This document shows positions 1 through 56,357 of a stretch of 56,357 nucleotides of DNA, piece after piece. The position numbers were made by a program, and so were the translations under genes. The stretch is taken from positions 1 through 56,357 of the IMG/VR virus record IMGVR_UViG_3300037419_000959. One strand, given 5' to 3'. Origin of the DNA: a virus. Position 1 is the stretch's first letter. Every line of letters starts with the position of its first letter. A model generated the notes under the pieces. The model did no database searches. It worked only from the letters and a program-made list of their open reading frames with translations, and was not told where the DNA came from.

Positions 1-127
1 GCCGCGCTAGGTGCGCCACCAGGGGCAAGGCCGGCCTGCTGTAGAGCCTGTGTGCCTTCGCCGACATTCTTGGCCGTGAGACCGCCCGCATTGAGCACCT
101 GTGCTGCCTGGGCTAGCTGTGCTGCCT
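1..127. repeat. Terminal direct repeat, left copy (identical to 56231..56357)
   Basis: Read directly: gccgcgctaggtgcgccacc...ggctagctgtgctgcct occurs at both window ends, 127 of 127 identical. Confidence 0.97.
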
Positions 128-1652
128 TATTTGCTTCCGCCGTGGCCTGCTGTGCTGTCTCGTCGTCCACGAACCATTCAGGCTCAGCACCAGCACCGCG
201 GACAGCGTCCTTCGTTGCCGTGGTAAGATCGAACGAATTGACAACCTGCTGATTGAACTGTGCCGCAGCAGCAATGATCTGGACGCTTTCCTGGAAAGCC
301 GCGACAACCTGACGGCCTTCGAGCGTGTTCAGCGGGCCTTCGAACTTGAACGTGACATCCGTATCCAACAATTCCTTGGGCGGCGCTGGCAATGCCTTGT
401 TGTTGAGCAGGATCTCGAATGTCAGGTCTAGCATCGGCAGATGATACTGCGCCTCGATCGGGCCGAAGAACGGCAATGCTGCCCGCCGATATTCATCAAG
501 CCGCACGTTGGTTTCAAATGCCGTCATTTCGTGGACTTGTGGCAATGTCAGCTTGTTGAGCAGGAACGATTCAGCGATGAGATTGCGTACGTCCTGTTTC
601 ATCTCCACGCCGACATTCAGCTTTGACTGCGTGTCGAGCAGCATCAGTTTGTCCTGGAGCTTCTGATCATCCTCCAGATCGACATAGGTCAGGCCACCAG
701 CATAAAGATTGACATCGCCACGGAACAGATCGCCCTTTGCCAGCATCGGCGGGTCAACGCCCTTCTCGCCCTGCTCAAGCAGAATGCGAGCGAGCGACTG
801 AAGCATGCGGGCATCAGGAAGACAGTTGATCGTGACCGGGGAGAAGCCGATCGGAACGTTGCTCAGCACCTTCCAGCGCGGGACGAGATAGTTGAAGACC
901 TTCGATGGCGTTTCCTGCAGCACCATCTCGTTTGCACGGTCGAGATAGACGCTGATGTATGGCTTGCCCGAATACCTGCGGCGCTTGACCTTGTCGTCGC
1001 CGTACATGTCGTCGACGCACATCAGGATATGGCGGATTTCGAATTCCTGGTTTGGCGTCTTCTTCGCTGCTGCCTTGATCTTCTGATCGCAATTCGGCCA
1101 ACGACGAGCGATGTTGCGGGCCGTCATCATGATCTTGCGCTGGACATGGTCGATCTGACCATCGGCGTTCGACATCCAGACCACGCTCTTCGGATGCCAT
1201 GCGCGATAGAGCAGCCCATTGCGCAGTGAATTCTCTTCAACCGAGATCACAGGGTTACCGATCGTCACCCAATCATGATCTGCTTCGCTGGTGGCGAGTA
1301 CGAAATTAGCCCGAGGCGCATACATGAAGTTGCGCATGGCTTCTTTCGCCTCATCGAACCATGTCATGTTCGCAGGCTTCTTGTCTTCCTCGTCGTCTCC
1401 AGTCGAGATGTTGAACCAGTCACCTTGCCTCAGCACCGAATGCGGCAGGTTGCCAAGCGTCTCCCGAGCAAGGACCGTGGTCGAATCCATCAGATCCATC
1501 TGGAAGTCATCGCCAGGCGCCAACATGCGGATGAAGTCTGCCCGCATGGGATAGAACAGCTCGCACAGTTCCTGCCTGAGCGTATTCCACGGCTGGAATG
1601 TCGAGAACAGGCCGTCGCCTATCTCGATGAGCCGGCGCTCATTATCGTTCAT
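1..1652 (-). CDS. Portal (head-to-tail connector) protein, T7 type. The ORF runs off the left edge and closes at 56218 through the terminal repeat (554 aa total).
   Basis: Hand translation from ATG 1652 gives MNDNERRLIEIGDGLFSTFQPWNTLRQELCELFYPMRADF..., with no stop down to position 1. It is absent from the ORF track because no in-window stop exists. It continues ..GAPSAAPAQ* via 56230..56218. The FLLNKL..EMTAFE..LPFFGPIE..LP segment and the position after terL fit the T7-type connector family. Confidence 0.8.
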   Translation of the reverse strand, partial: MNDNERRLIEIGDGLFSTFQPWNTLRQELCELFYPMRADFIRMLAPGDDFQMDLMDSTTVLARETLGNLPHSVLRQGDWFNISTGDDEEDKKPANMTWFDEAKEAMRNFMYAPRANFVLATSEADHDWVTIGNPVISVEENSLRNGLLYRAWHPKSVVWMSNADGQIDHVQRKIMMTARNIARRWPNCDQKIKAAAKKTPNQEFEIRHILMCVDDMYGDDKVKRRRYSGKPYISVYLDRANEMVLQETPSKVFNYLVPRWKVLSNVPIGFSPVTINCLPDARMLQSLARILLEQGEKGVDPPMLAKGDLFRGDVNLYAGGLTYVDLEDDQKLQDKLMLLDTQSKLNVGVEMKQDVRNLIAESFLLNKLTLPQVHEMTAFETNVRLDEYRRAALPFFGPIEAQYHLPMLDLTFEILLNNKALPAPPKELLDTDVTFKFEGPLNTLEGRQVVAAFQESVQIIAAAAQFNQQVVNSFDLTTATKDAVRGAGAEPEWFVDDETAQQATAEANKAAQLAQAAQVLNAGGLTAKNVGEGTQALQQAGLAPGGAPSA

Positions 1653-1856
1653 TCAGGAGTCGCCCAGGAATGAATTGCGATAGGCCAACGTACCGCCGCT
1701 GTTGCTCTGGCTTGTGAGGATCGTGCTATCACGTCCGGAACGTCCCAATGCTGCCTGACGAGCGCGATCAGCCGCAGCCTTTACCGCAGGATCATTCTGA
1801 TCGGCCGGCATTGGCGGCGGAGGCGTGACTTTTGGTTTCGAGAACAGACCGCCCAT
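1653..1856 (-). CDS. Hypothetical protein (67 aa) between terminase and portal
   Basis: ORF track (MGGLFSKPKVTPPPP..). It starts 3 nt after the terL stop and its TGA abuts the portal ATG. Pro/Ala/Gly-rich with no known motif. Confidence 0.5.
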   Translation of the reverse strand: MGGLFSKPKVTPPPPMPADQNDPAVKAAADRARQAALGRSGRDSTILTSQSNSGGTLAYRNSFLGDS

Positions 1857-1859
1857 GGA

Positions 1860-3203
1860 TCACCTGCGTTTCTTTAGATTGGCATGGCCCAGGTTGACCT
1901 TGGGCGCGGGGATGAACAAATGCTCTTCGCGTTTCGTCATGGCCGGGAAGAGCGAAGCCAAGCCCCAGATCATTGCGTCACCACGATCAGGCGATTTCGT
2001 GCCAATGAAGCCGGCCGTGGTGAATGCCTCAAGCTGCGCTTCAAGCTCTGGAAAGTGACCAACCAGCGATATCTTCTGCTGTTCGAACAATGCCGCGATA
2101 GGCTCAGCGCGAGCGACCTTGCCGCGTGATGCCTTGACTTCCCGGAATGGAACAGGCGTTTGCGTTATCCTGGCTCTGTCTGCAGCAGCAGAGCGAACGA
2201 TCTCAGCCACCATTGCGCCGCCGAAGTTCGTCTCGGCAACTACTGCATCTGCTTCATGGCGATCAAACGCCGCGACTATCGCCCTGCCCCACATTGCCGG
2301 CGCCATTCTGCCCGACAGATCCTCAAGCACATAGCCGCGACCGTCCTTGCCGAGCCCGCAAACAACTATGCCGATTTCGTCCGATCGCGTGTCTTCCTCG
2401 CCAGCCACGCCAGAAGGATCAACAGCAACAATGATACGAACCATCTCAGGCACTTTGCCATCAAGGATTCGCTGCTGATCGAGGAGTTCGAGCGACCAGA
2501 GCGCGCTTTCCGATGCATCAGTGAATTGCCCGAGAAGAAAACGTCTGCGTTGCGCTTCCGGAAGATTGCGAAGCTCCTCAAGGAATGTCTCGGAAAGGTT
2601 CTCGGTGTTGTCTGCCGGGTTCATCAGCAGCGCGTTGTAATTGCCCGGGTTCGGAATGGCTGTCTTCCGGTCCGGGTCGCGCTTGTTGATGAAGAGTTGA
2701 TATGTCCAGTGCGCCATGCCTGGAGGATTGCAGTCGTAATAGGCCTTGAGGCGAAGCGGAGTGTTCTGCGCGAGGCGCGTCATTGCCATGTTGCGCGAAG
2801 CCCACGGGATCTGTGAGCATTCGTTCAGATAGATGGTAGCGAACTCTTGCCCCAGGATCTTTTCGGTTCGCTCTTTGTCATCCAGGCCACCAAGCCAGAC
2901 TTCCGAGCCGTTCCAGAACTGGATATAATAATCCTGCCTGTCCAGGCGCCACTTGCCAGCAAGCTCAGGGAAGCAAAGCTCCATGACCTTCGGGAAGGTA
3001 TCCATCCCGATCGATTGCTTGATGTGGTTGAACCGATAGCGGAGGATTGCGTGCCGGCTCTTGTGTGCAATCGCCCGCATGACGGTTGCTCGGACAAAGC
3101 CGAATGTCTTGCCTGAACGAGCGCCACCATAAGCCATGATATGCGTAGCAGCACTGCTCGCCATCTCGACTTGAAGCTTCTGGCGCTTGGTCAATTTGAA
3201 CAA
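1860..3203 (-). CDS. terL: Terminase large subunit
   Basis: 447 aa. Walker A YGGARSGKTF and Walker B-like IYLNEC. C-terminal RNaseH-like nuclease motifs IVAVDPSG, AETNFGG and DRGDAMIWG. Apparent TTG start; the first ATG at 3164 would remove the conserved LTKRQ segment. Confidence 0.9.
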   Translation of the reverse strand: MFKLTKRQKLQVEMASSAATHIMAYGGARSGKTFGFVRATVMRAIAHKSRHAILRYRFNHIKQSIGMDTFPKVMELCFPELAGKWRLDRQDYYIQFWNGSEVWLGGLDDKERTEKILGQEFATIYLNECSQIPWASRNMAMTRLAQNTPLRLKAYYDCNPPGMAHWTYQLFINKRDPDRKTAIPNPGNYNALLMNPADNTENLSETFLEELRNLPEAQRRRFLLGQFTDASESALWSLELLDQQRILDGKVPEMVRIIVAVDPSGVAGEEDTRSDEIGIVVCGLGKDGRGYVLEDLSGRMAPAMWGRAIVAAFDRHEADAVVAETNFGGAMVAEIVRSAAADRARITQTPVPFREVKASRGKVARAEPIAALFEQQKISLVGHFPELEAQLEAFTTAGFIGTKSPDRGDAMIWGLASLFPAMTKREEHLFIPAPKVNLGHANLKKRR

Positions 3204-3286
3204 GGAAACAGCCTTTTTCTACCGCGGATTGGTAAAAGCCCGGGGATGAAGGCCATTTTCGAGCAATGAGATGACCGTTTCTCTAC

Positions 3287-3667
3287 TTACAGTAGGCCGG
3301 CGTCGTCAGCCGCGATGTTGATCGTCACTGATCCAGCAACATCAACATCCAGCTTGTCGCCATACTTCTTGGGCCGCAGTTTTCCAGCGAGCCATTTGCG
3401 CGTATCAATACGAATCCTCGCCTGCGCTGCGTCAATCTCAGGATCATCAGCGATTTCAAGGCATTCCTCGACCAGCGCTTCAGTCTGCATTTCCCTCGCG
3501 CGTGCGTATTGGTTTGCAAATGTGTCATTCTCTGCAAGCCACTGAAACACTCGGCCGCGAGAAGGCATTGCTTCATTTTCGCAAATGCGACGAAGGCTTT
3601 CGCCTGAAATAAGCAGTTGGCAGATTTCGTCTGCGATATCCTGCCTGAAATCAAACGGTCTCGGCAT
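3287..3667 (-). CDS. terS: Terminase small subunit
   Basis: 126 aa from ATG 3667; the track start at 3709 would overlap the upstream gene by 59 nt. HTH-like GESLRRICENEAMPSRGRVFQWL, then IDTRKWLAGKLRPKKYGDK, as in phage small terminases. Directly upstream of terL. Confidence 0.75.
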   Translation of the reverse strand: MPRPFDFRQDIADEICQLLISGESLRRICENEAMPSRGRVFQWLAENDTFANQYARAREMQTEALVEECLEIADDPEIDAAQARIRIDTRKWLAGKLRPKKYGDKLDVDVAGSVTINIAADDAGLL

Positions 3668-3947
3668 CAGCAGGCGCTTCTGTCTGTTCGGTCGGCGCAG
3701 GCTCTTCAACCACCTGCTCGACCACAGGCGCGTTGATTGCCGCCATGACAGCCGCAGTGAGATCTAAAACAGCGATGCCTTCGTTTGCTGCATCTGTCTC
3801 GATGATCGAGCGCTGAGATTGCAGGTCGACGATTGCGTTTTCGAGTTCGGCGAGGGCCTTGGATTGCTTCAAGTCCTCGTCGATCTTTGCGTTGAGTTCA
3901 GTCTGGAGCGGGACGAGTTTGTCCACGTAGTCCTGAAGTGTGCTCAT
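3651..3947 (-). CDS. Hypothetical acidic coiled-coil protein (98 aa)
   Basis: Internal ATG (MSTLQDYVDKLVPLQTELNAK..) of the 174-aa track ORF. The longer form would overlap 3979..4449. Confidence 0.5.
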   Translation of the reverse strand: MSTLQDYVDKLVPLQTELNAKIDEDLKQSKALAELENAIVDLQSQRSIIETDAANEGIAVLDLTAAVMAAINAPVVEQVVEEPAPTEQTEAPADAETV

Positions 3948-3978
3948 GTTGGGTTGCCTCTTCCTGAGCGAGCGGTGG

Positions 3979-4449
3979 TTATGCGTTGGTGACGACACCG
4001 CCGCCGATGATGCGACCATTGGGAAGGCGAATGGCGAGATAGCCAGCTTCCGTGCCTGTGTCTGTATATGTGCCAGCCCACGCGCCCGATGTCGTGCTGA
4101 TCGCGCGGAAGAGCTTCTTGGCAATGACAGCCTGGAGCTTGCCAGAGGCGCCGATCGCAACACCAGTCGATCCACCAGTTGCCATGAAGTCGGTCATGGC
4201 GCTGGACAAGAACATGATGATCTCGAAATAGCCGGCCTCATCGAGGTTGTTGCCGTTCGCGTCCTTGAGCTGGATTGTGATCGGGCGAACGTCTGTTGAT
4301 TCAGCACCGACCGTGATGGTCGCATCAGCAATCTTGTTGCCGAGATCGATCTGAGATCCTGAGGCTTTCGAAGCGAGGCCGCCGTAGGCATTGATGCCAA
4401 GTTCACGGCCGAAGATCGATTTGAAGAGAGATTTTGTTTGCGTCGTCAT
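3979..4449 (-). CDS. Hypothetical protein (156 aa), possibly virion-associated
   Basis: ORF track. Gly/Thr/Ala-rich beta-type composition. Lies in the late operon upstream of the terminase genes. Confidence 0.55.
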   Translation of the reverse strand: MTTQTKSLFKSIFGRELGINAYGGLASKASGSQIDLGNKIADATITVGAESTDVRPITIQLKDANGNNLDEAGYFEIIMFLSSAMTDFMATGGSTGVAIGASGKLQAVIAKKLFRAISTTSGAWAGTYTDTGTEAGYLAIRLPNGRIIGGGVVTNA

Positions 4450-4481
4450 TGCTTGTTATCCTTTGCTTGAGACGAGGTTGA

Positions 4482-4754
4482 TCAATAGCCTGCGTACAGG
4501 CCCATGCTTGCAGTCGTGCCTGAGTTGCGGACGATCTTGATCCGATATGGGTAGATCTGCCCAGCATTGAGAAACAGCGTGACATCTGCCGTGTCATCTT
4601 CCATGCGGCAAACGAGCGTGCCTGATGTGCTGCAGACGATCCCTCGGCAGACTGTTGCCAGCGTCACGTCGCTGACGGAATAGTTGATGGCGACAAAACT
4701 AGAAATCCCGCTGAGAGCTTGCACACTCCCGCGGCTGATTGGGTTCGCGACCAT
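4482..4754 (-). CDS. Hypothetical protein (90 aa)
   Basis: ORF track. Co-oriented and tightly spaced in the late operon. Confidence 0.5.
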   Translation of the reverse strand: MVANPISRGSVQALSGISSFVAINYSVSDVTLATVCRGIVCSTSGTLVCRMEDDTADVTLFLNAGQIYPYRIKIVRNSGTTASMGLYAGY

Positions 4755-4771
4755 GTTTGATTATCCTTGGA

Positions 4772-5065
4772 TCATATATGACACGGCTCAAACCCGACGA
4801 TCGGATTGCCGAGGATATGCCACTTGCCTTTATCGTCTCGAATCCATCTCATGATGGTTGTTGATTGGAGACAGGCTGGTTCGATCTTACTCGCTACCGG
4901 AGCCGTCTCTTGTGTAGGGCGGTCTGTGTGGATGGCGGCGTGAGCCGGAAATGCAAAAACCACGAGCAGAGCGTAGAAGACCGCCACGAGGATCACCACC
5001 ACAATGCATGTCGTTGTGGTCGGCGGTGAATTCCACCACGCCTTGATTTTATCGAGGCGATTCAT
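4772..5065 (-). CDS. Hypothetical membrane-anchored protein (97 aa)
   Basis: ATG at 5065 overlaps the upstream stop by 1 nt. N-terminal TM segment TTTCIVVVILVAVFYALLVVFAF is followed by a soluble Cys-containing part. Confidence 0.5.
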   Translation of the reverse strand: MNRLDKIKAWWNSPPTTTTCIVVVILVAVFYALLVVFAFPAHAAIHTDRPTQETAPVASKIEPACLQSTTIMRWIRDDKGKWHILGNPIVGFEPCHI

Positions 5066-5289
5066 CAGCACGTCGCCACGTTCGAAATGAACCTGTCCGT
5101 ATTCCATACCTGCTGCAATGGGTCGATCTTGGGCGTGTACTTCAGCAGATCCGAAGGCCACATGCTCGGAACGTTGGCCGTCCGCTTCCAGTTCACCTTG
5201 CCGATCTTGCAATGACGGACGACGGCGTTCAGCCTGTTTTCAAGGCGGCGGTCGCAGGCGGCTTCGTCTTCAACGATTGTGTAGCTCAT
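5065..5289 (-). CDS. Hypothetical protein (74 aa)
   Basis: Internal ATG (MSYTIVEDEAACDRR..) of track ORF 5065..5307. ATGA overlap with the small upstream ORF. Confidence 0.45.
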   Translation of the reverse strand: MSYTIVEDEAACDRRLENRLNAVVRHCKIGKVNWKRTANVPSMWPSDLLKYTPKIDPLQQVWNTDRFISNVATC

Positions 5290-5393
5290 ATGCGCTCCAT
5301 AAACCACTCGAAGATGTCATCAAGCAGGCGAAACGGAGCGGTCAGGCCGGCCATGAAACCGGCTTTGAATGCTTTCCATTCTTCCGTGGTCAT
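5286..5393 (-). CDS. Small ORF (35 aa), candidate first cistron after the late leader
   Basis: Hand translated (below the 60-aa track cutoff): MTTEEWKAFKAGFMAGLTAPFRLLDDIFEWFMERI. AAGGAAGAGG Shine-Dalgarno just upstream. ATGA overlap with the next gene. Confidence 0.35.
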   Translation of the reverse strand: MTTEEWKAFKAGFMAGLTAPFRLLDDIFEWFMERI

Positions 5394-5737
5394 CGGAGCC
5401 TCTTCCTTGCTTGCCCGGTTTTTCAGCGTCACTGCCTTCGATCTGGCCACGGAGAGCGCTGAATACGATTACCGGAAACGGATTGGCTGGAATGGAATCA
5501 GTGAAGGCCGGGCTTGATACCGGCTGGGTTCGTCGGCGGCTGTCCGATCTCTCGGCTTGTGGCGTCGCCAATCTGCTTGCGCATCTGAGGTCAATCCTCA
5601 GCCCGACCCATGTTTGCCTTACCGCGTTTCCTTTAACGCCGCTTCACTGATCTGTGTTGCCCCTATCCCGTATAGAACGGAGGAGCGAAATAAGCTTGGG
5701 CCGTTTTAATCACGTGACTTTCGTCATCAGCGCTATA

Positions 5738-5785
5738 GTTGCGCGTTGCCCAAGATCGTTGCCCATTCGGGCGAATCTGTTGCCC
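5738..5785. repeat. Cluster of direct heptamer repeats GTTGC(G/C)C, with an outlying copy at 5656..5662
   Basis: GTTGCGC at 5738; GTTGCCC at 5745, 5758 and 5779; GTTGCCC at 5656. All in the same orientation. Confidence 0.6.
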
Positions 5786-5810
5786 CGGGACATTACCGCT
5801 CTTCCCGGGG
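5783..5810 (-). promoter_or_regulatory. 8-bp GC-rich inverted repeat (CCCCGGGA-12 nt-TCCCGGGG) in the late leader
   Basis: Read directly. It overlaps the last GTTGCCC copy. Confidence 0.5.
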
Positions 5811-6169
5811 CGTCACAGAGGCTCGGTGCCGTCCCTATGTTATCGGCGTCAAGATGGGCGATCCGGGCTTGCTTCTCTTCAGCGGCTTGATCAAGTTACC
5901 TCGCGATCGAGACGAACCCCGATCCCTTGGAACCGCTGTATGACTTTGGGAGATGGGCCGTTGCCTCGGTTTACCATCACCGGCCATGAGCCGGGCTATC
6001 CCAAACTCTATCCCGCCGACGAGAAATGCATGAGACGTGACAATCGGAATGTAGTCTCACGCGCATTCGGCAGGCAATATTTCCCCAACGCGATTTTTCA
6101 CGCGTCGATGCATGGCGTGGACGAATCCAACTTACGGCCATGAAAATCACTTGCCCTTTATTAACTGCT

Positions 6170-6799
6170 TCAGGCGACTTTTTCAAGTGTTGCTGACAAG
6201 ATATCCCCATTCAACGGGATGGTAATCTTGCCGGCCATGTCCAGCTTTTCCGTTAGCATCTTCAAGCGCGGATCGTTCTTTGCCTTCTTGCGCAGCACTT
6301 GGCGAGCGAGCTTTGACTTTGCGTCGAAGAACTTCTCTGCATCGGCCTCAGCGGCGCGCAGCATGAGGATTTCTTCCAATAGGATCGGCAGCGGAACGCC
6401 GTTCTGATCTGACACGATGCCTTGAACGCCCCATACGTCTCTCAGTTTGCCGAAGTCGGTAGGGTTCTGGACAAAGACATATCCGACCATCAATGCGAAG
6501 CGACGCACCTTCCACAAGTCAGTGTGACGCCGATCACGAAGCAACCTCTTCTCTGCCGGCATATAGCATTGAAAGCCAGATTGCACCAATGATCTCTCGA
6601 CTGCCGAAACATCATGGTCTATGTTCGTGATGATCCTATAGCCTTTGTGGCTTCTCGTCTTTTCCGCGGCATATTCTCGCCTCGGCTTTTGCGATCCTGG
6701 AATGACTGACACCGCAAACCATGGCGTCACTTCCATAGCTGCCAGTTCGGCCCGCTTCCTCGAAAGCATTTCCTCATAAGTTTCCGCCGTACTTGCCAT
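6170..6799 (-). CDS. NusG/RfaH-like transcription (anti)termination factor (NGN domain with insertion)
   Basis: 209 aa. The pattern WFAVSVIPGSQK..VERSLVQSGFQCYMPAEKR..RRFALMVGYVFVQNP..VWGVQGIV matches the NGN layout (W-hydrophobic strand, helix, Y/F-x-P, GYhFV, GV). No clear KOW motif. Last gene before the late leader. Confidence 0.5.
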   Translation of the reverse strand: MASTAETYEEMLSRKRAELAAMEVTPWFAVSVIPGSQKPRREYAAEKTRSHKGYRIITNIDHDVSAVERSLVQSGFQCYMPAEKRLLRDRRHTDLWKVRRFALMVGYVFVQNPTDFGKLRDVWGVQGIVSDQNGVPLPILLEEILMLRAAEADAEKFFDAKSKLARQVLRKKAKNDPRLKMLTEKLDMAGKITIPLNGDILSATLEKVA

Positions 6800-6876
6800 T
6801 CCGCCCTGTCTCCGTTAGAATCCGCCTTGCTGAAGCGTTGACCCATAGGCTCGGTCTCGGAAGGATCGGGCCTATT

Positions 6877-7077
6877 TCATTCCTCGCTTTCGTCATATGG
6901 CTCGCAGATCCAAGTCCAACGCTGAATCGTGTTGATCTCTGATTTGCGGCCACATCTGGAGCATTCAAGTTCGTCAAGATCGTCGGCATATTTCCACATC
7001 GCGTCATCCGGCGCGTCGAAAACATGGTGGCAATGAGGGCATTCTGGGCCTTTGTCGTTATAGGTTGATGTGCTCAT
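6877..7077 (-). CDS. Small zinc-ribbon protein (66 aa)
   Basis: CPHCHH...CSRCG cysteine pairs. ATG 7077 is preceded by GAGGTGAGG; the track GTG start at 7086 is less likely. Confidence 0.5.
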   Translation of the reverse strand: MSTSTYNDKGPECPHCHHVFDAPDDAMWKYADDLDELECSRCGRKSEINTIQRWTWICEPYDESEE

Positions 7078-7144
7078 CGTCCTCACCTCAATATGCTCAC
7101 GTTCATCGCGTTACCCTCACTAGGCGATAGCCGCGGAAGCGGGC

Positions 7145-7342
7145 CTATTTTGCCTTTGCTGCTTCACCATAATGCTTTTCCCTGTATATGAGCCGGCCTG
7201 TGACTCTAGACCGGATCGTGTTGATTTCGTCGGCGATATCCGCCAATGTCCTCTTCGCTTCGGCTCGGCGCTTGTCGAGTTCGTCCAGTTTGCGACGTTC
7301 CTGGATTTTGAGATGTTTTCTCCAGTTCCATTTGACGGTCAT
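7145..7342 (-). CDS. Hypothetical basic coiled-coil protein (65 aa)
   Basis: Internal ATG (MTVKWNWRKHLK..) forms an ATGA overlap with the upstream stop at 7339. Confidence 0.45.
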   Translation of the reverse strand: MTVKWNWRKHLKIQERRKLDELDKRRAEAKRTLADIADEINTIRSRVTGRLIYREKHYGEAAKAK

Positions 7343-7890
7343 TGATGCTGTTTCTCCCATTGCTGGAAGGCATGGACGCAGCTCGAATGATCCTTGCAAA
7401 GGAATGCGCCGATGCGAGGAAATGAGATGTCGGGCCTTATTTGCCGGATGCGAACGATGATTTCCCGGCGAGCCATCACAATTTTGCTCGATCTGGCCGG
7501 CGACCGAATTTCATCAAGCGTCACGCCTGGATATTTGTCCATGACAGCATTGGCGATTGCCTCCATGCTAGGCCGACTGTTTTCGTCAGGCTTAGGCGCG
7601 AGTATCTGCACCTCATCGTCGAACGTCTTGGAGATTTCAGCTTTCGTCGAAAAGCCTGTCAGGGACTCCCTAAGCCGCTTCATTTCCAAAGCGCGCTTTC
7701 TTGCATTCCTCGCCGCCTCTAGCCTCGCCTCAATTTCGGCGATGCGGTCTGCCTCCCGGCGTCTGCGCTGCTCCTTCTCGCGCTCTATGGCGTGCTGGTC
7801 AGCGATCAGATTGGTTATTGCAGGCTGACCCCATAGGCGCGCCTTCACCTCAGCGTACGCTTTACTTTGCCGCTGTTGTTCTTCAGTCAT
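7339..7890 (-). CDS. DnaA domain IV-like DNA-binding protein
   Basis: 183 aa from ATG 7890 (ATGA overlap). The C-terminus GVTLDEIRSPARSSKIVMARREIIVRIRQIRPDISFPRIGAFLCKDHSSCVHAFQQWEK follows the DnaA C-terminal HTH pattern (R..i..aR..a.y......S...IG....rDHs.V.ha). Confidence 0.65.
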   Translation of the reverse strand: MTEEQQRQSKAYAEVKARLWGQPAITNLIADQHAIEREKEQRRRREADRIAEIEARLEAARNARKRALEMKRLRESLTGFSTKAEISKTFDDEVQILAPKPDENSRPSMEAIANAVMDKYPGVTLDEIRSPARSSKIVMARREIIVRIRQIRPDISFPRIGAFLCKDHSSCVHAFQQWEKQHQ

Positions 7891-8324
7891 GGCTTCCATC
7901 CCCAAGACTCAAGCGTCTTCTGCGCCTCTCTGTCTCCCGCTAGAGCGCGCTTGAGCGTTCGCAGAAGCCCAAGCATCTTTGCGCGGTGCTCTTCGTCGTG
8001 GGCGGGTAGATCTGGCTTAGGCAATTGGCGTTCGCGCCGGCTTGCGAGGATGCGTGTCTGTTCGGCGCGGACGTAGCTAGCTAGTTCGGGAGCCTTGGGG
8101 CAGAAGTTCTTGCTCGCTTCCTCGATCTTGCCAGCGCGGAGTTTGTCAACTGTCGCCCATATCGCCTCATCAGAGAATTCCGAAAGAGCGAAGCAATAGC
8201 TTTCGAGAATATCCCTCTGCCGCTGCGTCGGGTCTTCCGCGCCGTCGTTCGGTGCCCGCACCGGAAGAGACACCCATAGCTTCTGCAGCGCTTTAATGAC
8301 GCTGGGAGACGTGTGTACGTTCAT
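7887..8324 (-). CDS. Hypothetical protein (145 aa)
   Basis: ORF track. GGAG lies upstream of the ATG. Overlaps the upstream gene by 32 nt. Confidence 0.55.
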   Translation of the reverse strand: MNVHTSPSVIKALQKLWVSLPVRAPNDGAEDPTQRQRDILESYCFALSEFSDEAIWATVDKLRAGKIEEASKNFCPKAPELASYVRAEQTRILASRRERQLPKPDLPAHDEEHRAKMLGLLRTLKRALAGDREAQKTLESWGWKP

Positions 8325-8652
8325 CGTACCGCTCCATCACTTCGGAGGCGAATGATGCCATGTCGCTTGAGGGCTTCGGCTGATTGCGGCGTTGCTTGTC
8401 TATTTCGTTGAAGTACCAGTCTGCGCGAATTGACCGCCAGGAGCGCAATATCTGCATTTCCGCTGCGGCGATCGGGTTCCCGGTTTTCAAGTATTCCTTG
8501 GCCTGAAGCTTAGCCGCCAGTTCGGTTAGCGGCTCGCGTTTAACGTCATCGCGCAATTCGATGATGGCAGCCGCTAGTTCCTCCCCGAGGATCGGCGCCA
8601 AGATAGGCATTACTTTCACCGCGTCTGTTCGTTTTGCTGATTGTCGTGACAT
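8293..8652 (-). CDS. Hypothetical protein (119 aa)
   Basis: ORF track. Co-oriented in the early-left operon. Confidence 0.55.
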   Translation of the reverse strand: MSRQSAKRTDAVKVMPILAPILGEELAAAIIELRDDVKREPLTELAAKLQAKEYLKTGNPIAAAEMQILRSWRSIRADWYFNEIDKQRRNQPKPSSDMASFASEVMERYDERTHVSQRH

Positions 8653-8681
8653 GATTTTCCGCCTTGCTCTGTGTGTGTTGT

Positions 8682-8709
8682 CACTCGAAGACCTTCATCT
8701 ATTCGAGTG
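8682..8709 (-). promoter_or_regulatory. Inverted repeat CACTCGAA-12 nt-TTCGAGTG just downstream of the yhhQ-like gene
   Basis: Read directly. No T-tract, so it is a processing or attenuation hairpin rather than a canonical terminator. Confidence 0.35.
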
Positions 8710-8728
8710 GGGATGCTGGGTTATGCTG

Positions 8729-9256
8729 CTATGCTTTCTTCTGCTTGCGGGAGTGTGCGAAAGCCAAGAGAGACGCGCCAAACACGCTCATCCAAAGCTT
8801 GCCGATGATCTGTCCGACGATAAAATCGAATGATCCAAAGGCGACATAGAGGAAAACAGCACTGTCAACTACTGATCCGACAACACCGCTCAGAAGAACG
8901 GCAAGAACCATGCTTTTCGCTCTGACCGGCGTGTATACGGCGAGATCACCAATCTCAGCCAACAGGAATGCCAGGACCGACGCGACGACAAGGAAGGGCG
9001 GAGCGAAGAACCACGAAGCCACAGCCCCGATCGCAATTGCGATGAGTGCGCCTTTTACGCCTGCTGTCTCCTGTACGAAGTCGCGGAGCACAAGTGAGGC
9101 TCCAACCATCAGAACACCCGATGGCGCCAGAAAGCCGAACCCTACAGGGATCAAACATGGGCCATTAGGAACACATTGGCCGACATGGCCAATCATCCAG
9201 TTGGCGAGTGGGATTGTTGCGGCATAGGCGGCGATAGAAATGACTGATTTAAGCAT
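8729..9256 (-). CDS. yhhQ: VUT/YhhQ-family membrane protein (queuosine-precursor preQ0/preQ1 transporter family)
   Basis: 175 aa, polytopic. Family-like motifs occur in order: SGVLMVGASLVLRDFVQETAG, LLAEIGDLAVYTPVRAK, LLSGVVGSVVDSAVFLYVAFG, GQIIGKLW. Confidence 0.7.
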   Translation of the reverse strand: MLKSVISIAAYAATIPLANWMIGHVGQCVPNGPCLIPVGFGFLAPSGVLMVGASLVLRDFVQETAGVKGALIAIAIGAVASWFFAPPFLVVASVLAFLLAEIGDLAVYTPVRAKSMVLAVLLSGVVGSVVDSAVFLYVAFGSFDFIVGQIIGKLWMSVFGASLLAFAHSRKQKKA

Positions 9257-9494
9257 AGCGGTGTTGCGCCGGAGCGTCCTTCGGGTTGGAGAGATGGACT
9301 CTGATATCTAGTGCTAGCTTGGGGTTCTTTTCTTCTTTGAAGGCGGCGTATGCCCAGAGCGCACGAACTGCCTCTGGATCGCTGCCATCGAAGGAAAGGA
9401 CCATGTATCGGCGGTCTGACGGGATAGGCTGACCGTCTGTTCGCTCGATAATGAACCGCGGCTCATAGCCGCCCGTGTTGCTACGCGACTGCAT
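9249..9494 (-). CDS. Hypothetical protein (81 aa) wedged between the dpdA-like and yhhQ-like genes
   Basis: ORF track. Overlaps both neighbours (14 nt and 8 nt). No motif recognised. Confidence 0.5.
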   Translation of the reverse strand: MQSRSNTGGYEPRFIIERTDGQPIPSDRRYMVLSFDGSDPEAVRALWAYAAFKEEKNPKLALDIRVHLSNPKDAPAQHRYA

Positions 9495-10086
9495 CGAACA
9501 TGTTCCCTTGATTGTGTCGTGAGGCGATGGCTTGGCGCATATGCGAGTACCGAGCTATGCCGGTTCCATCGCAGGAGTCGGCGCCAAGCTTTTCAAAATG
9601 AGACCAACGCTCCGGACCATTGACCCGACCAATATGCACCCATTTTTCGAGAGCCTTGGCTGCTCGGATGATGTGCTCTACGTGGGCGGAACATTTCCAA
9701 TTCGTGGTGCCGCCGATGAATACGGCAGAGATGTCATCCCACGGGATCGGCAGGTGCTCTTGTCCATCCTGGCAAACCAGAGCTATTTTCCAGCCATCAA
9801 GTCGGTTCAACCAGCGCTCAAAAACCTCAAGTGTCCGCCGAGCTGACCCAACAACATCAGGGGCAGCCACAAACAGGCAGTTTTCGCGATGGTGAGATTC
9901 GCGCTTGAGAAGCGCTTCCAATCCCTGAATATCTAGACCAGAGAAACCGCCATTGTCTATCGCCCAAGGCTTCGACGCATCACGCAAGGTGTATCGGGTC
10001 AAAGGGGTCAAGAGTTGACCTACATCGCCACGCAATTCCGCAGCGCATTCATCCAAATCCTGACCATTGTCGAGAAGAGCGATCAT
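9481..10086 (-). CDS. dpdA: TGT-fold transglycosylase, DpdA-like (7-deazaguanine DNA modification)
   Basis: 201 aa from ATG 10086, with GGAGGAGG SD and a 1-nt stop/start overlap. Ordered motifs AIDNGGFSG, FVAAPDVVG, VFIGGTTNWK and GADSCDGTG parallel the TGT motifs DSGGFQ, substrate Asp, GG loop and GxDxFD. The Zn-Cys cluster and tRNA-binding domain are absent. Confidence 0.6.
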   Translation of the reverse strand: MIALLDNGQDLDECAAELRGDVGQLLTPLTRYTLRDASKPWAIDNGGFSGLDIQGLEALLKRESHHRENCLFVAAPDVVGSARRTLEVFERWLNRLDGWKIALVCQDGQEHLPIPWDDISAVFIGGTTNWKCSAHVEHIIRAAKALEKWVHIGRVNGPERWSHFEKLGADSCDGTGIARYSHMRQAIASRHNQGNMFDAVA

Positions 10087-10493
10087 CAGACCTCCTCCAC
10101 CTTCCATGCCGAGAACTTCCGATCGACCGGCGCGACAACGAAAAACCGAAATGGATAAATCGAACTGGCGATCTTCACCTTCGCCCAGGCGTCATCCTCG
10201 ATCATCTCAAACGAGCCCTTTACGTCGTGCTGTTCGAATTCGTAGGCGCCGTTCATCACCGAGAAATCCATGGTCAGAAACGTGTTGTCCGCCAGACGCA
10301 GCTTCACCCCTTCGAACTTCCACCACAGCACGTCACCAAGCGATTTCAGCGTGTCGAGATATCCGGCATATGCTGCCTCTGTCTTGTTCATTGTTCCTGG
10401 CTTTAGACGGCCAAGGGCGAATTGCTTCTTGCCGCCTGCCTTCGGCTCGACTGGCCGTTGACGGAACTCCCGCGCTGACATGCGGTCCTTCAT
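10086..10493 (-). CDS. PD-(D/E)xK nuclease-like protein (possible recombination/junction endonuclease)
   Basis: 135 aa from the internal ATG (MKDRMSAREF..). TMDFSV...EQHDVKGSF gives a D...(D/E)xK arrangement, and the overall layout resembles DUF1064/VRR-NUC-type phage nucleases. Confidence 0.5.
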   Translation of the reverse strand: MKDRMSAREFRQRPVEPKAGGKKQFALGRLKPGTMNKTEAAYAGYLDTLKSLGDVLWWKFEGVKLRLADNTFLTMDFSVMNGAYEFEQHDVKGSFEMIEDDAWAKVKIASSIYPFRFFVVAPVDRKFSAWKVEEV

Positions 10494-10626
10494 CACGCAG
10501 CCTCTTTCGTCTTCGGCGCATAGACGAGACGCGTGGGAACAGCGCCGCATGTTTGACACCAGTTCTCTATTTGCTCGGCTGAGCACAGAAACCGATTGCA
10601 TCTGTGGCAATAGTCTTTTGGGTGTT

Positions 10627-11295
10627 TCATGCTGCCTTGTCCTTTCCCTTGCCTACCGAGATGAACTCGATGGGTTCTCCAGGCACATCATCGTCAAACA
10701 CCGCGCAGCAAAGCTGGCCGCCGAAGACACAGCCACCATCGATGTTTGTGCGATTGCCGATCGTCAGGGGATTGTTGGATTCTGGCGTGTGGCCGTGGAC
10801 GAGATGTTTGTCCCAATAAGTGCCAGACCAATGCGGCGGGAAGCGCTTCCACAGCAAGTCATGTTCGCTCTGGCAATCGAATGGGACAGTTTCATCTACG
10901 CCAGCATGGACGAAAATACGGTAGCGATCATGGTGGATCATCGGCAAAGCTTCGGCCCATGCGAGATGTTTCCCCATTACTTCCAGGCTCTCATAGGAAG
11001 AGAGCGTCATGGAGCCGCCATTACCGACCCACCACGCCAGAGGGTTGTCTCTGCGGATGCAGGAAACCATCATGTCTTCGTGGTTGCCTTTGAGTGCTAC
11101 CCACTTCCATTTGTCGCTCTTCGGGCCGGCCATGATGATATCAATGACGCCCTTGCTATCTGGGCCACGATCGACATAATCGCCAAGGAAGACGACAGTC
11201 CCGCCATCCGGGCGAGCCATGCGGATGCGATCGAGAAGGCGCTCAAGCTCTTCCCTGCACCCGTGAATGTCGCCAATCGCAAATGTGAAGCTCAT
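10627..11295 (-). CDS. Ser/Thr protein phosphatase, PPP/lambda-phosphatase-type metallophosphoesterase
   Basis: GDIHG, GDYVDRG, GNHE and VHGH motifs occur in canonical order. 222 aa. Confidence 0.9.
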   Translation of the reverse strand: MSFTFAIGDIHGCREELERLLDRIRMARPDGGTVVFLGDYVDRGPDSKGVIDIIMAGPKSDKWKWVALKGNHEDMMVSCIRRDNPLAWWVGNGGSMTLSSYESLEVMGKHLAWAEALPMIHHDRYRIFVHAGVDETVPFDCQSEHDLLWKRFPPHWSGTYWDKHLVHGHTPESNNPLTIGNRTNIDGGCVFGGQLCCAVFDDDVPGEPIEFISVGKGKDKAA

Positions 11296-11389
11296 CGTCT
11301 TTCGCCTCGGTTTAGGAAAGAGCTAGGCCCATTACAGGCCTAGCAGGTGGTCGCTTGGGAAAGTTGGGAGGAACCAAGCGACGGGGAAA

Positions 11390-12016
11390 TCAGCGTTTGC
11401 CAGCGGCTCGTTTGCGTTCGTCATCGGAGAAGTTGGCGACGCTGCCTGTTGAGGTGTAGGCCGCTGTTCGGCTGGAAAGGCCCTTCATAGCGTCGGCGTA
11501 GCTTCCGGGAGACATGTTGAGCGTCTGGCCGACGTTGTTGCCCAGCGACGATCCTTGAGAGAACGCATCGAAATTGGCCCCGATGAAAATCACGTCGTAG
11601 TTCTTGGCCCGCATGTCGTCGAGCATAGCCTTGGCCGCATCCTTCGTGATCTCCTGACTGGCGTTCTCTATGCCGTCCGTGAGGATGACGATGGTCGCCC
11701 GCTTCGGAGCGTCCGAACGAATAGATGTCACAAGCTTGCCGATCGCATCGAAGAGCGGCGTTGCGCCGCGCGGGTCGACTTCGTGGGCGCCGATCGGCTG
11801 CCAGGACGAAGCAATCATCTTGTCGCGCATCACCTTGTAGGGCTCTTGACTGTCGAAGGCCGCGACAGTCACCGCAGTTTCCTTCGTCGCCTTGTCGCCC
11901 TTGAGTCCGTCGACATAGGCGTTGACAGCGCCTATCGTCTCCGCCCAATTCGACTGCATGGAACCGGAACGGTCCAGCAGCATATATGCTTTGTTGTCAG
12001 TCTTTGTTTTGACCAT
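11390..12016 (-). CDS. von Willebrand factor A (vWA) domain protein
   Basis: MIDAS DRSGSM (DxSxS), TPLFDAI and IVILTDG motifs. 208 aa. Confidence 0.85.
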   Translation of the reverse strand: MVKTKTDNKAYMLLDRSGSMQSNWAETIGAVNAYVDGLKGDKATKETAVTVAAFDSQEPYKVMRDKMIASSWQPIGAHEVDPRGATPLFDAIGKLVTSIRSDAPKRATIVILTDGIENASQEITKDAAKAMLDDMRAKNYDVIFIGANFDAFSQGSSLGNNVGQTLNMSPGSYADAMKGLSSRTAAYTSTGSVANFSDDERKRAAGKR

Positions 12017-12028
12017 TTCAATTCTCCG

Positions 12029-12418
12029 TTAAAGTGCTTTGCGGATTACGATCATTGACACCGCCGCGATGATGACCGCGACCAGAACCAGTCCGACCAC
12101 GCCGAAGCCTTGATCATAGTAGACAGGCTGTGGGATGGGTCCTGACACGTCCATGACCGGCTGTGTTGCCGAGACTGGAATGGGGTCAACGATCGGTACG
12201 ATGACGGGCGGCGTGTAGTATGGATTCCACCCGAGCGGATGCGTGTAGACCGGCTGATGAACGATCGTGGTGTTGATGACCGTTTTCGGCCGCGACGTCG
12301 TGATGTAGGTCTTTGTCGGCTGAGAAAGAACAGGCTTCGTTGCCGTCGTGCTGTATGATTTGGTGTAAGTCTTCGTGTATGTCGGCGCTCGATATGTCGA
12401 AGTGCGGTATTGTGCCAT
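12029..12418 (-). CDS. Thr/Tyr/Pro-rich tail-anchored membrane protein (129 aa)
   Basis: Internal ATG 12418 follows the upstream stop by 1 nt. Low-complexity STYRAPTYTKTYTKSYSTTATKP.. segment and C-terminal TM FGVVGLVLVAVIIAAVSMIVI. Confidence 0.55.
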   Translation of the reverse strand: MAQYRTSTYRAPTYTKTYTKSYSTTATKPVLSQPTKTYITTSRPKTVINTTIVHQPVYTHPLGWNPYYTPPVIVPIVDPIPVSATQPVMDVSGPIPQPVYYDQGFGVVGLVLVAVIIAAVSMIVIRKAL

Positions 12419-12419
12419 G

Positions 12420-12842
12420 CTACTCGTCCTCCGCTTCGAACTCGTCCAGGACGACGCGCCAATTGGCGATGTCGCCGCCGGCGCCGATCTGCATGATGAC
12501 GTAATCCCCATAGCCATTGTCTTGAGGGCTCATGATCTTCGGGACATAGCCTTCAATCGACTTGACGACGTTCATATCGGCGTCGAGAAGCTTGTAGGTG
12601 CCGTCATCACAGACCTTGTAATGGATATCGGCTGTGGTTCCAGCCGGCCAATCCTTGATAATGCCAGTGGCGAGATCGATCAGCGGGCACCACGCATCCT
12701 TGACGCGGCAAGGGATAAGCGTGCCATCCTCGTCTTCAACGTCATTGACTGAGGCGTCTTCCCAATATCGGACGCCGCATTCAGCCTGGAGGAAAGCGAC
12801 TTCCTTCTTTGTTGTTTTGGTGATTTCAATCGTGATGGCCAT
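12420..12842 (-). CDS. Hypothetical acidic protein (140 aa)
   Basis: ATG at 12842 (MAITIEITK..). The track start at 12848 is a TTG. Confidence 0.55.
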   Translation of the reverse strand: MAITIEITKTTKKEVAFLQAECGVRYWEDASVNDVEDEDGTLIPCRVKDAWCPLIDLATGIIKDWPAGTTADIHYKVCDDGTYKLLDADMNVVKSIEGYVPKIMSPQDNGYGDYVIMQIGAGGDIANWRVVLDEFEAEDE

Positions 12843-12844
12843 TG

Positions 12845-13234
12845 TCAATTTCCTCGATTTCTGGGGCGATAAAAAGCGCCAATGAACGAGCGTAGACCAG
12901 CAGTGAACGCGCTATGAAAATCCGGGTCCGTGCCCATAAGGAGTACTTCCGCGTTGGCGATGAGCTGGTCGTTCGTTCTGATTTCGGCTCTTGCATAGGT
13001 CACTCCCGATATTTCTTCGATGTCGCGCAGCTCTTCCCCGCTTATGGATATGCGAGGGTCGCCATACCAAGCGTCTTTGGTGCGCGTGTATGACCAGCCA
13101 AGTTTGCGAGCAGCGACGCGTATCCTGTCCTTTACGTTCGCTCCGCTGTTTCGAGGCGCAATGTGCGTCTTCAAAGTTTCAGCGGTAAAAACCCCAACGC
13201 TCATTTCGTTGTTCTCCGAGACGAATTCTGACAT
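12845..13234 (-). CDS. Hypothetical protein (129 aa)
   Basis: ORF track. An alternative ATG at 13204 has a better SD (GGAGAA). Confidence 0.5.
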   Translation of the reverse strand: MSEFVSENNEMSVGVFTAETLKTHIAPRNSGANVKDRIRVAARKLGWSYTRTKDAWYGDPRISISGEELRDIEEISGVTYARAEIRTNDQLIANAEVLLMGTDPDFHSAFTAGLRSFIGAFYRPRNRGN

Positions 13235-13477
13235 TTCCGAAGCCCTTCATGACAAGTTGATCTCGTCACCGGGCGTTGTTGTTGAGAAAGGGACACCGCC
13301 CCAATCCCCTTTGCCGATGTTTCCCCGCCGCATCGGCCAGGTTGACGGGAGAGATTAAGTGCCCTGCGTGCTCTCCCGTCTTCCCTTGGTCCGCCGCTGC
13401 GGATATGCATCTGCTTTAGTTCACTGGCGATGGGTGCTTTTGCTTGCGAGGTCCGGCACCCTTCAGCCATGTTCAGT

Positions 13478-13672
13478 TCATCGTTTGAAAGCGAAGATGA
13501 AAACGCCAGCCAAAATGAGGATGACGATCAGTCCCGCGATCCAGATCGGCGAAAGAACCCACCACCATGACCAGTCGATGTAGCCAGTGAGTTTCAGGCC
13601 GATGAAGAGGATCGTAAGCAAACCGCCAAAGCCGATACCGCCAGACGAAGTGCTGCTATTGTTGTTGCTCAT
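13478..13672 (-). CDS. Small Trp-rich two-TM membrane protein (64 aa)
   Basis: Internal ATG with ATGA overlap. MSNNNSSTSSGGIGFGGLLTILFIGLKLTGYIDWSWWWVLSPIWIAGLIVILILAGVFIFAFKR. Confidence 0.55.
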   Translation of the reverse strand: MSNNNSSTSSGGIGFGGLLTILFIGLKLTGYIDWSWWWVLSPIWIAGLIVILILAGVFIFAFKR

Positions 13673-13872
13673 TTGATGGCCCTCAAACGGTTGATCTGCT
13701 CTCGTTCTTTCTCGCAAGCACGATGCAAAAAGTTGTAGACGCGGTACTCTGGCATGCCCTTCAGTTCCGCGATTTTGTCGGTGCTCATTCCCATACGGAA
13801 AAGCTGTAGAACCGGGAGCTTGGCTTCCTGACCGGGGCGATAGCTTGGAGGCGGAACGTAGTAGAAAGTCAT
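13669..13872 (-). CDS. Small HTH-like protein (67 aa)
   Basis: GMSTDKIAELKGMPEYRVYNFLHRA resembles a sigma-70 region 4/LuxR-type HTH. ATGA-coupled on both sides. Confidence 0.45.
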   Translation of the reverse strand: MTFYYVPPPSYRPGQEAKLPVLQLFRMGMSTDKIAELKGMPEYRVYNFLHRACEKEREQINRLRAIK

Positions 13873-14090
13873 GGCGCATCCTCGGCTCTGCTGCGAAGGA
13901 CGGCGTTGAAATCGCCACGCTGCTGTTGGCCGTAAGTGTCTTCGCTGTCCTTGATGGCATCACGCCAGCGAATGCGTTCGTCCGCTTGCCGGCGTTGCTT
14001 CAGGAACGTGCCGAGCATCGAGGCTGCCGAGAGATAGAGAAATGCCGAACCGACGAGGATCACGAATGCCCATAGAGCGTAGAACATCAT
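13869..14090 (-). CDS. Small membrane protein (73 aa)
   Basis: N-terminal TM FYALWAFVILVGSAFLYLSAASMLG. ORF track. Confidence 0.5.
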   Translation of the reverse strand: MMFYALWAFVILVGSAFLYLSAASMLGTFLKQRRQADERIRWRDAIKDSEDTYGQQQRGDFNAVLRSRAEDAP

Positions 14091-14350
14091 TTCACCTCGT
14101 TGCGATTGGCGCTGAGAACCGCATATCCAGCTATGTCATGCCAATGATCATGGAAGTGGGGGTTGCCGGAAACTATCCTCCCTATTTTGTGGGCTATCAT
14201 ATCCAGCGTTTCTCGCTCATGAGCGTCGAGCTTGCCATAAGTGCGCCCGCTTCGGATCACGTCCTTGATCTTCTGCGTAGTCGCTGCATGGTCGCCATAG
14301 TCACCGTGTGTCGTCTCACGCTGCGCAAGCGTCTCGTTGATATCAGACAT
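14087..14350 (-). CDS. DUF6378-like phage protein (87 aa)
   Basis: RETTHGDYGD...LDMIAHKIGRIVSGNP..HDHWHDIAGYAVL follows the pattern remembered for this phage family. Assignment is low-level. Confidence 0.45.
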   Translation of the reverse strand: MSDINETLAQRETTHGDYGDHAATTQKIKDVIRSGRTYGKLDAHERETLDMIAHKIGRIVSGNPHFHDHWHDIAGYAVLSANRNEVK

Positions 14351-14353
14351 GAT

Positions 14354-14668
14354 CTATTCCCCCTCATCGAGTTCTTTGATGGCTTGGGAGAGCATGGCTT
14401 TGAATTTATCCTTAGCCCATGCGCTCACATCGCAAGTTGCGGTATTTGGATCGGCCTTGAGCATTTCCAAACTTGGGTTATCTCGATACCACGCCAGCGT
14501 GGCGCGGATTGCAGCTTTAGCGGAACTGCGGCAATTGCATTTGCTCTCACGAACCGCCCCGAGGCGAGCGTCATCGCAAAGAACTCGCTCGCCAGTATTT
14601 TGCTCGGTCATGCCGCAGCCGTCTTCGATCATGACTTCGCGGGAGACTGTGTCGATGACGTTTGCCAT
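14354..14668 (-). CDS. Hypothetical protein (104 aa)
   Basis: ORF track. Abuts its neighbours. Confidence 0.5.
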   Translation of the reverse strand: MANVIDTVSREVMIEDGCGMTEQNTGERVLCDDARLGAVRESKCNCRSSAKAAIRATLAWYRDNPSLEMLKADPNTATCDVSAWAKDKFKAMLSQAIKELDEGE

Positions 14669-15034
14669 CTATTCCCCCCTCTGTGCGGCTATTGCTGGCG
14701 GGATGGGACGCGGCACGAGGCCGACGATCCTCTGACAATCCAAGCCAGCTTTTGTGCAGTCACAACCAGTCTTCTCATTGAGATGAGAGCCGCATGCCTC
14801 GCACATCGTGAACATAGGCTCTGCTTCTTCCCAGCGCTTCCGTTCGGCGGCTATTGCTGCTGCCATGATGGTGCGGAGAGCGGCACGCGTGGCATCGATG
14901 CGCTGCCCGGAATAGTTCTCTTTGAAAGGCGGAGTGTATCCGCGGCCAATTTCCTGACCACGAAATTGAACGGCTTCTTCGAACCGCTTGATCGCGTCAT
15001 CAATCTCTTTGGGGAGGTCGGGGGATTGGGGCAT
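14669..15034 (-). CDS. Hypothetical Cys-rich protein (121 aa)
   Basis: ORF track. CEACGSHLNEKTGCDC is a possible metal-binding cluster. Confidence 0.5.
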   Translation of the reverse strand: MPQSPDLPKEIDDAIKRFEEAVQFRGQEIGRGYTPPFKENYSGQRIDATRAALRTIMAAAIAAERKRWEEAEPMFTMCEACGSHLNEKTGCDCTKAGLDCQRIVGLVPRPIPPAIAAQRGE

Positions 15035-15037
15035 GGG

Positions 15038-15520
15038 TCAAAAATCCCCTGGAGCGACTTGGCAGCAGACGATTCCATGGGACCGCCACATAGCGACGAC
15101 GGTTGCCCGATCCTCGAAAACAAGAACTGGCTTGCTATCGAGTTCGTTGAGCCACTCCTCCTTGAGGATTGTATCGGGCCGATGATCGCCTTCTTCACGC
15201 ATCTTGAGCGGGATCATTCCGGCGCCGATGTCATCGAGCCACGCTATGGTTTTGTCGTTCACCTCAGCAGAGCGACCTGTCCATATCCTAACATCCGCGC
15301 CCGTGGCGTAGAGAGCGAGCATGGTGCGAATGATGGGTTGACATGGGGCGTCCTTGTCGCAAGCCGCGTAGAAGCCGCGCCAGTCCTTTTTCTCGCGTTT
15401 CAGGAAATGTTCTCGGTGGCCTGTGAGAGCCAACGTTCCGTCGAGATCGAAGATGACGAGCATGTGTTTCCACCTATTGGAGACAATGGCTTGTTCTGGA
15501 AGCGGGAGTGCTTCGCTCAT
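15038..15520 (-). CDS. HAD-superfamily phosphatase (polynucleotide 3'-phosphatase/nucleotidase-like)
   Basis: Motif I FDLDGTL, then IWTGR, then VFEDR in HAD order. 160 aa. Confidence 0.7.
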   Translation of the reverse strand: MSEALPLPEQAIVSNRWKHMLVIFDLDGTLALTGHREHFLKREKKDWRGFYAACDKDAPCQPIIRTMLALYATGADVRIWTGRSAEVNDKTIAWLDDIGAGMIPLKMREEGDHRPDTILKEEWLNELDSKPVLVFEDRATVVAMWRSHGIVCCQVAPGDF

Positions 15521-15750
15521 GTCGCGCTCCCTGTGGATGCTGTGGTCTCGGGGGCGGCTGATTGATTGGCGTTTCGATCACGTTCAGTGACGGCGGTGCG
15601 AACCATGTAGTCAAGCTCTGCAAGCGCCTCTGTGGCATTTTGCATTGCCATTCCGCGGTCGAACCTTCCTCCTACCAAGGCCCAGGAGCTTGCATATACC
15701 TGAACCTGCTCCATTATCTCATCTGCTGTAAACTTGCGTGTCTCGCTCAT
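15517..15750 (-). CDS. Hypothetical protein (77 aa)
   Basis: ORF track. 4-nt overlaps on both sides. Confidence 0.5.
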   Translation of the reverse strand: MSETRKFTADEIMEQVQVYASSWALVGGRFDRGMAMQNATEALAELDYMVRTAVTERDRNANQSAAPETTASTGSAT

Positions 15751-16286
15751 GCTCCCGTCCTCCCCTCGGCTTGCTCCTCTGTGTGGGAGGGGGTGATGGG
15801 ATGACGGTCAAGACGTTCTATTTCGGCCACGATCAACGCAGCAGCCTTAACGAGGTCGCGGCGACGGTCAGTTGGCTTCCACCAGTTAGTCGTCCATGGC
15901 CAAGCAGGCGGCGGGTAATTTTTGTCGAGCTGTCTCTGACTATCAGTTCTTCCAGCCTCATAGGCGTAACACGACGCGGCACGCGCAAGCTTCCCCTCGA
16001 CATGAAGATCATCATGCTCAGACGTAAAGCCTTCCTCATCAACCTGTCGCTGGCGTTCGGCGCGGATATCCCACAGTGCGCCAGCAAAGGAAGCCTTGAC
16101 ATCGTCGACTGCTTTATTAGCCCAACGAATCGCATAGTCGCGCTCTTCCTGGATGCGCTTGCACTCGGCCAGAGTGCCATCTTCGTAAGCGGTGCGCATG
16201 TCGTCTTTGCGCCCATCGTCCATGACGATAAGTTTGTTGTCGGCGTCTCGCATAGCTTTGCGATACCAGTCTCGGAAGCTGTGCAT
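15747..16286 (-). CDS. Hypothetical protein (179 aa)
   Basis: ORF track. The C-terminal EGFTSEHDD..AASCYAYEA..WPW..WWKP..RRDLVKAAALIVAEIERLDR block resembles a segment conserved in phage proteins of unknown function. Confidence 0.55.
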   Translation of the reverse strand: MHSFRDWYRKAMRDADNKLIVMDDGRKDDMRTAYEDGTLAECKRIQEERDYAIRWANKAVDDVKASFAGALWDIRAERQRQVDEEGFTSEHDDLHVEGKLARAASCYAYEAGRTDSQRQLDKNYPPPAWPWTTNWWKPTDRRRDLVKAAALIVAEIERLDRHPITPSHTEEQAEGRTGA

Positions 16287-16562
16287 TCACGCCTCCCTTG
16301 GCGACAACGATGCTATGAATGCTCTGGCGTCGATAAGCGAGTCTCCTGGGAACTCGCGGTCATGTGTATCCTCGCGCCACCAATCAAGGCCCTCAACAAT
16401 ATCAATCAGGTGCTTCAAGGCCGCATTCGCGGTTTGCTTGCGATCACCAATTATAGCCAGACCGATGGCGATGCATCGCCCTTCAAAGTCGTTGACGAGA
16501 GCGGCACGGTGGGCGACGAGACGAATGTCTTCTGGAATGGACATAGGGGACATATCGCTCAT
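16287..16562 (-). CDS. Hypothetical protein (91 aa)
   Basis: ORF track. Abuts its neighbours with zero spacing. Confidence 0.5.
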   Translation of the reverse strand: MSDMSPMSIPEDIRLVAHRAALVNDFEGRCIAIGLAIIGDRKQTANAALKHLIDIVEGLDWWREDTHDREFPGDSLIDARAFIASLSPREA

Positions 16563-16757
16563 TCACCACTCCCCTACAGCAGCACGAGCGGCATCGAACA
16601 TGCGACCAGCCCACAATGCTGCCTTGATGAAATTGCCTCGATAGGCTTCGGACTTCTCCAGTTCTTTTGCCATTGCGGAGACGAGCTTTTCTCTATTTTT
16701 GACGAGATATTCGGCGGCGATAGACGGGAGATATTCCACGGTAACGGGCGCGTTCAT
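16563..16757 (-). CDS. Hypothetical protein (64 aa)
   Basis: ORF track. Confidence 0.45.
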   Translation of the reverse strand: MNAPVTVEYLPSIAAEYLVKNREKLVSAMAKELEKSEAYRGNFIKAALWAGRMFDAARAAVGEW

Positions 16758-17575
16758 GCTGCGGCTCCATTGGCTGGCGCCATCGACGCGAGGACGTCAA
16801 GAACGATGTCGTCTGTCGGACCTTCGCCCCACTCGTCAGGCTCTTCGGACGGGCGAAAATCGGTTTCGTCCCAATTGCCTTTCCCCATGTTGCATTCGTC
16901 GCAGAGGATCTGAAGATTCGACTTTGTCAGCCGCAGCGCCCAATATTTCGAGATCGGCTTGATGTGATCGACAACGATCCGAACCGGCTTGCCGGCGGCG
17001 TCAAACTGCCCAGGAGCCGCGCCGCAGCATTGGCAAATACGGCCAAACTCCTTGATGACTTGCATGCGCAGCGTGCGCCAGTCCCACGACTTGTAGAATT
17101 CTTCCTTTTCGGTGTGCTTCGGAGCGTATCCGCCGTGAAGTTCCCAGAGCCTAACAGGCGTCGTCAACGAGGCGGCCGGCCCTTTCCTTATCTTCACACG
17201 CTTGGCGCGTGGCGTTCTGACCTTTTCAGACCTCGGGAGCATAACCGTATCGCCGAGAATAGCGAAGTCGGCCGGGTTTACCTTGGCCGCCGCGTAAAGC
17301 TCTTCGCGCTTTATCCCGTTGATAATCTGCGCCTTCGCCTCTTGAGAGGTTCGAACCCATATTCTGCAGACGCGTTCAATCGCCAGCGTAAAGCCTTCAC
17401 CATCCTTGCGGCGCATCCCAACTACGAAGTGGATAGCGTCCCAGAACGTTTCCTCTGTCTTGAAAAATCGCTTGTGCAAGCCAAAACGGCCAACAGTCGA
17501 CTCGATCAAACTCAAAGTCATGTTCATCGTCGGCTTCGTCAGGCGATAGCCGAGGAACTGAAGCTGCTTGCTCAC
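16754..17575 (-). CDS. HNH endonuclease
   Basis: VDHIKPISKYWALRLTKSNLQILCDECNMGKGN (H-N-H/bba-Me) plus CQCCG. Start taken as GTG 17575 (GTGA overlap with the upstream stop); the alternative is ATG 17527. The track start 17815 overlaps the Cro-like gene. Confidence 0.8.
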   Translation of the reverse strand: MSKQLQFLGYRLTKPTMNMTLSLIESTVGRFGLHKRFFKTEETFWDAIHFVVGMRRKDGEGFTLAIERVCRIWVRTSQEAKAQIINGIKREELYAAAKVNPADFAILGDTVMLPRSEKVRTPRAKRVKIRKGPAASLTTPVRLWELHGGYAPKHTEKEEFYKSWDWRTLRMQVIKEFGRICQCCGAAPGQFDAAGKPVRIVVDHIKPISKYWALRLTKSNLQILCDECNMGKGNWDETDFRPSEEPDEWGEGPTDDIVLDVLASMAPANGAAA

Positions 17576-17778
17576 GCCGCATTCTCCGTCGTCGTCTCGC
17601 CTTCCTCGATAAAGGCTAGGATGCGATTGTACGTATCGATGCTGATGGGCTTGCCGTCCTTCAGCCTCGTGATCAATTTGCCGTCGTTCACGGCTTTCCG
17701 CCCGAACGTCGAAACCGCCATTCCGGTCTTGCCGCAGTGCGTCTCGATGATGTCGATGATGGATTGGTTCGTGATCAT
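17572..17778 (-). CDS. Small HTH DNA-binding protein, Cro/Ner-like, first gene of the leftward operon
   Basis: 68 aa from ATG 17778 (MITNQSIIDIIETHCGKTGMAVSTFGRKAVNDGKLITRLKDG..). Divergent from the CI gene across the operator pair. The predicted promoter places the TSS at or near the ATG. Confidence 0.6.
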   Translation of the reverse strand: MITNQSIIDIIETHCGKTGMAVSTFGRKAVNDGKLITRLKDGKPISIDTYNRILAFIEEGETTTENAA

Positions 17779-17786
17779 GGGAGCTA

Positions 17787-17815
17787 ACATAAATGGGCTT
17801 TGTCCCATTTGTCAA
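17787..17815 (-). promoter_or_regulatory. Leftward early promoter candidate: TTGACA-17 nt-TTATGT with an operator in the spacer
   Basis: Reverse complement of 17810..17815 is TTGACA. The 17-nt spacer is the operator 17793..17809. Reverse complement of 17787..17792 is TTATGT. Confidence 0.55.
17792..17809. promoter_or_regulatory. Operator O1: AATGGGCTTTGTCCCATT (inverted half-sites TGGG/CCCA)
   Basis: Exact 18-mer, also present at 19052..19069. Confidence 0.7.
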
Positions 17816-17830
17816 TGGGCTTTAACCCAC
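17814..17830. promoter_or_regulatory. Operator O2: AATGGGCTTTAACCCAC
   Basis: Same TGGGCTTT-N2-CCCA core, 22 nt from O1. Confidence 0.55.
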
Positions 17831-17864
17831 GTGACAAAATTTTGCGGTGCGGTATCGATGGGCT

Positions 17865-18530
17865 ATGGCAAAAGAGATTGAGATTCCCGAGGAATGGCCG
17901 GCGTGGAAGAAGGAAATTGCCGTTTTCCTGAACGCCCGCGGTCTATCGATGAAGGAGGCTTCGCTGAGGGCAAACCTTGGCGAGACGTTCGTTCGCGATG
18001 CCCTGAAACGGGACAAGGAGCCAGCGCACAAAAATTTATTGAAACTACGAACCGCTATTGGCCTTGAATCAGCCCCAAGTATATTAGAAGTTACTGGTCT
18101 TCCGATCGCAGGTAAGGCTCAGGCGGGCAGTTATCTGGATGTTTCCCTCGTCGACGAAATTCCAGAGGAAGAGTTGGAAAGAATCCAAGTGGCACGCGAC
18201 CCGCGATATCCGCACGCAAAGCAGTATGCGCTTCTGATCGTCGGTGACAGCATGAACAAAAAGCTGGACGATGGAAGCTATGCGACGTGCGTTAGATGGG
18301 CGGAAACAGGCCTTTTGCCACAGCCAGGCATGCTTTTGCACGTGGAACGACGTCAGGGGCATCTTGTGGAAGTCACGGTCAAGTGTCTGGCAATTCGGGA
18401 CGGAAAATACTTTTTCGACCCGATGAGCACCAATCCGCTTCATAAGCCGATCGCACTGGATGGCGACGCTGGGACCGAGATCGAGATCGTCGGCCTCGTC
18501 ACAGGCTCTTGGAAGCCTATTTCGTTTTAA
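17865..18530 (+). CDS. cI: CI-type repressor with S24 (LexA-like) autopeptidase domain
   Basis: 221 aa from ATG 17865. N-terminal HTH region, C-terminal GDSM (Ser nucleophile) and a downstream Lys region (VTVKCL). Divergent from the Cro-like gene. Confidence 0.85.
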   Translation: MAKEIEIPEEWPAWKKEIAVFLNARGLSMKEASLRANLGETFVRDALKRDKEPAHKNLLKLRTAIGLESAPSILEVTGLPIAGKAQAGSYLDVSLVDEIPEEELERIQVARDPRYPHAKQYALLIVGDSMNKKLDDGSYATCVRWAETGLLPQPGMLLHVERRQGHLVEVTVKCLAIRDGKYFFDPMSTNPLHKPIALDGDAGTEIEIVGLVTGSWKPISF

Positions 18531-18583
18531 TCCCTGCCCTTCCAATTACTCCTCTTCAGAGCAAGATCTATAAAAACATATAA

Positions 18584-18607
18584 CCTTATTAGGTTAAGCC
18601 TTATTAG
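18584..18607. repeat. Direct repeat CCTTATTAG x2 (period 15) in the AT-rich spacer
   Basis: Read directly at 18584..18592 and 18599..18607. Confidence 0.6.
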
Positions 18608-18613
18608 ATTTGT

Positions 18614-18655
18614 TTTCAGTTTTTGAAACTCATCCTGTTTCAGTTTTTGAAACTC
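18614..18655. repeat. Perfect 18-bp direct repeat TTTCAGTTTTTGAAACTC x2 (period 24), each with an internal inverted repeat TTTCA/TGAAA
   Basis: Copies at 18614..18631 and 18638..18655. They overlap the 3' end of gene 18630..19016. Confidence 0.8.
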
Positions 18656-19016
18656 TACTCCGTCGACCGCCAGTTTTCTTTCGCTTGTGCGGCATAGCGG
18701 CGAAGGCGGCTGCAACCGGATCAATCGGCATCCGCATGCCGTATCTGTAGCTCCCCTTCGGGCCTTTGGTGATCACGAGCAACCCGGCATTGTTCAGTTT
18801 GTCGGTCGCTGCCGTCACGGTGGCTATGCTGATGCCCAGCTCTTCCGCAATTCGCGGCACACTCCACCACATTGACTGAACAGAACTCTTGATCTTGCTG
18901 GCTATGAAATACGCCACGCGAAAATCGCCGTGCGTGAGATCGCGACGCGTAACGAGGTAGTCGAGCCACTGCCCGCGCCTCGCATAAAAATTCTCGTCTT
19001 CGTTTGGAGTCTTCAT
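18630..19016 (-). CDS. Winged-helix DNA-binding protein (128 aa)
   Basis: VPRIAEELGISIATVTAATDKLNNAGLLVITKG is a MarR/wHTH-like segment. Basic C-tail. Convergent with cI and divergent from the rightward early promoter. Confidence 0.6.
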   Translation of the reverse strand: MKTPNEDENFYARRGQWLDYLVTRRDLTHGDFRVAYFIASKIKSSVQSMWWSVPRIAEELGISIATVTAATDKLNNAGLLVITKGPKGSYRYGMRMPIDPVAAAFAAMPHKRKKTGGRRSRVSKTETG

Positions 19017-19019
19017 AAA

Positions 19020-19036
19020 AATGGGATTTAGCCCAA
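19020..19036. promoter_or_regulatory. Operator O3: AATGGGATTTAGCCCAA
   Basis: TGGG-N6-CCCA core like O1, O2 and O4. Overlaps the -10 of the leftward promoter candidate. Confidence 0.5.
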
Positions 19037-19053
19037 CTTTATGCTTGACGCAA
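19025..19053 (-). promoter_or_regulatory. Leftward promoter candidate for the wHTH gene: TTGCGT-17 nt-TAAATC
   Basis: Reverse complement of 19048..19053 and 19025..19030. The TSS would fall within a few nt of ATG 19016 (near-leaderless). Confidence 0.4.
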
Positions 19054-19074
19054 TGGGCTTTGTCCCATTATAAC
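19045..19074 (+). promoter_or_regulatory. Rightward early promoter candidate: TTGACG-18 nt-TATAAC with operator O4 in the spacer
   Basis: TTGACG at 19045..19050 and TATAAC at 19069..19074. Heads the plus-strand early operon starting at 19157. Confidence 0.6.
19052..19069. promoter_or_regulatory. Operator O4: AATGGGCTTTGTCCCATT (identical to O1)
   Basis: Exact repeat of 17792..17809. Confidence 0.7.
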
Positions 19075-19156
19075 TATTCTCATCAGCCGCAGATCTACCG
19101 ACTACCCCCGGTACGCAAGAAGCGGATGAGACGGAACTCAAACCTAAGAGGCAGAC

Positions 19157-19399
19157 ATGGCGCTCTTTTGCGTAACCTACGAAGTCATCGGGTCAATGAC
19201 CGAGACATTCGATGCTGAAAACCTCGAAGCCGCGAGAGCTATCGCGAACGAGAAAGCAGAGAACGAGAAAACCGAATTCGATCTCGACACAGTCGATGAC
19301 GTGAATGTCCGCGTGCAGGAACTCTACCCTGTCATGCGCGACGGCAAGAAGCGCTGGGTTTCCTACGTGATGAAAACCGACGAGCGGTTGGAAGCCTAA
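19157..19399 (+). CDS. Hypothetical acidic protein (80 aa)
   Basis: ORF track. First ORF after the rightward promoter. Confidence 0.55.
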   Translation: MALFCVTYEVIGSMTETFDAENLEAARAIANEKAENEKTEFDLDTVDDVNVRVQELYPVMRDGKKRWVSYVMKTDERLEA

Positions 19400-19470
19400 T
19401 CAATCACCACCCCACGAACGCCCCGCAAGGACAGCGAAACGTGGGTACGGGCAGCAAGAGGAAGACGACG

Positions 19471-19734
19471 ATGGAAGCCGAAGTTTTACGCGCACTCAGG
19501 TTTATCAATGATTTCAAAATCACGTCGTCTGAGTGGCGCGAGAATGGCAAAGCGGCTCGCTCGGCTCCGGAAAAATGGAACCAGTTTCGAATGAGCGGCC
19601 CAGATGGGTCAATCACCATAAGCAAGGAAGTCCAGATCAAGGTCAGGGAATTCACCGAGATCGGCCCTCAAGCCGCACACGGCGGGACGATGTACGTCCT
19701 GAACGACAAAGGCAAGCAGGTTCTATCGAACTGA
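19471..19734 (+). CDS. Hypothetical protein (87 aa)
   Basis: ATG 19471 (MEAEVLRALRF..) within the GTG-initiated track ORF 19441. Confidence 0.5.
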   Translation: MEAEVLRALRFINDFKITSSEWRENGKAARSAPEKWNQFRMSGPDGSITISKEVQIKVREFTEIGPQAAHGGTMYVLNDKGKQVLSN

Positions 19735-19789
19735 ACACCATGCCGCCCCTCTGAAACGAGGGTACGGCAGAAAGAGACGGAGAGAGACG

Positions 19790-20401
19790 ATGGGAACCCT
19801 GAGCGAACTGATCGGAATAGCCCGCGAATGCAAGGGCTGGACACTGCGCGACCTCGAAAAGGCCAGCGGTGTTTCCAATCCGCTGATCTCTCAGATTGAA
19901 ACCGGCAAGGTTCGCGATCCTGGCTTCACCACCGTGATCCGACTTTGCGATGCTCTCGGGATAACTCTTGATCGCGCTGCGACCGCTGAACGCTCCAAGC
20001 TCGATGTCCTGCGAAAGACAGGGGTATGGAAGCCCGAAGAGCCTGGCATAGAGGCAGCCGAGACGACCGAGACGCCGAACATCGATCCTGAATTCATCGT
20101 CATCATCGCTTCGGCTTGGGCGAACGACAGCGGCATAGGCGTCAACTATTCGTTCGATGGAGAACGGTTCAACAATCGCGCCGACGCAATCAAGCACGGG
20201 TTCGAACTGCGCGAATCTGACGATTTCAACATCGGTCATACCTATGGCGACGACCTGATTTGGTTCGGGTGGATGGATGAGCGCATCGACGAGCCGGAAG
20301 AGACAGCCCGAGAGATAGCGGAGCAAATCGGCCTCACCTTCGACCCACGCTGGTACCGGCTCAAATACTCAAAGGCATCTGGGCGAGTAATTGCCGCCTG
20401 A
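19790..20401 (+). CDS. XRE/Cro-C1-type HTH transcriptional regulator with an unknown C-terminal domain
   Basis: WTLRDLEKASGVSNPLISQIETGKVRDPGFTTVIRLCDALG is a classic HTH_XRE segment. 203 aa. Confidence 0.8.
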   Translation: MGTLSELIGIARECKGWTLRDLEKASGVSNPLISQIETGKVRDPGFTTVIRLCDALGITLDRAATAERSKLDVLRKTGVWKPEEPGIEAAETTETPNIDPEFIVIIASAWANDSGIGVNYSFDGERFNNRADAIKHGFELRESDDFNIGHTYGDDLIWFGWMDERIDEPEETAREIAEQIGLTFDPRWYRLKYSKASGRVIAA

Positions 20402-20425
20402 CCTCCCCGCTTAAGGACACCGACA

Positions 20426-20635
20426 ATGGCAAGCAACGACAAAGACCCGCTAGGCGGTTGGACGATCCGGAAGGGTCGCGTTCCTCATCGTTGCATGAAA
20501 ACGTCCTGGGCCAGCGGATGCGGTCGCAAGATCGAAGCTGGTGAGCAATTCGCACAATCAAAGTTTCGCGCCGGCCTGGGTCATGTCGAGCTCTGTCTCG
20601 AATGCCACGCTGCTCACACTCAAAAAGCCGCCTGA
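20426..20635 (+). CDS. Small Cys-rich (zinc-finger-like) protein (69 aa)
   Basis: HRC...SGCG...CLEC cysteine pairs. ORF track. Confidence 0.5.
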   Translation: MASNDKDPLGGWTIRKGRVPHRCMKTSWASGCGRKIEAGEQFAQSKFRAGLGHVELCLECHAAHTQKAA

Positions 20636-20646
20636 GGAACCACAAG

Positions 20647-20961
20647 ATGGCAACCAACCGCCAATGGAAGCAGACGCTCGAAGCAGTCCGTCAGGTCGTT
20701 GAATCTCTCCGGCCCGATCCGATCGAACGCGTCGATGCCCAGATGATGGCAGACATGGCCGCCTATTCTAAGTCGGCCCAACTGGCGCGCCGTAGGCGGG
20801 CGGAATGTCTGTGTTCCGCAATAGTTTTCAAGCTCATCGGCATGGAAGTGGGCCGGGATCACTCCAGATCAATCAAACATCACCTCGCCCGCGGCCTCGA
20901 ATGGCGCCAGCGCGAGAAGGCAATCACCAACACCGCGCATCCCGTGCGCATCGCAGCTTGA
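20647..20961 (+). CDS. Hypothetical protein (104 aa)
   Basis: Internal ATG (MATNRQWKQTLEAV..) of the track ORF avoids overlap with the upstream gene. Confidence 0.5.
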   Translation: MATNRQWKQTLEAVRQVVESLRPDPIERVDAQMMADMAAYSKSAQLARRRRAECLCSAIVFKLIGMEVGRDHSRSIKHHLARGLEWRQREKAITNTAHPVRIAA

Positions 20962-20971
20962 GGAGGCAGAG

Positions 20972-21277
20972 ATGATAGCCGCAGACCTAAGCACCTATCG
21001 GACACGCATGAATTCGGCAATCGGACGCGCCTTCTACGCCATGGAGCACGCCAAGGTGGATGACGATGACCGCAAGGCCCTTATCACGCTCTACGGCGAC
21101 CTCTTGCGCGATGGAAGCTATCTCATCGAGGAACTGACCGGCAACGAAGGCTCGCTCTCTGGAGCATTGGAAACGGTCCTGTCCGACATTGAGGACGCGT
21201 TTTCCTGCGCCGCCGCTGCCGCCTCCCATTCTCATCGCGCCGCAGTCTCATCTGTGGCGGGCAGGAGGGTGGGGTGA
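20972..21277 (+). CDS. Hypothetical protein (101 aa)
   Basis: ORF track. GGAGG lies upstream of the ATG. Confidence 0.5.
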   Translation: MIAADLSTYRTRMNSAIGRAFYAMEHAKVDDDDRKALITLYGDLLRDGSYLIEELTGNEGSLSGALETVLSDIEDAFSCAAAAASHSHRAAVSSVAGRRVG

Positions 21278-21456
21278 TGGGCGATCCTACGATTGAGCGC
21301 CTTTCGCGCGACCGAGACATCATTATCGAAGCCATCAACGAATACGACAGTTTCATGCTGGACGACGATTTCGACGCGCAGGTCGTTCTGGATCGCATCA
21401 TCGAAAGAATGCGTTCCCGCGCCTCCCTCTCCCACACAGAGGAGATTGGACGATGA
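21274..21456 (+). CDS. Hypothetical protein (60 aa)
   Basis: ORF track. 4-nt overlaps on both sides. Confidence 0.45.
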   Translation: MMGDPTIERLSRDRDIIIEAINEYDSFMLDDDFDAQVVLDRIIERMRSRASLSHTEEIGR

Positions 21457-21653
21457 GCTTCTATCGCTTCGACAGTCAATTCCGCGAGACGGAATACGAG
21501 CGCCAGCAACGCTGGAAGGAAACGAAACGCAAGAGGATAGCCGAAGGCAAGTGCTGGCAGTGCGCCAAGCCAATTGCTGAATGCGATTGTCCGAATGTTG
21601 ACCATTCCAAGGCTCACGCCCCCTCCACCTCCCAGAACGGAGGCGAACTATGA
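21453..21653 (+). CDS. Hypothetical protein (66 aa)
   Basis: ORF track. CWQCAKPIAECDC cluster. Confidence 0.45.
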   Translation: MSFYRFDSQFRETEYERQQRWKETKRKRIAEGKCWQCAKPIAECDCPNVDHSKAHAPSTSQNGGEL

Positions 21654-22015
21654 ACGGGATCTACGAACTCATCATCGGTGACAAGGACGGCGATGAAGGC
21701 GACCACCGCCACGTCAAGTTCAACATTGTCGGTTGGAAGCAGGCGTTCAACGAGGATTGCAGCGAATATTTCGAGATCAGCGGTATCTGCAAGCCAGAGC
21801 GCGCCGATGCAATCCTTAAAGCCGTCAATGCCTTCCAGTCCCTCAAGAACGAGAACGCGAGGCTTCGGGCTGCGCTGAAGTTCTACGCCGAAGCATGGTG
21901 CTTCACGACAAATCCCAAACGCGCCGGCCTGGAATGGAAACCCAAGGAAGAGCTGCTAGACGACTGCGGGAATATCGCCCGTTCCGCCATCCAAGATGGA
22001 GGGAGCAATGTCTGA
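21650..22015 (+). CDS. Hypothetical protein (121 aa)
   Basis: ORF track. Confidence 0.5.
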   Translation: MNGIYELIIGDKDGDEGDHRHVKFNIVGWKQAFNEDCSEYFEISGICKPERADAILKAVNAFQSLKNENARLRAALKFYAEAWCFTTNPKRAGLEWKPKEELLDDCGNIARSAIQDGGSNV

Positions 22016-22244
22016 AGGATATGTCTACCAGCTTAGATCCGACGCGATACCTGGAAGCGAATGGGTATGTGTCTCGAAGGAAGATTGGATAAAGGCCGAA
22101 CGCGCTGCGGGATTTCGCCCCGCGCTTTGGTCTGGTCATCCTGAATACATGACAACGTGCGCGACCGGCGGGTTTAACAGCAGCGCGGGAATATCAGGAC
22201 GCATCGTTCGAGCCAACAGCGATACGGAGACGAGCAATGGCTGA
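22008..22244 (+). CDS. Hypothetical protein (78 aa)
   Basis: ATG 22008 is preceded by GGAGGGAG. The track start is 21996. Confidence 0.5.
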   Translation: MSEGYVYQLRSDAIPGSEWVCVSKEDWIKAERAAGFRPALWSGHPEYMTTCATGGFNSSAGISGRIVRANSDTETSNG

Positions 22245-22473
22245 GCGCCCACACCTTCGAGACTGCCCCTTCTGCCACACCAAGGGCACCAACGACGAGC
22301 TTATCGTCCTCATGAGCCTGACGGATGTCGTCCACCAATTCGACTACGGCTACACGATCCGCTGCAATCAATGCGGTGCTGAAGTCAACGATGAATATCA
22401 GGACGCGGTTATCCATCTCTGGAACGGCACCAAGCCGGATGCTGACGATGAAGAGGGTGAAGACGATGCATAG
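22237..22473 (+). CDS. lar: Lar-family restriction-alleviation-like zinc-ribbon protein
   Basis: CPFCH...CNQCG...AVIHLWNG matches the Lar pattern CPFCG..C..CG..A...WN. Acidic tail. Confidence 0.55.
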   Translation: MAERPHLRDCPFCHTKGTNDELIVLMSLTDVVHQFDYGYTIRCNQCGAEVNDEYQDAVIHLWNGTKPDADDEEGEDDA

Positions 22474-22747
22474 CCCCCTCACCGATATAGGGGCAAGCGG
22501 CCATAGCGTACACAGCGCCCCGCAGATCGAGGGATACACTCCGGTTCCGGTTATCGACCTGGACGGCTATAGCAAGGCTGACCTGATCGAGACAATCAAA
22601 GACCGCAGGCGCTTCATAGACAAGGCTATCACAGCCTGCCTCATCGTGCCGCTCTTGATGGCAAATGTCATTCTCTACGGGTTGCTGTTCGTGAACAAGG
22701 CCGCGGAGAACATCCACGAATATAACATTGCTCAGGGAGAGCAGTGA
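22466..22747 (+). CDS. Hypothetical membrane protein (93 aa)
   Basis: Internal ATG 22466. TM ITACLIVPLLMANVILYGLLFV. Confidence 0.45.
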   Translation: MHSPLTDIGASGHSVHSAPQIEGYTPVPVIDLDGYSKADLIETIKDRRRFIDKAITACLIVPLLMANVILYGLLFVNKAAENIHEYNIAQGEQ

Positions 22748-22749
22748 CA

Positions 22750-22950
22750 ATGGCGCAGGAACCATTTTGCTTTGTTGCTGAAAAAGAAGGCCGCTGCTTC
22801 GGCGTCTGCACAAGCGAGCAGGAATATCTCGACGACTTCTACCGGGATTTCGTCGGCTTCCAGATCAGGCCTATCTCCTCGTCAGAGGAATATCAGAAAT
22901 ACATTGCGGTGACGCCTTTCGGCTCTCGCGATGAGGAGTCAAACACATGA
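22750..22950 (+). CDS. Hypothetical protein (66 aa)
   Basis: ATG 22750 lies 9 nt after GGGAGAG. The track GTG start is 22744. Confidence 0.45.
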   Translation: MAQEPFCFVAEKEGRCFGVCTSEQEYLDDFYRDFVGFQIRPISSSEEYQKYIAVTPFGSRDEESNT

Positions 22951-23168
22951 CCGACACACCAGAACACCTTCGCCTCTTCGCAAAGCTGGCTCTTGAAGAT
23001 GCTTCATACTGGCGCGAACAGGCGGAGCAATATCCGCAGCGCAGGAATGAATATCTCGCCAAGGCAGAGCAGAGAGAGAGCGATAGCCGGTTCTATTCGG
23101 ACAAGGCGGATCGCGATGAAGCTTGGCTTTGGACGGAAGATTACGCAATCACGGAGGCCGCAGAATGA
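22947..23168 (+). CDS. Hypothetical protein (73 aa)
   Basis: ORF track. ATGA-coupled. Confidence 0.45.
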   Translation: MTDTPEHLRLFAKLALEDASYWREQAEQYPQRRNEYLAKAEQRESDSRFYSDKADRDEAWLWTEDYAITEAAE

Positions 23169-23932
23169 GCGACAATACACAGCTTTGGGATAAGCTAGGC
23201 AAGACCGACCCTGCCCACACGAAGGCCTTCACACGCGCTGGTGGCTTCAAGGGAACGGCCATCAAACCTATGTGGTCATATAGGCGCATGACGGAAGAAT
23301 TCGGCCCTTGCGGCAAGGGCTGGGGGATCTACGCGCCGACCTTCCAGACGGTCGTTGCAGGTGACGAAGTGCTCGTCTATTGCACTGTGTCTATCTGGTA
23401 TGAAAAGCCAGGGCAAATCGCCTTCGGAGTCGGCGGCGACAAGGCTGTGGCTAAGTCTTCCAGTGGCGTTCGCAGCGATGACGAAGCCTTCAAAAAAGCG
23501 TATACTGACGCGGTCACGAACGCCCTCAAAATGATCGGGGTCGGCGCAGATGTTCACATGGGCATGTTCGATGACAGCAAGTATGTCAACGGGCTGAAAC
23601 AAGAGTTCTCCCACGAGAATGAAAACCCTGCTCCGGCCAAGTCATCGGCGCAATTGAAGCGAGATGGCGAATGGGAGCGTGTCTCTGGCGAACTGGAGAA
23701 CGATCTTCTCGACTGCCATTCGCTCGTCGCTCTCGAAAGCCTGAAGGCAGATTATCGCCAGAAGGTATCAGGCTGGACAGCAGCCTGGAAGAACGCGCTG
23801 AAAGATCTGTTCGACGCACATGAGGACAAGCTCATCAAGGCTCGCGAGCAGGAAGAAGCAGAGACCGATTTCCCAGGCGACACAAACATCAAAAACGCCG
23901 CTGGCAGGCGGCTTCACAGCCTAGAGGCATAG
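23165..23932 (+). CDS. Rad52/Sak-family single-strand annealing protein
   Basis: 255 aa from ATG 23165. FGPCGKGWG... and DDEAFKKAYTDAVTNALKMIGVGADVHMGMFDDSKY match the Rad52-type annealase core. Sits upstream of ssb. Confidence 0.7.
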   Translation: MSDNTQLWDKLGKTDPAHTKAFTRAGGFKGTAIKPMWSYRRMTEEFGPCGKGWGIYAPTFQTVVAGDEVLVYCTVSIWYEKPGQIAFGVGGDKAVAKSSSGVRSDDEAFKKAYTDAVTNALKMIGVGADVHMGMFDDSKYVNGLKQEFSHENENPAPAKSSAQLKRDGEWERVSGELENDLLDCHSLVALESLKADYRQKVSGWTAAWKNALKDLFDAHEDKLIKAREQEEAETDFPGDTNIKNAAGRRLHSLEA

Positions 23933-23935
23933 CAC

Positions 23936-24349
23936 ATGAAAACGATCACAATTGCCGGCAGGCTGACCAAAGACGCCGAGATGAAACGCAGCCGAGACGG
24001 TGACGCAATCCTCCAGTTCTCCGTTGCAGTCGATGATTTCGACGGAAAGGACAAGACCACGATCTATTTCGACGTGGCACTGTTCGGCAAGAGAGCACAG
24101 AGCCTGGAGCAGCATCTCGTCAAGGGAACAAGCGTCGCTGTCGCTGGCGATTTCAGCACCTTCAACGCCGATAGCGGCAAGACGTATCTGAAGGTACGTG
24201 CAAGCTCGATAACGCTCCTGGGCGGCTCTCCTAAGCGGGAGGAAGCGCCACAGCGGCAACAGCCAAGGCCTGCGCCAGCGCGTGATGACAGGCGCTTCAT
24301 GGATGACATGGGCGGAGACGAAATTCCTTTCATGTATAATTGGAAATAG
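23936..24349 (+). CDS. ssb: Single-stranded DNA-binding protein with a 5-aa extension beyond the usual C-terminal tip
   Basis: OB-fold N-terminus (ITIAGRLTKDAEMK..), Pro/Gln-rich linker and acidic tip GGDEIPF, followed by MYNWK before the stop. Confidence 0.85.
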   Translation: MKTITIAGRLTKDAEMKRSRDGDAILQFSVAVDDFDGKDKTTIYFDVALFGKRAQSLEQHLVKGTSVAVAGDFSTFNADSGKTYLKVRASSITLLGGSPKREEAPQRQQPRPAPARDDRRFMDDMGGDEIPFMYNWK

Positions 24350-24351
24350 CG

Positions 24352-24843
24352 ATGGCTACTAGATGCATCTCATGCAGAGAAGAGAAGGAGTCAGAGGGTT
24401 TCTATTCACACCCTCAGATGAAAAATGGGCACGTCAACGTATGCAAGGAATGCCATAAAGGGCGCATGAGATCTCGATCGCGCACGAATGTCAAAGTTCA
24501 AGAGTATGATAAGCGACGGGCAAAAACCCCAGAAAGAATTGCTAAGGGTAAACAAATCACAGATGCATGGCGTCTGAACAATCCAGTAGCATATTCGGCA
24601 CACACCGCAGTTTCAAATGCCGTCAGAGACGGGCGACTTAAAAAGCTTCCATGCGAGTTTTGCGGCGAAATCAAGGTCCATGCTCATCATAAAAATTACC
24701 TTGAGCCGCTAAATGTAGTTTGGCTGTGCGCCAAATGTCACCATCGACTGCACGCCATGTTTCCTGAACTAGAAGGGAAAAACAAACAAATCGACAGAAA
24801 GGAGAACGTTGATGGCACAGCGCATTGTCGAAACCGAATATGA
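24352..24843 (+). CDS. HNH endonuclease in a visibly AT-richer cassette
   Basis: CISC..CKEC zinc pairs and HAHHKNYLEPLNVVWLCAKCHHRLH (HNH/bba-Me). Composition switches to AT-rich at the ssb tip codon. Confidence 0.75.
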   Translation: MATRCISCREEKESEGFYSHPQMKNGHVNVCKECHKGRMRSRSRTNVKVQEYDKRRAKTPERIAKGKQITDAWRLNNPVAYSAHTAVSNAVRDGRLKKLPCEFCGEIKVHAHHKNYLEPLNVVWLCAKCHHRLHAMFPELEGKNKQIDRKENVDGTAHCRNRI

Positions 24844-25270
24844 GCGCAAGATGCTCATCAAGTTTGTCGAGAGCCAACCTTTGCCGCTCACTGTCAATGT
24901 CCAGTCAGTCGGTAAGAGAACAGCACTTCAGAACAGGCTTAATCGCCAGTGGATGCTGGACATTGAAGCCCAACTGGACGGCTGGACGGCGGAATATGCC
25001 CGCGGCTATTGCAAGCTCCATTTCGGCATTCCGATCCTGCGCAACGAGGATGAAGACTTTTGCCGGGAATATGACGCAGTGGTCCGTCCGTTGCCCTACG
25101 AAGCAAAGCTCAAACTTATGCAAGTGCCGTTTGATTTTGGGGTAACGCGCCTCATGACCGTCAAGCAACAGACGGCGTATCTCGACGCCATTCATCGGCA
25201 CTTTTCAGAGCAAGGCGTCGTGCTGACAAATCCAGACGATCTGAAGTTCGGTGCGAGGAAAGCAGCTTAG
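24809..25270 (+). CDS. ninB: NinB/Orf-like recombination mediator
   Basis: KRTALQNRLNRQWMLDIEAQ parallels lambda Orf RSLDQNRKLWACLGDVSRQ. Size (153 aa) and recombination-module context fit. Confidence 0.5.
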   Translation: MMAQRIVETEYERKMLIKFVESQPLPLTVNVQSVGKRTALQNRLNRQWMLDIEAQLDGWTAEYARGYCKLHFGIPILRNEDEDFCREYDAVVRPLPYEAKLKLMQVPFDFGVTRLMTVKQQTAYLDAIHRHFSEQGVVLTNPDDLKFGARKAA

Positions 25271-25290
25271 TTCCGGCCCGCCAGCCGGAA
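25271..25290 (+). terminator. Hairpin TTCCGGC-6 nt-GCCGGAA immediately after the ninB-like stop
   Basis: Read directly. No T-tract follows, so it is a weak terminator candidate. Confidence 0.3.
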
Positions 25291-25374
25291 TGCCAGCGAG
25301 GGCCGTCATAGCTCACCCTCCCGAGAAACCCCCGTGGTGGTCCTCGCTGGCAACTTGAACATAGAGGAACGAAG

Positions 25375-25770
25375 ATGAGCGAGCAGGACAAAAACAACGC
25401 CTACTTGGCGAAAGAACGCCTTGAGCACATGGCGAAGGAAAGCGCTCTGTCAATTGGCACATATTGCATAACTGGCGATCACAGGGGACTTTCTGTAGCG
25501 GTCCCATTCTTGACTAATGATCAAGCCGTCGATGCATTTAAGGAAGTTTGCAAGCTGCTAGAGAATTCGTTCATATCGTACATCTACCCGACGTTCCCGC
25601 TTCGCGAAAAGTGGATTGACGGATACGCTGGTTTTTTCACAAGCGAGATTGACGACAGAAATTTTGTAAGCTGCCGCGATGTGTGGGACTTCGTCTACGG
25701 CGAAAAGAGAGGTTCTGTTTCGGCTGAGGCCCTCGCCGACTTCCTAAGTCGAAAAGGCGAAACTAAATGA
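25375..25770 (+). CDS. Hypothetical protein (131 aa), AT-richer segment
   Basis: ORF track. GAGGAACGAAG lies upstream of the ATG. Confidence 0.55.
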   Translation: MSEQDKNNAYLAKERLEHMAKESALSIGTYCITGDHRGLSVAVPFLTNDQAVDAFKEVCKLLENSFISYIYPTFPLREKWIDGYAGFFTSEIDDRNFVSCRDVWDFVYGEKRGSVSAEALADFLSRKGETK

Positions 25771-25982
25771 ACAAAATCATCCGCCGCATTCTCCGCCAAT
25801 GGCAAATATGGAGAGACAAGAGAACAGCAGAGGCAAACTACCGCCGGCTGATGAAGAAGTACCCAGAGCTATCCCGCATTGACCAGGCACAAGCAGAAGC
25901 GAGACGGAAGCACAGGCCATGCCAGCATTTTGATGCTGCAAGACAGGCTGCGGTGCTGATGCTGTTGAGGGAGGGTAAGTGA
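25767..25982 (+). CDS. Hypothetical basic protein (71 aa)
   Basis: ORF track. ATGA overlap. Confidence 0.45.
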   Translation: MNKIIRRILRQWQIWRDKRTAEANYRRLMKKYPELSRIDQAQAEARRKHRPCQHFDAARQAAVLMLLREGK

Positions 25983-26272
25983 TGAAAATTGTCGCTGCGG
26001 CAGTGAAATATCTGCCCACTAGAACTGATAAAAACTGCCCACAATACAAAGCGATAATCATATCTTCGCCAGCACCCGCACGGCATTCAGATATCCTGAT
26101 CCCGATGAGTCAGATGCATCCTACGGCCGCTCATGAAGCAGAGCAAGGATTTCTAACAGATACAGGGGAGTTTCTAGGCCGTATAGGGGCAAAGCAGCTC
26201 GTTCGTGATACCAAGCAGCCGACGATCCGCAACACTCACCAGACCGAACTATTCTCAGAGGATTTGTGGTGA
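25979..26272 (+). CDS. Hypothetical protein (97 aa)
   Basis: ORF track. ARHSDIL..EQGFLTDTGEFLGR..LFSEDLW is a pattern recurrent in small phage proteins of unknown function. Confidence 0.5.
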   Translation: MMKIVAAAVKYLPTRTDKNCPQYKAIIISSPAPARHSDILIPMSQMHPTAAHEAEQGFLTDTGEFLGRIGAKQLVRDTKQPTIRNTHQTELFSEDLW

Positions 26273-26694
26273 TCAGGCGAGAATTCACCCGTAACCAGAA
26301 AGAACAGATAATCGAGCGCAGCAAGAATGCGAACGGCGAAATTTGCTGCGAAGGATGCGGGTTTGTGCTAGGGTTAAAGCATTACGAAATAGACCATATT
26401 CTCGCCGAAGCATTGCGACCCGAAGCCGACAAGACGCGCCCAATCACCATAGCGGAAGGCCAACTACTCGGCAAGGAATGCTGCCACCGCGGCGAAGACG
26501 GCAAAACGAACAAGGACGTTAAGGCGATCGCCAAGGGCAAGCGCCAGTACAACGGGCATAATGGCATCCGCACGCGTCCCGTCGCCAAAATCCCAGCCGC
26601 ACCATTCCCGAAGTCCGAGCGCACAGCTTCCCGCCAGCCCAAGCAAACGCTGCCCTACAGGGCGCTGTATGAAGCGAAGGAAGAACAACCGTGA
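26266..26694 (+). CDS. HNH endonuclease
   Basis: CEGCG...EIDHILAEAL...CCHRGEDGKTNKDVKAIAKGKR is an HNH arrangement. GTG start. Confidence 0.75.
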   Translation: MVIRREFTRNQKEQIIERSKNANGEICCEGCGFVLGLKHYEIDHILAEALRPEADKTRPITIAEGQLLGKECCHRGEDGKTNKDVKAIAKGKRQYNGHNGIRTRPVAKIPAAPFPKSERTASRQPKQTLPYRALYEAKEEQP

Positions 26695-27047
26695 TGCTGG
26701 AAGCGCTTAGATCATTCTTTTCCAAATCAATTCGGCAGGCTGCGGAAGAAGGCGCGATGAAGGCGGCCCGCACCTATCTTGAGCACAGGCTCCCAGATGT
26801 CATTAACGAAGTCGCGCGCGAGAAATTCGCGGCAAACCCTGACATGCATCTAACAAATGCAGGCTTTGGGTTCGCGATGGCGCTCGAACTTAACGCATTG
26901 TGGCCAGATTTGGATACGGGTACCGCAGCCAAATGGATGTGGGATTATATCCGCGATGGGCTTGATGTTGACAAAAGAGAATGGACGCCCGCGACGGCCA
27001 AGCGTCTCGCTCAATCATATGCATCAGAATATGGAGAGCAACCATGA
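26691..27047 (+). CDS. Hypothetical protein (118 aa)
   Basis: ORF track. Confidence 0.5.
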   Translation: MMLEALRSFFSKSIRQAAEEGAMKAARTYLEHRLPDVINEVAREKFAANPDMHLTNAGFGFAMALELNALWPDLDTGTAAKWMWDYIRDGLDVDKREWTPATAKRLAQSYASEYGEQP

Positions 27048-27604
27048 CCACACCAGACCTACCAGAGCCAGCGGCGTGGATCAGTCGGAAAGGCCTTCGC
27101 GCCATCAAATCGCACGGGTTTGCCATGGCTGCAAAACGCAAGGAGGGGCATTATACCGTCCCGCTTTTCACCCTCGACCAGCTCCTAGCCGAACGCCAGC
27201 GGGCAAAAGAATGCGACCCGGAAGCATGCAAGGCGCATATCGACGCGTTCAGGCAGCGCGCCGAGACTGCAAACGAACTTGCCCGTCTGGCCTATTCGTC
27301 CGACGAACATTTCACCGTGTGGAAGGAATTGCTCGCCCGCGCCCAAACAGCCGAAGCCCTAGCAGAAACCAACCAGTTCTGGGCAGAAAAAGAGCACGCT
27401 GAGGGGGTCAGATTGTCGGAACGGCTGAAAGAGGCAGAGACCATCATAGAGCAGCAACGGAAGGCTCTCAAACCGCTCGCCGCGTCTGTCTTCAATGACA
27501 ACGGTGACATGGGCGTCAATCTCTACACGCCAGATGCTGAGACGTTCGTTGCGGCCTATTTTGCCGAGCGCGCCGCCGCTCAATTCATGGAGGCAAAGCC
27601 ATGA
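27044..27604 (+). CDS. Hypothetical coiled-coil protein (186 aa)
   Basis: Internal ATG 27044 with ATGA overlap. Confidence 0.5.
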   Translation: MTTPDLPEPAAWISRKGLRAIKSHGFAMAAKRKEGHYTVPLFTLDQLLAERQRAKECDPEACKAHIDAFRQRAETANELARLAYSSDEHFTVWKELLARAQTAEALAETNQFWAEKEHAEGVRLSERLKEAETIIEQQRKALKPLAASVFNDNGDMGVNLYTPDAETFVAAYFAERAAAQFMEAKP

Positions 27605-28398
27605 GCCAGATTAGCGACGAAATCATTTCGGAGATCGCCGTCAAGGCATGTGCTGAAAGCAATCAGGCGAGCGGTCCGATCGGGATAATATTCAGCGGCT
27701 CTCCGTATGACTGCGCCAAGCGCGCGGCACGCATTGCCCTCGAATCTGCGCTGGCGGCACAAGCCGTCGCGGTGGTGCCGCTGACATTCGAAAAACAGAA
27801 TGTCGAGGGGACGGCCTGGTGTTCCGAGATGGCTGTAGGCGGCTATTATGTCGTAAAATTCGACGGTGCGCATTGGATAGGCGTTCTCAGAGGATTGATC
27901 ATCGCGCAGGAAGATTCTCGCGACAAAGCGATGGCGGCCGCACAGAAGCATCATTCAGACGGAATTCTTTCCGCCTTAGCCTTCCGGCCAGATCAATCGA
28001 GAACGCTAGCGATCGAGGAGGCTGCACAAGTCGCGGCTTCCTTTGGCGGTACATGGTCTGGGAGTAGGGATGTTAATGTAGCTGTGCAAGAGGCTGCGGT
28101 TGACGATAAAGTAAATGAAATCGTCGATGCCATTCGCGCCCTTTCCGCTCTCGCCTCCCCGCCAGGGCCGCAGGACGGTTGGCGGCCAATCGAGACTGCG
28201 CCGAAGGACGGACGTGATATTATCTTGGGCGGCTGCAAAATTGGCCCCTCCGTCCGCGTGGCGCATTGGGGCGCGGGTGCGTACAACCGCAAGACTAAAT
28301 CCTATGACTTAGACTGGACGAGCGTGACGGCGTTCGGGTTCGGTCCGACGCACTGGCAGCCTCTTCCCGCCGCTCCCAAGCCGGAGGCGACAGAGTGA
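27601..28398 (+). CDS. DUF551-domain protein
   Basis: C-terminus DGWRPIETAPKDGRDIILGG...PTHWQPLPAAP is the DUF551 signature. Confidence 0.6.
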   Translation: MSQISDEIISEIAVKACAESNQASGPIGIIFSGSPYDCAKRAARIALESALAAQAVAVVPLTFEKQNVEGTAWCSEMAVGGYYVVKFDGAHWIGVLRGLIIAQEDSRDKAMAAAQKHHSDGILSALAFRPDQSRTLAIEEAAQVAASFGGTWSGSRDVNVAVQEAAVDDKVNEIVDAIRALSALASPPGPQDGWRPIETAPKDGRDIILGGCKIGPSVRVAHWGAGAYNRKTKSYDLDWTSVTAFGFGPTHWQPLPAAPKPEATE

Positions 28399-28760
28399 AA
28401 GACATCGTCGATCTTCTCAAAGACGCCGCCTACGTCATGTACAAATCAGGCTGGCAGAGCAGCACCATTGCGGGCGAGGCTGCGGCGGAAATCATTCGCC
28501 TCCGCTCCGAACTCTCCAAAGCCCAACCGAAATGGCAGCCAATCGCAGCTGCTCCAATGGACGGCACGGAAATCCTCGGTTTCGGCTCTGCCTCATGGCG
28601 CGGCAAGAAATATGCGCCGGCTCATCACGTCGCATGGTTCGCAGATGGGAAATGGCTGGGCCGCGATCCGGATGCAGACGTTGAATTGCATCTCACCGAA
28701 TGGACGCCGCTTCTGGCGGCTCCGAAACAGGTTGTGCGCCAGGAAGGAGAGCGGCCGTGA
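28395..28760 (+). CDS. DUF551-domain protein (paralogue)
   Basis: KWQPIAAAPMDGTEILGFG...LTEWTPLLAAP. GTG start overlapping the upstream stop. Confidence 0.55.
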   Translation: MKDIVDLLKDAAYVMYKSGWQSSTIAGEAAAEIIRLRSELSKAQPKWQPIAAAPMDGTEILGFGSASWRGKKYAPAHHVAWFADGKWLGRDPDADVELHLTEWTPLLAAPKQVVRQEGERP

Positions 28761-29050
28761 GAACGCTTCCAGACATCGCTCGGGCGACTGCAAAAGATAT
28801 CGCCGAAATAGTTCGGCTAGCGCCATGCTGGATACTCGGCCATAAGCCGGTGCGAGGGCCACTTAAGAGATCACCGAACACGGTCTATACCCATTGGATT
28901 GAAACGCATTGCAGCCGGTGCGGTGAACTGCTTTCATCGCACCGGCTGTATATCGACGCGCTTTCATATCCTGAATATTATCGGGAAGGCTACGAGAACT
29001 TGCCGCCAGATCCAGTCTCCCGGAAGGTGCAGGAAGGCGACAGCACATGA
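28757..29050 (+). CDS. Hypothetical protein (97 aa)
   Basis: GTG 28757 in a GTGA overlap. HCSRCG motif. Confidence 0.45.
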   Translation: MRTLPDIARATAKDIAEIVRLAPCWILGHKPVRGPLKRSPNTVYTHWIETHCSRCGELLSSHRLYIDALSYPEYYREGYENLPPDPVSRKVQEGDST

Positions 29051-29169
29051 CCTCGCCCGATCCCGACCGCCTCGTAAAAGCAATCTACGCCAAGCGCGCC
29101 ATACGCGACCGTAACATAAAATCGTCGGAGCATTTGCGGGCGGCTGTTGAAATCGGGGAGAAGGTGTGA
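29047..29169 (+). CDS. Small ORF (40 aa)
   Basis: Hand translated: MTSPDPDRLVKAIYAKRAIRDRNIKSSEHLRAAVEIGEKV. ATGA overlap upstream; its TGA overlaps the next ATG. Confidence 0.35.
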   Translation: MTSPDPDRLVKAIYAKRAIRDRNIKSSEHLRAAVEIGEKV

Positions 29170-29498
29170 TGTCCCTGTTGACACCCGACGAGGCCGCGAA
29201 GGAGCTTGGGATATCCGGCAAGCAATTGCGTGAACTTTCCGCTCATGGCGACTTGCCGTTCATCAATGTGGGCTTGGGCGCTCGTCCGGCACGACGATAT
29301 GAGCCGTCCGATATAGAGGCGTTCAAGGCGGAACGGAGGACTATTTCATGCCCGTCTTTAAGCGACCCGGCGCCGAAACCTACAGCTACGATTTCCGGCT
29401 CAAAGGTGTTCGACATTCAGGCAATACTAGCTGCTCGACAAAGCGAGAAGCGGAAAAATACGAAGATGCCGTCCGGAAGCAGGCCCAAGCATCCATAG
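29169..29498 (+). CDS. Excisionase/MerR-like HTH protein. The reading frame extends 151 nt into int.
   Basis: LLTPDEAAKELGISGKQLRELSAHGDLPFINVG..RRYEPSDIEAFK is an HTH_17/Xis-like segment. No stop occurs until 29498. Confidence 0.6.
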   Translation: MSLLTPDEAAKELGISGKQLRELSAHGDLPFINVGLGARPARRYEPSDIEAFKAERRTISCPSLSDPAPKPTATISGSKVFDIQAILAARQSEKRKNTKMPSGSRPKHP

Positions 29499-30436
29499 CC
29501 GACGAACGCCAGCCAATGACGATGGCCGTTGCCGTCCTGAAATATTGGGAGGAGGTTGGCCAGCATCACGCCAACAGCGACACCACGCTTAAAACCTTGG
29601 CATGGATCGAAAAGGAACTCGGCAAATCCAAACGGGTCTCGCAGATCAAGAGCGCTGATATCGCACGCCTCATCGCGAAGCGTCGTCTTCCGGACGCTAA
29701 AGGCAACAGTTTGAGCCATGCGACGGTAAACAGGAGCGTTACGCAGCCAATGCGGGCCATATTGGCGCGCGCTGCGGATACTTGGGGCCAGCAGGTTCAG
29801 AAAATTGAATGGTCGAAATATATGCTTAAGGAGCCGCAAGAACGCGTCCGCGAGTTGCATGCCGACGAGGAAGCCAGACTTTTTTCCAAACTGCGCCTCG
29901 ATTATCATCCGATCGTGAAGTTTTCCCTGCTGACTGGCTGCCGGATGCAGGAATGCCTTGATCTGACATGGCGCCAAATAGATTGGCGCAATCTACAGAT
30001 ACGCGTCACGGGAAAAGGCGACAAGACGCGAACGATACCGCTGGCGAAAAAGGTGAAATCTCTGCTTTGGGTGTTGCCACGTGCCGATGAGCGCGTATTT
30101 ACCTACGCCAGCAAGAGGGCTGACCATGCTCCACGCGGCAAATTGCTGCCGATCGAGCGTGAAGGGCTGAAGTCAATTTTCGAGCGCGCCATAAAAGCAG
30201 CAGAGATAGAGGACTTCAGTTTTCATGATCTACGCCATACCTGCGCCACGCGCTTGCTGCGCAAGACCGGCAACCTGCGTTTGGTGAAGGAATTGCTCGG
30301 ACACGAGGATATCGCCACGACGCTGAAATATGCCCACGTGACGAAGGATGATCTGCGGGACGCCATGGATTCTGTTGGCGATGAAGAAATTAACACGGGA
30401 AACGCCACCGGCGAAATAGAGGCCCTAGATAAGTGA
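29348..30436 (+). CDS. int: Tyrosine integrase
   Basis: 362 aa. N-terminal arm-type domain (MPVFKRPGAETYSYDFRLKG..), LLTGCRMQE (Arg), HDLRHTCAT (H-x-x-R) and LGHEDIATTLKYAHV (catalytic Tyr). Confidence 0.92.
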   Translation: MPVFKRPGAETYSYDFRLKGVRHSGNTSCSTKREAEKYEDAVRKQAQASIADERQPMTMAVAVLKYWEEVGQHHANSDTTLKTLAWIEKELGKSKRVSQIKSADIARLIAKRRLPDAKGNSLSHATVNRSVTQPMRAILARAADTWGQQVQKIEWSKYMLKEPQERVRELHADEEARLFSKLRLDYHPIVKFSLLTGCRMQECLDLTWRQIDWRNLQIRVTGKGDKTRTIPLAKKVKSLLWVLPRADERVFTYASKRADHAPRGKLLPIEREGLKSIFERAIKAAEIEDFSFHDLRHTCATRLLRKTGNLRLVKELLGHEDIATTLKYAHVTKDDLRDAMDSVGDEEINTGNATGEIEALDK

Positions 30437-30472
30437 TTGAAACAATGTATAATATAGCCTTGTGGCTATCCG

Positions 30473-30512
30473 CCCCCCAGTCAAGTGCGCTACCAGGCTG
30501 CGCTACACTCCG
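30473..30512 (-). other. tRNA-Pro(GGG)-like 5' half (acceptor 5' strand, complete D-arm, anticodon stem 5' strand and loop). Putative attP core.
   Basis: The reverse complement reads CGGAGTG TA GCGC AGCCTGGTA GCGC A CTTGA CTGGGGG, then diverges. No anticodon-stem 3' strand, T-arm or CCA end. It lies 37 nt after the int stop. Confidence 0.6.
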
Positions 30513-30667
30513 GCCGTGGAAAGCCCTTAGAATATCAATGCTTAAAGCGCAAGCGAGAATTTCCGTCACTCAGAACAACACGGAATTTTCGCCATGCGTG
30601 GTGATTTACGGCGCGCAGATTCACACGGAAATCACACGCAATGTTTCTCAAACGTTCTGGAGGCGTC

Positions 30668-31075
30668 ATGTCAGAAGAAACGCAGACGCAAACAATGGTC
30701 GAGCGAGTAGCGCGGGAGCCCCACGACAAAACCGGTGTTCTTGAACGATTGGGTATGCTGGCGGGACTTGGCGCGGATGCCGGCGGAGAGAATGAAGCCG
30801 CCCCGGATCAGAAAAGCATTTCCGAGGCTATGAGGTTCGTTGATAACCATGAATTTCTCATGGAGAAACCTTTGCCAGGATTGGATCACAATACCGGTGC
30901 GGTTGTCCTTGAATTCCATGGGAAACTTTTTGGCTCAATCTGCTTTCTCGGGCGGGGGATCATGGAAGTCTATATAAACGATGGACAAAAGAGTGATCTA
31001 TTTACAGCGGCGGGCAATAGCCGGAAGGCTAGGAATATCCTGACTAGGATCGGCGTGCATGAGATTAGCAGTTAG
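30668..31075 (+). CDS. Hypothetical protein (135 aa), att-proximal moron candidate
   Basis: ATG 30668 lies within track ORF 30641. Visibly AT-richer DNA. No motif recognised. Confidence 0.5.
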   Translation: MSEETQTQTMVERVAREPHDKTGVLERLGMLAGLGADAGGENEAAPDQKSISEAMRFVDNHEFLMEKPLPGLDHNTGAVVLEFHGKLFGSICFLGRGIMEVYINDGQKSDLFTAAGNSRKARNILTRIGVHEISS

Positions 31076-31196
31076 ACACGCGGATTTTCAATCCGAACTT
31101 CATGCAGCCTTTTCAAGGGCGAAAACTGGAATACGTGTCAAACCAGCATTCGTGAATCAATAGCTTAGCAGAGATTTGTCAAACTGGAGGAAGGGA

Positions 31197-31448
31197 ATGA
31201 GCAGTTGGTACGATGCAGCAAAGCAGTACATTCGCGAACTTGACGCCAAGCTTCCGGCTGACCTGCCTTTTCAAAAGCGTGTCGCCGCAGTTCGTGACGC
31301 TTATCCATGGGGAGAACGGAAGCACTGGCCGTATACAAGCTGGCTCAAGGCTCAGCGAGAGTATCTGGCGCGGTTTCAAAAATCAGATACGGCAATACCC
31401 GAAAAGCATCTGTCACCTCTGGAGCGACTTATGCGCAAGGGTGCGTAG
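31197..31448 (+). CDS. Hypothetical protein (83 aa)
   Basis: ATG 31197 directly follows GGAGGAAGGGA. The track start at 31176 is a TTG. Confidence 0.55.
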   Translation: MSSWYDAAKQYIRELDAKLPADLPFQKRVAAVRDAYPWGERKHWPYTSWLKAQREYLARFQKSDTAIPEKHLSPLERLMRKGA

Positions 31449-31476
31449 GAAGCCATAGATCCTAAGGAGAGACGGA

Positions 31477-31644
31477 ATGAGCACCTGCCCGAACTGCAAA
31501 CGTGAGTTCGATACCAACGTGAAGGGCGCATATTGCGAGGAATGTTGGCGCGCATGGTGCAGAGATGATGCGAGCTTTGAACGTCGTTTCGTCCAACTGA
31601 TCTATCGTGCGGCCCCTCCCCAATCTCCAGCCAAGGAGGGGTGA
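31477..31644 (+). CDS. Small zinc-ribbon protein (55 aa)
   Basis: Hand translated: MSTCPNCKREFDTNVKGAYCEECWRAWCRDDASFERRFVQLIYRAAPPQSPAKEG. AAGGAGAGACGGA lies upstream. Abuts the next ATG. Confidence 0.45.
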   Translation: MSTCPNCKREFDTNVKGAYCEECWRAWCRDDASFERRFVQLIYRAAPPQSPAKEG

Positions 31645-31890
31645 ATGAACGTGAAACTAGTCCAGTGCAAATGTGGCGGTGAAGCAAAATACATATGCGA
31701 ATGGGGAATGGACGATCAATTCGTCTGCACCAAATGCGACTATAAAACGAAATCGTATTATGATGGCGACCTGTATGCCGCCGACGAATGGAACCGAAGA
31801 AATACCGATCGGCCGTCAGCGCTACAGGAAGAAGTCATGAGACGAAACGCCGCTCTGTATGCGTATGTTCATCGCCGAGCCATCCAATGA
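31645..31890 (+). CDS. lar: Lar-family restriction-alleviation-like zinc-ribbon protein
   Basis: CKCGG...CTKCD...AADEWNRRN matches the Lar C..C...C..C...A..WNRR signature. Confidence 0.6.
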   Translation: MNVKLVQCKCGGEAKYICEWGMDDQFVCTKCDYKTKSYYDGDLYAADEWNRRNTDRPSALQEEVMRRNAALYAYVHRRAIQ

Positions 31891-31994
31891 ACCCGCACAA
31901 GCTGTCAGAACGCCTATGGCCCATCATCTTCGCCCTTCTGCCTATCGTGCTTGCTGCTGGCACTGTGATAAAATGGATGGGCTGGGGAAATTGA
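31887..31994 (+). CDS. Small TM peptide (35 aa)
   Basis: MNPHKLSERLWPIIFALLPIVLAAGTVIKWMGWGN. ATGA overlap with the lar-like stop. Confidence 0.4.
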   Translation: MNPHKLSERLWPIIFALLPIVLAAGTVIKWMGWGN

Positions 31995-32006
31995 AGGAGG
32001 AAGGGA

Positions 32007-32153
32007 ATGCTAGCGCGCTGGACTAGAATAATGCCCTACTTTATCGTGGTTTGGTTCACGAAGCGAAACGCCGAGCGACTTGAAGTCGTCCCTGGATATC
32101 TGAGCGCCAATCCGTATCGAGGTGAAATTCTCTCGTGGCGCAAAGGGAAATGA
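32007..32153 (+). CDS. Small ORF (48 aa)
   Basis: Hand translated: MLARWTRIMPYFIVVWFTKRNAERLEVVPGYLSANPYRGEILSWRKGK. Preceded by GGAGGAAGGGA, identical to the SD of 31197. ATGA overlap downstream. Confidence 0.4.
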   Translation: MLARWTRIMPYFIVVWFTKRNAERLEVVPGYLSANPYRGEILSWRKGK

Positions 32154-32422
32154 CCGCCGCCAACGACACCCTCGGCCGCTGCATAGACAACGGCTATTCG
32201 ATCTATGTGTGCTGTGACGCAGTTAGCTGTAGCAACACGAAGAAACTGGATCTGGATAAGCTGGCGGCAAAGCTTGGCCGTGATCATGGCGCGTTGCGAG
32301 CCGATTTGATTGGGCTCGGCTTCAGGTGCTCGAAGTGCGGTAGCCGAGATATCAGTTTCAGGGCAAGCTCTGGAGGGACGCAGTCTGATTATTTCCAAGT
32401 GGGTGACGACGAGCCTTTTTAA
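32150..32422 (+). CDS. Hypothetical Cys-rich protein (90 aa)
   Basis: Internal ATG 32150. CCDAVSC...CSKCG. Confidence 0.5.
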   Translation: MTAANDTLGRCIDNGYSIYVCCDAVSCSNTKKLDLDKLAAKLGRDHGALRADLIGLGFRCSKCGSRDISFRASSGGTQSDYFQVGDDEPF

Positions 32423-32676
32423 GGCTTCTTGACGCCAAGGCTACGATAGAAATTCACGACGCCGTTCTCTGCCCTGATTTCGTCCACCTTGATCCAACTT
32501 GGCAGAAGTTCGGCGGCGTGCGCAGCATCAAGGGCCACAGCCAGTTGCGTCTTGACCGGACCTTCCCGCTTCATTTTCCTCGCCTGTTCAAGACGGGCGA
32601 AATCTTCATCGCTCATATCGAGAAGGCTGTTTAGGATATTTTCGGGAACGGCGGTGATTTGTTTTCTTGGCGGCAT
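32419..32676 (-). CDS. Hypothetical protein (85 aa)
   Basis: ORF track. Its stop overlaps the stop of the convergent plus-strand gene. Confidence 0.5.
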   Translation of the reverse strand: MPPRKQITAVPENILNSLLDMSDEDFARLEQARKMKREGPVKTQLAVALDAAHAAELLPSWIKVDEIRAENGVVNFYRSLGVKKP

Positions 32677-32754
32677 TTATGTCTCTCCCTCAATTGGAGG
32701 GGAAACAAGCACGGTGAATGTGGTAGAGTCAACAACTACGGAAGGATAAACGCC

Positions 32755-32952
32755 ATGATCGAAATCACCGTGTTGCCTCCCATGGGGCATCAATACTGTC
32801 CGGAATGCGGCAGGGGGTATCACGAGCCGCGCAATGGCGAATGCCGTTGCATGTTCACGAGGGTAGTTTCAATGAATGTTCAGGCCGCCCTTGATGACAA
32901 ATATGACAACGGCCCCGATAACGGCCAAGACAACGGCCCACAGCGCCTTTGA
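32755..32952 (+). CDS. Possible small zinc-ribbon ORF (65 aa)
   Basis: GGAAGGA SD, CPECG..C.C. Its 3' half overlaps minus-strand gene 32869..33222 antisense, so it is doubtful. Confidence 0.25.
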   Translation: MIEITVLPPMGHQYCPECGRGYHEPRNGECRCMFTRVVSMNVQAALDDKYDNGPDNGQDNGPQRL

Positions 32953-33222
32953 GAACCCGTTGCGGATGTCCGTGACTTTATCGGCGACACCATCGAGCGC
33001 ATCCACCTTCCGTTCGATCTTGTCGAGCCTGGAATAAAGAGCTTTATCTCTCTCGTCTTCCCGGGCCACGGCGATAGCCCGGCTTGTCTCGGCAATCTCC
33101 AGCGCCCTCACTCGCCCCTCCAATGAGGTATAGGATTGGGTGACGGCTGATATTGCCTCCCCGAGCCTGGTTTCATTTGCCGATAGACGGTCGATAATAT
33201 GCTTCTGTTCGTCATCGGCCAT
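32869..33222 (-). CDS. Coiled-coil protein with a C-terminal TM anchor (117 aa)
   Basis: ATG 33222 (MADDEQKHIIDRLSANETRLGE..); the track start at 33240 is a TTG. C-terminal ALWAVVLAVIGAVVIFVI. Resembles rhizobial prophage DUF1515-type proteins (low confidence). Confidence 0.5.
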   Translation of the reverse strand: MADDEQKHIIDRLSANETRLGEAISAVTQSYTSLEGRVRALEIAETSRAIAVAREDERDKALYSRLDKIERKVDALDGVADKVTDIRNGFSKALWAVVLAVIGAVVIFVIKGGLNIH

Positions 33223-33261
33223 CCGGTCGAAGCCTTTCAATGCGGGATGCTATGCGGGTAT

Positions 33262-33286
33262 GGAAAAGCCGCCTCGGTGGGCGGCT
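33262..33286 (-). terminator. Intrinsic terminator after the SGNH gene
   Basis: The minus strand reads AGCCGCC-CACCGA-GGCGGCT followed by TTTCC. 7-bp GC stem. Confidence 0.6.
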
Positions 33287-33449
33287 GGGGATGGGAGATT
33301 GTGCCGGTCTTTCCCGACTGCCAGACCCCATCACCCTGATGGCAAGGAACCTGCCGAAGCAGGAACGGAATTGAACCGTATTGCTCACTCGATCTCGGTC
33401 AACGAGGCGGAGTCGCACCGCACCACCCTCGGACGCCTTACGGCGAAAC

Positions 33450-34691
33450 TTAGGACTGCCTCTTGTCCACGGCCAAATGCCGCCAGTTCACTGTAGCATT
33501 TCCGGCGCCGGAGAAATAGTGGTTGAACCGCACGGTCCAAAATCCGCGGGTGCCGGGCTGGATAACCACCGGCATGGTGAGGTCGAGCGTTTCGGCTATA
33601 TCTCCCGGTCCTGCGGTGCCGAATGTCGTCGTTGCTGCGGTGAGGCACGAATAGTCAACCGAGTTCGGCGAATTGGTGGATTGGTTATATTCCGACCACA
33701 GTTCGGCGGAAACAAGATTTGTCGCGCCCGACGCAATGGTGCATTGAGCTGAGACGTCGAAGATATCTCCCGGGCTGTCGTTGCCGGCGGAAATGTCCAT
33801 GATCATGCGGCACCGCCCAGCGCCCGTCGAACTCATGGTGAGGATGATGTCTTTCGTCCCGTCCGCATTTGTTGCGCTGGTCAGTGCGCAACTGACACCG
33901 GCATCCACAGAACCGTTCGTCATGCCGGCAGGAGCAGTTCCGGTGAAGCCGCCGATCGTGCCGCCAGAGAGGGTGAGGAAACCCGGATTGCTGAAAATCT
34001 GCAAGCCAAGCGCCGGAGTTTCGCCGCCGAACACCTTGCGGATCGGCAGCGCGGGAACCAGCGGCGTCATCAGCGCGGCAAAGGCGCGGCCGACAGGCAC
34101 AGCAGCGTTCACCAGATAATGCGTGCCATCCGTGGAATAGCCGCTTTTGAAAGCAATCGTAGTTGTCGTGAGATCGAGGATGAGCGCTGCGAGATCGAAA
34201 CATACAACCTGGCCGTTGGCGCGCGAACGGGCCGCATAAGCCTTGACCAGCGAGTTATAGCGCTGAAACGCAGCACGAGCCGCTGTGCTGCCGTTAAGTC
34301 CTGTAGAGCCAGGATCGGTCACGAGGATGACGGTCATGCCAGCCGCAATGAATTGCTCGCAGGCCGGCTTCACGTAATTGATAAACGGGTCGCTTGACGC
34401 GCTCAACGTGATATCGTTGACGATGCCGAAGATCATGACGAACTTGGCGTCGGACGCGATGGCTTGGTTGATATTGGCCTGCGATAGATATTGGTCGGAT
34501 CGCTGTCCCGAGACTGCATTATTGCCGACGACTTTCATCCTCTGGCCCATGCGGGCGTTGGCCTGGTTGAACCAATGCATGCATGAGAACTGATACTGTG
34601 TCGTGACGTCAGTAAAGCCGTTCGCCTGCCGGCTGTCTCCGGTCTGGAAGATATGGTTAGGATGGCGCTGTGCCGCGTCCCATGTAGTCAT
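33450..34691 (-). CDS. SGNH/GDSL-family esterase with a C-terminal beta-rich (carbohydrate-binding-like) domain
   Basis: Block I QTGDSRQANG, block II NNAVSGQRS, block III IFGIVND and block V STDGTHY occur in order. The ~200-aa Gly/Thr/Ser-rich C-terminal half follows. 413 aa. Confidence 0.8.
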   Translation of the reverse strand: MTTWDAAQRHPNHIFQTGDSRQANGFTDVTTQYQFSCMHWFNQANARMGQRMKVVGNNAVSGQRSDQYLSQANINQAIASDAKFVMIFGIVNDITLSASSDPFINYVKPACEQFIAAGMTVILVTDPGSTGLNGSTAARAAFQRYNSLVKAYAARSRANGQVVCFDLAALILDLTTTTIAFKSGYSTDGTHYLVNAAVPVGRAFAALMTPLVPALPIRKVFGGETPALGLQIFSNPGFLTLSGGTIGGFTGTAPAGMTNGSVDAGVSCALTSATNADGTKDIILTMSSTGAGRCRMIMDISAGNDSPGDIFDVSAQCTIASGATNLVSAELWSEYNQSTNSPNSVDYSCLTAATTTFGTAGPGDIAETLDLTMPVVIQPGTRGFWTVRFNHYFSGAGNATVNWRHLAVDKRQS

Positions 34692-34692
34692 G

Positions 34693-34866
34693 TCAGTTGC
34701 TCCGTAGAATGATGACCGGGCCGCGATTGTTCGTCACGACAGCGTTTTTCTGAGTGACGAATTCCCAATGAAGGCCTGCAGGCGCTGGGAATGGGGCGAG
34801 CGCTGCAGCACCGCCGCCGCTCAGAGCAGGCGAGCCAAGGGCTATGCCAATGATGATGTTCGTCAT
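34693..34866 (-). CDS. Small ORF (57 aa) linking the o-spanin and SGNH genes
   Basis: Hand translated: MTNIIIGIALGSPALSGGGAAALAPFPAPAGLHWEFVTQKNAVVTNNRGPVIILRSN. ATGA overlap with the o-spanin stop. Its TGA lies 1 nt before the SGNH ATG. Confidence 0.4.
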   Translation of the reverse strand: MTNIIIGIALGSPALSGGGAAALAPFPAPAGLHWEFVTQKNAVVTNNRGPVIILRSN

Positions 34867-35192
34867 GGCGCTTCCATCTTGGATTTGAGATCACGGTGAA
34901 AAGCGGCGCAGTTATCGATCTGGAGGTCGACCGCATCGGCGTTGAGTTCCCACTGCGCCTGCACCCATCGGAATTTGTCGCCAGTCTTGGGCGTCACACG
35001 GTCCATGTGTTTCGTGCAGGTGGCCGGCTCTTCGGGGATCTGTGGTTTCGCCTGAGCGCGCCCCTGAATGGTCGCCGCCTTCTCGATCCGGGCGTTACTG
35101 GTGACGCACGCCCCAATTGGCATCGTCAGAAGTCCAAGAGCAGCCGTCTGCATTGTCTGCCGCAATGCGCTGCGCCAGTTTGGCATTTGCAT
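34863..35192 (-). CDS. Outer-membrane spanin (o-spanin lipoprotein), overlapped architecture
   Basis: Internal ATG; the alternative is 35153. Signal/lipobox ..AALGLLTMPIGAC. The gene starts inside the i-spanin gene in another frame and extends beyond it. Confidence 0.65.
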   Translation of the reverse strand: MQMPNWRSALRQTMQTAALGLLTMPIGACVTSNARIEKAATIQGRAQAKPQIPEEPATCTKHMDRVTPKTGDKFRWVQAQWELNADAVDLQIDNCAAFHRDLKSKMEAP

Positions 35193-35442
35193 CGTCCTTT
35201 GCTTGGGTGGCGGAAAGTTCTCGCTTGCGCGCTTCTTCGAGAGCCTGTTGCGCGGCCTGCTTATCGTGTGCTTCCTTGGTGGCCTTGGCTTCGGCCGCAG
35301 TCTTCTCAGAGAGCAGGACATAGCCTTGCAGGACGGCGTGATCATGCGAGATCAGCCAGAGCTTGCCGCTGACAATCAGGGCGACGATGAGCATCACGCC
35401 GCCGGCAATCTTGCCAAGCGGTGAGAAAAGGAAGGCGATCAT
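35095..35442 (-). CDS. Inner-membrane spanin (i-spanin)
   Basis: 115 aa from ATG 35442 (ATGA overlap with the holin stop). N-terminal TM IAGGVMLIVALIVSGKLWLI, then a charged coiled coil. Confidence 0.7.
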   Translation of the reverse strand: MIAFLFSPLGKIAGGVMLIVALIVSGKLWLISHDHAVLQGYVLLSEKTAAEAKATKEAHDKQAAQQALEEARKRELSATQAKDDANAKLAQRIAADNADGCSWTSDDANWGVRHQ

Positions 35443-35735
35443 TGCTGGTTCGCTCCGGGTTGCGGCTGCCCGTCGATCGCTGCGGGCGGGTCTTTGTAGG
35501 GAAGGCCAGTCCCCGTGCGCCAAATGGCTGCTACGTCCTGCACGGTGGCAAAGCCGGTATAGCCCAGCACCATTACGGCAATCAGCCAGAGCCAACCCGA
35601 GGCGATTGTCTCGTTGACCTTCGTGTCAGGTGCGCCAATGAGCATTTGAAGCTGGTAGCAGCCCCACGTCACCACCGGATAGATGACGATCCGACGCCAA
35701 GTCCAAGAGGGGTGGCCTGATTTTTCGTCAGCCAT
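35439..35735 (-). CDS. Holin candidate (two TM segments)
   Basis: 98 aa. TM segments IVIYPVVTWGCYQLQMLIGA and IASGWLWLIAVMVLGYTGFA. Lies between the endolysin and spanin genes. Confidence 0.6.
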   Translation of the reverse strand: MADEKSGHPSWTWRRIVIYPVVTWGCYQLQMLIGAPDTKVNETIASGWLWLIAVMVLGYTGFATVQDVAAIWRTGTGLPYKDPPAAIDGQPQPGANQQ

Positions 35736-36307
35736 CAGGAAGCAGCGCCCTCGATCGCGGCCATGAACTTCTTGCCGTAATCCGCAATGGTGTTGGCCTT
35801 ATCCAGCCCGTTGATGATCTTGCGGGCATTCACCCAATCGGCGACAGTGTCATGGAAATAATCGCGGAGCTTCTTGCCCGTGAACGTTCCGTTTTCCATG
35901 CCGAGGAACATAATCTTCGTCGCCGTCTTAGGATCGAGTGCCTTATCGGGATCGTCGGCAAGGCCGAATTTCTGGTAGTTGGCATGGCCTGTGATCTGCA
36001 CCAGCCCCCTGCCCCGATATTTGTAGCCATCGCCATCGGCGGCTGGCGTGTTGCCGAGCCGCGCCGCGAGCGCGCCCGTGTCATACTTGTCGAAATAGTG
36101 CACGCCGCCGAATTCGGCGATCGGCTGCATGTGCTGCGCCGTCTCGTGGTAAGCCGTGGCAAGCATATAGGCCAGCCAGCGGTGATCGGTCAGGCCTTCG
36201 GCGTCCCATTCGTCAAGGATCGCGTCGATGCCGTCAACTTGGGACTGCGTCAGGCGATTTGCAAACAGCGACGTGCGCACGCTGGCGAAGAAGTTCGCGC
36301 GGTTCAT
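35735..36307 (-). CDS. Endolysin, glycoside hydrolase family 19 (chitinase-like lysozyme)
   Basis: LATAYHET (catalytic Glu region) and YRGRGLVQITGHANY signature. 190 aa. Confidence 0.85.
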   Translation of the reverse strand: MNRANFFASVRTSLFANRLTQSQVDGIDAILDEWDAEGLTDHRWLAYMLATAYHETAQHMQPIAEFGGVHYFDKYDTGALAARLGNTPAADGDGYKYRGRGLVQITGHANYQKFGLADDPDKALDPKTATKIMFLGMENGTFTGKKLRDYFHDTVADWVNARKIINGLDKANTIADYGKKFMAAIEGAAS

Positions 36308-36330
36308 GATTGTCTGTCCTTGTTGGAATG

Positions 36331-36352
36331 AAAAAGGCCCCCGAAGGAGCCT
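36331..36352 (-). terminator. Intrinsic terminator (UUCG tetraloop) just upstream of the lysis cassette
   Basis: The minus strand reads AGGCTCC-TTCG-GGGGCCT followed by TTTTTC. 7-bp stem with one G-U pair. On the plus strand the stem has a C-A mismatch and no T-tract follows. Confidence 0.7.
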
Positions 36353-36353
36353 G

Positions 36354-36382
36354 TTGAACGATCGCCGATTGCGGGCTATCTA
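36354..36382 (+). promoter_or_regulatory. Promoter candidate for the GT61 gene: TTGAAC-17 nt-TATCTA
   Basis: TTGAAC at 36354..36359 and TATCTA at 36377..36382, 34 nt upstream of ATG 36416. Confidence 0.4.
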
Positions 36383-36415
36383 TCCGCCAGTGGCATTTTC
36401 AGGATCGCGTTAGGC

Positions 36416-37459
36416 ATGGTTGAATCAGCGGTATTTGGACGAAGCAATTTCATTGGCTTCCCTGGCGACGTGGTGCAGAAAGCCACCGAATTTGAACTCA
36501 CTCATGATCGGCCCGGATTTGAGGATCACGAAAATCTATTCTGCTTCCCTGGTGCAGATGCCCTTTACCGCGAAGACGGAACAATCGTCCAATCAAGTAG
36601 ACAATGGTATTTTGCCGAAGGCATGAAGTACCCCGTTCCGACGCATCGAAAAAATAAGTTCGACGCAAAGTCGCAGATGCATAAGGTTCCTACGCCCGGG
36701 TATGATATCGAAACGAGAGAGGTTGCGTTTATAGGGAATATCATCCCCCATTGGGGTCATTTTCTCTATGACAGCCTCGCTAGGCTTTGGGCCTTGTCTT
36801 CTGGCTGTGTAGCCCCGGACCGCGATATTGTCCTTTTCACTAGCAAGTGGCCCCGCGTCCCCTTCGCGGAGCCAATCCTATCTTCGATCGGAATACCCTC
36901 AGATCGTATGAATGCGCCAGCTCGTCCTACCCTGTTTAGGAAAGTCCGCATCTATCTTCCATCGGTGAATGACATGTTCCGGATTTCGACATTTCATGGC
37001 GAAATTCACCGATATATTGCCACGGCCATGCAAACCAACCGAAGATTTGACAGGCCGGTGTTTATTTCCAGATCTGGCCTTGACCGCTCTCTAAAGACAT
37101 TTGCGAACGAAGAAATCATCGAGAAGTTAGCCGTTGAACGCGGCTATGAGGTAATCCGACCCGAAACACTTCCGGTCGGGGATCAAATTGCCCTGTTCTC
37201 GACGTGCCCCTATATCCTTGGTAGTGTCGGGTCAGCGTTTCACAGCATCCTTTTTGAGCCACAAATCGGTGAACGGATACGCGTAATGCTTTGCCCGGTG
37301 AACAGTGGCAGGCGTTTCCCGATGGTTGATGCCGTTTGCCGCGGCCACACATCGCTTTACTTGAATGTTGCGCCCGCAGTCATGGAGCGTAATCAGGTCG
37401 TTCCAATAGACGTCGACAAGACCTTTGAGTATCTAAATAGCCTGCCCTGCGGCTGGTGA
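36416..37459 (+). CDS. Glycosyltransferase family 61 (DUF563)-like protein, antisense to the late operon
   Basis: IIPHWGHFLYDSLARLW, ..PVFISRSGLDRSLKTFANEEIIEKL..GYEVIRPETLPVGDQIALFSTCPYILGSVGSAFHSILF follows the GT61/DUF563 layout. Visibly AT-richer than its flanks. Confidence 0.7.
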   Translation: MVESAVFGRSNFIGFPGDVVQKATEFELTHDRPGFEDHENLFCFPGADALYREDGTIVQSSRQWYFAEGMKYPVPTHRKNKFDAKSQMHKVPTPGYDIETREVAFIGNIIPHWGHFLYDSLARLWALSSGCVAPDRDIVLFTSKWPRVPFAEPILSSIGIPSDRMNAPARPTLFRKVRIYLPSVNDMFRISTFHGEIHRYIATAMQTNRRFDRPVFISRSGLDRSLKTFANEEIIEKLAVERGYEVIRPETLPVGDQIALFSTCPYILGSVGSAFHSILFEPQIGERIRVMLCPVNSGRRFPMVDAVCRGHTSLYLNVAPAVMERNQVVPIDVDKTFEYLNSLPCGW

Positions 37460-37466
37460 GCGCAGT

Positions 37467-39191
37467 TTAAGCGTGACTACTATGGACGCCGATCGATGTG
37501 ACAGCGAGCTGGTGAGATACGCAAGACAATGTGCCGCCGCTGCTCTGGTAGACCTCCGTCCGGAGGCTGTCGCCCTTTGCCAGCCTCACCGGCACGTGCA
37601 GCGTCAAATACGTGTCATCCCCATTGATGGCATTGAGGAAAGCCCTGCCGTTCGGAATAATTTCGGTGCCATTCACCAGTAAACGGACGCCTCGAATGCC
37701 GGTCGAGTTGGAGGAGAATCTAGCGTGAGCCACGACAAGAGACCAGCCTTCAATCGGCGACTTAACGATATTCGCGTTCGTCGAATGGTCGTGACAGGCG
37801 AGCGTATCTTCCGGGTCCGGATCAGTGGTGAAATCCAGAGACGTCCATGTGTTGTTGGAAACGCTCTGACCGCCGGCCGCTGCCAGTGAGTTGACGATGA
37901 CTAGGGGACGATGGGGCCCGTAAACATGGCCGCCAGAATTGGCCGGCCCTGTCGTGGCGATGGTATGGCCGATAGAATTGAAGTTGATCGCCTCGATGCC
38001 CTGGAAACCGTAACCACTAGATTCAATGCCACAGTAGAGGCCGTATTGCATCGTGGGCGACACTTGATCGTCATAGGCCGTATTGTTGGCAAAACGGATT
38101 CCCCGCGGCCACATGCCGTTTTCCGGGTGATCGTTCTCGATGTCGAAGCCAGCCGAATAGCCGGCAATATAACTGTTGCCATCGACGATCGACGGCTTGC
38201 CAGGGTTGATTGCACGGTTGCCGACAACGTCCATATAACCAGGATCAGGCTCGGTACCATCGCCTGACTTTGGACTGAAAATAAATCCAAACCGACCGCA
38301 ATCTTCCGCGACATTGCCGATGATTGAACCGTGCCGCTGCGAATTCGCCCATTTGAAGCCGGCCGAGCAGCAGTTGCTGGCATAATTGGCCGTGAAGGAC
38401 GCGCCGCGCACGCCGTCGGAACCGGTATGATCAAACCCCTGGTCGACCCGATCGACAATATTGCCGGTCGAGACGAGGCCGCGGATGAGCGAGAACACAT
38501 GTCCGCGAGAGCGTTGATGCGATGGCGTCAACGGATTCCCATTCAGATAGCCATAGAGTCTGTAGATTTTATTTGATCTATAATCGACATCGGCCGCGTT
38601 GTAGACCCAGATACCATTGATAACGTCATCGCTTGGAACGGAACCGGCAGACCAGTGTAAATCACGTACAATATTATTGTTGATAGTGACATTGCCAACT
38701 TGCGCAGCAGACCCTTGCACTTGAATGCCGTTGATAGTGCCGCCGTTGAAAATCTCGCAGTTCGTAATTCTGACGTTGCTGCTGTCCTGTACTTTAAGGC
38801 CAGCGCCGTAGATATTGAACGAAGGTGAAACATAGCCTGCAGTGAAATCGCCACCACAATCGATTTCGAGCCGATCTATGTCGACCTTGTTAAAGCCGAC
38901 AATGTACAGCGTCTTGACTGTCGTGTTGGCCTGATCGCCGCCCGTGTCGCCAGCCTTGGGTGTGAGTTGCTTCAGTCTCAGTCGGCGGATGCCAGTGAAT
39001 GAACTCGGCTGCAGAGTGCCCGCAACAGCATAAATGCGTTCTCCGCCATCGACGGGATAGCCTGATTGGAGTGCTGCCAAAACTGCGGCGGTATCATCAT
39101 TTGAACCGTTTCCCGCATCGGCTGAACTTGTGAAGTCCAGCGGCGACACGGTTAGAGCATGCGGGAAATACGGGTCGAGCTTTCCAAACAT
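37467..39191 (-). CDS. Tailspike with a right-handed parallel beta-helix (pectate-lyase-3-like depolymerase)
   Basis: N-terminal LDFTSSADAGNGSNDDTAAVLAAL (pectate_lyase_3-type start). Repeated N/G-x-I/V ladders, e.g. VRITNCEIFNGGTINGIQVQGSAAQVGNVTINNNIV. 574 aa. Confidence 0.75.
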   Translation of the reverse strand: MFGKLDPYFPHALTVSPLDFTSSADAGNGSNDDTAAVLAALQSGYPVDGGERIYAVAGTLQPSSFTGIRRLRLKQLTPKAGDTGGDQANTTVKTLYIVGFNKVDIDRLEIDCGGDFTAGYVSPSFNIYGAGLKVQDSSNVRITNCEIFNGGTINGIQVQGSAAQVGNVTINNNIVRDLHWSAGSVPSDDVINGIWVYNAADVDYRSNKIYRLYGYLNGNPLTPSHQRSRGHVFSLIRGLVSTGNIVDRVDQGFDHTGSDGVRGASFTANYASNCCSAGFKWANSQRHGSIIGNVAEDCGRFGFIFSPKSGDGTEPDPGYMDVVGNRAINPGKPSIVDGNSYIAGYSAGFDIENDHPENGMWPRGIRFANNTAYDDQVSPTMQYGLYCGIESSGYGFQGIEAINFNSIGHTIATTGPANSGGHVYGPHRPLVIVNSLAAAGGQSVSNNTWTSLDFTTDPDPEDTLACHDHSTNANIVKSPIEGWSLVVAHARFSSNSTGIRGVRLLVNGTEIIPNGRAFLNAINGDDTYLTLHVPVRLAKGDSLRTEVYQSSGGTLSCVSHQLAVTSIGVHSSHA

Positions 39192-39209
39192 ATTCGATTG
39201 TCCTTGGAA

Positions 39210-42101
39210 TTAGCGCCAATCGCCATCGGCCGGGAAATTGATCCCGTCGAATGAAACGTAGTTGAGATCGGCGCCAGGGCCGGAATTGTTGGTACGGTCG
39301 ACATAGACAAGGCCACGATCCGTAGACAGGGCATTGTTCGCGCCAAGGATCGTCACATTGACCGTCAGCCCGTTGGTCCGAGTGCCTACTTTTGCGGCGC
39401 CAGCTGGGACGGCAATCGTCTTGTCTTTCGCCGGTCTCCAACCCTTGGGAAGCTGAAAGGCGGAATTCGAAGCGCCAACGGCGTCGACATCAAAGTCGAG
39501 TCGTCCGTACATGAAGACGCGGCCCGTCCTGTCGCGCTGCAGTTCTATGCCGCCGCCGCGATAGTCGGGAGAAGTTGTCAGATCAACAGGAGTATTTGGA
39601 GGGTTTGCGGCGACATAGGTGCCGGTGGAAAAGCTCCAGCCGGTTTTCAATTGTGATGTGGCAAGCTTATAGATATCCAGTCCGCCAGCATTGGCTGTCG
39701 CCCCGCCGCCTTCCATGAGGGCTTGTTGAGGGGCGCGGCTATCGATGACTTCAATGCCGAAGATTTGGCCGTAGTTGGAATCGCCGCTGTAACTGGTGAG
39801 GTTGTCGATCTCGCAGCCGAAGAAATAGATTGCCCGCTCCAGATTTGGCGTATGCCCGGATATCGCGGTGTTGATCGCATCGGCCGGAGGCGTGATCGTC
39901 ACCCAACTGCCAACGCCAACGCCTGGGCCGCTCTGGGATGTCTTGGCTCCATTCCAATAGGCCCGCCCCATTTCGGAAATCTTGAAGGCGTCCACGCCGT
40001 TCGTGAAAACTTCATCGACATCCGCGTCAAGCAGATAGATACGCAACGATGCCCTGCGTGCCGGCTGAGTGCGCTTCTTGTCGTCGGTGCGCTCGCAACG
40101 GGCCGCGAGAATACGTCCGTTGCAGATCGTGAGCGGCGTGGGCTCGTCCCAAATCTGACCACCATAGCTATCCGTGGGGCGCACGAGATCGAAATCGAAG
40201 GTGGCTAGATTATCCGTCGACCACCAGAATTTCGAGCGCGCATCGCTGTTGGTATCCTCGTCTGCGGTTAAGTCAATATCCGTGCCACGGCAGAACCCGC
40301 AGAGGCGCCCCGAGCCTGCATTGACAATCGTGCCTTCATTGCCAGCGAACCCCATATAGGCAATTGTCGGGGCTATGGAATACAGTGAATTGTACCGAAC
40401 GACATGCATACCCTGTGCGCTGCCGAGCGTGGTCAGGATGTCGCCGTTATCCGCAAGAGCGAAGGAATGCTGATAACGCAATGAGCCAGAGGCAAGCGTG
40501 ATGGAGGGCCATAGCGCTTGATAGACAGCGTCCAGCGTAGACGTGATGTCCACCATGGTGAAATCGCCATCGCTCGCGTCCTGAAGGTCACAGGTGGTGA
40601 CAAGATCGCCGGAATCGAGATTGGCATTGCCGGATGTCGTGAACTCGAAATATGCCGCAGTGGCATTCGTGATCGCGACTGTATTGCTGATCAGCGTGGT
40701 GTTGTTGATCGTGCCGCCCGCTACCATGTCGACGCCGTTGATCACAAGCACCGGCATCGTGACCACATCGCCAGCAAAATAGCCGTGATCGGTGAGGTAA
40801 ATGCGAATTTTAGCCGCGCCGTTGAATGTGCGCGCATTGCAGCTAGAGCGGATTTTCCGATAGTCTGCAAGCTTCCGATGCCAGATCGAATAGCTCCGCA
40901 CCGTCCCATCGGTGAGATAGAAATACGGGAATAAAACCTGCCGGCCGCCGCGGTTGACGCCAGCCGCCATACAGGTGAGGTTGTCGTTGTTGCCCGTGCG
41001 CGTGGTTTTGAAGCCGGTCTCGGGACGCAAGATGACTTCCGGAAAGCCAAACGATGTCCCGCCATCAACCGAGCGCTGCATTACCAGCATGTTGTCTGCG
41101 GAATGGTGACCACTGCCGACGACGTAGGGAACGAAGATGGCCCCATGCGGGCCGATATGGGCTTTGTCCTGAGCCCATTTGCAGTATTTGTTGAGCCCCG
41201 TCATGCGGAAGGCGCGGAAGCGATAAGTGCCTTCCGTGGGGACGCCGACTTGCAGGATTTCCTGCTTACCGTTCCTATAGCGGTTGCCATCCTGCCATGT
41301 CGTGACGGGCGTGCGTAGACCGCCCATATCGATTGCGAGGCCGCTTAGCTCGCTTTCGAGCGTAGTAAATTTTGATGTCTGGTCGCCGGTCTCGTTGATG
41401 CCGTAGAGGGGCAGCACAGCGGGATAGAATTCGTTGAGCATCCCGACATGAGAATCATCGTTAAGCGTGTTGTCGCCAACCGTGCCATCACCTGGAGTAT
41501 TGACAGTACGAGTGGCGAGCACATGTCCGTAGACCGCGTCTAAAGACGTGGGAAGTGGGCTGATCGCGAGACTGAAAGTCGTGCCAGAAAACGATAGGTC
41601 AGCCGGATTAATTGCCCGGCCATTGACATAAACGATCAGCGCCGCCTTGGACGGGATCGTCGCGCCAGTTTCATATGGGCCGGCCCCGGCGCCAGCGAGA
41701 TCAAACAGCGTAGGCGTCGGATCATAACCGAAGATGCCGGCCGCCGAGAAGGCGAATGCCGTTGTGCCAAACGCGATGGGGTCCGCATTGGCGACGGTGA
41801 ACGTATCATATGGCTGAGAACCGCGGTTTGCCACAGAGACGCGCGTACCCTGCACGACGTCGTCATTGCGCGAGAAATCCGCCGAACGTGTCCACGGGCC
41901 TGTGTCGACGTAGTAAATGCCGTTGTCGCGTGCATCCGTCTGGCTTCGAACAAGCACACGGTCGCCAACATTCAAGGCGATGCCATCGATCGTCTGGACG
42001 CCCTCAAGCACGATATTGCTTGGCGTAGAGACGCGGACAGGGCCTTTCCAGGCGGCAGCCGAGGAGAGCCCGGCGGCGCGGTCAAAAACAGTGCTTGTCA
42101 T
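39210..42101 (-). CDS. Large tail fibre/tailspike with BNR/Asp-box (sialidase-like beta-propeller) motifs
   Basis: 963 aa. N-terminal VRVSTPSNIVLEGVQTIDGIALNVGDRVLVRSQTDARDNGIYYV is a common tailspike head-binding-type segment. Asp-boxes SVDGGTSF and STDNLATF. Confidence 0.75.
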   Translation of the reverse strand: MTSTVFDRAAGLSSAAAWKGPVRVSTPSNIVLEGVQTIDGIALNVGDRVLVRSQTDARDNGIYYVDTGPWTRSADFSRNDDVVQGTRVSVANRGSQPYDTFTVANADPIAFGTTAFAFSAAGIFGYDPTPTLFDLAGAGAGPYETGATIPSKAALIVYVNGRAINPADLSFSGTTFSLAISPLPTSLDAVYGHVLATRTVNTPGDGTVGDNTLNDDSHVGMLNEFYPAVLPLYGINETGDQTSKFTTLESELSGLAIDMGGLRTPVTTWQDGNRYRNGKQEILQVGVPTEGTYRFRAFRMTGLNKYCKWAQDKAHIGPHGAIFVPYVVGSGHHSADNMLVMQRSVDGGTSFGFPEVILRPETGFKTTRTGNNDNLTCMAAGVNRGGRQVLFPYFYLTDGTVRSYSIWHRKLADYRKIRSSCNARTFNGAAKIRIYLTDHGYFAGDVVTMPVLVINGVDMVAGGTINNTTLISNTVAITNATAAYFEFTTSGNANLDSGDLVTTCDLQDASDGDFTMVDITSTLDAVYQALWPSITLASGSLRYQHSFALADNGDILTTLGSAQGMHVVRYNSLYSIAPTIAYMGFAGNEGTIVNAGSGRLCGFCRGTDIDLTADEDTNSDARSKFWWSTDNLATFDFDLVRPTDSYGGQIWDEPTPLTICNGRILAARCERTDDKKRTQPARRASLRIYLLDADVDEVFTNGVDAFKISEMGRAYWNGAKTSQSGPGVGVGSWVTITPPADAINTAISGHTPNLERAIYFFGCEIDNLTSYSGDSNYGQIFGIEVIDSRAPQQALMEGGGATANAGGLDIYKLATSQLKTGWSFSTGTYVAANPPNTPVDLTTSPDYRGGGIELQRDRTGRVFMYGRLDFDVDAVGASNSAFQLPKGWRPAKDKTIAVPAGAAKVGTRTNGLTVNVTILGANNALSTDRGLVYVDRTNNSGPGADLNYVSFDGINFPADGDWR

Positions 42102-42121
42102 GGGAAGCCTTTTCAGGACAT

Positions 42122-42146
42122 AGAAAAAGGCCCTCGAAGGAGCCTT
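42122..42146 (-). terminator. Intrinsic terminator between the internal-virion genes and tail fibre genes (near-twin of 36331..36352)
   Basis: The minus strand reads AAGGCTC-CTTCGA-GGGCCTT followed by TTTC. Shares GAAAAAGGCCC(T/C)CGAAGGAGCCT with the 36.3-kb element. Confidence 0.65.
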
Positions 42147-42170
42147 GCAGAAACCAGATTGTGGTTTAGA

Positions 42171-42377
42171 TCAGCAGTCGCGAGCCGTAGCGCTATATTT
42201 TGTGCATTCGCCTTCGTCTTCCGAATGTTTGGCGAACATCAAACCCCCGCCAATGGCGAGCACGATCAGCATAACGTACAACCATGAACGAATGCGCTCT
42301 GAGGTGTAGGTGTCATCCCTGAAGATCAGGATCACGGCATAGACTGCAAACACGACCGCCGCGAATATCCAGATCAT
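42171..42377 (-). CDS. Small two-TM membrane protein (68 aa)
   Basis: MIWIFAAVVFAVYAVILIF...WLYVMLIVLAIGGGLMFA. ORF track. Confidence 0.5.
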   Translation of the reverse strand: MIWIFAAVVFAVYAVILIFRDDTYTSERIRSWLYVMLIVLAIGGGLMFAKHSEDEGECTKYSATARDC

Positions 42378-42383
42378 CGTACC

Positions 42384-45300
42384 TCATTGTAGGGCTGGTT
42401 TAACTCCAGCATTAATCATAGTCCTAATGCCGGGCAATGCGCTACCCGGAATTTGACGAAGCGCGGCATCGATAGCGCCACGCTTTTGCGAAGCCGTAAT
42501 GTCTGGCGTTTCAGAATCGACCTTGGATAATTGGTGGCGCGAGACCGCGGCGAGGATCGTTGCCAGATCGCTGAATAAACCCGCCGTAGGGCCTGCTACA
42601 GCGCCAATCGGGTCACGGCTGGCATAACGTGTCGGGGCGCCGGAATGGTCCTTGTCGCCAGCGATACGGGAGAAGATGCTGGAGATGGATGTATTGGGAC
42701 CGCCAAGCGAAGCCGAAACTTTGTCAGCGGTGTTGCTCACATCAAATGGAAGATAGAAAATCCCTGCTCGATCAAGCCCGTCTCCAACCCACTTCCCCGG
42801 ATTTTGCAGCAGATTGTTGGCCTTGTCGTAATCCCCGCGCTCAATCATCTTGAGGTAGCCTATCATCATGCCGACTGCGGTTCCTAGCACCATACCTTCC
42901 ATCAGGCGTCGCGGGCGTTCTTGCAGTCCTGCGATAAGCACGCGCTGATGAGATGCAACGCCGAAGCTTTTGAACTGTGTGAGCAGCCGTCCAGTATTCG
43001 TCTTCATCCACAACGGCACGTCACCCATGCCAGGCTTGACGATAGTGCGGTCTGTGTCCTTATTCAGTGCGGCGCCGAAAGCCCGTCTGGCTAGATCGTC
43101 ATCCCATTCGCTGACGTTCCCGCCGTGGATGCCCTGATCAGTGACGCCATGCTTGTTGAACTGCTCAGCGATGCGCTGCGCCATGTCCTCGTCAATTCCA
43201 AGATAGGCCATATAGGCCTTCTCGCGCTTGTCGATCTTCCCCCAATTCATGGAATTCTTCAGAACCCGGTTTTCCGTCATGACTGCGGAAATCGTGTTCA
43301 TCATGTCCGTCCACCAGCCAATGCCCGTCATCTTCGTGAAGGCGTTGGCGGTGTTATCCAGGTAGCGCTCAAACCTATTCCCGAAGCGATACGGGTCATT
43401 GAGATCAGCCATGGATGCAAGGCGGTGCTGCATCACGCTTTCAGCTACGGCGCCAAGTTCCTTTGCGTCCTGCTTGGCGATCTTGATGGCGCGAATGCCG
43501 TTCACGCGGCTGGTGAGGATCGGCAACGCCTCTTTCATCGTGGCACGAAGGCCGTGGACCATCGGAATTCTGGCCGCGTCAGTGAGGCTTCCTAGCGTTA
43601 CACCGCCGAGCAAACGCATATAGTTCCACGTCAGGGCTGCTTTAGTGATAGCGTTCCAGCCGGAAGAGCGGTCAGCCGTCCGATATGTCCCTCTCGCCAT
43701 ATCCCTAAAAGCCTTCAGATGCTTTACGTCTTTGACTTCTGCTTCGTCCAGTTTCACGCGCTCGATTGGCGTCTTTGCCTCGGCACGAAGTTGTTCGTAA
43801 TCCTTGGCGACCTGATCGAACTGCTCTTTCATGTCAGGGCGGCCAAACCTCTTATTCAACTCTATATCCGCAGCCATCAGCCGAGAGTAACGCTGGAGAA
43901 TATGTGCCATGTCGTTATGCAGAAAGTCTTCAATCTTGGCATCAGGGATGTTGAATGTGCGTTCCTTCAGCGGGCCGCGGACAGTCGGGACGACCCATTC
44001 TGGGATGTCACCATTTCCTTTCCCCGTCAGATTATTGAAGACATCAGAGATCACGCCTTCAATATAGTCCTTCTTGTCAGCCTCGCTTACAAAGTCAGGC
44101 GTCTTCGGCGCTTCCTTGTCGGCCTTTTGCAATGCCTCGATCTTGTCGAGTTCGTTTGTAAAATATTCCCTGGCAATCTGTCGGAAACGCGGTTCCTCGC
44201 CGATCAGCTTTTCACGGTTCCACATGCGGGTAACGTAGCTTGCTGCCGTCGTGGTCTTCACGTCATCCGGCAACAGGCCTTCAGCTTTGGCGCGCTCGAA
44301 CAGGGGATCAAAGACTTTCTCGCGCGCAGCCTTGGCTGTATTGGTAATGAACTCGTTTCCAGCCGAGTCCAGATCCCCGCGGCGCCCAGCCTGTGCTACA
44401 CGCTCAAGAAATTGCGTCTTGGACAATGTTTCGCCAGTGGCCGGGAAGCGTGACGTGATGGCATTCTGGCCTAGTGACTGGCGATACCTGAGATATTGCT
44501 CATCCGCCAGGCGCTTCCAGTCGCCATAGGCGCCACGCGTATACGTCTTGACCAGATTTTCGACATCCGCACCAAGCGTTTTGCCTTCCATGTTCATGGT
44601 GGTGTAGATCGGGTTATCGACCATTTTCAGGTAGATTTCCCGCACCTTGGCAGAAGGCGAAAGCATGGTGCGGATGCCTGGGCTTAGCCGCGCAGCAGCT
44701 GTAGCATTTGCCACGATCTGCGCAGCCCTTGGTCCGCCAACGCCCATCTCTTGAAGCGTGGGAGCAATATCGTCTACAGACTGAGCGCCAGCGGCCTGAG
44801 CACGCTTCACCATCTGCTCGACAACAGCATTCGGGTTTGCCACTTCCCCCGATAGATCCTCCTCCAGGCTCTTTGATACCTGATTCCATTCTCCATGCGT
44901 GAAGAACTTCGAAAGGCCGGCGCCGAGCAGGCCGCCAAGGATTGTTGAGCCGCCGATGGCGAAGGCGCTTTCCTCTGGCGTGCGTGTCGGTTGGTTCGCC
45001 TGAAGTGCAGTCTCCTGAATGGCCGTGGACAATCCGGCCGATGCACCGACCGCCAGGGCGCTCTTCAATGCATCAAAGCCGATCTTGCCGCCTCTGACCA
45101 GCGCCCCGCCAGGAATGAGCGTGGGAAGATCGATTACACTGGCGCCGAAATTCAGCAGCGTTCCGGTCCAGCCCGATTGAGCGAGCGTCTGCTGGTCCTT
45201 ACGAGACTGGTCGATCTGCTGCTTTAACGCTGTGTCGGCTGTCTGATTATAGACGTGTTCGAACAGAGGCGCATATTCTTCGTAGCCTTTGATATCCTTG

Positions 45301-45500
45301 TAAGGATCATAGACAGGGTCGATCTTTGTTAGATCGTGAACGTCATAATCCAGCCGCGGATTTGCTATGGTTGACACGACGGAATTGCTCTGGCGGAGAG
45401 CGGCACCCATGCTCTGCATAAATGATAGCGGCGGCTGATCGTCAGGCGTATAGCCGACATATCCAGCATCATCGAAGGTAACGGACTTGTTGAGCGGCAT
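42384..45500 (-). CDS. Internal virion (core/ejection) protein, large (1038 aa)
   Basis: Size and position (after the SLT-containing protein, before the fibres) match the T7-type gp15/gp16 class. No enzymatic motif recognised. Confidence 0.55.
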   Translation of the reverse strand: MPLNKSVTFDDAGYVGYTPDDQPPLSFMQSMGAALRQSNSVVSTIANPRLDYDVHDLTKIDPVYDPYKDIKGYEEYAPLFEHVYNQTADTALKQQIDQSRKDQQTLAQSGWTGTLLNFGASVIDLPTLIPGGALVRGGKIGFDALKSALAVGASAGLSTAIQETALQANQPTRTPEESAFAIGGSTILGGLLGAGLSKFFTHGEWNQVSKSLEEDLSGEVANPNAVVEQMVKRAQAAGAQSVDDIAPTLQEMGVGGPRAAQIVANATAAARLSPGIRTMLSPSAKVREIYLKMVDNPIYTTMNMEGKTLGADVENLVKTYTRGAYGDWKRLADEQYLRYRQSLGQNAITSRFPATGETLSKTQFLERVAQAGRRGDLDSAGNEFITNTAKAAREKVFDPLFERAKAEGLLPDDVKTTTAASYVTRMWNREKLIGEEPRFRQIAREYFTNELDKIEALQKADKEAPKTPDFVSEADKKDYIEGVISDVFNNLTGKGNGDIPEWVVPTVRGPLKERTFNIPDAKIEDFLHNDMAHILQRYSRLMAADIELNKRFGRPDMKEQFDQVAKDYEQLRAEAKTPIERVKLDEAEVKDVKHLKAFRDMARGTYRTADRSSGWNAITKAALTWNYMRLLGGVTLGSLTDAARIPMVHGLRATMKEALPILTSRVNGIRAIKIAKQDAKELGAVAESVMQHRLASMADLNDPYRFGNRFERYLDNTANAFTKMTGIGWWTDMMNTISAVMTENRVLKNSMNWGKIDKREKAYMAYLGIDEDMAQRIAEQFNKHGVTDQGIHGGNVSEWDDDLARRAFGAALNKDTDRTIVKPGMGDVPLWMKTNTGRLLTQFKSFGVASHQRVLIAGLQERPRRLMEGMVLGTAVGMMIGYLKMIERGDYDKANNLLQNPGKWVGDGLDRAGIFYLPFDVSNTADKVSASLGGPNTSISSIFSRIAGDKDHSGAPTRYASRDPIGAVAGPTAGLFSDLATILAAVSRHQLSKVDSETPDITASQKRGAIDAALRQIPGSALPGIRTMINAGVKPALQ

Positions 45501-48500
45501 TACTGATTGAACAACTGATCTTCAGGAGACACGGATGGCTCCAGATTGCCGTTAGGCGTTGATGGCGTAATGCGCTTTTCCTCCTGCATTTTCTGATATT
45601 CGTTTTGCATCTCTTGCGCCTTCATCCAATCCGGAGAACCTTCCTTGCGCTTGGCGGCTTCGTTCATGCGACGCTGGATTTCCAGTTCGTTTTGAACATT
45701 ACCCTTCTGCGTCTCAGCCGATTTCTGCACCGCCGTCTGATTGGCCGCTGCAGGATCAGCAACGAATGGATGCTGATATTTGTGGAACTGCCCATCCTGC
45801 TCATAGAAAAGCTGATAGTTGGCCGGCTTGCCCGCATTGAAATCACGCTCCGTCTGCTCATAGGGCATTAGATAAATGCCTGTAGCGTCGATCTTTTCCT
45901 TCTTCAGGTCGTCCATCGCCTGGTTGCGGATATAGTCGTAGGAGCCATTGATATCGGCTGGATACGTCTTTTCCGGCGGGAGCTTCGAAACTGTTTTGCC
46001 AGCAATAGTGAATTGAGACGGGCCATAGAGTTTCATGAACCGATCGTCAGCCATTTTCTTGCCGAGCGTGGTATCGCCGCCGGCATCAGCAATGGATTCC
46101 TCCAGAATGCCCTTGTAATCCGCAACGATGGCCTGTTCACCTTCGGGAGAGTAGCCGACTGACAATTGCTGCTGATTGGCTGTTTCACCAACGTTCGGGC
46201 TTGAGAACGGCAGCCTTGAACCGAACAGACCCGCGACAGTAGAAGAATCAACGGTCTTGATGAAATCCGTGACCGGCTTGGACTTCATCACAGCGTCACG
46301 CTGGCGGACCTGCTCAGGATCATTCAAGGCGATGACCTTGCGCGCGGCTTCGTCAGTCGTATAGCCCATGTCGTTCGTCAGATGACGATAAGCATCCAGG
46401 TTCTTCTGCACCTGCTCGTGCCCGTCCATGGATTGGAACGATGTCGGCGCAAGACGCTGAAGTTGATCAGCCGTTGTCAGGGCGCTGGTCATTTCGGGAA
46501 CAGACTGCGTGACATTGGCGCGGCGAACTTCGGCCTGCATCATCTTCGGGATATAGCCGGTCTGCGAGATAAACGAGCTTGTGAGCGCCGGCCGCTTGTC
46601 TTCCGTGGTCGATGCCATCATTTGCTCAAAGGCCTTGTTGGCGACCTTCGTTACTTCCTCGTTGAATGGATTGATATTGACGCTCTGCCCATTGCCTAGC
46701 ATCGAAATCAGGTCGGAGACGCCAGCATTTTCCTTCAGGGCCGAATTCAGGGAATTGAGAAGCGTCGCCTTCTGCCCGTTGTCCATGTTTGGGCTTTGAA
46801 GAATTTCACTGCGCATCCCCGCTGTCGGACTTGCGGCAATGCGCAGATTGAAATCATCCTGCGCTTGCTGCTGCGTCGCCTTCAGGTTGGCGAGATCCTG
46901 CATTTGCTGCTTGCGCTCGACTTCGCCGGCAATATCGAAAGCCTGCTGGCGAGCCTGCGGAGACACTTTCTGCCAATAGATCGGATAAGATTTTGTCGGG
47001 CCAGTGCTGGTGCTATCGTCCTCAATATGCCAGTTTTCGTTTTCAAGCCGGAACTTGAGCCCAAACTTGCCAGCGTTTTGATGGACCCAATCAACAACCT
47101 GTTGCGGCGCCTTTGCCAAGCTCTCCCCATTGAAAGACAGATCGGCGGCAAGTCCTTTCTGATGGTTGGAGCCGCCGGGTCGTCCATATTCGCTCGATAG
47201 ACCAGTGCGCCTGAAATCACCTTCCCATTTTTCACCGGCCTTCACCGCACCCATCTGCGCAACATCGGCCTCCCACGCGGCGCGGGAAAGTCCATATCGG
47301 CTCATGTTCTTGGCGATGATCGTAGCTTGCTGTTCCGGCGTTCTGTAGCCGGAGAAGATGCCGAGCTTATCCTTGAGTTCAGGCGGTGCATTCTGGAACA
47401 GATTGGCGAGCTTGACGGAGAAATCTCCGTTCAGGCCTTGGATTGCTTCTGGGCCTTTGTCTGTATGCGCCTGGAGATAGGACTTGGCGACCGCCTGTTG
47501 CTGACTGTCGAACTTGCCAGTTGGCCCCATGCCCGCCATGACCTTGCGGTAATAGTCTGACGTTTCTTGCGGCAACACCGAGTCATCACGACCAGCCTTA
47601 AGCCATGCATCCGCGCGCGCAGGGCCGCCATTATAGGCGATGAGCGCGGCTTCCTCGTCACCATGATACTTGGTCAGCATGTCCCCGAGATAGCGCTTGC
47701 CGTATGTCATAGAGACGTCGGGGTTCTTCAGATACTCCTTCTGCTTCTCAAGATCAGCCGGGAAGTTGGTATCACCGATTTCCTTAGCGATGCCAGCCGC
47801 AGTCGCAGGTTCGACCTGCATAAGCCCGATAGCGCCCTTATTGCTCTCGGCATTTGGATCGCCGCCACTTTCGACGCCAGTCATGGCCTTCGCCAGTGTG
47901 TCGACGTTCGGCAGGTTCAACTGACCAGCCTGTGCCGCAAGCTTTGCCTGCTCATCATAGCCGCCCTGAAGCAGCGTTACGCGGGCCTTCTGCGCATCCT
48001 CCGGGGCGATGAGGCCCGACTTTTCGGCCATGTCGATCGAGCCAGCCAGATCGGCGCGGGCCTTTGTCCTGACATCCTCTGGCGTATTCGGATCGATCGC
48101 AATGTTGTAGTTTGTGTTGTTGGCGTCGTTGAGTGCTGCGATTTCAGCACCACGCTTCTTCTGCGTCGACTGATCAATCAACCAGTCCTTCGCTACGACT
48201 GCATCCTTCTGCGCCTCTGCCTGCCAGCGCTCGCGCATCCGCGGGTCGCGAATAAGGTTCGCTGCATCTGTGACTGTCTTGTCAACGGTCGGATCGCCTC
48301 GCTTCGAGAACGTGGAATATTCCGGGTCGTTGACGAATTGGTTCTTGACGTCGAGGATACCTTTGGTCTTGTAGGCTTCAGCCCGAGACAGATCAACGGC
48401 ATTCTGCTGCTGCATCATCGTGCTCGCAGCATCGCTCAGGCCGGCGCCAAGCCGCTCCAGGCCGCGGCCGATACCACTTGCATCATATGTCGCGACCTGC

Positions 48501-48559
48501 CGGCCTGAGCGCAGGCCTGGCTGTTGCGACAGATCATATTGCGTGGGGAGACGCGGCAT
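45500..48559 (-). CDS. Internal virion protein with lytic transglycosylase (SLT) and M15 peptidase domains
   Basis: SLT: MTGVESGGDPNAESNKGAIGLMQV. M15/VanY-like: SGYRTPEQQ...GGSNHQKGLAADL...ENENWHIE. 1019 aa. Confidence 0.8.
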   Translation of the reverse strand: MPRLPTQYDLSQQPGLRSGRQVATYDASGIGRGLERLGAGLSDAASTMMQQQNAVDLSRAEAYKTKGILDVKNQFVNDPEYSTFSKRGDPTVDKTVTDAANLIRDPRMRERWQAEAQKDAVVAKDWLIDQSTQKKRGAEIAALNDANNTNYNIAIDPNTPEDVRTKARADLAGSIDMAEKSGLIAPEDAQKARVTLLQGGYDEQAKLAAQAGQLNLPNVDTLAKAMTGVESGGDPNAESNKGAIGLMQVEPATAAGIAKEIGDTNFPADLEKQKEYLKNPDVSMTYGKRYLGDMLTKYHGDEEAALIAYNGGPARADAWLKAGRDDSVLPQETSDYYRKVMAGMGPTGKFDSQQQAVAKSYLQAHTDKGPEAIQGLNGDFSVKLANLFQNAPPELKDKLGIFSGYRTPEQQATIIAKNMSRYGLSRAAWEADVAQMGAVKAGEKWEGDFRRTGLSSEYGRPGGSNHQKGLAADLSFNGESLAKAPQQVVDWVHQNAGKFGLKFRLENENWHIEDDSTSTGPTKSYPIYWQKVSPQARQQAFDIAGEVERKQQMQDLANLKATQQQAQDDFNLRIAASPTAGMRSEILQSPNMDNGQKATLLNSLNSALKENAGVSDLISMLGNGQSVNINPFNEEVTKVANKAFEQMMASTTEDKRPALTSSFISQTGYIPKMMQAEVRRANVTQSVPEMTSALTTADQLQRLAPTSFQSMDGHEQVQKNLDAYRHLTNDMGYTTDEAARKVIALNDPEQVRQRDAVMKSKPVTDFIKTVDSSTVAGLFGSRLPFSSPNVGETANQQQLSVGYSPEGEQAIVADYKGILEESIADAGGDTTLGKKMADDRFMKLYGPSQFTIAGKTVSKLPPEKTYPADINGSYDYIRNQAMDDLKKEKIDATGIYLMPYEQTERDFNAGKPANYQLFYEQDGQFHKYQHPFVADPAAANQTAVQKSAETQKGNVQNELEIQRRMNEAAKRKEGSPDWMKAQEMQNEYQKMQEEKRITPSTPNGNLEPSVSPEDQLFNQ

Positions 48560-49008
48560 TACTTATACCCAAATGTGGACGGGCCATATTTCGCAAAGCC
48601 GCTAAACAAATCTCCAGCGCCACCGAGGAATGACCCAATCATATTGGCCTGCCCTGTCATCCGGGTGCCTTTTGCCTGATCGAACAAGCCGCGCTTCTGC
48701 TGCTCGCCTGTGTAAAGGCTGGACTGCGCATTCAATTCGCCTTGCCCTGCCGTCTGTGACATAAGCCTGACAATGGTCGGATCTTGCGCGCCGGCACCTG
48801 AAGCCGCAGCAAGCGCCTGTTGGCGAGACTGGACGAGTTGCGCTTCCTTGCGCTGCTGTTCGGCCTGGCGCTGGGACGCGGCAAAGTCTTCCTTGCCTTG
48901 CGCCTCCTGCTGCTGTGCCTCGAATTGAGCCGCGTTGTTCTGCGCAATCCCGCTCGCGATACCACCGACAGCGGAAATGACAGACGCGACTACACCAAGT
49001 GCCGCCAT
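48559..49008 (-). CDS. Internal virion protein, small (gp14-like position)
   Basis: 149 aa. Hydrophobic N-terminus MAALGVVASVISAVGGIASGIA, then a Gln/Ala-rich coiled coil. Confidence 0.5.
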   Translation of the reverse strand: MAALGVVASVISAVGGIASGIAQNNAAQFEAQQQEAQGKEDFAASQRQAEQQRKEAQLVQSRQQALAAASGAGAQDPTIVRLMSQTAGQGELNAQSSLYTGEQQKRGLFDQAKGTRMTGQANMIGSFLGGAGDLFSGFAKYGPSTFGYK

Positions 49009-49355
49009 ATTTCCTTGCCCTCAATCACTTCGCCCGTCTTCTCGAAGCCTGCAAGCTTGCAAAGCCGCTCCGAGGTGGGATAATTCGCATCGCGTGGCGT
49101 GAAGACTTCCGTTGCCCCGAGCTGAGCAGCCTTACGCAGCATGTACTGGCATTCCTTCAGGGTTTGCCGCAGAATGCCTTTGGTGCCGTCTTCGACCGAG
49201 AACCATAGCCAGCAGCGACCGCCGCCCCACGCTAAGCCTCCGGCAGCAATGAACCGGCCATCCATCAGGCCAACCTTGCAGGCAACGGGAAGATCGATCT
49301 CCAAACCGCTATGCTGGCGGGCGTAGGAGCCGTTGACGCTCTGCACCTCGATCAT
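48990..49355 (-). CDS. Minimal GNAT-like acetyltransferase-fold protein at the gp13 position
   Basis: CWLWFSVEDGTKGILRQTLKECQYMLRKAAQLGATEVFTPRDANYPTSERLCKLAGFEKTGEV resembles the GNAT beta4-alpha3-beta5-alpha4-beta6 core (..N..s.rl.eklGF...G). 121 aa. Confidence 0.4.
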   Translation of the reverse strand: MIEVQSVNGSYARQHSGLEIDLPVACKVGLMDGRFIAAGGLAWGGGRCWLWFSVEDGTKGILRQTLKECQYMLRKAAQLGATEVFTPRDANYPTSERLCKLAGFEKTGEVIEGKEIWRHLV

Positions 49356-52081
49356 CCGGAGGTGTCCACGGTATAGGCCAGACCAAGGAAGTTCACCGGC
49401 CAGTCAGCCGTGATGTACAGTCGGCTATCTGTCGTCCAACTGTCTGTGTATGGAAGCTGTGCTTCTTCATCGACCAGATCTGCCATGACTTCCGGCGCGA
49501 CTTGATAATCATTGTAGGCAGGCAGCGGCCACATCTCGGTGAATGAATGGCCGAAACGCAGTCCAGAGCGGACATAATCAGAAATGATCATACCGGGAGA
49601 ACTGAGGTTCTTCTTGCGAAGCATGGCTGTCCCGCCGGCCGCACCATAAGCGAGACGAGCGGATTTGTAGCGCCCTTGATAGGGAAGCCCGACGATATAA
49701 CTCGTGACCGTCCTGTCGACCGTAATTGTTCCAGCGTCAGAGACAGTGAATAGCTTGGGAGACGTAAGCTCATCGACAGTCTGCGTGATCGGCGCGCCGT
49801 CTGCCCACACCTTCACTTGTTTGCCGATGAGATGGCTCAAGCCGCCTATCGTTGCGCTGGCAGGGGAATTCGTCCCCATGACCGCGGAATCCATGACAAA
49901 GCCCACAGATGCCTTCGCCTGCGCATCCGTTGCCATCTTTTCGATGTAGCGGCAATCTTGCCCGTTGATTGTGCGTTTTGCGATGCAATAGACGATATCC
50001 TGCGTGGTTCCGGGCAGAACACAGGCACTTTCGTAACCTCCGTCTGTCGTGATGGGGATGAAACCAACGACTTTCTGTGCTGGCTCATAGAGCACGCACA
50101 TGCAGGTTCCATCTGCCAGCACGACCCAGACCCGCGTATCAGGGCGCCGGGAAACTGCGATCTGGATTATGCCGGACTTGAACCGAGAGGCGCAGAGGCG
50201 CGTAAGTTCCGAGGCTGCGTAATCATTCGAATCAGAGGAATAGAGCAGTTCGAATAGCGCCGTTCCTGTCCGATCGGCAAACAGGCCTGACCCGTTGATC
50301 TTCACTGGCTCGATAGGTGCGGACCCTATAGACGAGGAGGATTTCAGCGAAAGATTCGTGGGAGACAGCGGCTCGTCGAGCGTGGTAGATTTGACCGCTA
50401 CCTCGATTGCATTGGTGCCGATGGCAAGCCTCTGGAGAGGAAGCATCCACTGGACATCATTGACGCCACCAATGGCGATCGAGCGATTGATCGGGCCAGA
50501 ATCGCCTTCAGTCGTCTCATCGAAATCGTCATAGGCGTCCGACACCGAAGCCCAGAACTTGTCATTGCCCGCCCAGAACAGCCGGCCCTCGGATAGGGCC
50601 ACAGACGAAGGAAAGCCGCGCTTGGTCGACCATTGCCCCTCTAGCCAATCGCTGATGTAGACGATGCCCTTGAACGGAACAATAACCTGAACCTGAACGG
50701 ACTGCGGATCGTTGTACTGCGTGACCCGGCAAATGCCATAGCCGCCACCGCCATCGTAATTGATCGTGATGTCAGCCACGCCAGATGTATAGCCATTGGC
50801 AAAACCAATGCGATAATAGACGATAGCATTGTCATTCTGATCCGTCTGGACAACGTCGCTGACGTTGGCCGTTATCGGCACAGTGTCATCGCCCTGTGAC
50901 TTGCGATAAGGGCGAAAGCCGAAAGTGTCCGAATCAACAGACCGTTCTGTCTGTAGCGTTGTCGCCCATGTGCCGGCGATCGTATAAGTCCAGTCGCGGT
51001 CACCGATCGTGTCAGTGATATTGTAAACACCAGTGACCTTGATCGGGTCTGTCTTGACCTGATTATCTGCAAGCGATTGCTGGATCAGTTGGCCGTTGTG
51101 GTTGAGCTTGAACAGCGCGCCGACATGATCAGGCGTGAAGAAATCATCAGAAGATCGGAGCGTTGTCACGCCGCGGGTAGCATCTGGCTTCAGGCGAACC
51201 GGGGCAGAGGGTGCCGCCATGAACGGGCCTTTATCGGCCCAATACTTGACCACGCTCCAGGAATGCCGGCTGCGGCGCTCGATGCGCTGTTGCTGCGTTC
51301 CTTCGCAAGCGACGAACACAACATCGGCCGATTGCGCAAACCGCATGTTGCCAACATCAGTCAGCGCCCATGGTGTCGAGATCTCCATCACGCCAGCGGG
51401 CTCGATTGTGCAAGATGCGACACGCCGCGGGGTTTCCGAAGTCGTCTGGAAGCGGACCCAGAATGTATCAGTCGTTGGCGTAAACGCGAGGGAATGCACG
51501 CCCTCGATCAGTTGCGTTTCCGAGATATAGTCATCTCCGGATGCGATCTTGCCGCATCGGAATGTGACAGGTCCAACATCGATGACGATCCTGAGCGCAT
51601 GTTCCTTGCCCATATCAGCGCCGGAGACGGATACCGATTGCTTTGCGACTGCCTTGGAGCCAAGAGCAGAAGCCGTTAGACGAAGCTTCCCACCTGAGAT
51701 TTCAGATGTTGCGCCGGCTGTTGCGCTCAATGCCCAGCCGCCATCATCCTCAAAATCTGGATGTTGAATTGCTGTCGAGACGGCTCCGCGGGCAAGCGGC
51801 ACATCATCGACAATCACACGCATGCGATTGTTGGTGAATTCTAGAACAGCGCCGTCCTTGTCGCTGAAGACGAATTCCTTGAGCTGCCCTTGCTTGTTGT
51901 CTCGCGTTCCGGTGAGATATTGCGTTCCAGGACGGAGGAACATATTGCCCGTCACTGTCGCCATCAGGTTCGTCTGTTCCTCGGCGGCGAGGCGCATGCG
52001 CTCCAGATCGACACGCGGGAGGTGTTCCTTGTCAACGACCCCTGCGTTGAAGGACTGGACGTAGACGTTTTGCTTTGGCAT
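49352..52081 (-). CDS. Tail tubular protein B (gp12-like nozzle)
   Basis: 909 aa. Lies immediately after the gp11-like gene (1-nt overlap). Order and size are as in T7-like tails. Confidence 0.65.
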   Translation of the reverse strand: MPKQNVYVQSFNAGVVDKEHLPRVDLERMRLAAEEQTNLMATVTGNMFLRPGTQYLTGTRDNKQGQLKEFVFSDKDGAVLEFTNNRMRVIVDDVPLARGAVSTAIQHPDFEDDGGWALSATAGATSEISGGKLRLTASALGSKAVAKQSVSVSGADMGKEHALRIVIDVGPVTFRCGKIASGDDYISETQLIEGVHSLAFTPTTDTFWVRFQTTSETPRRVASCTIEPAGVMEISTPWALTDVGNMRFAQSADVVFVACEGTQQQRIERRSRHSWSVVKYWADKGPFMAAPSAPVRLKPDATRGVTTLRSSDDFFTPDHVGALFKLNHNGQLIQQSLADNQVKTDPIKVTGVYNITDTIGDRDWTYTIAGTWATTLQTERSVDSDTFGFRPYRKSQGDDTVPITANVSDVVQTDQNDNAIVYYRIGFANGYTSGVADITINYDGGGGYGICRVTQYNDPQSVQVQVIVPFKGIVYISDWLEGQWSTKRGFPSSVALSEGRLFWAGNDKFWASVSDAYDDFDETTEGDSGPINRSIAIGGVNDVQWMLPLQRLAIGTNAIEVAVKSTTLDEPLSPTNLSLKSSSSIGSAPIEPVKINGSGLFADRTGTALFELLYSSDSNDYAASELTRLCASRFKSGIIQIAVSRRPDTRVWVVLADGTCMCVLYEPAQKVVGFIPITTDGGYESACVLPGTTQDIVYCIAKRTINGQDCRYIEKMATDAQAKASVGFVMDSAVMGTNSPASATIGGLSHLIGKQVKVWADGAPITQTVDELTSPKLFTVSDAGTITVDRTVTSYIVGLPYQGRYKSARLAYGAAGGTAMLRKKNLSSPGMIISDYVRSGLRFGHSFTEMWPLPAYNDYQVAPEVMADLVDEEAQLPYTDSWTTDSRLYITADWPVNFLGLAYTVDTSG

Positions 52082-52704
52082 CAGCGATAGCGCGTGTAAG
52101 TCCGCGAGCCGTAGCCATAGCGAGAGCGGATCAGGCGACCGCGAGGAGCGTATTCAACTTCCTCGTCTGCGGCATCCTTGATCTTGGCATCGGCAAGCCG
52201 GCGCTTGTAGAGTTGGAACAGGTCGCTTCTGGAGCCCTTGTCATCGGGGATGGCGATTGCTGCCTCGAAGGCAAGATAGGCTTCCAGCGCCTTGCAGAAG
52301 TGCTGCCTCCATGCGCCTATGTTCCAGCCGTAGTTCGGGAGGTTTGAGACATACGTGATGAAGAGCTTTTCCGGGTCAGCGTACCAGTAGGCAGCCTCAT
52401 CATGCCAGCGCTCGAAATCGCTGTTGAGCGTGGGGAAGTCGCAGACGCGCTGCGTTCTCACCCAATCGGCAGGCTTGGAGAAGCCGTATTTGTAGCCGAA
52501 CAGCGGTTCTACGTTGGTGTCAAAATCCAGTTCCACCGTCCGCAACGCGAAGTTCCACAGGCCTTGTTCCAGCATGTAGTTGACCGCCGAATCCCAGCAG
52601 TCATCCAGAACGGAGCGCATGGCTGTCTGTTCGGTGAGCGAGGCAATACGATGATTGCCAAGCATCCGAGCGGCGCCGCGGTAGATGGTGAGACGGTCAC
52701 CCAT
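52081..52704 (-). CDS. Tail tubular protein A (gp11-like adaptor)
   Basis: 207 aa. Position between the capsid block and the gp12-like gene. Confidence 0.6.
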   Translation of the reverse strand: MGDRLTIYRGAARMLGNHRIASLTEQTAMRSVLDDCWDSAVNYMLEQGLWNFALRTVELDFDTNVEPLFGYKYGFSKPADWVRTQRVCDFPTLNSDFERWHDEAAYWYADPEKLFITYVSNLPNYGWNIGAWRQHFCKALEAYLAFEAAIAIPDDKGSRSDLFQLYKRRLADAKIKDAADEEVEYAPRGRLIRSRYGYGSRTYTRYR

Positions 52705-53173
52705 TGACGGCTAACCTCAATAATTCTGGTTCTGCAAAAGAGACTGATTGCACGTTCCCGATAGCGCTGGCCCCATGCTCGATAGCCGCCTTGATTGCTG
52801 TCGGAGCGTCGGCACCCACGTACATTGCCCCATAGCAAGCTTGTGATCCGCCGCCGATAGAGATGTACGGCGCATCATACATCTCATCACCGTAGGCAGT
52901 GCGCAGCCTAATCGGGTCTCCGGCCTTGGCAATGACAACAACGAATGAACTATTGTCGCCATCATTTAATGACCGCGCCTTCGGTTCGTCCCCCGTATAG
53001 CCGCCCTTTACCCAAGCAATGTAGTTTGACGCTTCGGCCGCATTACCTGTTAGTCCGTAGAGAACCCCGTCATTCCCTTTAGCAACCTTCGTTGCCCAAG
53101 GGTTCATTCCGTCGCCGTGCCACACACCACTGTCAGCAGCCATTATGCCATCACGATAAGCAATCGTGGTCAT
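52697..53173 (-). CDS. HslV/proteasome-beta-like Ntn-hydrolase peptidase
   Basis: 158 aa from ATG 53173 (ATGA overlap). MTTIAYRDGIMAADSG (Thr after Met, then GD/ADS), TKVAK (Lys), LYGLTGNAAEA (GxxG-A) and YISIGGGSQACYGA (SGG). Same order as HslV TTIV..DG..AGDGQ..K..AGFAGGTADA..AIGSGG. Confidence 0.6.
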   Translation of the reverse strand: MTTIAYRDGIMAADSGVWHGDGMNPWATKVAKGNDGVLYGLTGNAAEASNYIAWVKGGYTGDEPKARSLNDGDNSSFVVVIAKAGDPIRLRTAYGDEMYDAPYISIGGGSQACYGAMYVGADAPTAIKAAIEHGASAIGNVQSVSFAEPELLRLAVNG

Positions 53174-53634
53174 GCCGCCACCTGCCCCAGCATTTGGCGA
53201 TGATGCTTGATCGCCGACGTGATGGCTTCGACCTTGGTCTTGTGATCGCGGCTGATCGGAACAGCGCCATCCTTCAGGCGAACCCGCCAGAGCGTGCGCG
53301 GCGTGTGATCGACTACATAGCCATCCGGAAGAGACGCCTCGATCTGTTCGGCTTCCTCGTCCGAAATAGACATGGTCCGCGTCGTGTCGCGCCATTCGCG
53401 GATCACGTAGACATTGACGAAGCCAACATTCGAGTTGGCAACACGCAAGGTGATATCGAAGCCATCGCCGAGAACGTCGATCAGATCGCCTTTCTTCAGG
53501 CGGCCGGCGTGATGAGCCCAGAAACCGGGCATGAGCATGTCTTCCACCGTGACATCAGGCGAAACGGTGAGATGGAATTGCTGGCGCACGTATTCGGCCT
53601 GGTGCCGAAGCGCCGTGGGATGCAGGGTTTTCAT
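53170..53634 (-). CDS. Hypothetical virion-module protein (154 aa)
   Basis: ATG 53634 (MKTLHPTALRH..) with an AGAGG SD. The track start 53676 lies inside the terminator hairpin. Confidence 0.55.
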   Translation of the reverse strand: MKTLHPTALRHQAEYVRQQFHLTVSPDVTVEDMLMPGFWAHHAGRLKKGDLIDVLGDGFDITLRVANSNVGFVNVYVIREWRDTTRTMSISDEEAEQIEASLPDGYVVDHTPRTLWRVRLKDGAVPISRDHKTKVEAITSAIKHHRQMLGQVAA

Positions 53635-53666
53635 GCGTGCCTCTTTTGCATTTTGACATCGGAAGA

Positions 53667-53696
53667 GGGGCGGCAAGGGAGGAGGATTGCCGCCCC
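53667..53696 (-). terminator. Strong 10-bp GC hairpin after the capsid/decoration genes (T-phi-like position)
   Basis: GGGGCGGCAA-10 nt-TTGCCGCCCC. On the minus strand it is followed by TCTTCC. Confidence 0.55.
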
Positions 53697-53749
53697 ATCA
53701 CTCCGACTGTGGGGGAAGAGGCAACCCGCAGCCGAAGCTGCGAAGTGCC

Positions 53750-54016
53750 TTAGGTGATCGCTGTCGGGGCCGCGACAGTAGCAGCCGCACCAGAGACCGA
53801 GGCCACCTGATAGCGCTTGTACTTCGCAGTGCCGACATTGATGGCGTCGACCAGATCTCCAACGCGCATGCCGCGCGTCACGCCGTCCGAGAAGTAGCCG
53901 GCACCGACAATGGTGGCGTCTGCATCGGGAGTTGCGTTGAGATAGAGGAAGACGCGGGGAAGAGCGCCGCCGACAGAGTTGTAGAGCAGCGCAACGTTAT
54001 CACCACTATAAGCCAT
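53750..54016 (-). CDS. Small protein after the capsid gene (88 aa), possible decoration/cement protein
   Basis: Internal ATG 54016 lies 11 nt after the capsid stop, with GGAGATCACCC between them. The track start 54286 lies inside the capsid gene. Confidence 0.55.
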   Translation of the reverse strand: MAYSGDNVALLYNSVGGALPRVFLYLNATPDADATIVGAGYFSDGVTRGMRVGDLVDAINVGTAKYKRYQVASVSGAAATVAAPTAIT

Positions 54017-54027
54017 GGGTGATCTCC

Positions 54028-54864
54028 TTACGTGGTCACGAACGCGGAGCCGTCGTGAGTGATCTTCACGATGCCGTTGTTCTGGAGGATCTTTGCGCCG
54101 TGGTAGACCTCGGCACGCGACCAGGATTTGCCCTGGCGTTCGTCGAAGCCGGCATAGATGCGATCTTCGCCGACGTTGATCGAGTAGCCGAGCGCGCGCT
54201 TGTGGAACATGTAGCAAAGCTCGCTGGCCGTACCGATGCCCGTGATACGGGACGAGACGATCCAGTTGATGCCTGCCCAGCGCCACATCTTGCGGACAGG
54301 TCCGTCAAGCGGCTTGCTGTCGACGTAGAGACCGTTGGCGAATTCCGTTGTCTGCAGCAGATACCCGCGGAAAGCCGGGGTGATGATGCAGAACATGTTC
54401 TCTTCGTCTTCGATGTCGACGTCGTTGTTGCCGAGGCATGCCTGGGCGCCGAGGACGGTCTGCAGCGTGGCTGTGCCAGTGCCGAAGTCCTGCGTTGCAT
54501 TGGCAAGCTCTGCGAGCATGGTCAGGTCGATATCGCGGTTGATCACTGCGATCGATTCTGTCCGCATCAGGCCGACCTGGTCGCCCTGAGATGCAAAGAC
54601 GTTGAAGCCGGTCAGCTCATAGGGAGCGTGCTTTTCAACGAGCGTTGCGGTAACCTGCGTATTGGTCGGGTTGCCGTACGGGATATCACCGTTGGTGCCG
54701 CGGGTGACTGCCGTATCAGTTGCCGAACCAGACACCAGGAAGGTGGCTTGGTTGCCGTTCAGTACCACTTCTTTCGTAGCGGTCATTCGTAGAAGACTAA
54801 CGGTCTGCCGAAATGCCGGAACGAAATCGCGACGATACTGAACTACTGCTGCCTCAATGGACAT
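54028..54864 (-). CDS. Major capsid protein
   Basis: 278 aa. Follows the scaffold gene and a 180-nt spacer with AAGGAACTACC before the ATG. Assigned by position and composition; no diagnostic motif. Confidence 0.7.
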   Translation of the reverse strand: MSIEAAVVQYRRDFVPAFRQTVSLLRMTATKEVVLNGNQATFLVSGSATDTAVTRGTNGDIPYGNPTNTQVTATLVEKHAPYELTGFNVFASQGDQVGLMRTESIAVINRDIDLTMLAELANATQDFGTGTATLQTVLGAQACLGNNDVDIEDEENMFCIITPAFRGYLLQTTEFANGLYVDSKPLDGPVRKMWRWAGINWIVSSRITGIGTASELCYMFHKRALGYSINVGEDRIYAGFDERQGKSWSRAEVYHGAKILQNNGIVKITHDGSAFVTT

Positions 54865-54909
54865 GGTAGTTCCTTCGTTTTGATTTGGTTGGGGTTTTCA
54901 GCTCCGAGA

Positions 54910-54954
54910 CAGGGTAGCCTTCAGCGTTGCCGGGTCTGCATAAGCAGGGTAGCC
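54910..54954. repeat. Direct repeat CAGGGTAGCC x2 (period 35) in the scaffold-capsid spacer
   Basis: Copies at 54910..54919 and 54945..54954. TTGCCGGGT also occurs twice (near 54928 and 55032). Confidence 0.5.
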
Positions 54955-55045
54955 AGCGTGGCGTCAGGGGCTTTCACGTGCTTGAGGGATAGATGGCTGT
55001 TCACCCGGGCCGCAATGCGGGGTGGCGAGTGATTGCCGGGTATGC

Positions 55046-55963
55046 TTACTTCTTCGATCGCTTGAGTTCTGTCTCAATGATCGAATTCATTTCCTTCGCG
55101 AACTCCCGTTCATACCGTGGGAAATCGGTGTCACGGATGTTCTCGATGAATTTCTTGCGGTCCTCGAACTTCTGCGCAACGTCAGTGTTGGCAAAGGCAG
55201 AGTCACCGAATGTCTCGCGGCCCTTGTTTGAAAAGGCCATGACCAGTTCAGGAACGTTGCCGATCTTCCTTCCATCAGGAAGACGAGCAGCGCAGAACTC
55301 CTGGAATGGCATGCCAAGTTCCTGCTCGATGAAGCGGGTGGCGAGCGTCAGGTTGCCGCGGTACTCAGCGCCGGCCCATTCGCCGCGCATCCTGTCTTCG
55401 CATTCCGTCGCAGCCTTTGTGTCGGCCTCTCGCATGGCCTGATCAGCGGAATCCTTGTTCTCAAGGTACCACTCGACCATGTCATTGACGTATTCTTGCG
55501 GGATGCCGCGCTTGTGAGCGAATTCCGTGTAGTTCGAGAACACGGGCTTATCATCGTCCGAAAGACGGCTGACGACCTTGTCATTGAGCTTGTAGCCCGT
55601 GGCATCATCCGGCAAAGCCATTGCCTTGCGCCAGTCGGCCATTGCCTTTTCGTCGGCAAAGTCCTTGGGACGCTCGATCTTGGTGGCGCCAGCACGGATC
55701 TTCTGCTCTTTCTCAAGCAGAGCCTTGCCGATATTGGCCGGCGAACTGTAGCGATTGATGAGCTTGGCGACGTCTTCATTGCCGCCCGTGAGCAGATCAC
55801 GCCAATTGTCCGGAATGGACGATTCAGACGCGGCCTGTTCTGTGGTCACCTCCTCGGTTACCGCCTTTTCAACGGCCGTCGTTGCTGCTGTGGCTTCTGT
55901 AGTCTGAGTTGCCGTCGCTTCTTGCGTGACATCAGGCCTGATCTCTGTTGTTGCCTCTTCCAT
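55046..55963 (-). CDS. Scaffolding protein candidate
   Basis: 305 aa. Acidic Thr/Ala/Glu-rich N-terminus (MEEATTEIRPDVTQEATATQTTEATAATTAVEK), helical charged remainder. Lies between the portal block and the capsid. Confidence 0.55.
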   Translation of the reverse strand: MEEATTEIRPDVTQEATATQTTEATAATTAVEKAVTEEVTTEQAASESSIPDNWRDLLTGGNEDVAKLINRYSSPANIGKALLEKEQKIRAGATKIERPKDFADEKAMADWRKAMALPDDATGYKLNDKVVSRLSDDDKPVFSNYTEFAHKRGIPQEYVNDMVEWYLENKDSADQAMREADTKAATECEDRMRGEWAGAEYRGNLTLATRFIEQELGMPFQEFCAARLPDGRKIGNVPELVMAFSNKGRETFGDSAFANTDVAQKFEDRKKFIENIRDTDFPRYEREFAKEMNSIIETELKRSKK

Positions 55964-56221
55964 TTACTGCCTCTTCTTCACCTTCTCCAATGCGGCTGCA
56001 TCCTTCATGCGGGCAACCTGCAGACCAACGTTCCTTTCTCCCTCCAGAAAGGCCGTCTCTCTGTCCGTAGGCGCGAAACTCGATTGTCCAATGTGGCAGC
56101 AGTTGAGCAGTAGCCACTCAATGGCGCGCTTCTGCTGATCCTCTGTGGCCTTGCCTTCGAACAAGGCGCGGAAGGCGTAGACAATGCCCTCGTCGTAAGG
56201 AACGGGCGTGGTTACGTTCAT
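55964..56221 (-). CDS. Small conserved protein between portal and scaffold (85 aa)
   Basis: ATGA overlap with the portal stop. ..AIEWLLLNCCHIGQSSFAPTDRETAFLEGERNVGLQVARM resembles the small protein found at this position in BPP-1-like podophages (recollection, low confidence). Confidence 0.55.
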   Translation of the reverse strand: MNVTTPVPYDEGIVYAFRALFEGKATEDQQKRAIEWLLLNCCHIGQSSFAPTDRETAFLEGERNVGLQVARMKDAAALEKVKKRQ

Positions 56222-56357
56222 TGTGCAGGAGCCGCGCTAGGTGCGCCACCAGGGGCAAGGCCGGCCTGCTGTAGAGCCTGTGTGCCTTCGCCGACATTCT
56301 TGGCCGTGAGACCGCCCGCATTGAGCACCTGTGCTGCCTGGGCTAGCTGTGCTGCCT
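56218..56357 (-). CDS. Portal protein C-terminal end (same gene as 1..1652; 56231..56357 duplicates 1..127)
   Basis: In-frame continuation ..AP AQ TGA (stop at 56218..56220) after the repeat. Confidence 0.8.
   Translation of the reverse strand, partial: AAQLAQAAQVLNAGGLTAKNVGEGTQALQQAGLAPGGAPSAAPAQ
56231..56357. repeat. Terminal direct repeat, right copy (identical to 1..127)
   Basis: Read directly, 127 of 127 identical. Confidence 0.97.

Follow-up and report, generated by a model that had tools for sequence, protein, structure and literature searches.

We recognised here a conserved non-coding module that accompanies a family of NusG paralogs and that, as predicted from alignment, combines a promoter, a TGATTT box and an RNA of ~90 nt. 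The module follows the paralog gene in ~35 related Hyphomicrobiales prophage loci, in the order promoter, TGATTT box 2-3 nt past the likely start, and then the RNA, which is composed of a stem P1, a hairpin P2 (GGAU-N-CGUCC with a UNCG-type loop) and a variable hairpin P3. A variant of it lies in the window, by which we mean the whole stretch of 56,357 nucleotides analyzed (IMG/VR record IMGVR_UViG_3300037419_000959). Taken together, the paralog, the conserved promoter and the folded leader RNA look like an undescribed way to push RNA polymerase through terminators. No published description of the promoter-plus-leader element was found in the literature, and Rfam holds none like it. The features of the window are listed in Table 1.

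The product of gene 6170..6799 is an NGN-fold NusG paralog without a KOW domain and with a helical, basic C-terminus. In the Pfam scan, the NusG NGN family (PF02357) matched residues 64-146 with 27.5 bits (cut-off 22.2), and no KOW family was found at E<=0.1. PHROG 25909, named 'transcription antiterminator', also matched (1.6e-48). The AlphaFold (AF2) model, with a mean pLDDT of 75, consists of the NGN core, an inserted beta-hairpin (42-59) and a disordered basic loop (88-100); residues 141-186 form long C-terminal helices, and a beta-barrel is absent. The best 15 Foldseek matches of this model in the PDB were NusG or RfaH throughout, with E-values of only ~1e-2. The best was the autoinhibited RfaH on the ops-paused complex, and the E. 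coli NusG NTD was aligned with a target-normalised TM of 0.63 and an rmsd of 3.2 A. A PDB profile search returned T. maritima NusG and RfaH (E 0.02-0.03). The NGN layout with an insertion and no KOW motif, which a preliminary description had read from the letters, was thus upheld by Pfam, the AF2 model and Foldseek. A shorter start at 6736 is possible, and M-x-WFAV is the start of many relatives in the family, which has >170 members named NusG or antiterminator by their sources. Hosts given for members include Sinorhizobium meliloti and S. medicae (P0035, P0024), Pararhizobium antarcticum (L002) and Shinella (L001). On the other hand, the gene had been placed at the head of the late unit, of which it is not obviously a part. 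Because the promoter-like site overlaps its 3' end, the gene probably lies upstream of the late unit and closes the preceding replication/regulation (early) operon. A gene for a DnaA_C protein was repeatedly found just upstream of the paralog gene.

How specific the RNA is to this position can be seen from the model searches. Model R1 was built from 12 sequences and searched against 470 kb on both strands. It gave 30 matches at E<1, 18 of them outside the seed; no locus gave more than one, each match lies in sense behind the paralog gene, and none occurred elsewhere in the searched genomes. Model R2 added two loci (L034 and L023), with weak matches at the expected place in two others (L008 and L076). 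In most loci the TGATTT box is located 33-44 nt past the stop codon, and small-ORF insertions shift promoter and element together. Over IMG/VR, a loose DNA pattern matched 34 stretches, 22 of which adjoin a paralog gene; the others were chance matches in coding regions of unrelated phages or were too close to the end of the available sequence for the paralog gene to be checked. Neither L003 nor phage phiLM21, whose NusG-like gene is a distant one, has the element, and strict dependence of the protein on it is thus uncertain.

Base-pair covariation supports the predicted RNA fold of the element. In the alignment, which was fitted to the model, 93.5% of the cells were paired and 10 of the 18 pairs had changed on both sides; none of 500 shuffles was as good, and slid controls reached at most 60% paired. 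P1 (helix 1) was 97.3% paired, with five pairs varying on one side only: TGATTT is nearly invariant, and its partner strand varies between A and G only, which keeps the pairs with U. In P2, the core GGAYNCGUC is conserved with all four bases at the loop N, and column pair 34/57 of the outer stem occurs as GC, CG, GU, AU and UA (100% paired). The outer stem with its compensatory changes was also predicted from a plain MAFFT alignment, on which RNAalifold recovered P2 alone, as the variable-length P3 was misaligned. The register of the P2 inner stem is ambiguous, and the variant class GGGAYNCGUCAC has a G-A mismatch there. P3 is represented by position-equivalent hairpins of differing sequence in all relatives, and 4 of 4 modelled pairs had changed on both sides. 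The G-U pairs and the UNCG-type loop exist on the sense strand only. A hammerhead or other ribozyme, suggested by UGA...GAAA around the three-way junction, was rejected: no ribozyme model of Rfam matched the element, and the conserved nucleotides lie within stems.

The site at the 3' end of the paralog gene is better read as a predicted late promoter. The family promoter is of sigma-70 type (TTGAnn-N16-18-AT-rich -10) and often overlaps the paralog stop codon. Of 32 related loci, 28 have TTGNNN at a distance of 36-39 nt ahead of TGATTT; an AT-rich -10 follows after 16-18 nt, and an A-rich position precedes TGATTT by 2-3 nt. In L005, L007, L011 and L023, in which the element stands away from the gene, the promoter has shifted together with it. 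Conservation of the -35 as a by-product of Ala-Ala-stop codons was ruled out, as the -35 persists in four loci with the stop elsewhere (L010, L018, L076 and L122) and is kept where the element is displaced. In the window, the -35 sits inside the last codons of the paralog gene, and the predicted start of transcription is ~6152-6151; a generic consensus scan missed this site. Fragments of relatives with 90-97% identity were found in two rhizosphere metatranscriptomes, as short low-depth contigs that could be DNA and on which no start site is mapped.

Judged from its letters, the window's own copy is a divergent variant of the element, identified by position, three shared sequence blocks and architecture and not by model score. 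Its P1 would pair GUGAUUU (6150-6144) with GAAU-G-CGC (6068-6061), and its P2 core is GGATTCGTCC at 6128-6119. R1 does not detect the copy. R2 scores it at 10.8 bits, with E 0.033 if the search is confined to 5950-6250 but E 6.1 for the complete window, where two chance matches score equally; the copy is no more stable than shuffles (z +0.75). Its composite pattern occurs once in the window, in none of 100 shuffles, and in relatives only at the elements of L006, L011 and L064. The variant is common to two close relatives only, L075 being near-identical and L076 carrying compensatory changes. When IMG/VR was scanned for GTTGGATTYGTCCACGC, the core of the window type, the 42 loci that matched were without exception chance matches in coding regions of unrelated phages. 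Since blastn of the leader gave no match in GenBank phages and only two short chance matches in the first 44 related loci, the window copy was recognised as homologous by eye and by pattern.

Counting from the ATG at 5394, the untranslated stretch is 775 nt long (5395..6169). The earlier claim that ~775 nt after the gene hold no credible ORF agrees with both the codon-usage score and the frame-specific GC signal: on both strands of 5451-6169, no ORF scored positive and the GC signal was flat. Small ORFs of 134, 78, 77 and 50 aa on either strand were discarded, as they lacked a coding signal and tblastn did not match them in relatives. Compared with shuffles, the leader folds better in its sense strand (z -3.19, 0 of 20 as good) but not in its antisense strand (z -0.91). 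The GC-rich stem-loops and heptamer cluster reported before are indeed present, in the form of a 9-bp hairpin, closing helices and GGGCAAC, of which four of the 11 copies in the whole window lie at 5656-5785, all on the sense strand. ARAGORN detected no tRNA or tRNA-like structure in the window leader. Rfam gave no match at gathering score over the window; at E<=10 there were only YrlA (24.7 vs 69 bits, 6010-6073) and Twister-P5 (15 vs 37.6 bits).

Only ~90 nt of the 775-nt leader is the family-wide element. The rest is a lineage-specific mosaic of closed RNA domains, in the slot that holds tRNA genes in relatives; tRNA genes come directly after the element in six loci (L002, L004, L009, L031, L041 and L076). 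The hairpin next to the element is a candidate weak leader terminator or pause, at which the terminator scan made no call. An inverted-repeat search found the long-range helix (5942-5951/5999-6008) that closes the following domain. AGTTTGGRAT recurs in sense orientation behind the element in each of the 11 loci that have it, and pairs there with an AUYCCAAAG further downstream; the match in L073 is the L004 contig in reverse. In L075 and L076, the closing helix of domain 5880..5938 is kept and the interior has diverged, and the variable segment has diverged from L075 save the last GGGCAAC copy. A perfect 10-bp helix (5651-5642/5506-5497) closes the domain within 5497..5691, and L075 has a different closing helix at this position (AGUUUGGAAU/AUUCCAAAG). 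The block before the first late ORF has ~95% identity to L075 and can still be made out in L076, where an A-U pair of its helix is replaced by C-G.

The genome is that of a soil phage, obtained from a metagenome. The window ends share an overlap of 100-200 nt, and the genome is therefore circular; a 590-aa ORF on the minus strand spans the junction. On this circle the late unit extends over ~29 kb, with small ORFs after the first late ORF, then terS and terL, and it also encodes an SLT/VanY protein and a beta-helix protein. The late unit does contain terminators that need read-through, at two canonical internal sites. At least four had been claimed, and of those named, the ones at 42122 and 36331 stood as canonical and internal, whereas the one at 53667 has no U-run and the one at 33262 follows the last gene. 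Both internal sites (42146-42127 and 36352-36335) have a canonical stem and T-run, are intergenic and have same-strand genes downstream, the second preceding ORFs 35735-36307 and 34863-35345 and the GDSL esterase. In total, 19 terminator-like sites were counted vs 18.1 in shuffles, which is not above chance.

Table 1. Features of the window, from the paralog gene through the leader to the late unit.
Feature	Position	Strand	Description
NusG paralog	6170..6799	-	209 aa; NGN domain, inserted beta-hairpin, basic loop, C-terminal basic helices, no KOW
Promoter-like site	6159..6187	-	-35 CTTGAA 6187-6182, spacer 16-17 nt, -10 TTAATA 6164-6159
Leader RNA element, divergent variant	6061..6151	-	P1, P2, P3, junction box (predicted)
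TGATTT box	6144..6149	-	P1 5' strand; candidate non-template-DNA recognition or pause site
P2 hairpin	6111..6142	-	outer stem CAUGGC/GCCAUG, asymmetric internal loop, inner UGGA/UCCA, UUCG loop
P3 hairpin	6086..6107	-	CGACGCG-UGAAAAAU-CGCGUUG; direct reading
Junction box	6073..6082	-	AAAUAUUGCC, family variant of GAAAUGCAUCC
Conserved hairpin	6018..6060	-	GUGAGAC-N17-GUCUCAUG, then CAUUUCUCGUC; conserved in L075, L076
Closed RNA domain	5942..6008	-	GAGUUUGGGA ... UCCCAAAGUC; encloses hairpin CCGGC-UCAUG-GCCGG; inverted repeat I5
Closed RNA domain	5880..5938	-	CAGCGG ... CCGCUG; helix 5880-5885/5933-5938, direct reading of sequence
Variable segment	5656..5811	-	perfect 9-bp GC-rich hairpin 5782-5811, GGGCAAC x4
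GGGCAAC copies	5785-5779, 5764-5758, 5751-5745, 5662-5656	-	
Conserved block and closed domain	5497..5691	-	block 5691-5652 (...CUAUACGGGAUAGGGGCAACACAG); I2
Conserved 5' UTR block before first late ORF	5395..5490	-	helix CAGCG/CGCUG; I9
First late ORF	5286..5394	-	35 aa from ATG at 5394, SD AAGGAAGAGG; codon score
terS	3287-3709	-	Pfam
terL	1860-3203	-	Pfam
Capsid	54028-54864		late-unit gene
GDSL esterase	33450-34691		late-unit gene
Internal intrinsic terminator	42127..42146	-	AAGGCUCCUUCGAGGGCCUU + UUUCUAU, between ORFs 42384-45500 and 39210-42101
Internal intrinsic terminator	36335..36352	-	AGGCUCCUUCGGGGGCCU + UUUUCAUU
Terminator-like hairpin	33262..33290	-	then TTTTCC; after last gene, end of late unit; direct reading
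9-bp GC hairpin	53700-53660		no U-run

We lean slightly toward reading the element as a promoter-proximal loading site for a dedicated processive antiterminator, which would follow the logic of RfaH, UpxY and LoaP and form part of a three-part late-switch module. The analysis demonstrated the protein fold, an element that is conserved, covaries and is strictly linked to the gene, and the terminators; we infer binding, loading and read-through. The KOW-less paralog, with its NGN domain, basic loop and basic C-terminal helix, would be made from the last gene of the early/replication operon. Late transcription would then be driven by a host sigma-70-type promoter overlapping the 3' end of this gene; the transcript would start 2-3 nt before TGATTT, and the ~90-nt P1/P2/P3 RNA would emerge at once. 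The paralog could be captured near the promoter by the nascent P2 hairpin, which would resemble LoaP with its leader hairpin, by the exposed non-template TGATTT, which would resemble RfaH/UpxY with ops, or by both. Its NGN domain would bind the RNA polymerase clamp and persist on the elongation complex, where the paralog would exclude host NusG, and hence KOW-assisted Rho termination, and suppress hairpin-dependent pausing and termination. In this way the polymerase may cross the 775-nt leader and, further along the ~29-kb late unit, the two intrinsic terminators (42.1 kb and 36.3 kb). In the family, canonical terminators were found directly after the element in L010 and L014. Of 38 loci, 5 have one at a distance of up to 400 nt, a length for which 0.04 are expected; most loci have no canonical terminator in the leader. 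The preliminary description had suggested a recruitment element other than the known one, perhaps an RNA, and this was strengthened by the covarying promoter-proximal RNA in ~35 loci.

Recruitment through DNA, as for RfaH and UpxY, would place the non-template TGATTT in a promoter-proximal paused complex and leave the hairpins as pause/escape elements or 5' stabilisers. NGN domains do read non-template DNA, RfaH reading ops and Bacillus NusG reading TTNTTT. TGATTT does not vary, but the strand that it pairs with is free to change as far as wobble pairing allows, and this asymmetry points to a constraint on sequence in addition to pairing. UpxY, moreover, uses non-template DNA together with pause hairpins: the paused complex at opsX is recognised via non-template DNA, with nascent RNA hairpins helping (PMC11685472). 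Nevertheless, at ~+3 to +9, the location of TGATTT, sigma has normally not yet been released. The GGAU-N-CGUCC core, which is just as invariant and has a UNCG-type loop, resembles an RNA ligand, as do the covarying stems, and RfaH has no counterpart of the basic C-terminal helix. We regard this reading as unlikely.

It is also rather improbable that the RNA acts without a protein, as a put-like cis antiterminator, a 5' stabiliser or a processing signal for tRNA or small RNA, with the paralog generally replacing host NusG on all RNA polymerase late in infection. The HK022 put RNA is promoter-proximal, has two hairpins and needs no protein, six relatives carry tRNA genes directly behind the element, and closed RNA domains follow one another along the leader of the window, all of which would suit such a role. 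However, gene, promoter and element are inherited as a unit across very mosaic genomes, which would be hard to explain if they functioned separately, and the model matches nowhere else in these genomes. A DNA operator without any RNA function, bound by a phage regulator such as the upstream DnaA-C-domain protein, could draw on the recurrence of the DnaA_C gene next to the paralog gene and on the overlap of the element with the promoter-proximal region, the usual place of operators. But an operator would conserve sequence, whereas compensatory changes keep the pairing as the sequence changes; the sense-strand G-U pairs would be A-C on the other strand, and the UNCG-type loop has a free N. All this makes an operator highly improbable.

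The loading-site reading can be compared with known systems. As with RfaH and ops in Enterobacteria, a specialised NusG paralog is combined with a specific site in the long leader of a horizontally acquired operon. The RfaH NGN excludes NusG, so that Rho and pausing are suppressed, and the same logic is proposed here. Unlike RfaH, the paralog has no KOW and probably no fold-switching CTD; its C-terminus, in which Pfam detected no KOW-capable sequence, is predicted by AF2 as long basic helices, and the site is promoter-proximal with conserved RNA structure. No RfaH model was among the NCBIfam matches of the paralog at E<=1. The sole ops (GGCGGTAGnnTG) match in the leader (6128-6139) has two mismatches, and such matches number 59 in the window vs 45 expected; this chance frequency bears out the earlier statement that canonical ops is absent. 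In Bacillota, LoaP antitermination needs a small 5'-leader RNA hairpin upstream of an intrinsic terminator, as for dfn (PMC12691694). A conserved covarying leader hairpin is in the equivalent position here, but LoaP contains a KOW domain and is a factor of secondary-metabolite clusters, and the present element is a three-helix RNA at the very 5' end with an invariant TGATTT. At E<=1 NCBIfam, a library that may or may not include a LoaP model, gave only sub-threshold UpxY (NF033644, 14 bits, cut-off 100). The UpxY proteins of Bacteroides capsule operons are likewise locus-specific NusG paralogs; in contrast to our case, UpxY is the first gene of the controlled operon and has a KOW domain and an anti-factor, UpxZ.

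Among phage switches, lambda Q with PR'-qut-tR' is similar in its late promoter, promoter-proximal loading site, attenuating leader and regulator gene just upstream. In the Bartonella GTA (Hyphomicrobiales), the Q-like BrrG controls the capsid operon with a long leader (10.1101/2024.11.20.624540). However, the fold of Q is unrelated to the NGN fold, Q loads via a DNA site and a sigma-dependent pause, and qut is without covarying RNA helices. HK022 put is likewise a nascent RNA of several hairpins that is made close to the promoter where long phage operons begin, but it works without a phage protein, and the element has no sequence or Rfam similarity to it.

The specialised NusG paralogs described so far (RfaH, UpxY, LoaP, TaA and ActX) come from operons of chromosomes and plasmids. 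To our knowledge, how they find their targets has been worked out for RfaH, UpxY and LoaP only. The present case offers a phage-borne, NGN-only paralog together with a compact, sequence-definable cis element, whose many natural variants are a ready-made data set on covariation and specificity. With more doubt than confidence, we suggest that it could be a third kind of phage late-gene antitermination switch beside the Q-type and the N/put-type, in which a KOW-less NusG paralog, common in Hyphomicrobiales temperate phages, would be loaded by a dedicated 5'-terminal three-helix RNA whose promoter is joined to the 3' end of the paralog gene itself, and in which the same polymerase would express a variable leader cargo of tRNAs and structured small RNAs. 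If the loading-site reading is true, structural work on loading guided by RNA or DNA would gain a minimal NGN-plus-helix protein in the paralog, and promoter, element and factor would make a portable cassette for long, terminator-laden operons in rhizobia. It would also show how many alphaproteobacterial temperate phages time their late genes.

ORF 6170..6799 (-) encodes a protein of the NusG superfamily. This protein matched the Pfam NusG NGN domain at 27.5 bits, against a cut-off of 22.2, and no Pfam KOW family, in line with the NGN layout lacking KOW given in the preliminary description, and it falls in PHROG 25909 ('transcription antiterminator', 1.6e-48). In the AlphaFold model (pLDDT 75), the NGN core bears an inserted beta-hairpin and a disordered basic loop, and the place of the KOW barrel is taken by helices 141-175 and 177-186. 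All of the best 15 PDB fold matches were NusG or RfaH, with modest E-values of ~1e-2. The protein has more than 170 homologues, mostly 50-65% identical, in Hyphomicrobiales genomes and prophages (Shinella, Pararhizobium, Sinorhizobium, Rhizobium, Chelativorans and Antarcticirhabdus). Across the family alignment, the basic segment EKRLxRDRxxT..K.RRFAL.VGY.F was invariant and the basic C-terminal segment ARQ.LRK.AK.DPRLK was conserved.

Two genes upstream deserve mention. Immediately upstream, a 69-aa protein (6877-7086, minus strand) has two CxxC pairs and weak zinc-ribbon matches only; small ORFs fill the same position in the related loci L075, L076 and L120. A 188-aa protein (7339-7905, minus strand) has a C-terminal DnaA helix-turn-helix (Bac_DnaA_C, 5e-10), and in L009, L023, L025, L075, L120, L122 and phage phiLM21 the NusG-like gene is closely preceded by a homologous or like-domain gene. 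The 188-aa protein could initiate replication, or bind DNA and activate the late promoter. GafA-type GTA activators of alphaproteobacteria carry a DnaA-type helix-turn-helix domain.

Downstream of the paralog gene, there was no coding signal on either strand between 6169 and the ATG at 5394, which bears out the gap described earlier. Such stretches without a scoring ORF, ~130 to ~1400 nt long, were common in the related-locus set, which comprised 44 loci encoding family members and six more from exact protein look-up. All-against-all blastn of the downstream 1.2 kb left the first ~130 nt as the sole widely shared segment, and side-by-side reading of the loci divided it into the shared parts listed in the table. 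The distance from the -35 to TGATTT was 36-39 nt in 28 of 32 sequences, and the start site is probably an A-rich position 2-3 nt before TGATTT. Conservation of the -35 as a by-product of coding is ruled out: in loci with an earlier stop codon or one other than TGA (L010, L018, L076 and L122) the -35 is still present, and the promoter moves along with the element where a small ORF lies between gene and element (L005, L007, L011, L023 and L027). These two observations argue for a true promoter. Over IMG/VR, a loose DNA pattern matched 34 stretches, 22 of them adjoining a paralog gene; the others either were chance matches within coding regions of unrelated phages or fell at the border of the stored stretch.

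Folded one sequence at a time, several members of the element took the same Y shape: a closing stem P1, pairing GAUUU(GG..) with (..CC)AAAUU, a UNCG-type hairpin P2 and a variable hairpin P3. The covariance model R1 was built from 12 sequences, with P1, P2 and three P3 pairs alone specified. Searching 470 kb on both strands, R1 returned 30 matches at E<1, one per locus and 18 of them non-seed, each in sense orientation and downstream of a paralog gene. In the alignment of these matches, which was fitted to the covariance model itself, standard pairs filled 93.5% of the cells, compared with 84.8% in shuffles and at most 60% with slid partners. Both sides changed in 10 of 18 pairs, and none of 500 shuffles reached any of five measures. 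Covariation, for which the preliminary description had proposed an analysis of the leader, was seen in P2 and P3: the P2 outer stem was 100% paired with GC, CG, GU, AU and UA at one position, and both sides changed in 4 of 4 modelled P3 pairs. The TGATTT side of P1 was nearly constant (one A-to-G change at one position), and its partner side changed only between A and G or between U and C, with pairing kept in 97% of cells. The register of the P2 inner stem is ambiguous, and one subclass has GGGAYNCGUCAC with a G-A mismatch. Independently, RNAalifold on a plain MAFFT alignment recovered the outer stem of P2, again with compensatory changes. On the sequence evidence, the G-U pairs and the UNCG-type loop, in which N is any of the four bases, point to a sense-strand RNA and not a DNA operator. 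Rfam 15 held nothing resembling the element.

The window copy sits at the expected position and is a divergent variant of the element, identified by its context and three exact sequence blocks in order. R1 did not detect it. The covariance model R2 scored it at 10.8 bits; across the whole window this amounts to an E-value of 6.1, which two chance matches equalled, and within the 300 nt where it was expected to 0.033; its fold stability showed no gain over shuffles. The pattern TGATTT-N5-30-GGATNCGTC-N25-55-AAATATTGCC occurred once in the window and in 0 of 100 shuffles, and among the 123 loci only at bona fide elements of L006, L011 and L064. L075, whose protein is 83% identical, has the same copy as the window. 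L076 (67%) has a variant copy, with the P2 outer stem and P3 maintained by different sequences.

Features of the promoter, element, leader and late unit in the window and in related loci (L handles)
Feature	Locus	Position	Strand	Sequence or remark
-35	window	6187-6182	(-)	CTTGAA; inside last codons of paralog gene
-10	window	6164-6159	(-)	TTAATA
Element segment	window	from 6150	(-)	GUGAUUUU
P2	window	6142-6111	(-)	CAUGGC ... UGGA-UUCG-UCCA ... GCCAUG
P3	window	6107-6086	(-)	CGACGCG-UGAAAAAU-CGCGUUG
Segment between P3 and GAAU-G-CGC	window		(-)	GGGGAAAUAUUGCC
Element segment	window	6068-6061	(-)	GAAU-G-CGC
Shared part 1	related loci			TTGA(A/C)N, often C before it, often including the gene's TGA stop
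Shared parts 2-4	related loci			16-18 nt spacer, AT-rich -10, then 7-9 nt
Shared part 5	related loci			(G/C/T)TGATTT(G)
Shared parts 6-7	related loci			hairpin with core GGGAU-N-CGUCCC, then second hairpin of free sequence
Shared parts 8-9	related loci			GGGAAAAUGCAYCC or GAGAAAUAUUGCC, then (A/G)A(A/G)UU
Closing helix	window	6008-5942	(-)	GAGUUUGGGA/UCCCAAAGUC
Closing helix	window	5938-5880	(-)	CAGCG G/CCGCUG
Closing helix	window	5651-5497	(-)	perfect, 10 bp
Hairpin	window	53700-53660	(-)	without U-run
Intrinsic terminator	window	42146-42127	(-)	canonical, inside late unit
Intrinsic terminator	window	36352-36335	(-)	canonical, inside late unit
Hairpin and U-run	window	33290-33262	(-)	closes late unit
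tRNA-Met(CAT) after element	L002	6719-6796
tRNA-Met(CAT) after element	L004	6758-6827
tRNA-Met(CAT) after element	L009	1154-1230
tRNA-Met(CAT) after element	L041	6742-6818
CUA-anticodon tRNA after element	L031	6774-6847		amber-reading; Pyl per ARAGORN
Thr and Gly tRNAs after element	L076	8693-8768 and 9225-9298
AGTTTGGRAT sites	window	5999-6008
AGTTTGGRAT sites	L001; L004; L021; L043	7009; 7048; 6717; 1778
AGTTTGGRAT sites	L075	8729 and 9133
AGTTTGGRAT sites	L121; L122; L123	3750; 2351; 1193
BrnA-antitoxin-family gene	L075; L076; L121	11833-12141; 13482-13739; 4273-4542		opposite strand, beside small terminase gene

The two window ends (1-200 and 56158-56357) share a repeat of 100-200 nt, and the junction is bridged by a 590-aa minus-strand ORF that is probably the portal; the window thus represents a phage genome of ~56 kb assembled as a circle. 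A public-run look-up placed its source in a soil metagenome, and no GenBank phage had DNA in common with the focal region. After the gap, the late unit has terS and terL and, beyond the junction, genes for the capsid, for SLT/VanY and beta-helix proteins and for a GDSL esterase. The four intrinsic-terminator-like hairpins previously placed in this unit held up in part: two are canonical, one has a U-run but ends the unit, and one has no U-run. A 347-aa plus-strand ORF (36416-37459) is embedded in the unit, with the strong minus-strand terminator at 36335-36352 just outside its start; late transcription would cross this ORF antisense, so it may be a moron or lysogeny-expressed gene. In three relatives, a BrnA-antitoxin-family gene lies beside the small terminase gene.

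The arrangement has the same logic as lambda PR'-qut-tR', in which the gene for Q also lies directly upstream. At the end of the regulator gene, a host-type promoter would fire, and a loading site would lead the transcript, after which RNA polymerase would have the leader and the terminators to cross. The NGN domain would bind RNA polymerase and keep NusG off, as RfaH does, with specificity supplied by the element. A canonical terminator directly follows the element in L010 and L014, and such a terminator lies within 400 nt of it in 5 of 38 loci, against ~1.6 expected. In the window leader, the only candidate terminator is a weak one, a conserved hairpin with a U-rich tail at 6060-6018. The element could be recognised in either of two ways, which are compatible with each other. 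By analogy with LoaP, P2 could be recognised as RNA, perhaps via the arginine-rich loop or the C-terminal helix. By analogy with RfaH and UpxY, TGATTT could be read in the non-template strand, which would explain the invariance of that side of P1.

By these analogies, the paralog would work like the RfaH, UpxY and LoaP factors yet belongs to none of them. It differs from RfaH in having no ops, no family match and no KOW. Among the curated NCBIfam paralog families it fits none; UpxY alone appears, far below its cut-off (14 bits vs 100), and no family match was seen for LoaP. Databases already carry the antiterminator label, so the gene call as such is no novelty. In full-text literature searches, no account of how the paralog works, or of the element, came up. 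In the genome record of phiLM21, a distant NusG-like gene is annotated with the same synteny (DnaA-like, NusG-like, HNH, tRNA-Met, terS); the phiLM21 paper does not discuss this gene, and R2 found no element in phiLM21. Novelty lies in the occurrence in a phage, the architecture without KOW and the structured RNA fused to the promoter.

Outside the element, the leader is a mosaic. Compared with L075, near-identical blocks (6200-5935, 5691-5652 and 5490-5395) alternate with unalignable segments across the 775 nt. The leader folds better than shuffles on its sense strand (z -3.19) but not on its antisense strand, and conservation falls mostly on closing helices that surround variable interiors. 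In place of the 10-bp helix, L075 carries another one based on the motif AGUUUGGAAU/AUUCCAAAG; this motif was present in 11 loci, in every case sense-oriented and downstream of the element. AGTTTGGRAT sites, all sense-oriented and at variable distance downstream of the element, pair with a downstream AUYCCAAAG and so close RNA domains of 50-135 nt whose interiors vary; these domains may be excised small RNAs or processing stems. The GC-rich hairpins and heptamer cluster noted in the leader are real: GGGCAAC occurs four times within 130 nt (5656-5785, minus strand), all on the sense strand and three of them spaced 13 and 21 nt. The cluster may serve as an array of protein-binding sites. There are 11 copies in the window as a whole, and of the four in the cluster only 5656-5662, in a conserved block, is common to L075. 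The 5' UTR block 5395-5490 (minus strand) is ~95% identical to L075 despite unalignable flanks. It can still be made out in L076, where an A-U pair of the helix CAGCG/CGCUG has become C-G, and it may act in translation or stability. Two rhizosphere metatranscriptomes contain contigs 90-97% identical to 5397-5474, 5652-5691, 5992-6048, 6104-6329 and 6402-6552, several with unrelated flanks, and the 36-nt block 5652-5687 reaches a depth of 42 in a DNA metagenome. The contigs may reflect relatives transcribed in situ or DNA in the libraries.

In other relatives, tRNA genes, mostly tRNA-Met(CAT), directly follow the element, in the same slot as the window's leader domains. The only tRNA of the window is a Phe tRNA (20186-20260, minus strand), and none lies in that slot. 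The shared slot of the leader RNA domains and the tRNA genes suggests that the late promoter drives a variable stable-RNA cargo before the first protein gene. Long untranslated transcripts are of the type that Rho terminates, so that a factor displacing NusG would be useful across this untranslated stretch.

Follow-up and report, generated by a model that had tools for sequence, protein, structure and literature searches.

Organization of the module

The window, i.e. the whole stretch of DNA analysed here (56,357 nt; IMG/VR record IMGVR_UViG_3300037419_000959), ends in an exact 127-bp terminal direct repeat and is a circularly closed, complete genome of 56.2 kb. A first-pass annotation had described three overlapping, co-oriented genes at 8729–10086, and the list of open reading frames together with the gene junctions confirmed this arrangement. 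The features, all on the minus strand, are from upstream to downstream:

10086..10610, minus strand: DUF1064/endonuclease-I-like (PD-(D/E)xK-type) junction resolvase of 174 aa, upstream neighbour outside the module
10091..10098, minus strand: Shine-Dalgarno sequence GGAGGAGG, 4 nt upstream of the ATG at 10086, read from the sequence
9481..10107, minus strand: open reading frame as listed, 208 aa; the ATG at 10086 gives 201 aa
9481..10086, minus strand: short DpdA-like TIM-barrel protein, predicted 7-deazaguanine DNA transglycosylase (from phrog_15826, hhalign and context)
9249..9494, minus strand: 81-aa protein overlapping both neighbours, putative recurrent and facultative accessory of DpdA/VUT modules
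8729..9256, minus strand: 175-aa polytopic membrane protein of the Vut_1/YhhQ family (COG1738), predicted importer of preQ0, preQ1 or a related base

The ATG at 10086 was taken as the start of the 201-aa protein because all homologs begin at MIALLDNGQ. Since this ATG shares one nucleotide with the TGA stop of the nuclease gene, the resolvase and the 201-aa gene are translationally coupled. The 201-aa gene overlaps the 81-aa ORF by 14 nt, which in turn overlaps the VUT gene by 8 nt (ATGCTTAA). All three ORFs of the module are intact and a strong Shine-Dalgarno sequence stands in front of them, while a scan of the module for promoters and terminators gave nothing above chance. The module is located among replication and recombination genes. 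The genome also encodes an integrase and a cI-like HTH protein, and the phage is temperate and podovirus-like, with a probable host among the Rhizobiales. Megablast of the module region against the phage collection gave no match; thus, this collection holds no close sequenced relative.

The nuclease and the 81-aa ORF had both been named as candidate accessory components, and only the latter withstood closer inspection. The nuclease matches phrog_190 “Holliday junction resolvase” (E 2e-17) and its homologs are annotated as DUF1064, endonuclease or endonuclease I-like. In Pam5 and DMCA the resolvase homologs lie more than 10 kb away from the DpdA module. We therefore rejected this widespread type of resolvase as a component of the module. 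It is also unrelated to the PDDEXK_15 gene found beside the Que operon of locus L076.

The 81-aa protein belongs to a family of 240 clusters, all annotated as hypothetical, with the signature GG[LY]EPRFIIER.DG.PI..RRY.VL.F.G.DP...YA...NP.LA.DI...AP.QHRYA. In 12 of the 13 other loci its homologs stand next to a VUT and/or DpdA-type gene, to QueD or to QueE. The ORF is missing from three close contigs and from the 80 viral loci analysed below. A merely local insertion was rejected as an explanation, because tblastn and the dedicated loci show repeated siting beside VUT/DpdA genes. The AlphaFold model (pLDDT 83) has an extended N-terminus leading into a helical hairpin and gave no structural match in the PDB. 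This distribution supports the 81-aa protein as a predicted recurrent but facultative accessory of DpdA/VUT modules. Perhaps it is a subunit that targets the transglycosylase to DNA or stabilizes it, or it could be a link to the permease.

The membrane protein belongs to the VUT/YhhQ family

The 175-aa protein contains several hydrophobic 19-mers with Kyte-Doolittle values above 1.6 and matches Pfam Vut_1 (PF02592) with 39.3 bits at a cut-off of 27.2. E. coli YhhQ is recovered by an HMM built from phage VUT proteins (E 3.5e-12) and matched by hhalign with 89.5%, which bears out the earlier assignment of this gene to the VUT/YhhQ type. In BLASTP the protein is 33% identical to E. coli YhhQ over 51 residues of the core. 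Scores against the function-specific models are lower, with 32.5 bits for TIGR00697 (equivalog cut-off 50.95) and 19.3 bits for PRK11212 (cut-off 252); the VUTs at neighbouring loci behave in Pfam like that of the window. The protein is therefore best described as a VUT family member and predicted importer, for which the equivalog score does not certify a function identical to that of YhhQ. It falls into phrog_4899, the same PHROG as phiG7_11, a VUT-family gene in the 7-deazaguanine cluster of the CAjan-like Seuratvirus phiG7, and the slot of phiG7_11 corresponds to the yhhQ slot in CAjan.

The 201-aa protein and its conserved residues

The four motifs quoted in the first-pass annotation occur in the given order as AIDNGGFSG (residues 42–50), FVAAPDVVG (72–80), VFIGGTTNWK (122–131) and GADSCDGTG (168–176). 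The protein matches phrog_15826 (“unknown function”) at E 2e-36 and belongs to a family of ~200-aa proteins comprising 2,763 clusters at 50% identity, which only SEA-PHAGES annotators label DpdA-like. Among 109 family members D44, D77, Q106, G126 and D173 are invariant, and G125 as well as F/Y at position 48 are found in 108. The invariant pair Q106-x-G108 follows a strand at 101–105, and G125-G126 follows one at 121–124. T85, Q106-D-G, K131, R154-V-N156 and R160 are invariant residues that set the short family apart from DpdA1 and the ~230-aa type. From these columns we predict that D44 serves as acid/base together with F48, that D77 and Q106 bind the base, that the G125-G126 loop accommodates the 7-substituent and that D173 is the nucleophile.

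As had been noted, the protein has neither a zinc-Cys cluster nor a tRNA-binding part. C70 and H151 are the only Cys/His columns conserved in more than 50% of the family, which has neither the Zn site CxCx2Cx22H nor the insertions by which bDpdA binds DNA, and the C-terminus lies ~28 residues past D173. Close homologs are 70–99% identical with intact catalytic columns, which indicates purifying selection. The short gene is broken up into two ORFs in phiG7 and in SHIN8.

Remote homology to phage DpdA

In profile-profile comparison with hhalign, the short family (109 sequences) matched DpdA1 with 72% (P 3e-5), the ~230-aa DpdA type with 92.5% (P 5e-7) and a merged DpdA profile with 95.6% (P 1e-8, score 62). 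Unrelated and shuffled controls reached at most 11%, with scores of 12–22 for unrelated families and 10–29 for 40 column-shuffled profiles; QueE, a radical-SAM partial barrel, gave 0.4%. The alignment is collinear: D44-N-G-x-F corresponds to D-S/N-G-A-F, P-D77-V-V-G to (I)P-D-V-I or L-D-g-I-G-D, G125-G126 to G-G, H151 to the conserved His of DpdA1 and D173 to the Asp of DSSSW/DSTD. The proposed parallel between the motifs and TGT/DpdA sites is thereby upheld, as they form invariant or nearly invariant columns aligned with the acid/base Asp, the base-binding Asp, the Gly-Gly loop and the nucleophile Asp of DpdA.

Family databases gave no such link. Pfam (including PF01702), NCBIfam and the PADLOC models for DpdA and bDpdA did not connect the short protein to TGT/DpdA, and neither PF01702 nor PADLOC DpdA matched any of 116 family members. 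However, the canonical phage DpdA1 proteins of phiG7, Sonali and R29Z, used as controls, likewise miss PF01702. The Pfam negative is therefore uninformative, and the silence of these databases was dropped as evidence against TGT membership. Searches of PDB chains with the 201-aa protein and with profiles of 13 and 116 sequences returned nothing related to TGT. Hhalign against the single sequence of E. coli TGT is too insensitive for this purpose, since the DpdA1 and merged DpdA profiles themselves reach only 2–5%; the DpdA1 profile barely detects E. coli TGT.

The AlphaFold model of the 201-aa protein (pLDDT 88, pTM 0.84) shows eight beta strands alternating with helices, each strand preceding one of the motifs. 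Foldseek against the PDB is not discriminating, because all matches are generic TIM barrels (aldolases, ThiG, GDPD; E at least 1e-4), with no TGT or bDpdA among the top 50. In a viral structure library, phage DpdAs make up the majority of the top matches that carry a name, with weak values (E ~1e-3, TM ~0.5). The comparison with TGT/DpdA by profile and structure thus turned out in favour of phage DpdA at the profile level (72–95.6%), while no TGT came up among the top 50 PDB structures.

The short family is separate from the described DpdA types. The window protein, Sonali gp81, Majeke gp54 and the L080 protein match phrog_15826 only and do not match phrog_887, which holds DpdA1 and the 230-aa type, and local HMMs of these two types do not match the short family. 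The DpdA4 Pfam family DUF6610 (PF20314) matched neither the window protein nor the 116 family members, and tblastn of the window protein matched no Schizotequatrovirus or Campylobacter phage. M4SLA5 of phiST, possibly the DpdA3 of that phage, is a weak Foldseek match (E 0.02, 12% identity). DpdA2 (Vibrio phage nt-1 type) is reported to be without the conserved His, whereas the short family keeps it as H151. The first-pass annotation had regarded the protein as having the architecture expected for phage DpdA; this has to be corrected, because canonical phage DpdAs have 230–310 aa and fall into another PHROG (887 instead of 15826). Overall, the profile and motif evidence supports the 201-aa protein as a remote homolog in the DpdA/TGT superfamily, and at this level of detection its nearest relatives are the DNA-acting phage DpdAs and not TGT.

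Absence of genes for precursor biosynthesis

[quoted passage not shown] Pfam analysis of non-structural and structural ORFs found no FolE, QueC, QueD, QueE, QueF or canonical DpdA in the window. The six-frame scan with local QueC, QueD, QueE, FolE and DpdA1 HMMs (E up to 10) returned only the VUT and the short protein. As the terminal repeat marks a complete genome, the absence of biosynthesis genes applies genome-wide. The DpdB ATPase partner and the restriction-side dpd genes are also absent from the genome, and PADLOC gave no match.

Genomic context of the short family

In 80 viral loci we counted neighbours of the short gene within 3 kb on the same strand. QueC, QueD, QueE or FolE was found in 36 loci and a VUT gene in 10, but never both; among 160 short-type and 230-type loci taken together, VUT and Que genes co-occur in none (Fisher P 2e-7). 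The short gene stands inside full QueD/E/C/FolE operons, at the place where DpdA would be expected, e.g. QueD-short-QueE-QueC-FolE in locus L080 and QueD-short-QueC-QueE in locus L076 (both confirmed by Pfam), and in 20 loci QueC is its sole partner. Canonical DpdA was found in none of the 80 viral loci with flanks of up to 10 kb on each side. Sonali, phiG7 and R29Z encode canonical DpdA as well as the short protein, which indicates that the two are not simply interchangeable.

Short and VUT genes are directly adjacent in Devosia and other prophages, in the strictly lytic-looking roseophage CRP-701 and in Mycobacterium phage Majeke (gp53-gp54), whose host has no preQ0 pathway (PMC6884629). The prophage pairs are located close to one end of the element, with only a few genes between them and the integrase. 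Of eight isolated phages whose VUT resembles that of the window, seven carry a DpdA-type gene within a few genes, in six of them adjacent to the VUT gene or one or two genes off.

Discussion

We propose that the module is probably a variant of the phage system for 7-deazaguanine DNA modification that relies on a salvaged precursor, organized as one translationally coupled operon. The presence and overlap of the genes, the VUT family membership, the remote homology to DpdA, the conservation of catalytic residues, the genomic linkage and the absence of biosynthesis genes form its observed basis. From these we infer the substrate, DNA rather than RNA as target, the chemistry, an advantage against restriction and whatever role the 81-aa protein may have. 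The salvage interpretation of the first-pass annotation is thereby supported in silico, and due to the absence of precursor-making genes the most likely function is protection of DNA by a scavenged base. The VUT/YhhQ-type permease would reside in the inner membrane of the host and import a 7-deazaguanine base, most likely preQ0, raising the intracellular pool, to which preQ0 made by the host itself may add. The 201-aa protein, a minimal (beta/alpha)8 enzyme, would then flip certain guanines out of replicated phage DNA and put the imported base in their place through the double-displacement chemistry of TGT. In this reaction D44 would be the general acid/base and F48 would stack on the base; recognition of the Watson-Crick edge would fall to D77 and Q106, and the loop G125-G126 would leave room for the 7-substituent. 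Phage DNA modified in this way would resist restriction.

The short barrel might instead act in 7-deazaguanine metabolism, either in precursor processing (as nucleoside/nucleotide hydrolase, phosphoribosyl-type transferase or in another preQ0 step) or as helper of a separate DpdA. The recovery of TIM-barrel aldolases, ThiG and GDPD instead of TGT from the PDB and the 20 loci with QueC as sole partner are compatible with a metabolic role, and the canonical DpdA of Sonali, phiG7 and R29Z would fit a helper as well. However, in the 80 viral loci canonical DpdA is absent even from full preQ0 operons, so that the pathway there would be without an inserting enzyme. In addition, the invariant residues map one-to-one on the catalytic set of DpdA and the profile-profile match is specific to DpdA, with QueE at 0.4%. 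We consider either role unlikely. That the enzyme targets RNA, and that the phage imports a queuosine precursor and re-tunes tRNA modification and translation of the host, is suggested by TGT, the tRNA-acting prototype of the superfamily, by the proposal that queuosine-pathway genes of phages boost Q-tRNA in the host (PMC6884629), and by the unmodified DNA of Orion, which has DpdA only. We regard this as very unlikely, because the nearest detectable relatives are DNA-acting phage DpdAs, the protein has no Zn subdomain and no tRNA-binding insertions, and the gene, which is coupled to that of a junction resolvase, is surrounded by genes for replication and recombination.

Two further explanations concern when and whether the module works. 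In a lysogen, instead of or besides lytic growth, it could label the DNA of prophage and host as bacterial Dpd systems do, or alter precursor uptake as a form of lysogenic conversion. The temperate nature of the phage and the position of the pair near the integrase and the end of prophages agree with such a role, which we nevertheless judge to be quite improbable: restriction-side dpd genes and PADLOC matches are absent, no own promoter or terminator stands out above chance, the module is coupled to lytic-cycle neighbours, and strictly lytic-looking phages such as CRP-701 share the pair. The system could also be silent or decaying in this host, with no meaningful modification of DNA. Precedents are two phages with DpdA only, the unmodified Orion and 7-11 with only 0.02% of Gs modified, and the split short genes of phiG7 and SHIN8. 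In the window, however, all ORFs are intact and overlapping behind a strong Shine-Dalgarno sequence, and intact catalytic columns in close homologs argue for purifying selection. To a silent system we assign the smallest chance of all these explanations.

Beyond the salvage-type modification system proposed here, we tentatively hypothesize that phrog_15826 is an overlooked fifth, minimal subfamily of phage DpdA, a Zn-less barrel of eight strands that would insert 7-deazaguanine alone or with the 81-aa partner. Together with VUT it would allow self-sufficient salvage even in hosts without preQ0, as for the Mycobacterium cluster-P phages, e.g. Majeke. DpdA is treated as the signature gene of 7-deazaguanine DNA modification (Cui et al. 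2023), but the ~200-aa family appears to escape censuses based on DpdA1–4. If the subfamily is real, modification would be far more common in environmental and temperate phages than DpdA censuses show, and dependent on exogenous precursor. If active, the enzyme would be the smallest known nucleic-acid transglycosylase, and a barrel stripped of Zn and DNA-binding insertions would be useful as a scaffold for mechanistic studies and engineering. The rule of biosynthesis genes or importer, never both, bears on the question raised in 2019 from where DpdA-only phages obtain their base. The 81-aa protein adds a component that is new and carries no annotation. For the window itself, the analysis provides a confident annotation and the prediction that restriction sensitivity varies with the growth medium. 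Tractable cases are Majeke on M. smegmatis, which is unable to make preQ0, and phiLM21 and RHph phages on rhizobia.

Comparison with known systems

Phage DpdA1 (9g/CAjan type) and the ~230-aa type are DNA guanine transglycosylases inserting preQ0 and are grouped in phrog_887 as “queuine tRNA-ribosyltransferase”. The short family shares with them the TIM barrel, the collinear elements D-x-G-x-F, P/L-D-x-I/V-G, the His strand and the nucleophile Asp, as well as the genomic partners QueC/D/E/FolE or VUT. It differs by its separate PHROG (15826), by the lack of HMMER cross-matches and by a length 30–100 aa below that of phage DpdAs (230–310 aa), ending ~28 residues past the nucleophile Asp. [quoted passage not shown]

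bDpdA and TGT are defined by three invariant Asp residues and a Gly loop (G206-G207 in bDpdA), together with a His or Gln for reading the base, to which Q106 would correspond in the short family (PMC10164549 for bDpdA and TGT). In bDpdA of Salmonella Montevideo (PMC10164549) the three Asp residues stand in the same order and at similar spacing (95/130/256 compared with 44/77/173 here), and the aromatic residue four positions past the first Asp and the Gly-Gly loop after beta-6 are shared as well. In contrast, the short protein has about half the size, is without the Zn site CxCx2Cx22H and the DNA- or tRNA-binding insertions Ins1/2/3/8, and gives no direct sequence or Foldseek match to bDpdA/TGT.

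E. coli YhhQ, a preQ0/preQ1 transporter, and the yhhQ product of CAjan share Pfam Vut_1 with the window VUT. YhhQ (221 aa) and the window VUT (175 aa) have the core D-x-x-V(F/Y)-x-x-(L/V)R ... S-x-x-x-G-x-x-x-D(S/T)-x-x-F in common, at 33–35% identity. Deletion of yhhQ left the modification of CAjan unchanged; CAjan makes its own preQ0, whereas the window encodes no preQ0 synthesis.

The salvage-only architecture is already known, because Supplementary Data 1 of Hutinet 2019 lists three phages with DpdA and YhhQ only: Sinorhizobium phage phiLM21, Clostridium phage CDKM15 and halophage eHP-6. What they share with the window is a transglycosylase gene beside a VUT gene (gp25-gp26 in phiLM21) and no preQ0 genes, and phiLM21 gp26 is 69% identical to the window VUT. 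However, the transglycosylases of that study were found by PSI-BLAST from 9g DpdA, while the window encodes one of the short family, of which the census contains no carrier, and the 81-aa gene is inserted in the window. In conclusion, the salvage-type module as such has been catalogued before; what is new here is the undescribed enzyme subfamily.

The first-pass annotation had proposed a salvage-only 7-deazaguanine DNA modification by a DpdA-like enzyme and a YhhQ-like importer. This reading is supported wherever sequence analysis reaches, with three corrections.

Gene arrangement and absence of a biosynthetic pathway

The three genes were found in the ORF table as the minus-strand ORFs that the first-pass annotation had located.

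Genes of the module and its surroundings (first four from the ORF table, the true start of the 201-aa gene also from homolog N-termini)
8729..9256, minus strand, VUT gene (175-aa membrane protein)
9249..9494, minus strand, 81-aa ORF
9481..10107, minus strand, ORF of the 201-aa DpdA-like protein, true start 10086
10086..10610, minus strand, upstream nuclease-type gene
10627-11295, minus strand, NinI-like Ser/Thr phosphatase (Metallophos)
11390-12016, minus strand, VWA-domain protein
15038-15520, minus strand, PNKP-type HAD phosphatase

Because every homolog of the 201-aa protein begins with MIALLDNGQ, the ATG at 10086 is the real start; it is preceded by GGAGGAGG, and one of its bases also belongs to the TGA that terminates the upstream gene. 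The 201-aa gene and the 81-aa ORF overlap by 14 nt, the 81-aa ORF and the VUT gene by 8 nt, and the module genes thus form one translationally coupled unit. A promoter and terminator scan inside the module gave no site above chance. The last three genes listed lie in the same early-gene block, and in other loci none of them is associated with the module.

The two window ends (1-127 and 56231-56357) carry an exact 127-bp direct repeat, which identifies the window as a circular assembly and hence a closed, complete genome of ~56.2 kb. It codes for an integrase, a cI-type HTH protein, Sf6-like TerS and TerL and a podovirus-like virion module. Its nearest protein relatives are (pro)phages of Rhizobiaceae, Devosia and Agrobacterium, and megablast against sequenced phages gave no match. 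With Pfam, neither GTP cyclohydrolase I, PTPS/QueD, QueE-type radical SAM, QueC, QueF nor TGT was found among the non-structural and structural ORFs, and when all six frames were scanned with local HMMs of QueC, QueD, QueE, FolE and DpdA1 (E<=10), only the VUT and the 201-aa protein matched. The earlier statement that biosynthesis genes are absent therefore holds genome-wide.

A minimal family related to phage DpdA

The 201-aa protein and its relatives (the short family) have no match in Pfam, NCBIfam, PADLOC bDpdA or PDB sequences; the sole family match is phrog_15826, of 'unknown function'. This silence is uninformative, because canonical phage DpdA1 also misses Pfam TGT. Clustering at 50% leaves 2,763 representatives of this very large family, and almost all of them are ~200 aa long. 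Profile-profile comparison provides the decisive sequence-based evidence for the predicted homology to phage DpdA: the short family matched DpdA1 (77 sequences) at 72% (P 3e-5), the ~230-aa DpdA type (63 sequences) at 92.5% (P 5e-7) and a merged DpdA profile at 95.6% (P 1e-8, score 62), while QueC, QueD, QueE, FolE, VUT and one neighbouring family reached 0.2-4%, and a reversed profile and 40 column-shuffled profiles scored 10-29.

The alignment is collinear, and the motifs that had been likened to those of the TGT barrel pair with the DpdA catalytic motifs. D44, D77, T85, Q106, F123, G126, G153 and D173 are invariant across 109 diverse members; G125 is kept in 108 of them, and an F or Y occupies position 48, likewise in 108. 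bDpdA and TGT are defined by three invariant Asp, a stacking aromatic residue and a Gly loop (PMC10164549), which the conserved residues of the short family match with similar spacing. As the first-pass annotation had noted for the window protein, there is no conserved Cys cluster in the 109 members, so the structural Zn site is missing.

The AlphaFold model is confident (pLDDT 88) and has eight strands. With Foldseek, only generic TIM barrels were found in the PDB, with weak E-values, and neither TGT nor bDpdA was among the top 50 matches; in the viral structure library phage DpdAs made up most of the named top matches (E ~1e-3), including the 'queuine tRNA-ribosyltransferase' of Bella96 and Sonali gp87. 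The best structural match is a 499-aa protein of an uncultured marine virus (BFVD A0A0F7L9Z1; E 6e-9, TM 0.70, 20% identity). Its length is over twice that of the 201-aa protein, and it may combine the short barrel with a second, fused domain.

The predicted importer and the accessory ORF

The assignment of the membrane protein to VUT/YhhQ was confirmed. Its Pfam Vut_1 score is 39.3 bits (cut-off 27.2), a phage-VUT HMM detects E. coli YhhQ at E 3.5e-12, and the conserved core is 33% identical to YhhQ by BLASTP. The NCBIfam equivalog for the queuosine precursor transporter stayed below threshold (32.5; cut-off 50.95). phrog_4899 holds the window VUT together with phiG7_11, a gene of the VUT family that occupies, in the phiG7 7-deazaguanine cluster, the position of CAjan's yhhQ. 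By sequence, the protein is a genuine YhhQ-family permease, with a predicted 7-deazaguanine-type substrate.

Of the two accessories considered earlier, the 81-aa ORF was retained and the nuclease was not. Homologs of the former neighbour a VUT, DpdA-type or Que gene in 12/13 loci, including Pam5 (DpdA-81aa-VUT), DMCA (QueD-DpdA-81aa) and RHph_X2_30 (VUT-81aa-x-DpdA); in nine IMG/VR loci the neighbours were VUT (5), a DpdA-type gene (5, 2 of them of the short family) and QueE (1). With just 240 clusters, the 81-aa family is a small one and carries no annotation; its modelled structure, an extended N-terminus and a helical hairpin, has no PDB match. The ORF is a real accessory and part of the module, and a facultative one, since three close contigs and the 80 short-family viral loci lack it. 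The upstream gene encodes a DUF1064/endonuclease-I-like resolvase, which Pam5 and DMCA carry at another place in the genome, and is a mere neighbour.

Genomic context of the short family

In 80 viral contigs with the short family, partners were counted within 3 kb on the same strand. QueC, QueD, QueE and/or FolE, mostly overlapping, occurred in 36, VUT in 10 and neither in 34; a canonical DpdA1 or ~230-aa type occurred in none, and the short family in just 1/80 DpdA1 loci. Pfam-verified gene orders are QueD-short-QueE-QueC-FolE (L080) and QueD-short-QueC-QueE (L076). With such neighbours and no canonical DpdA, the short protein fills the DpdA slot of preQ0 operons. Both proteins are present in Sonali, phiG7 and R29Z.

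A QueC of ~190 aa is the sole detectable partner in 20 IMG/VR loci (L026, L031-L054, others), where it overlaps the start of the short gene (Pfam E 3e-44 in L035) and QueD, QueE and FolE were not seen; this suggests phages converting host CDG to preQ0, or incomplete contigs. QueD is the only partner in eight further loci. In Erythrobacter phage vB_EliS_R6L (L006 5935-8440, gp10-gp7) a 'PAPS reductase' is encoded two genes away from gp10, the short DpdA-like gene. The reductase is of the PP-loop family, to which QueC and DndC also belong, and could be a different precursor-processing partner. The Seuratviruses SHIN8 and Escherichia phage phiG7 (L002 5938-6530) have the short gene split into a pair of overlapping reading frames (phiG7_20 and phiG7_21, between polymerase subunit genes), which could reflect a frameshift, a pseudogene or recoding; in the related Vibrio phage R29Z it is intact at the same position and adjoins the canonical DpdA. 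In GenBank, short-family proteins are mislabelled 'ssDNA-binding protein' and 'DarB-like antirestriction protein' (CRP-701, L007 4902-5501; Erythrobacter phage ZS04); SEA-PHAGES annotators already use 'DpdA-like tRNA-guanine transglycosylase' for actinophage members.

Genes for the short protein and a VUT also lie side by side in a Devosia prophage, in further contigs of prophage or metagenomic origin and in roseophage CRP-701. In Mycobacterium phage Majeke, gp53 (L005 6361-6987), annotated as hypothetical, is a VUT (Vut_1 E 5e-12) directly upstream of the short DpdA-like gp54; M. smegmatis lacks a preQ0 pathway, so Majeke, which can be cultivated, provides a natural test of whether modification depends on import. 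VUT adjoins the ~230-aa type in 30/80 loci. VUT and Que genes occurred together in 0/160 loci (80 of each type; Fisher one-sided P 2e-7, only indicative because the loci are phylogenetically related). A role in precursor salvage predicts such a 'make it or import it' pattern; exceptions are Queuovirinae-type DpdA1 clusters, sometimes with VUT and the full pathway.

Proposed mechanism and comparison with known systems

We propose, from sequence comparison, that VUT probably imports a 7-deazaguanine base, which the putative short-barrel transglycosylase would then exchange for guanine in phage DNA, post-replicatively, by TGT-type chemistry using D173 and D44. Of the readings considered this is the likeliest. 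The main doubts are that the modelled short barrel is only weakly discriminated from other TIM barrels, that it misses DNA-binding elements, and that DpdA-only phages with unmodified DNA are a precedent. Among the DpdA-only phages assayed by Hutinet et al. 2019, Orion DNA was unmodified and 7-11 contained 0.02% dADG (PMC6884629). Deletion of yhhQ in CAjan left modification unaffected.

bDpdA and DpdA1 to DpdA4 are recognised (Cui et al. 2023, PMC10516641). The short family has no DUF6610/DpdA4 match in Pfam, and its carriers are absent from the 2019 DpdA census (PMC6884629). The enzyme had been taken for the architecture expected of phage DpdA; it belongs instead to a distinct minimal family (phrog_15826), not typical phage DpdA, the direct comparison covering DpdA1, the ~230-aa type and DpdA4. 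In that census, 76 phages with DpdA but without preQ0 genes form one group (Hutinet et al. 2019, PMC6884629), for which host preQ0 or uptake was suggested, YhhQ homologs being present in some phages (PMC6884629). The transglycosylase-importer architecture is already catalogued: three phages in Supplementary Data 1 have DpdA with an adjacent YhhQ and nothing else (PMC6884629), including Sinorhizobium phage phiLM21, whose gp26 is 69% identical to the window VUT. The adjoining gp25 (274 aa, L267 1623-2447), a 'queuine tRNA-ribosyltransferase', matched neither the local DpdA1 nor the ~230-aa-type HMM at E<=0.01; thus, VUT also pairs with one or more additional, divergent DpdA types.
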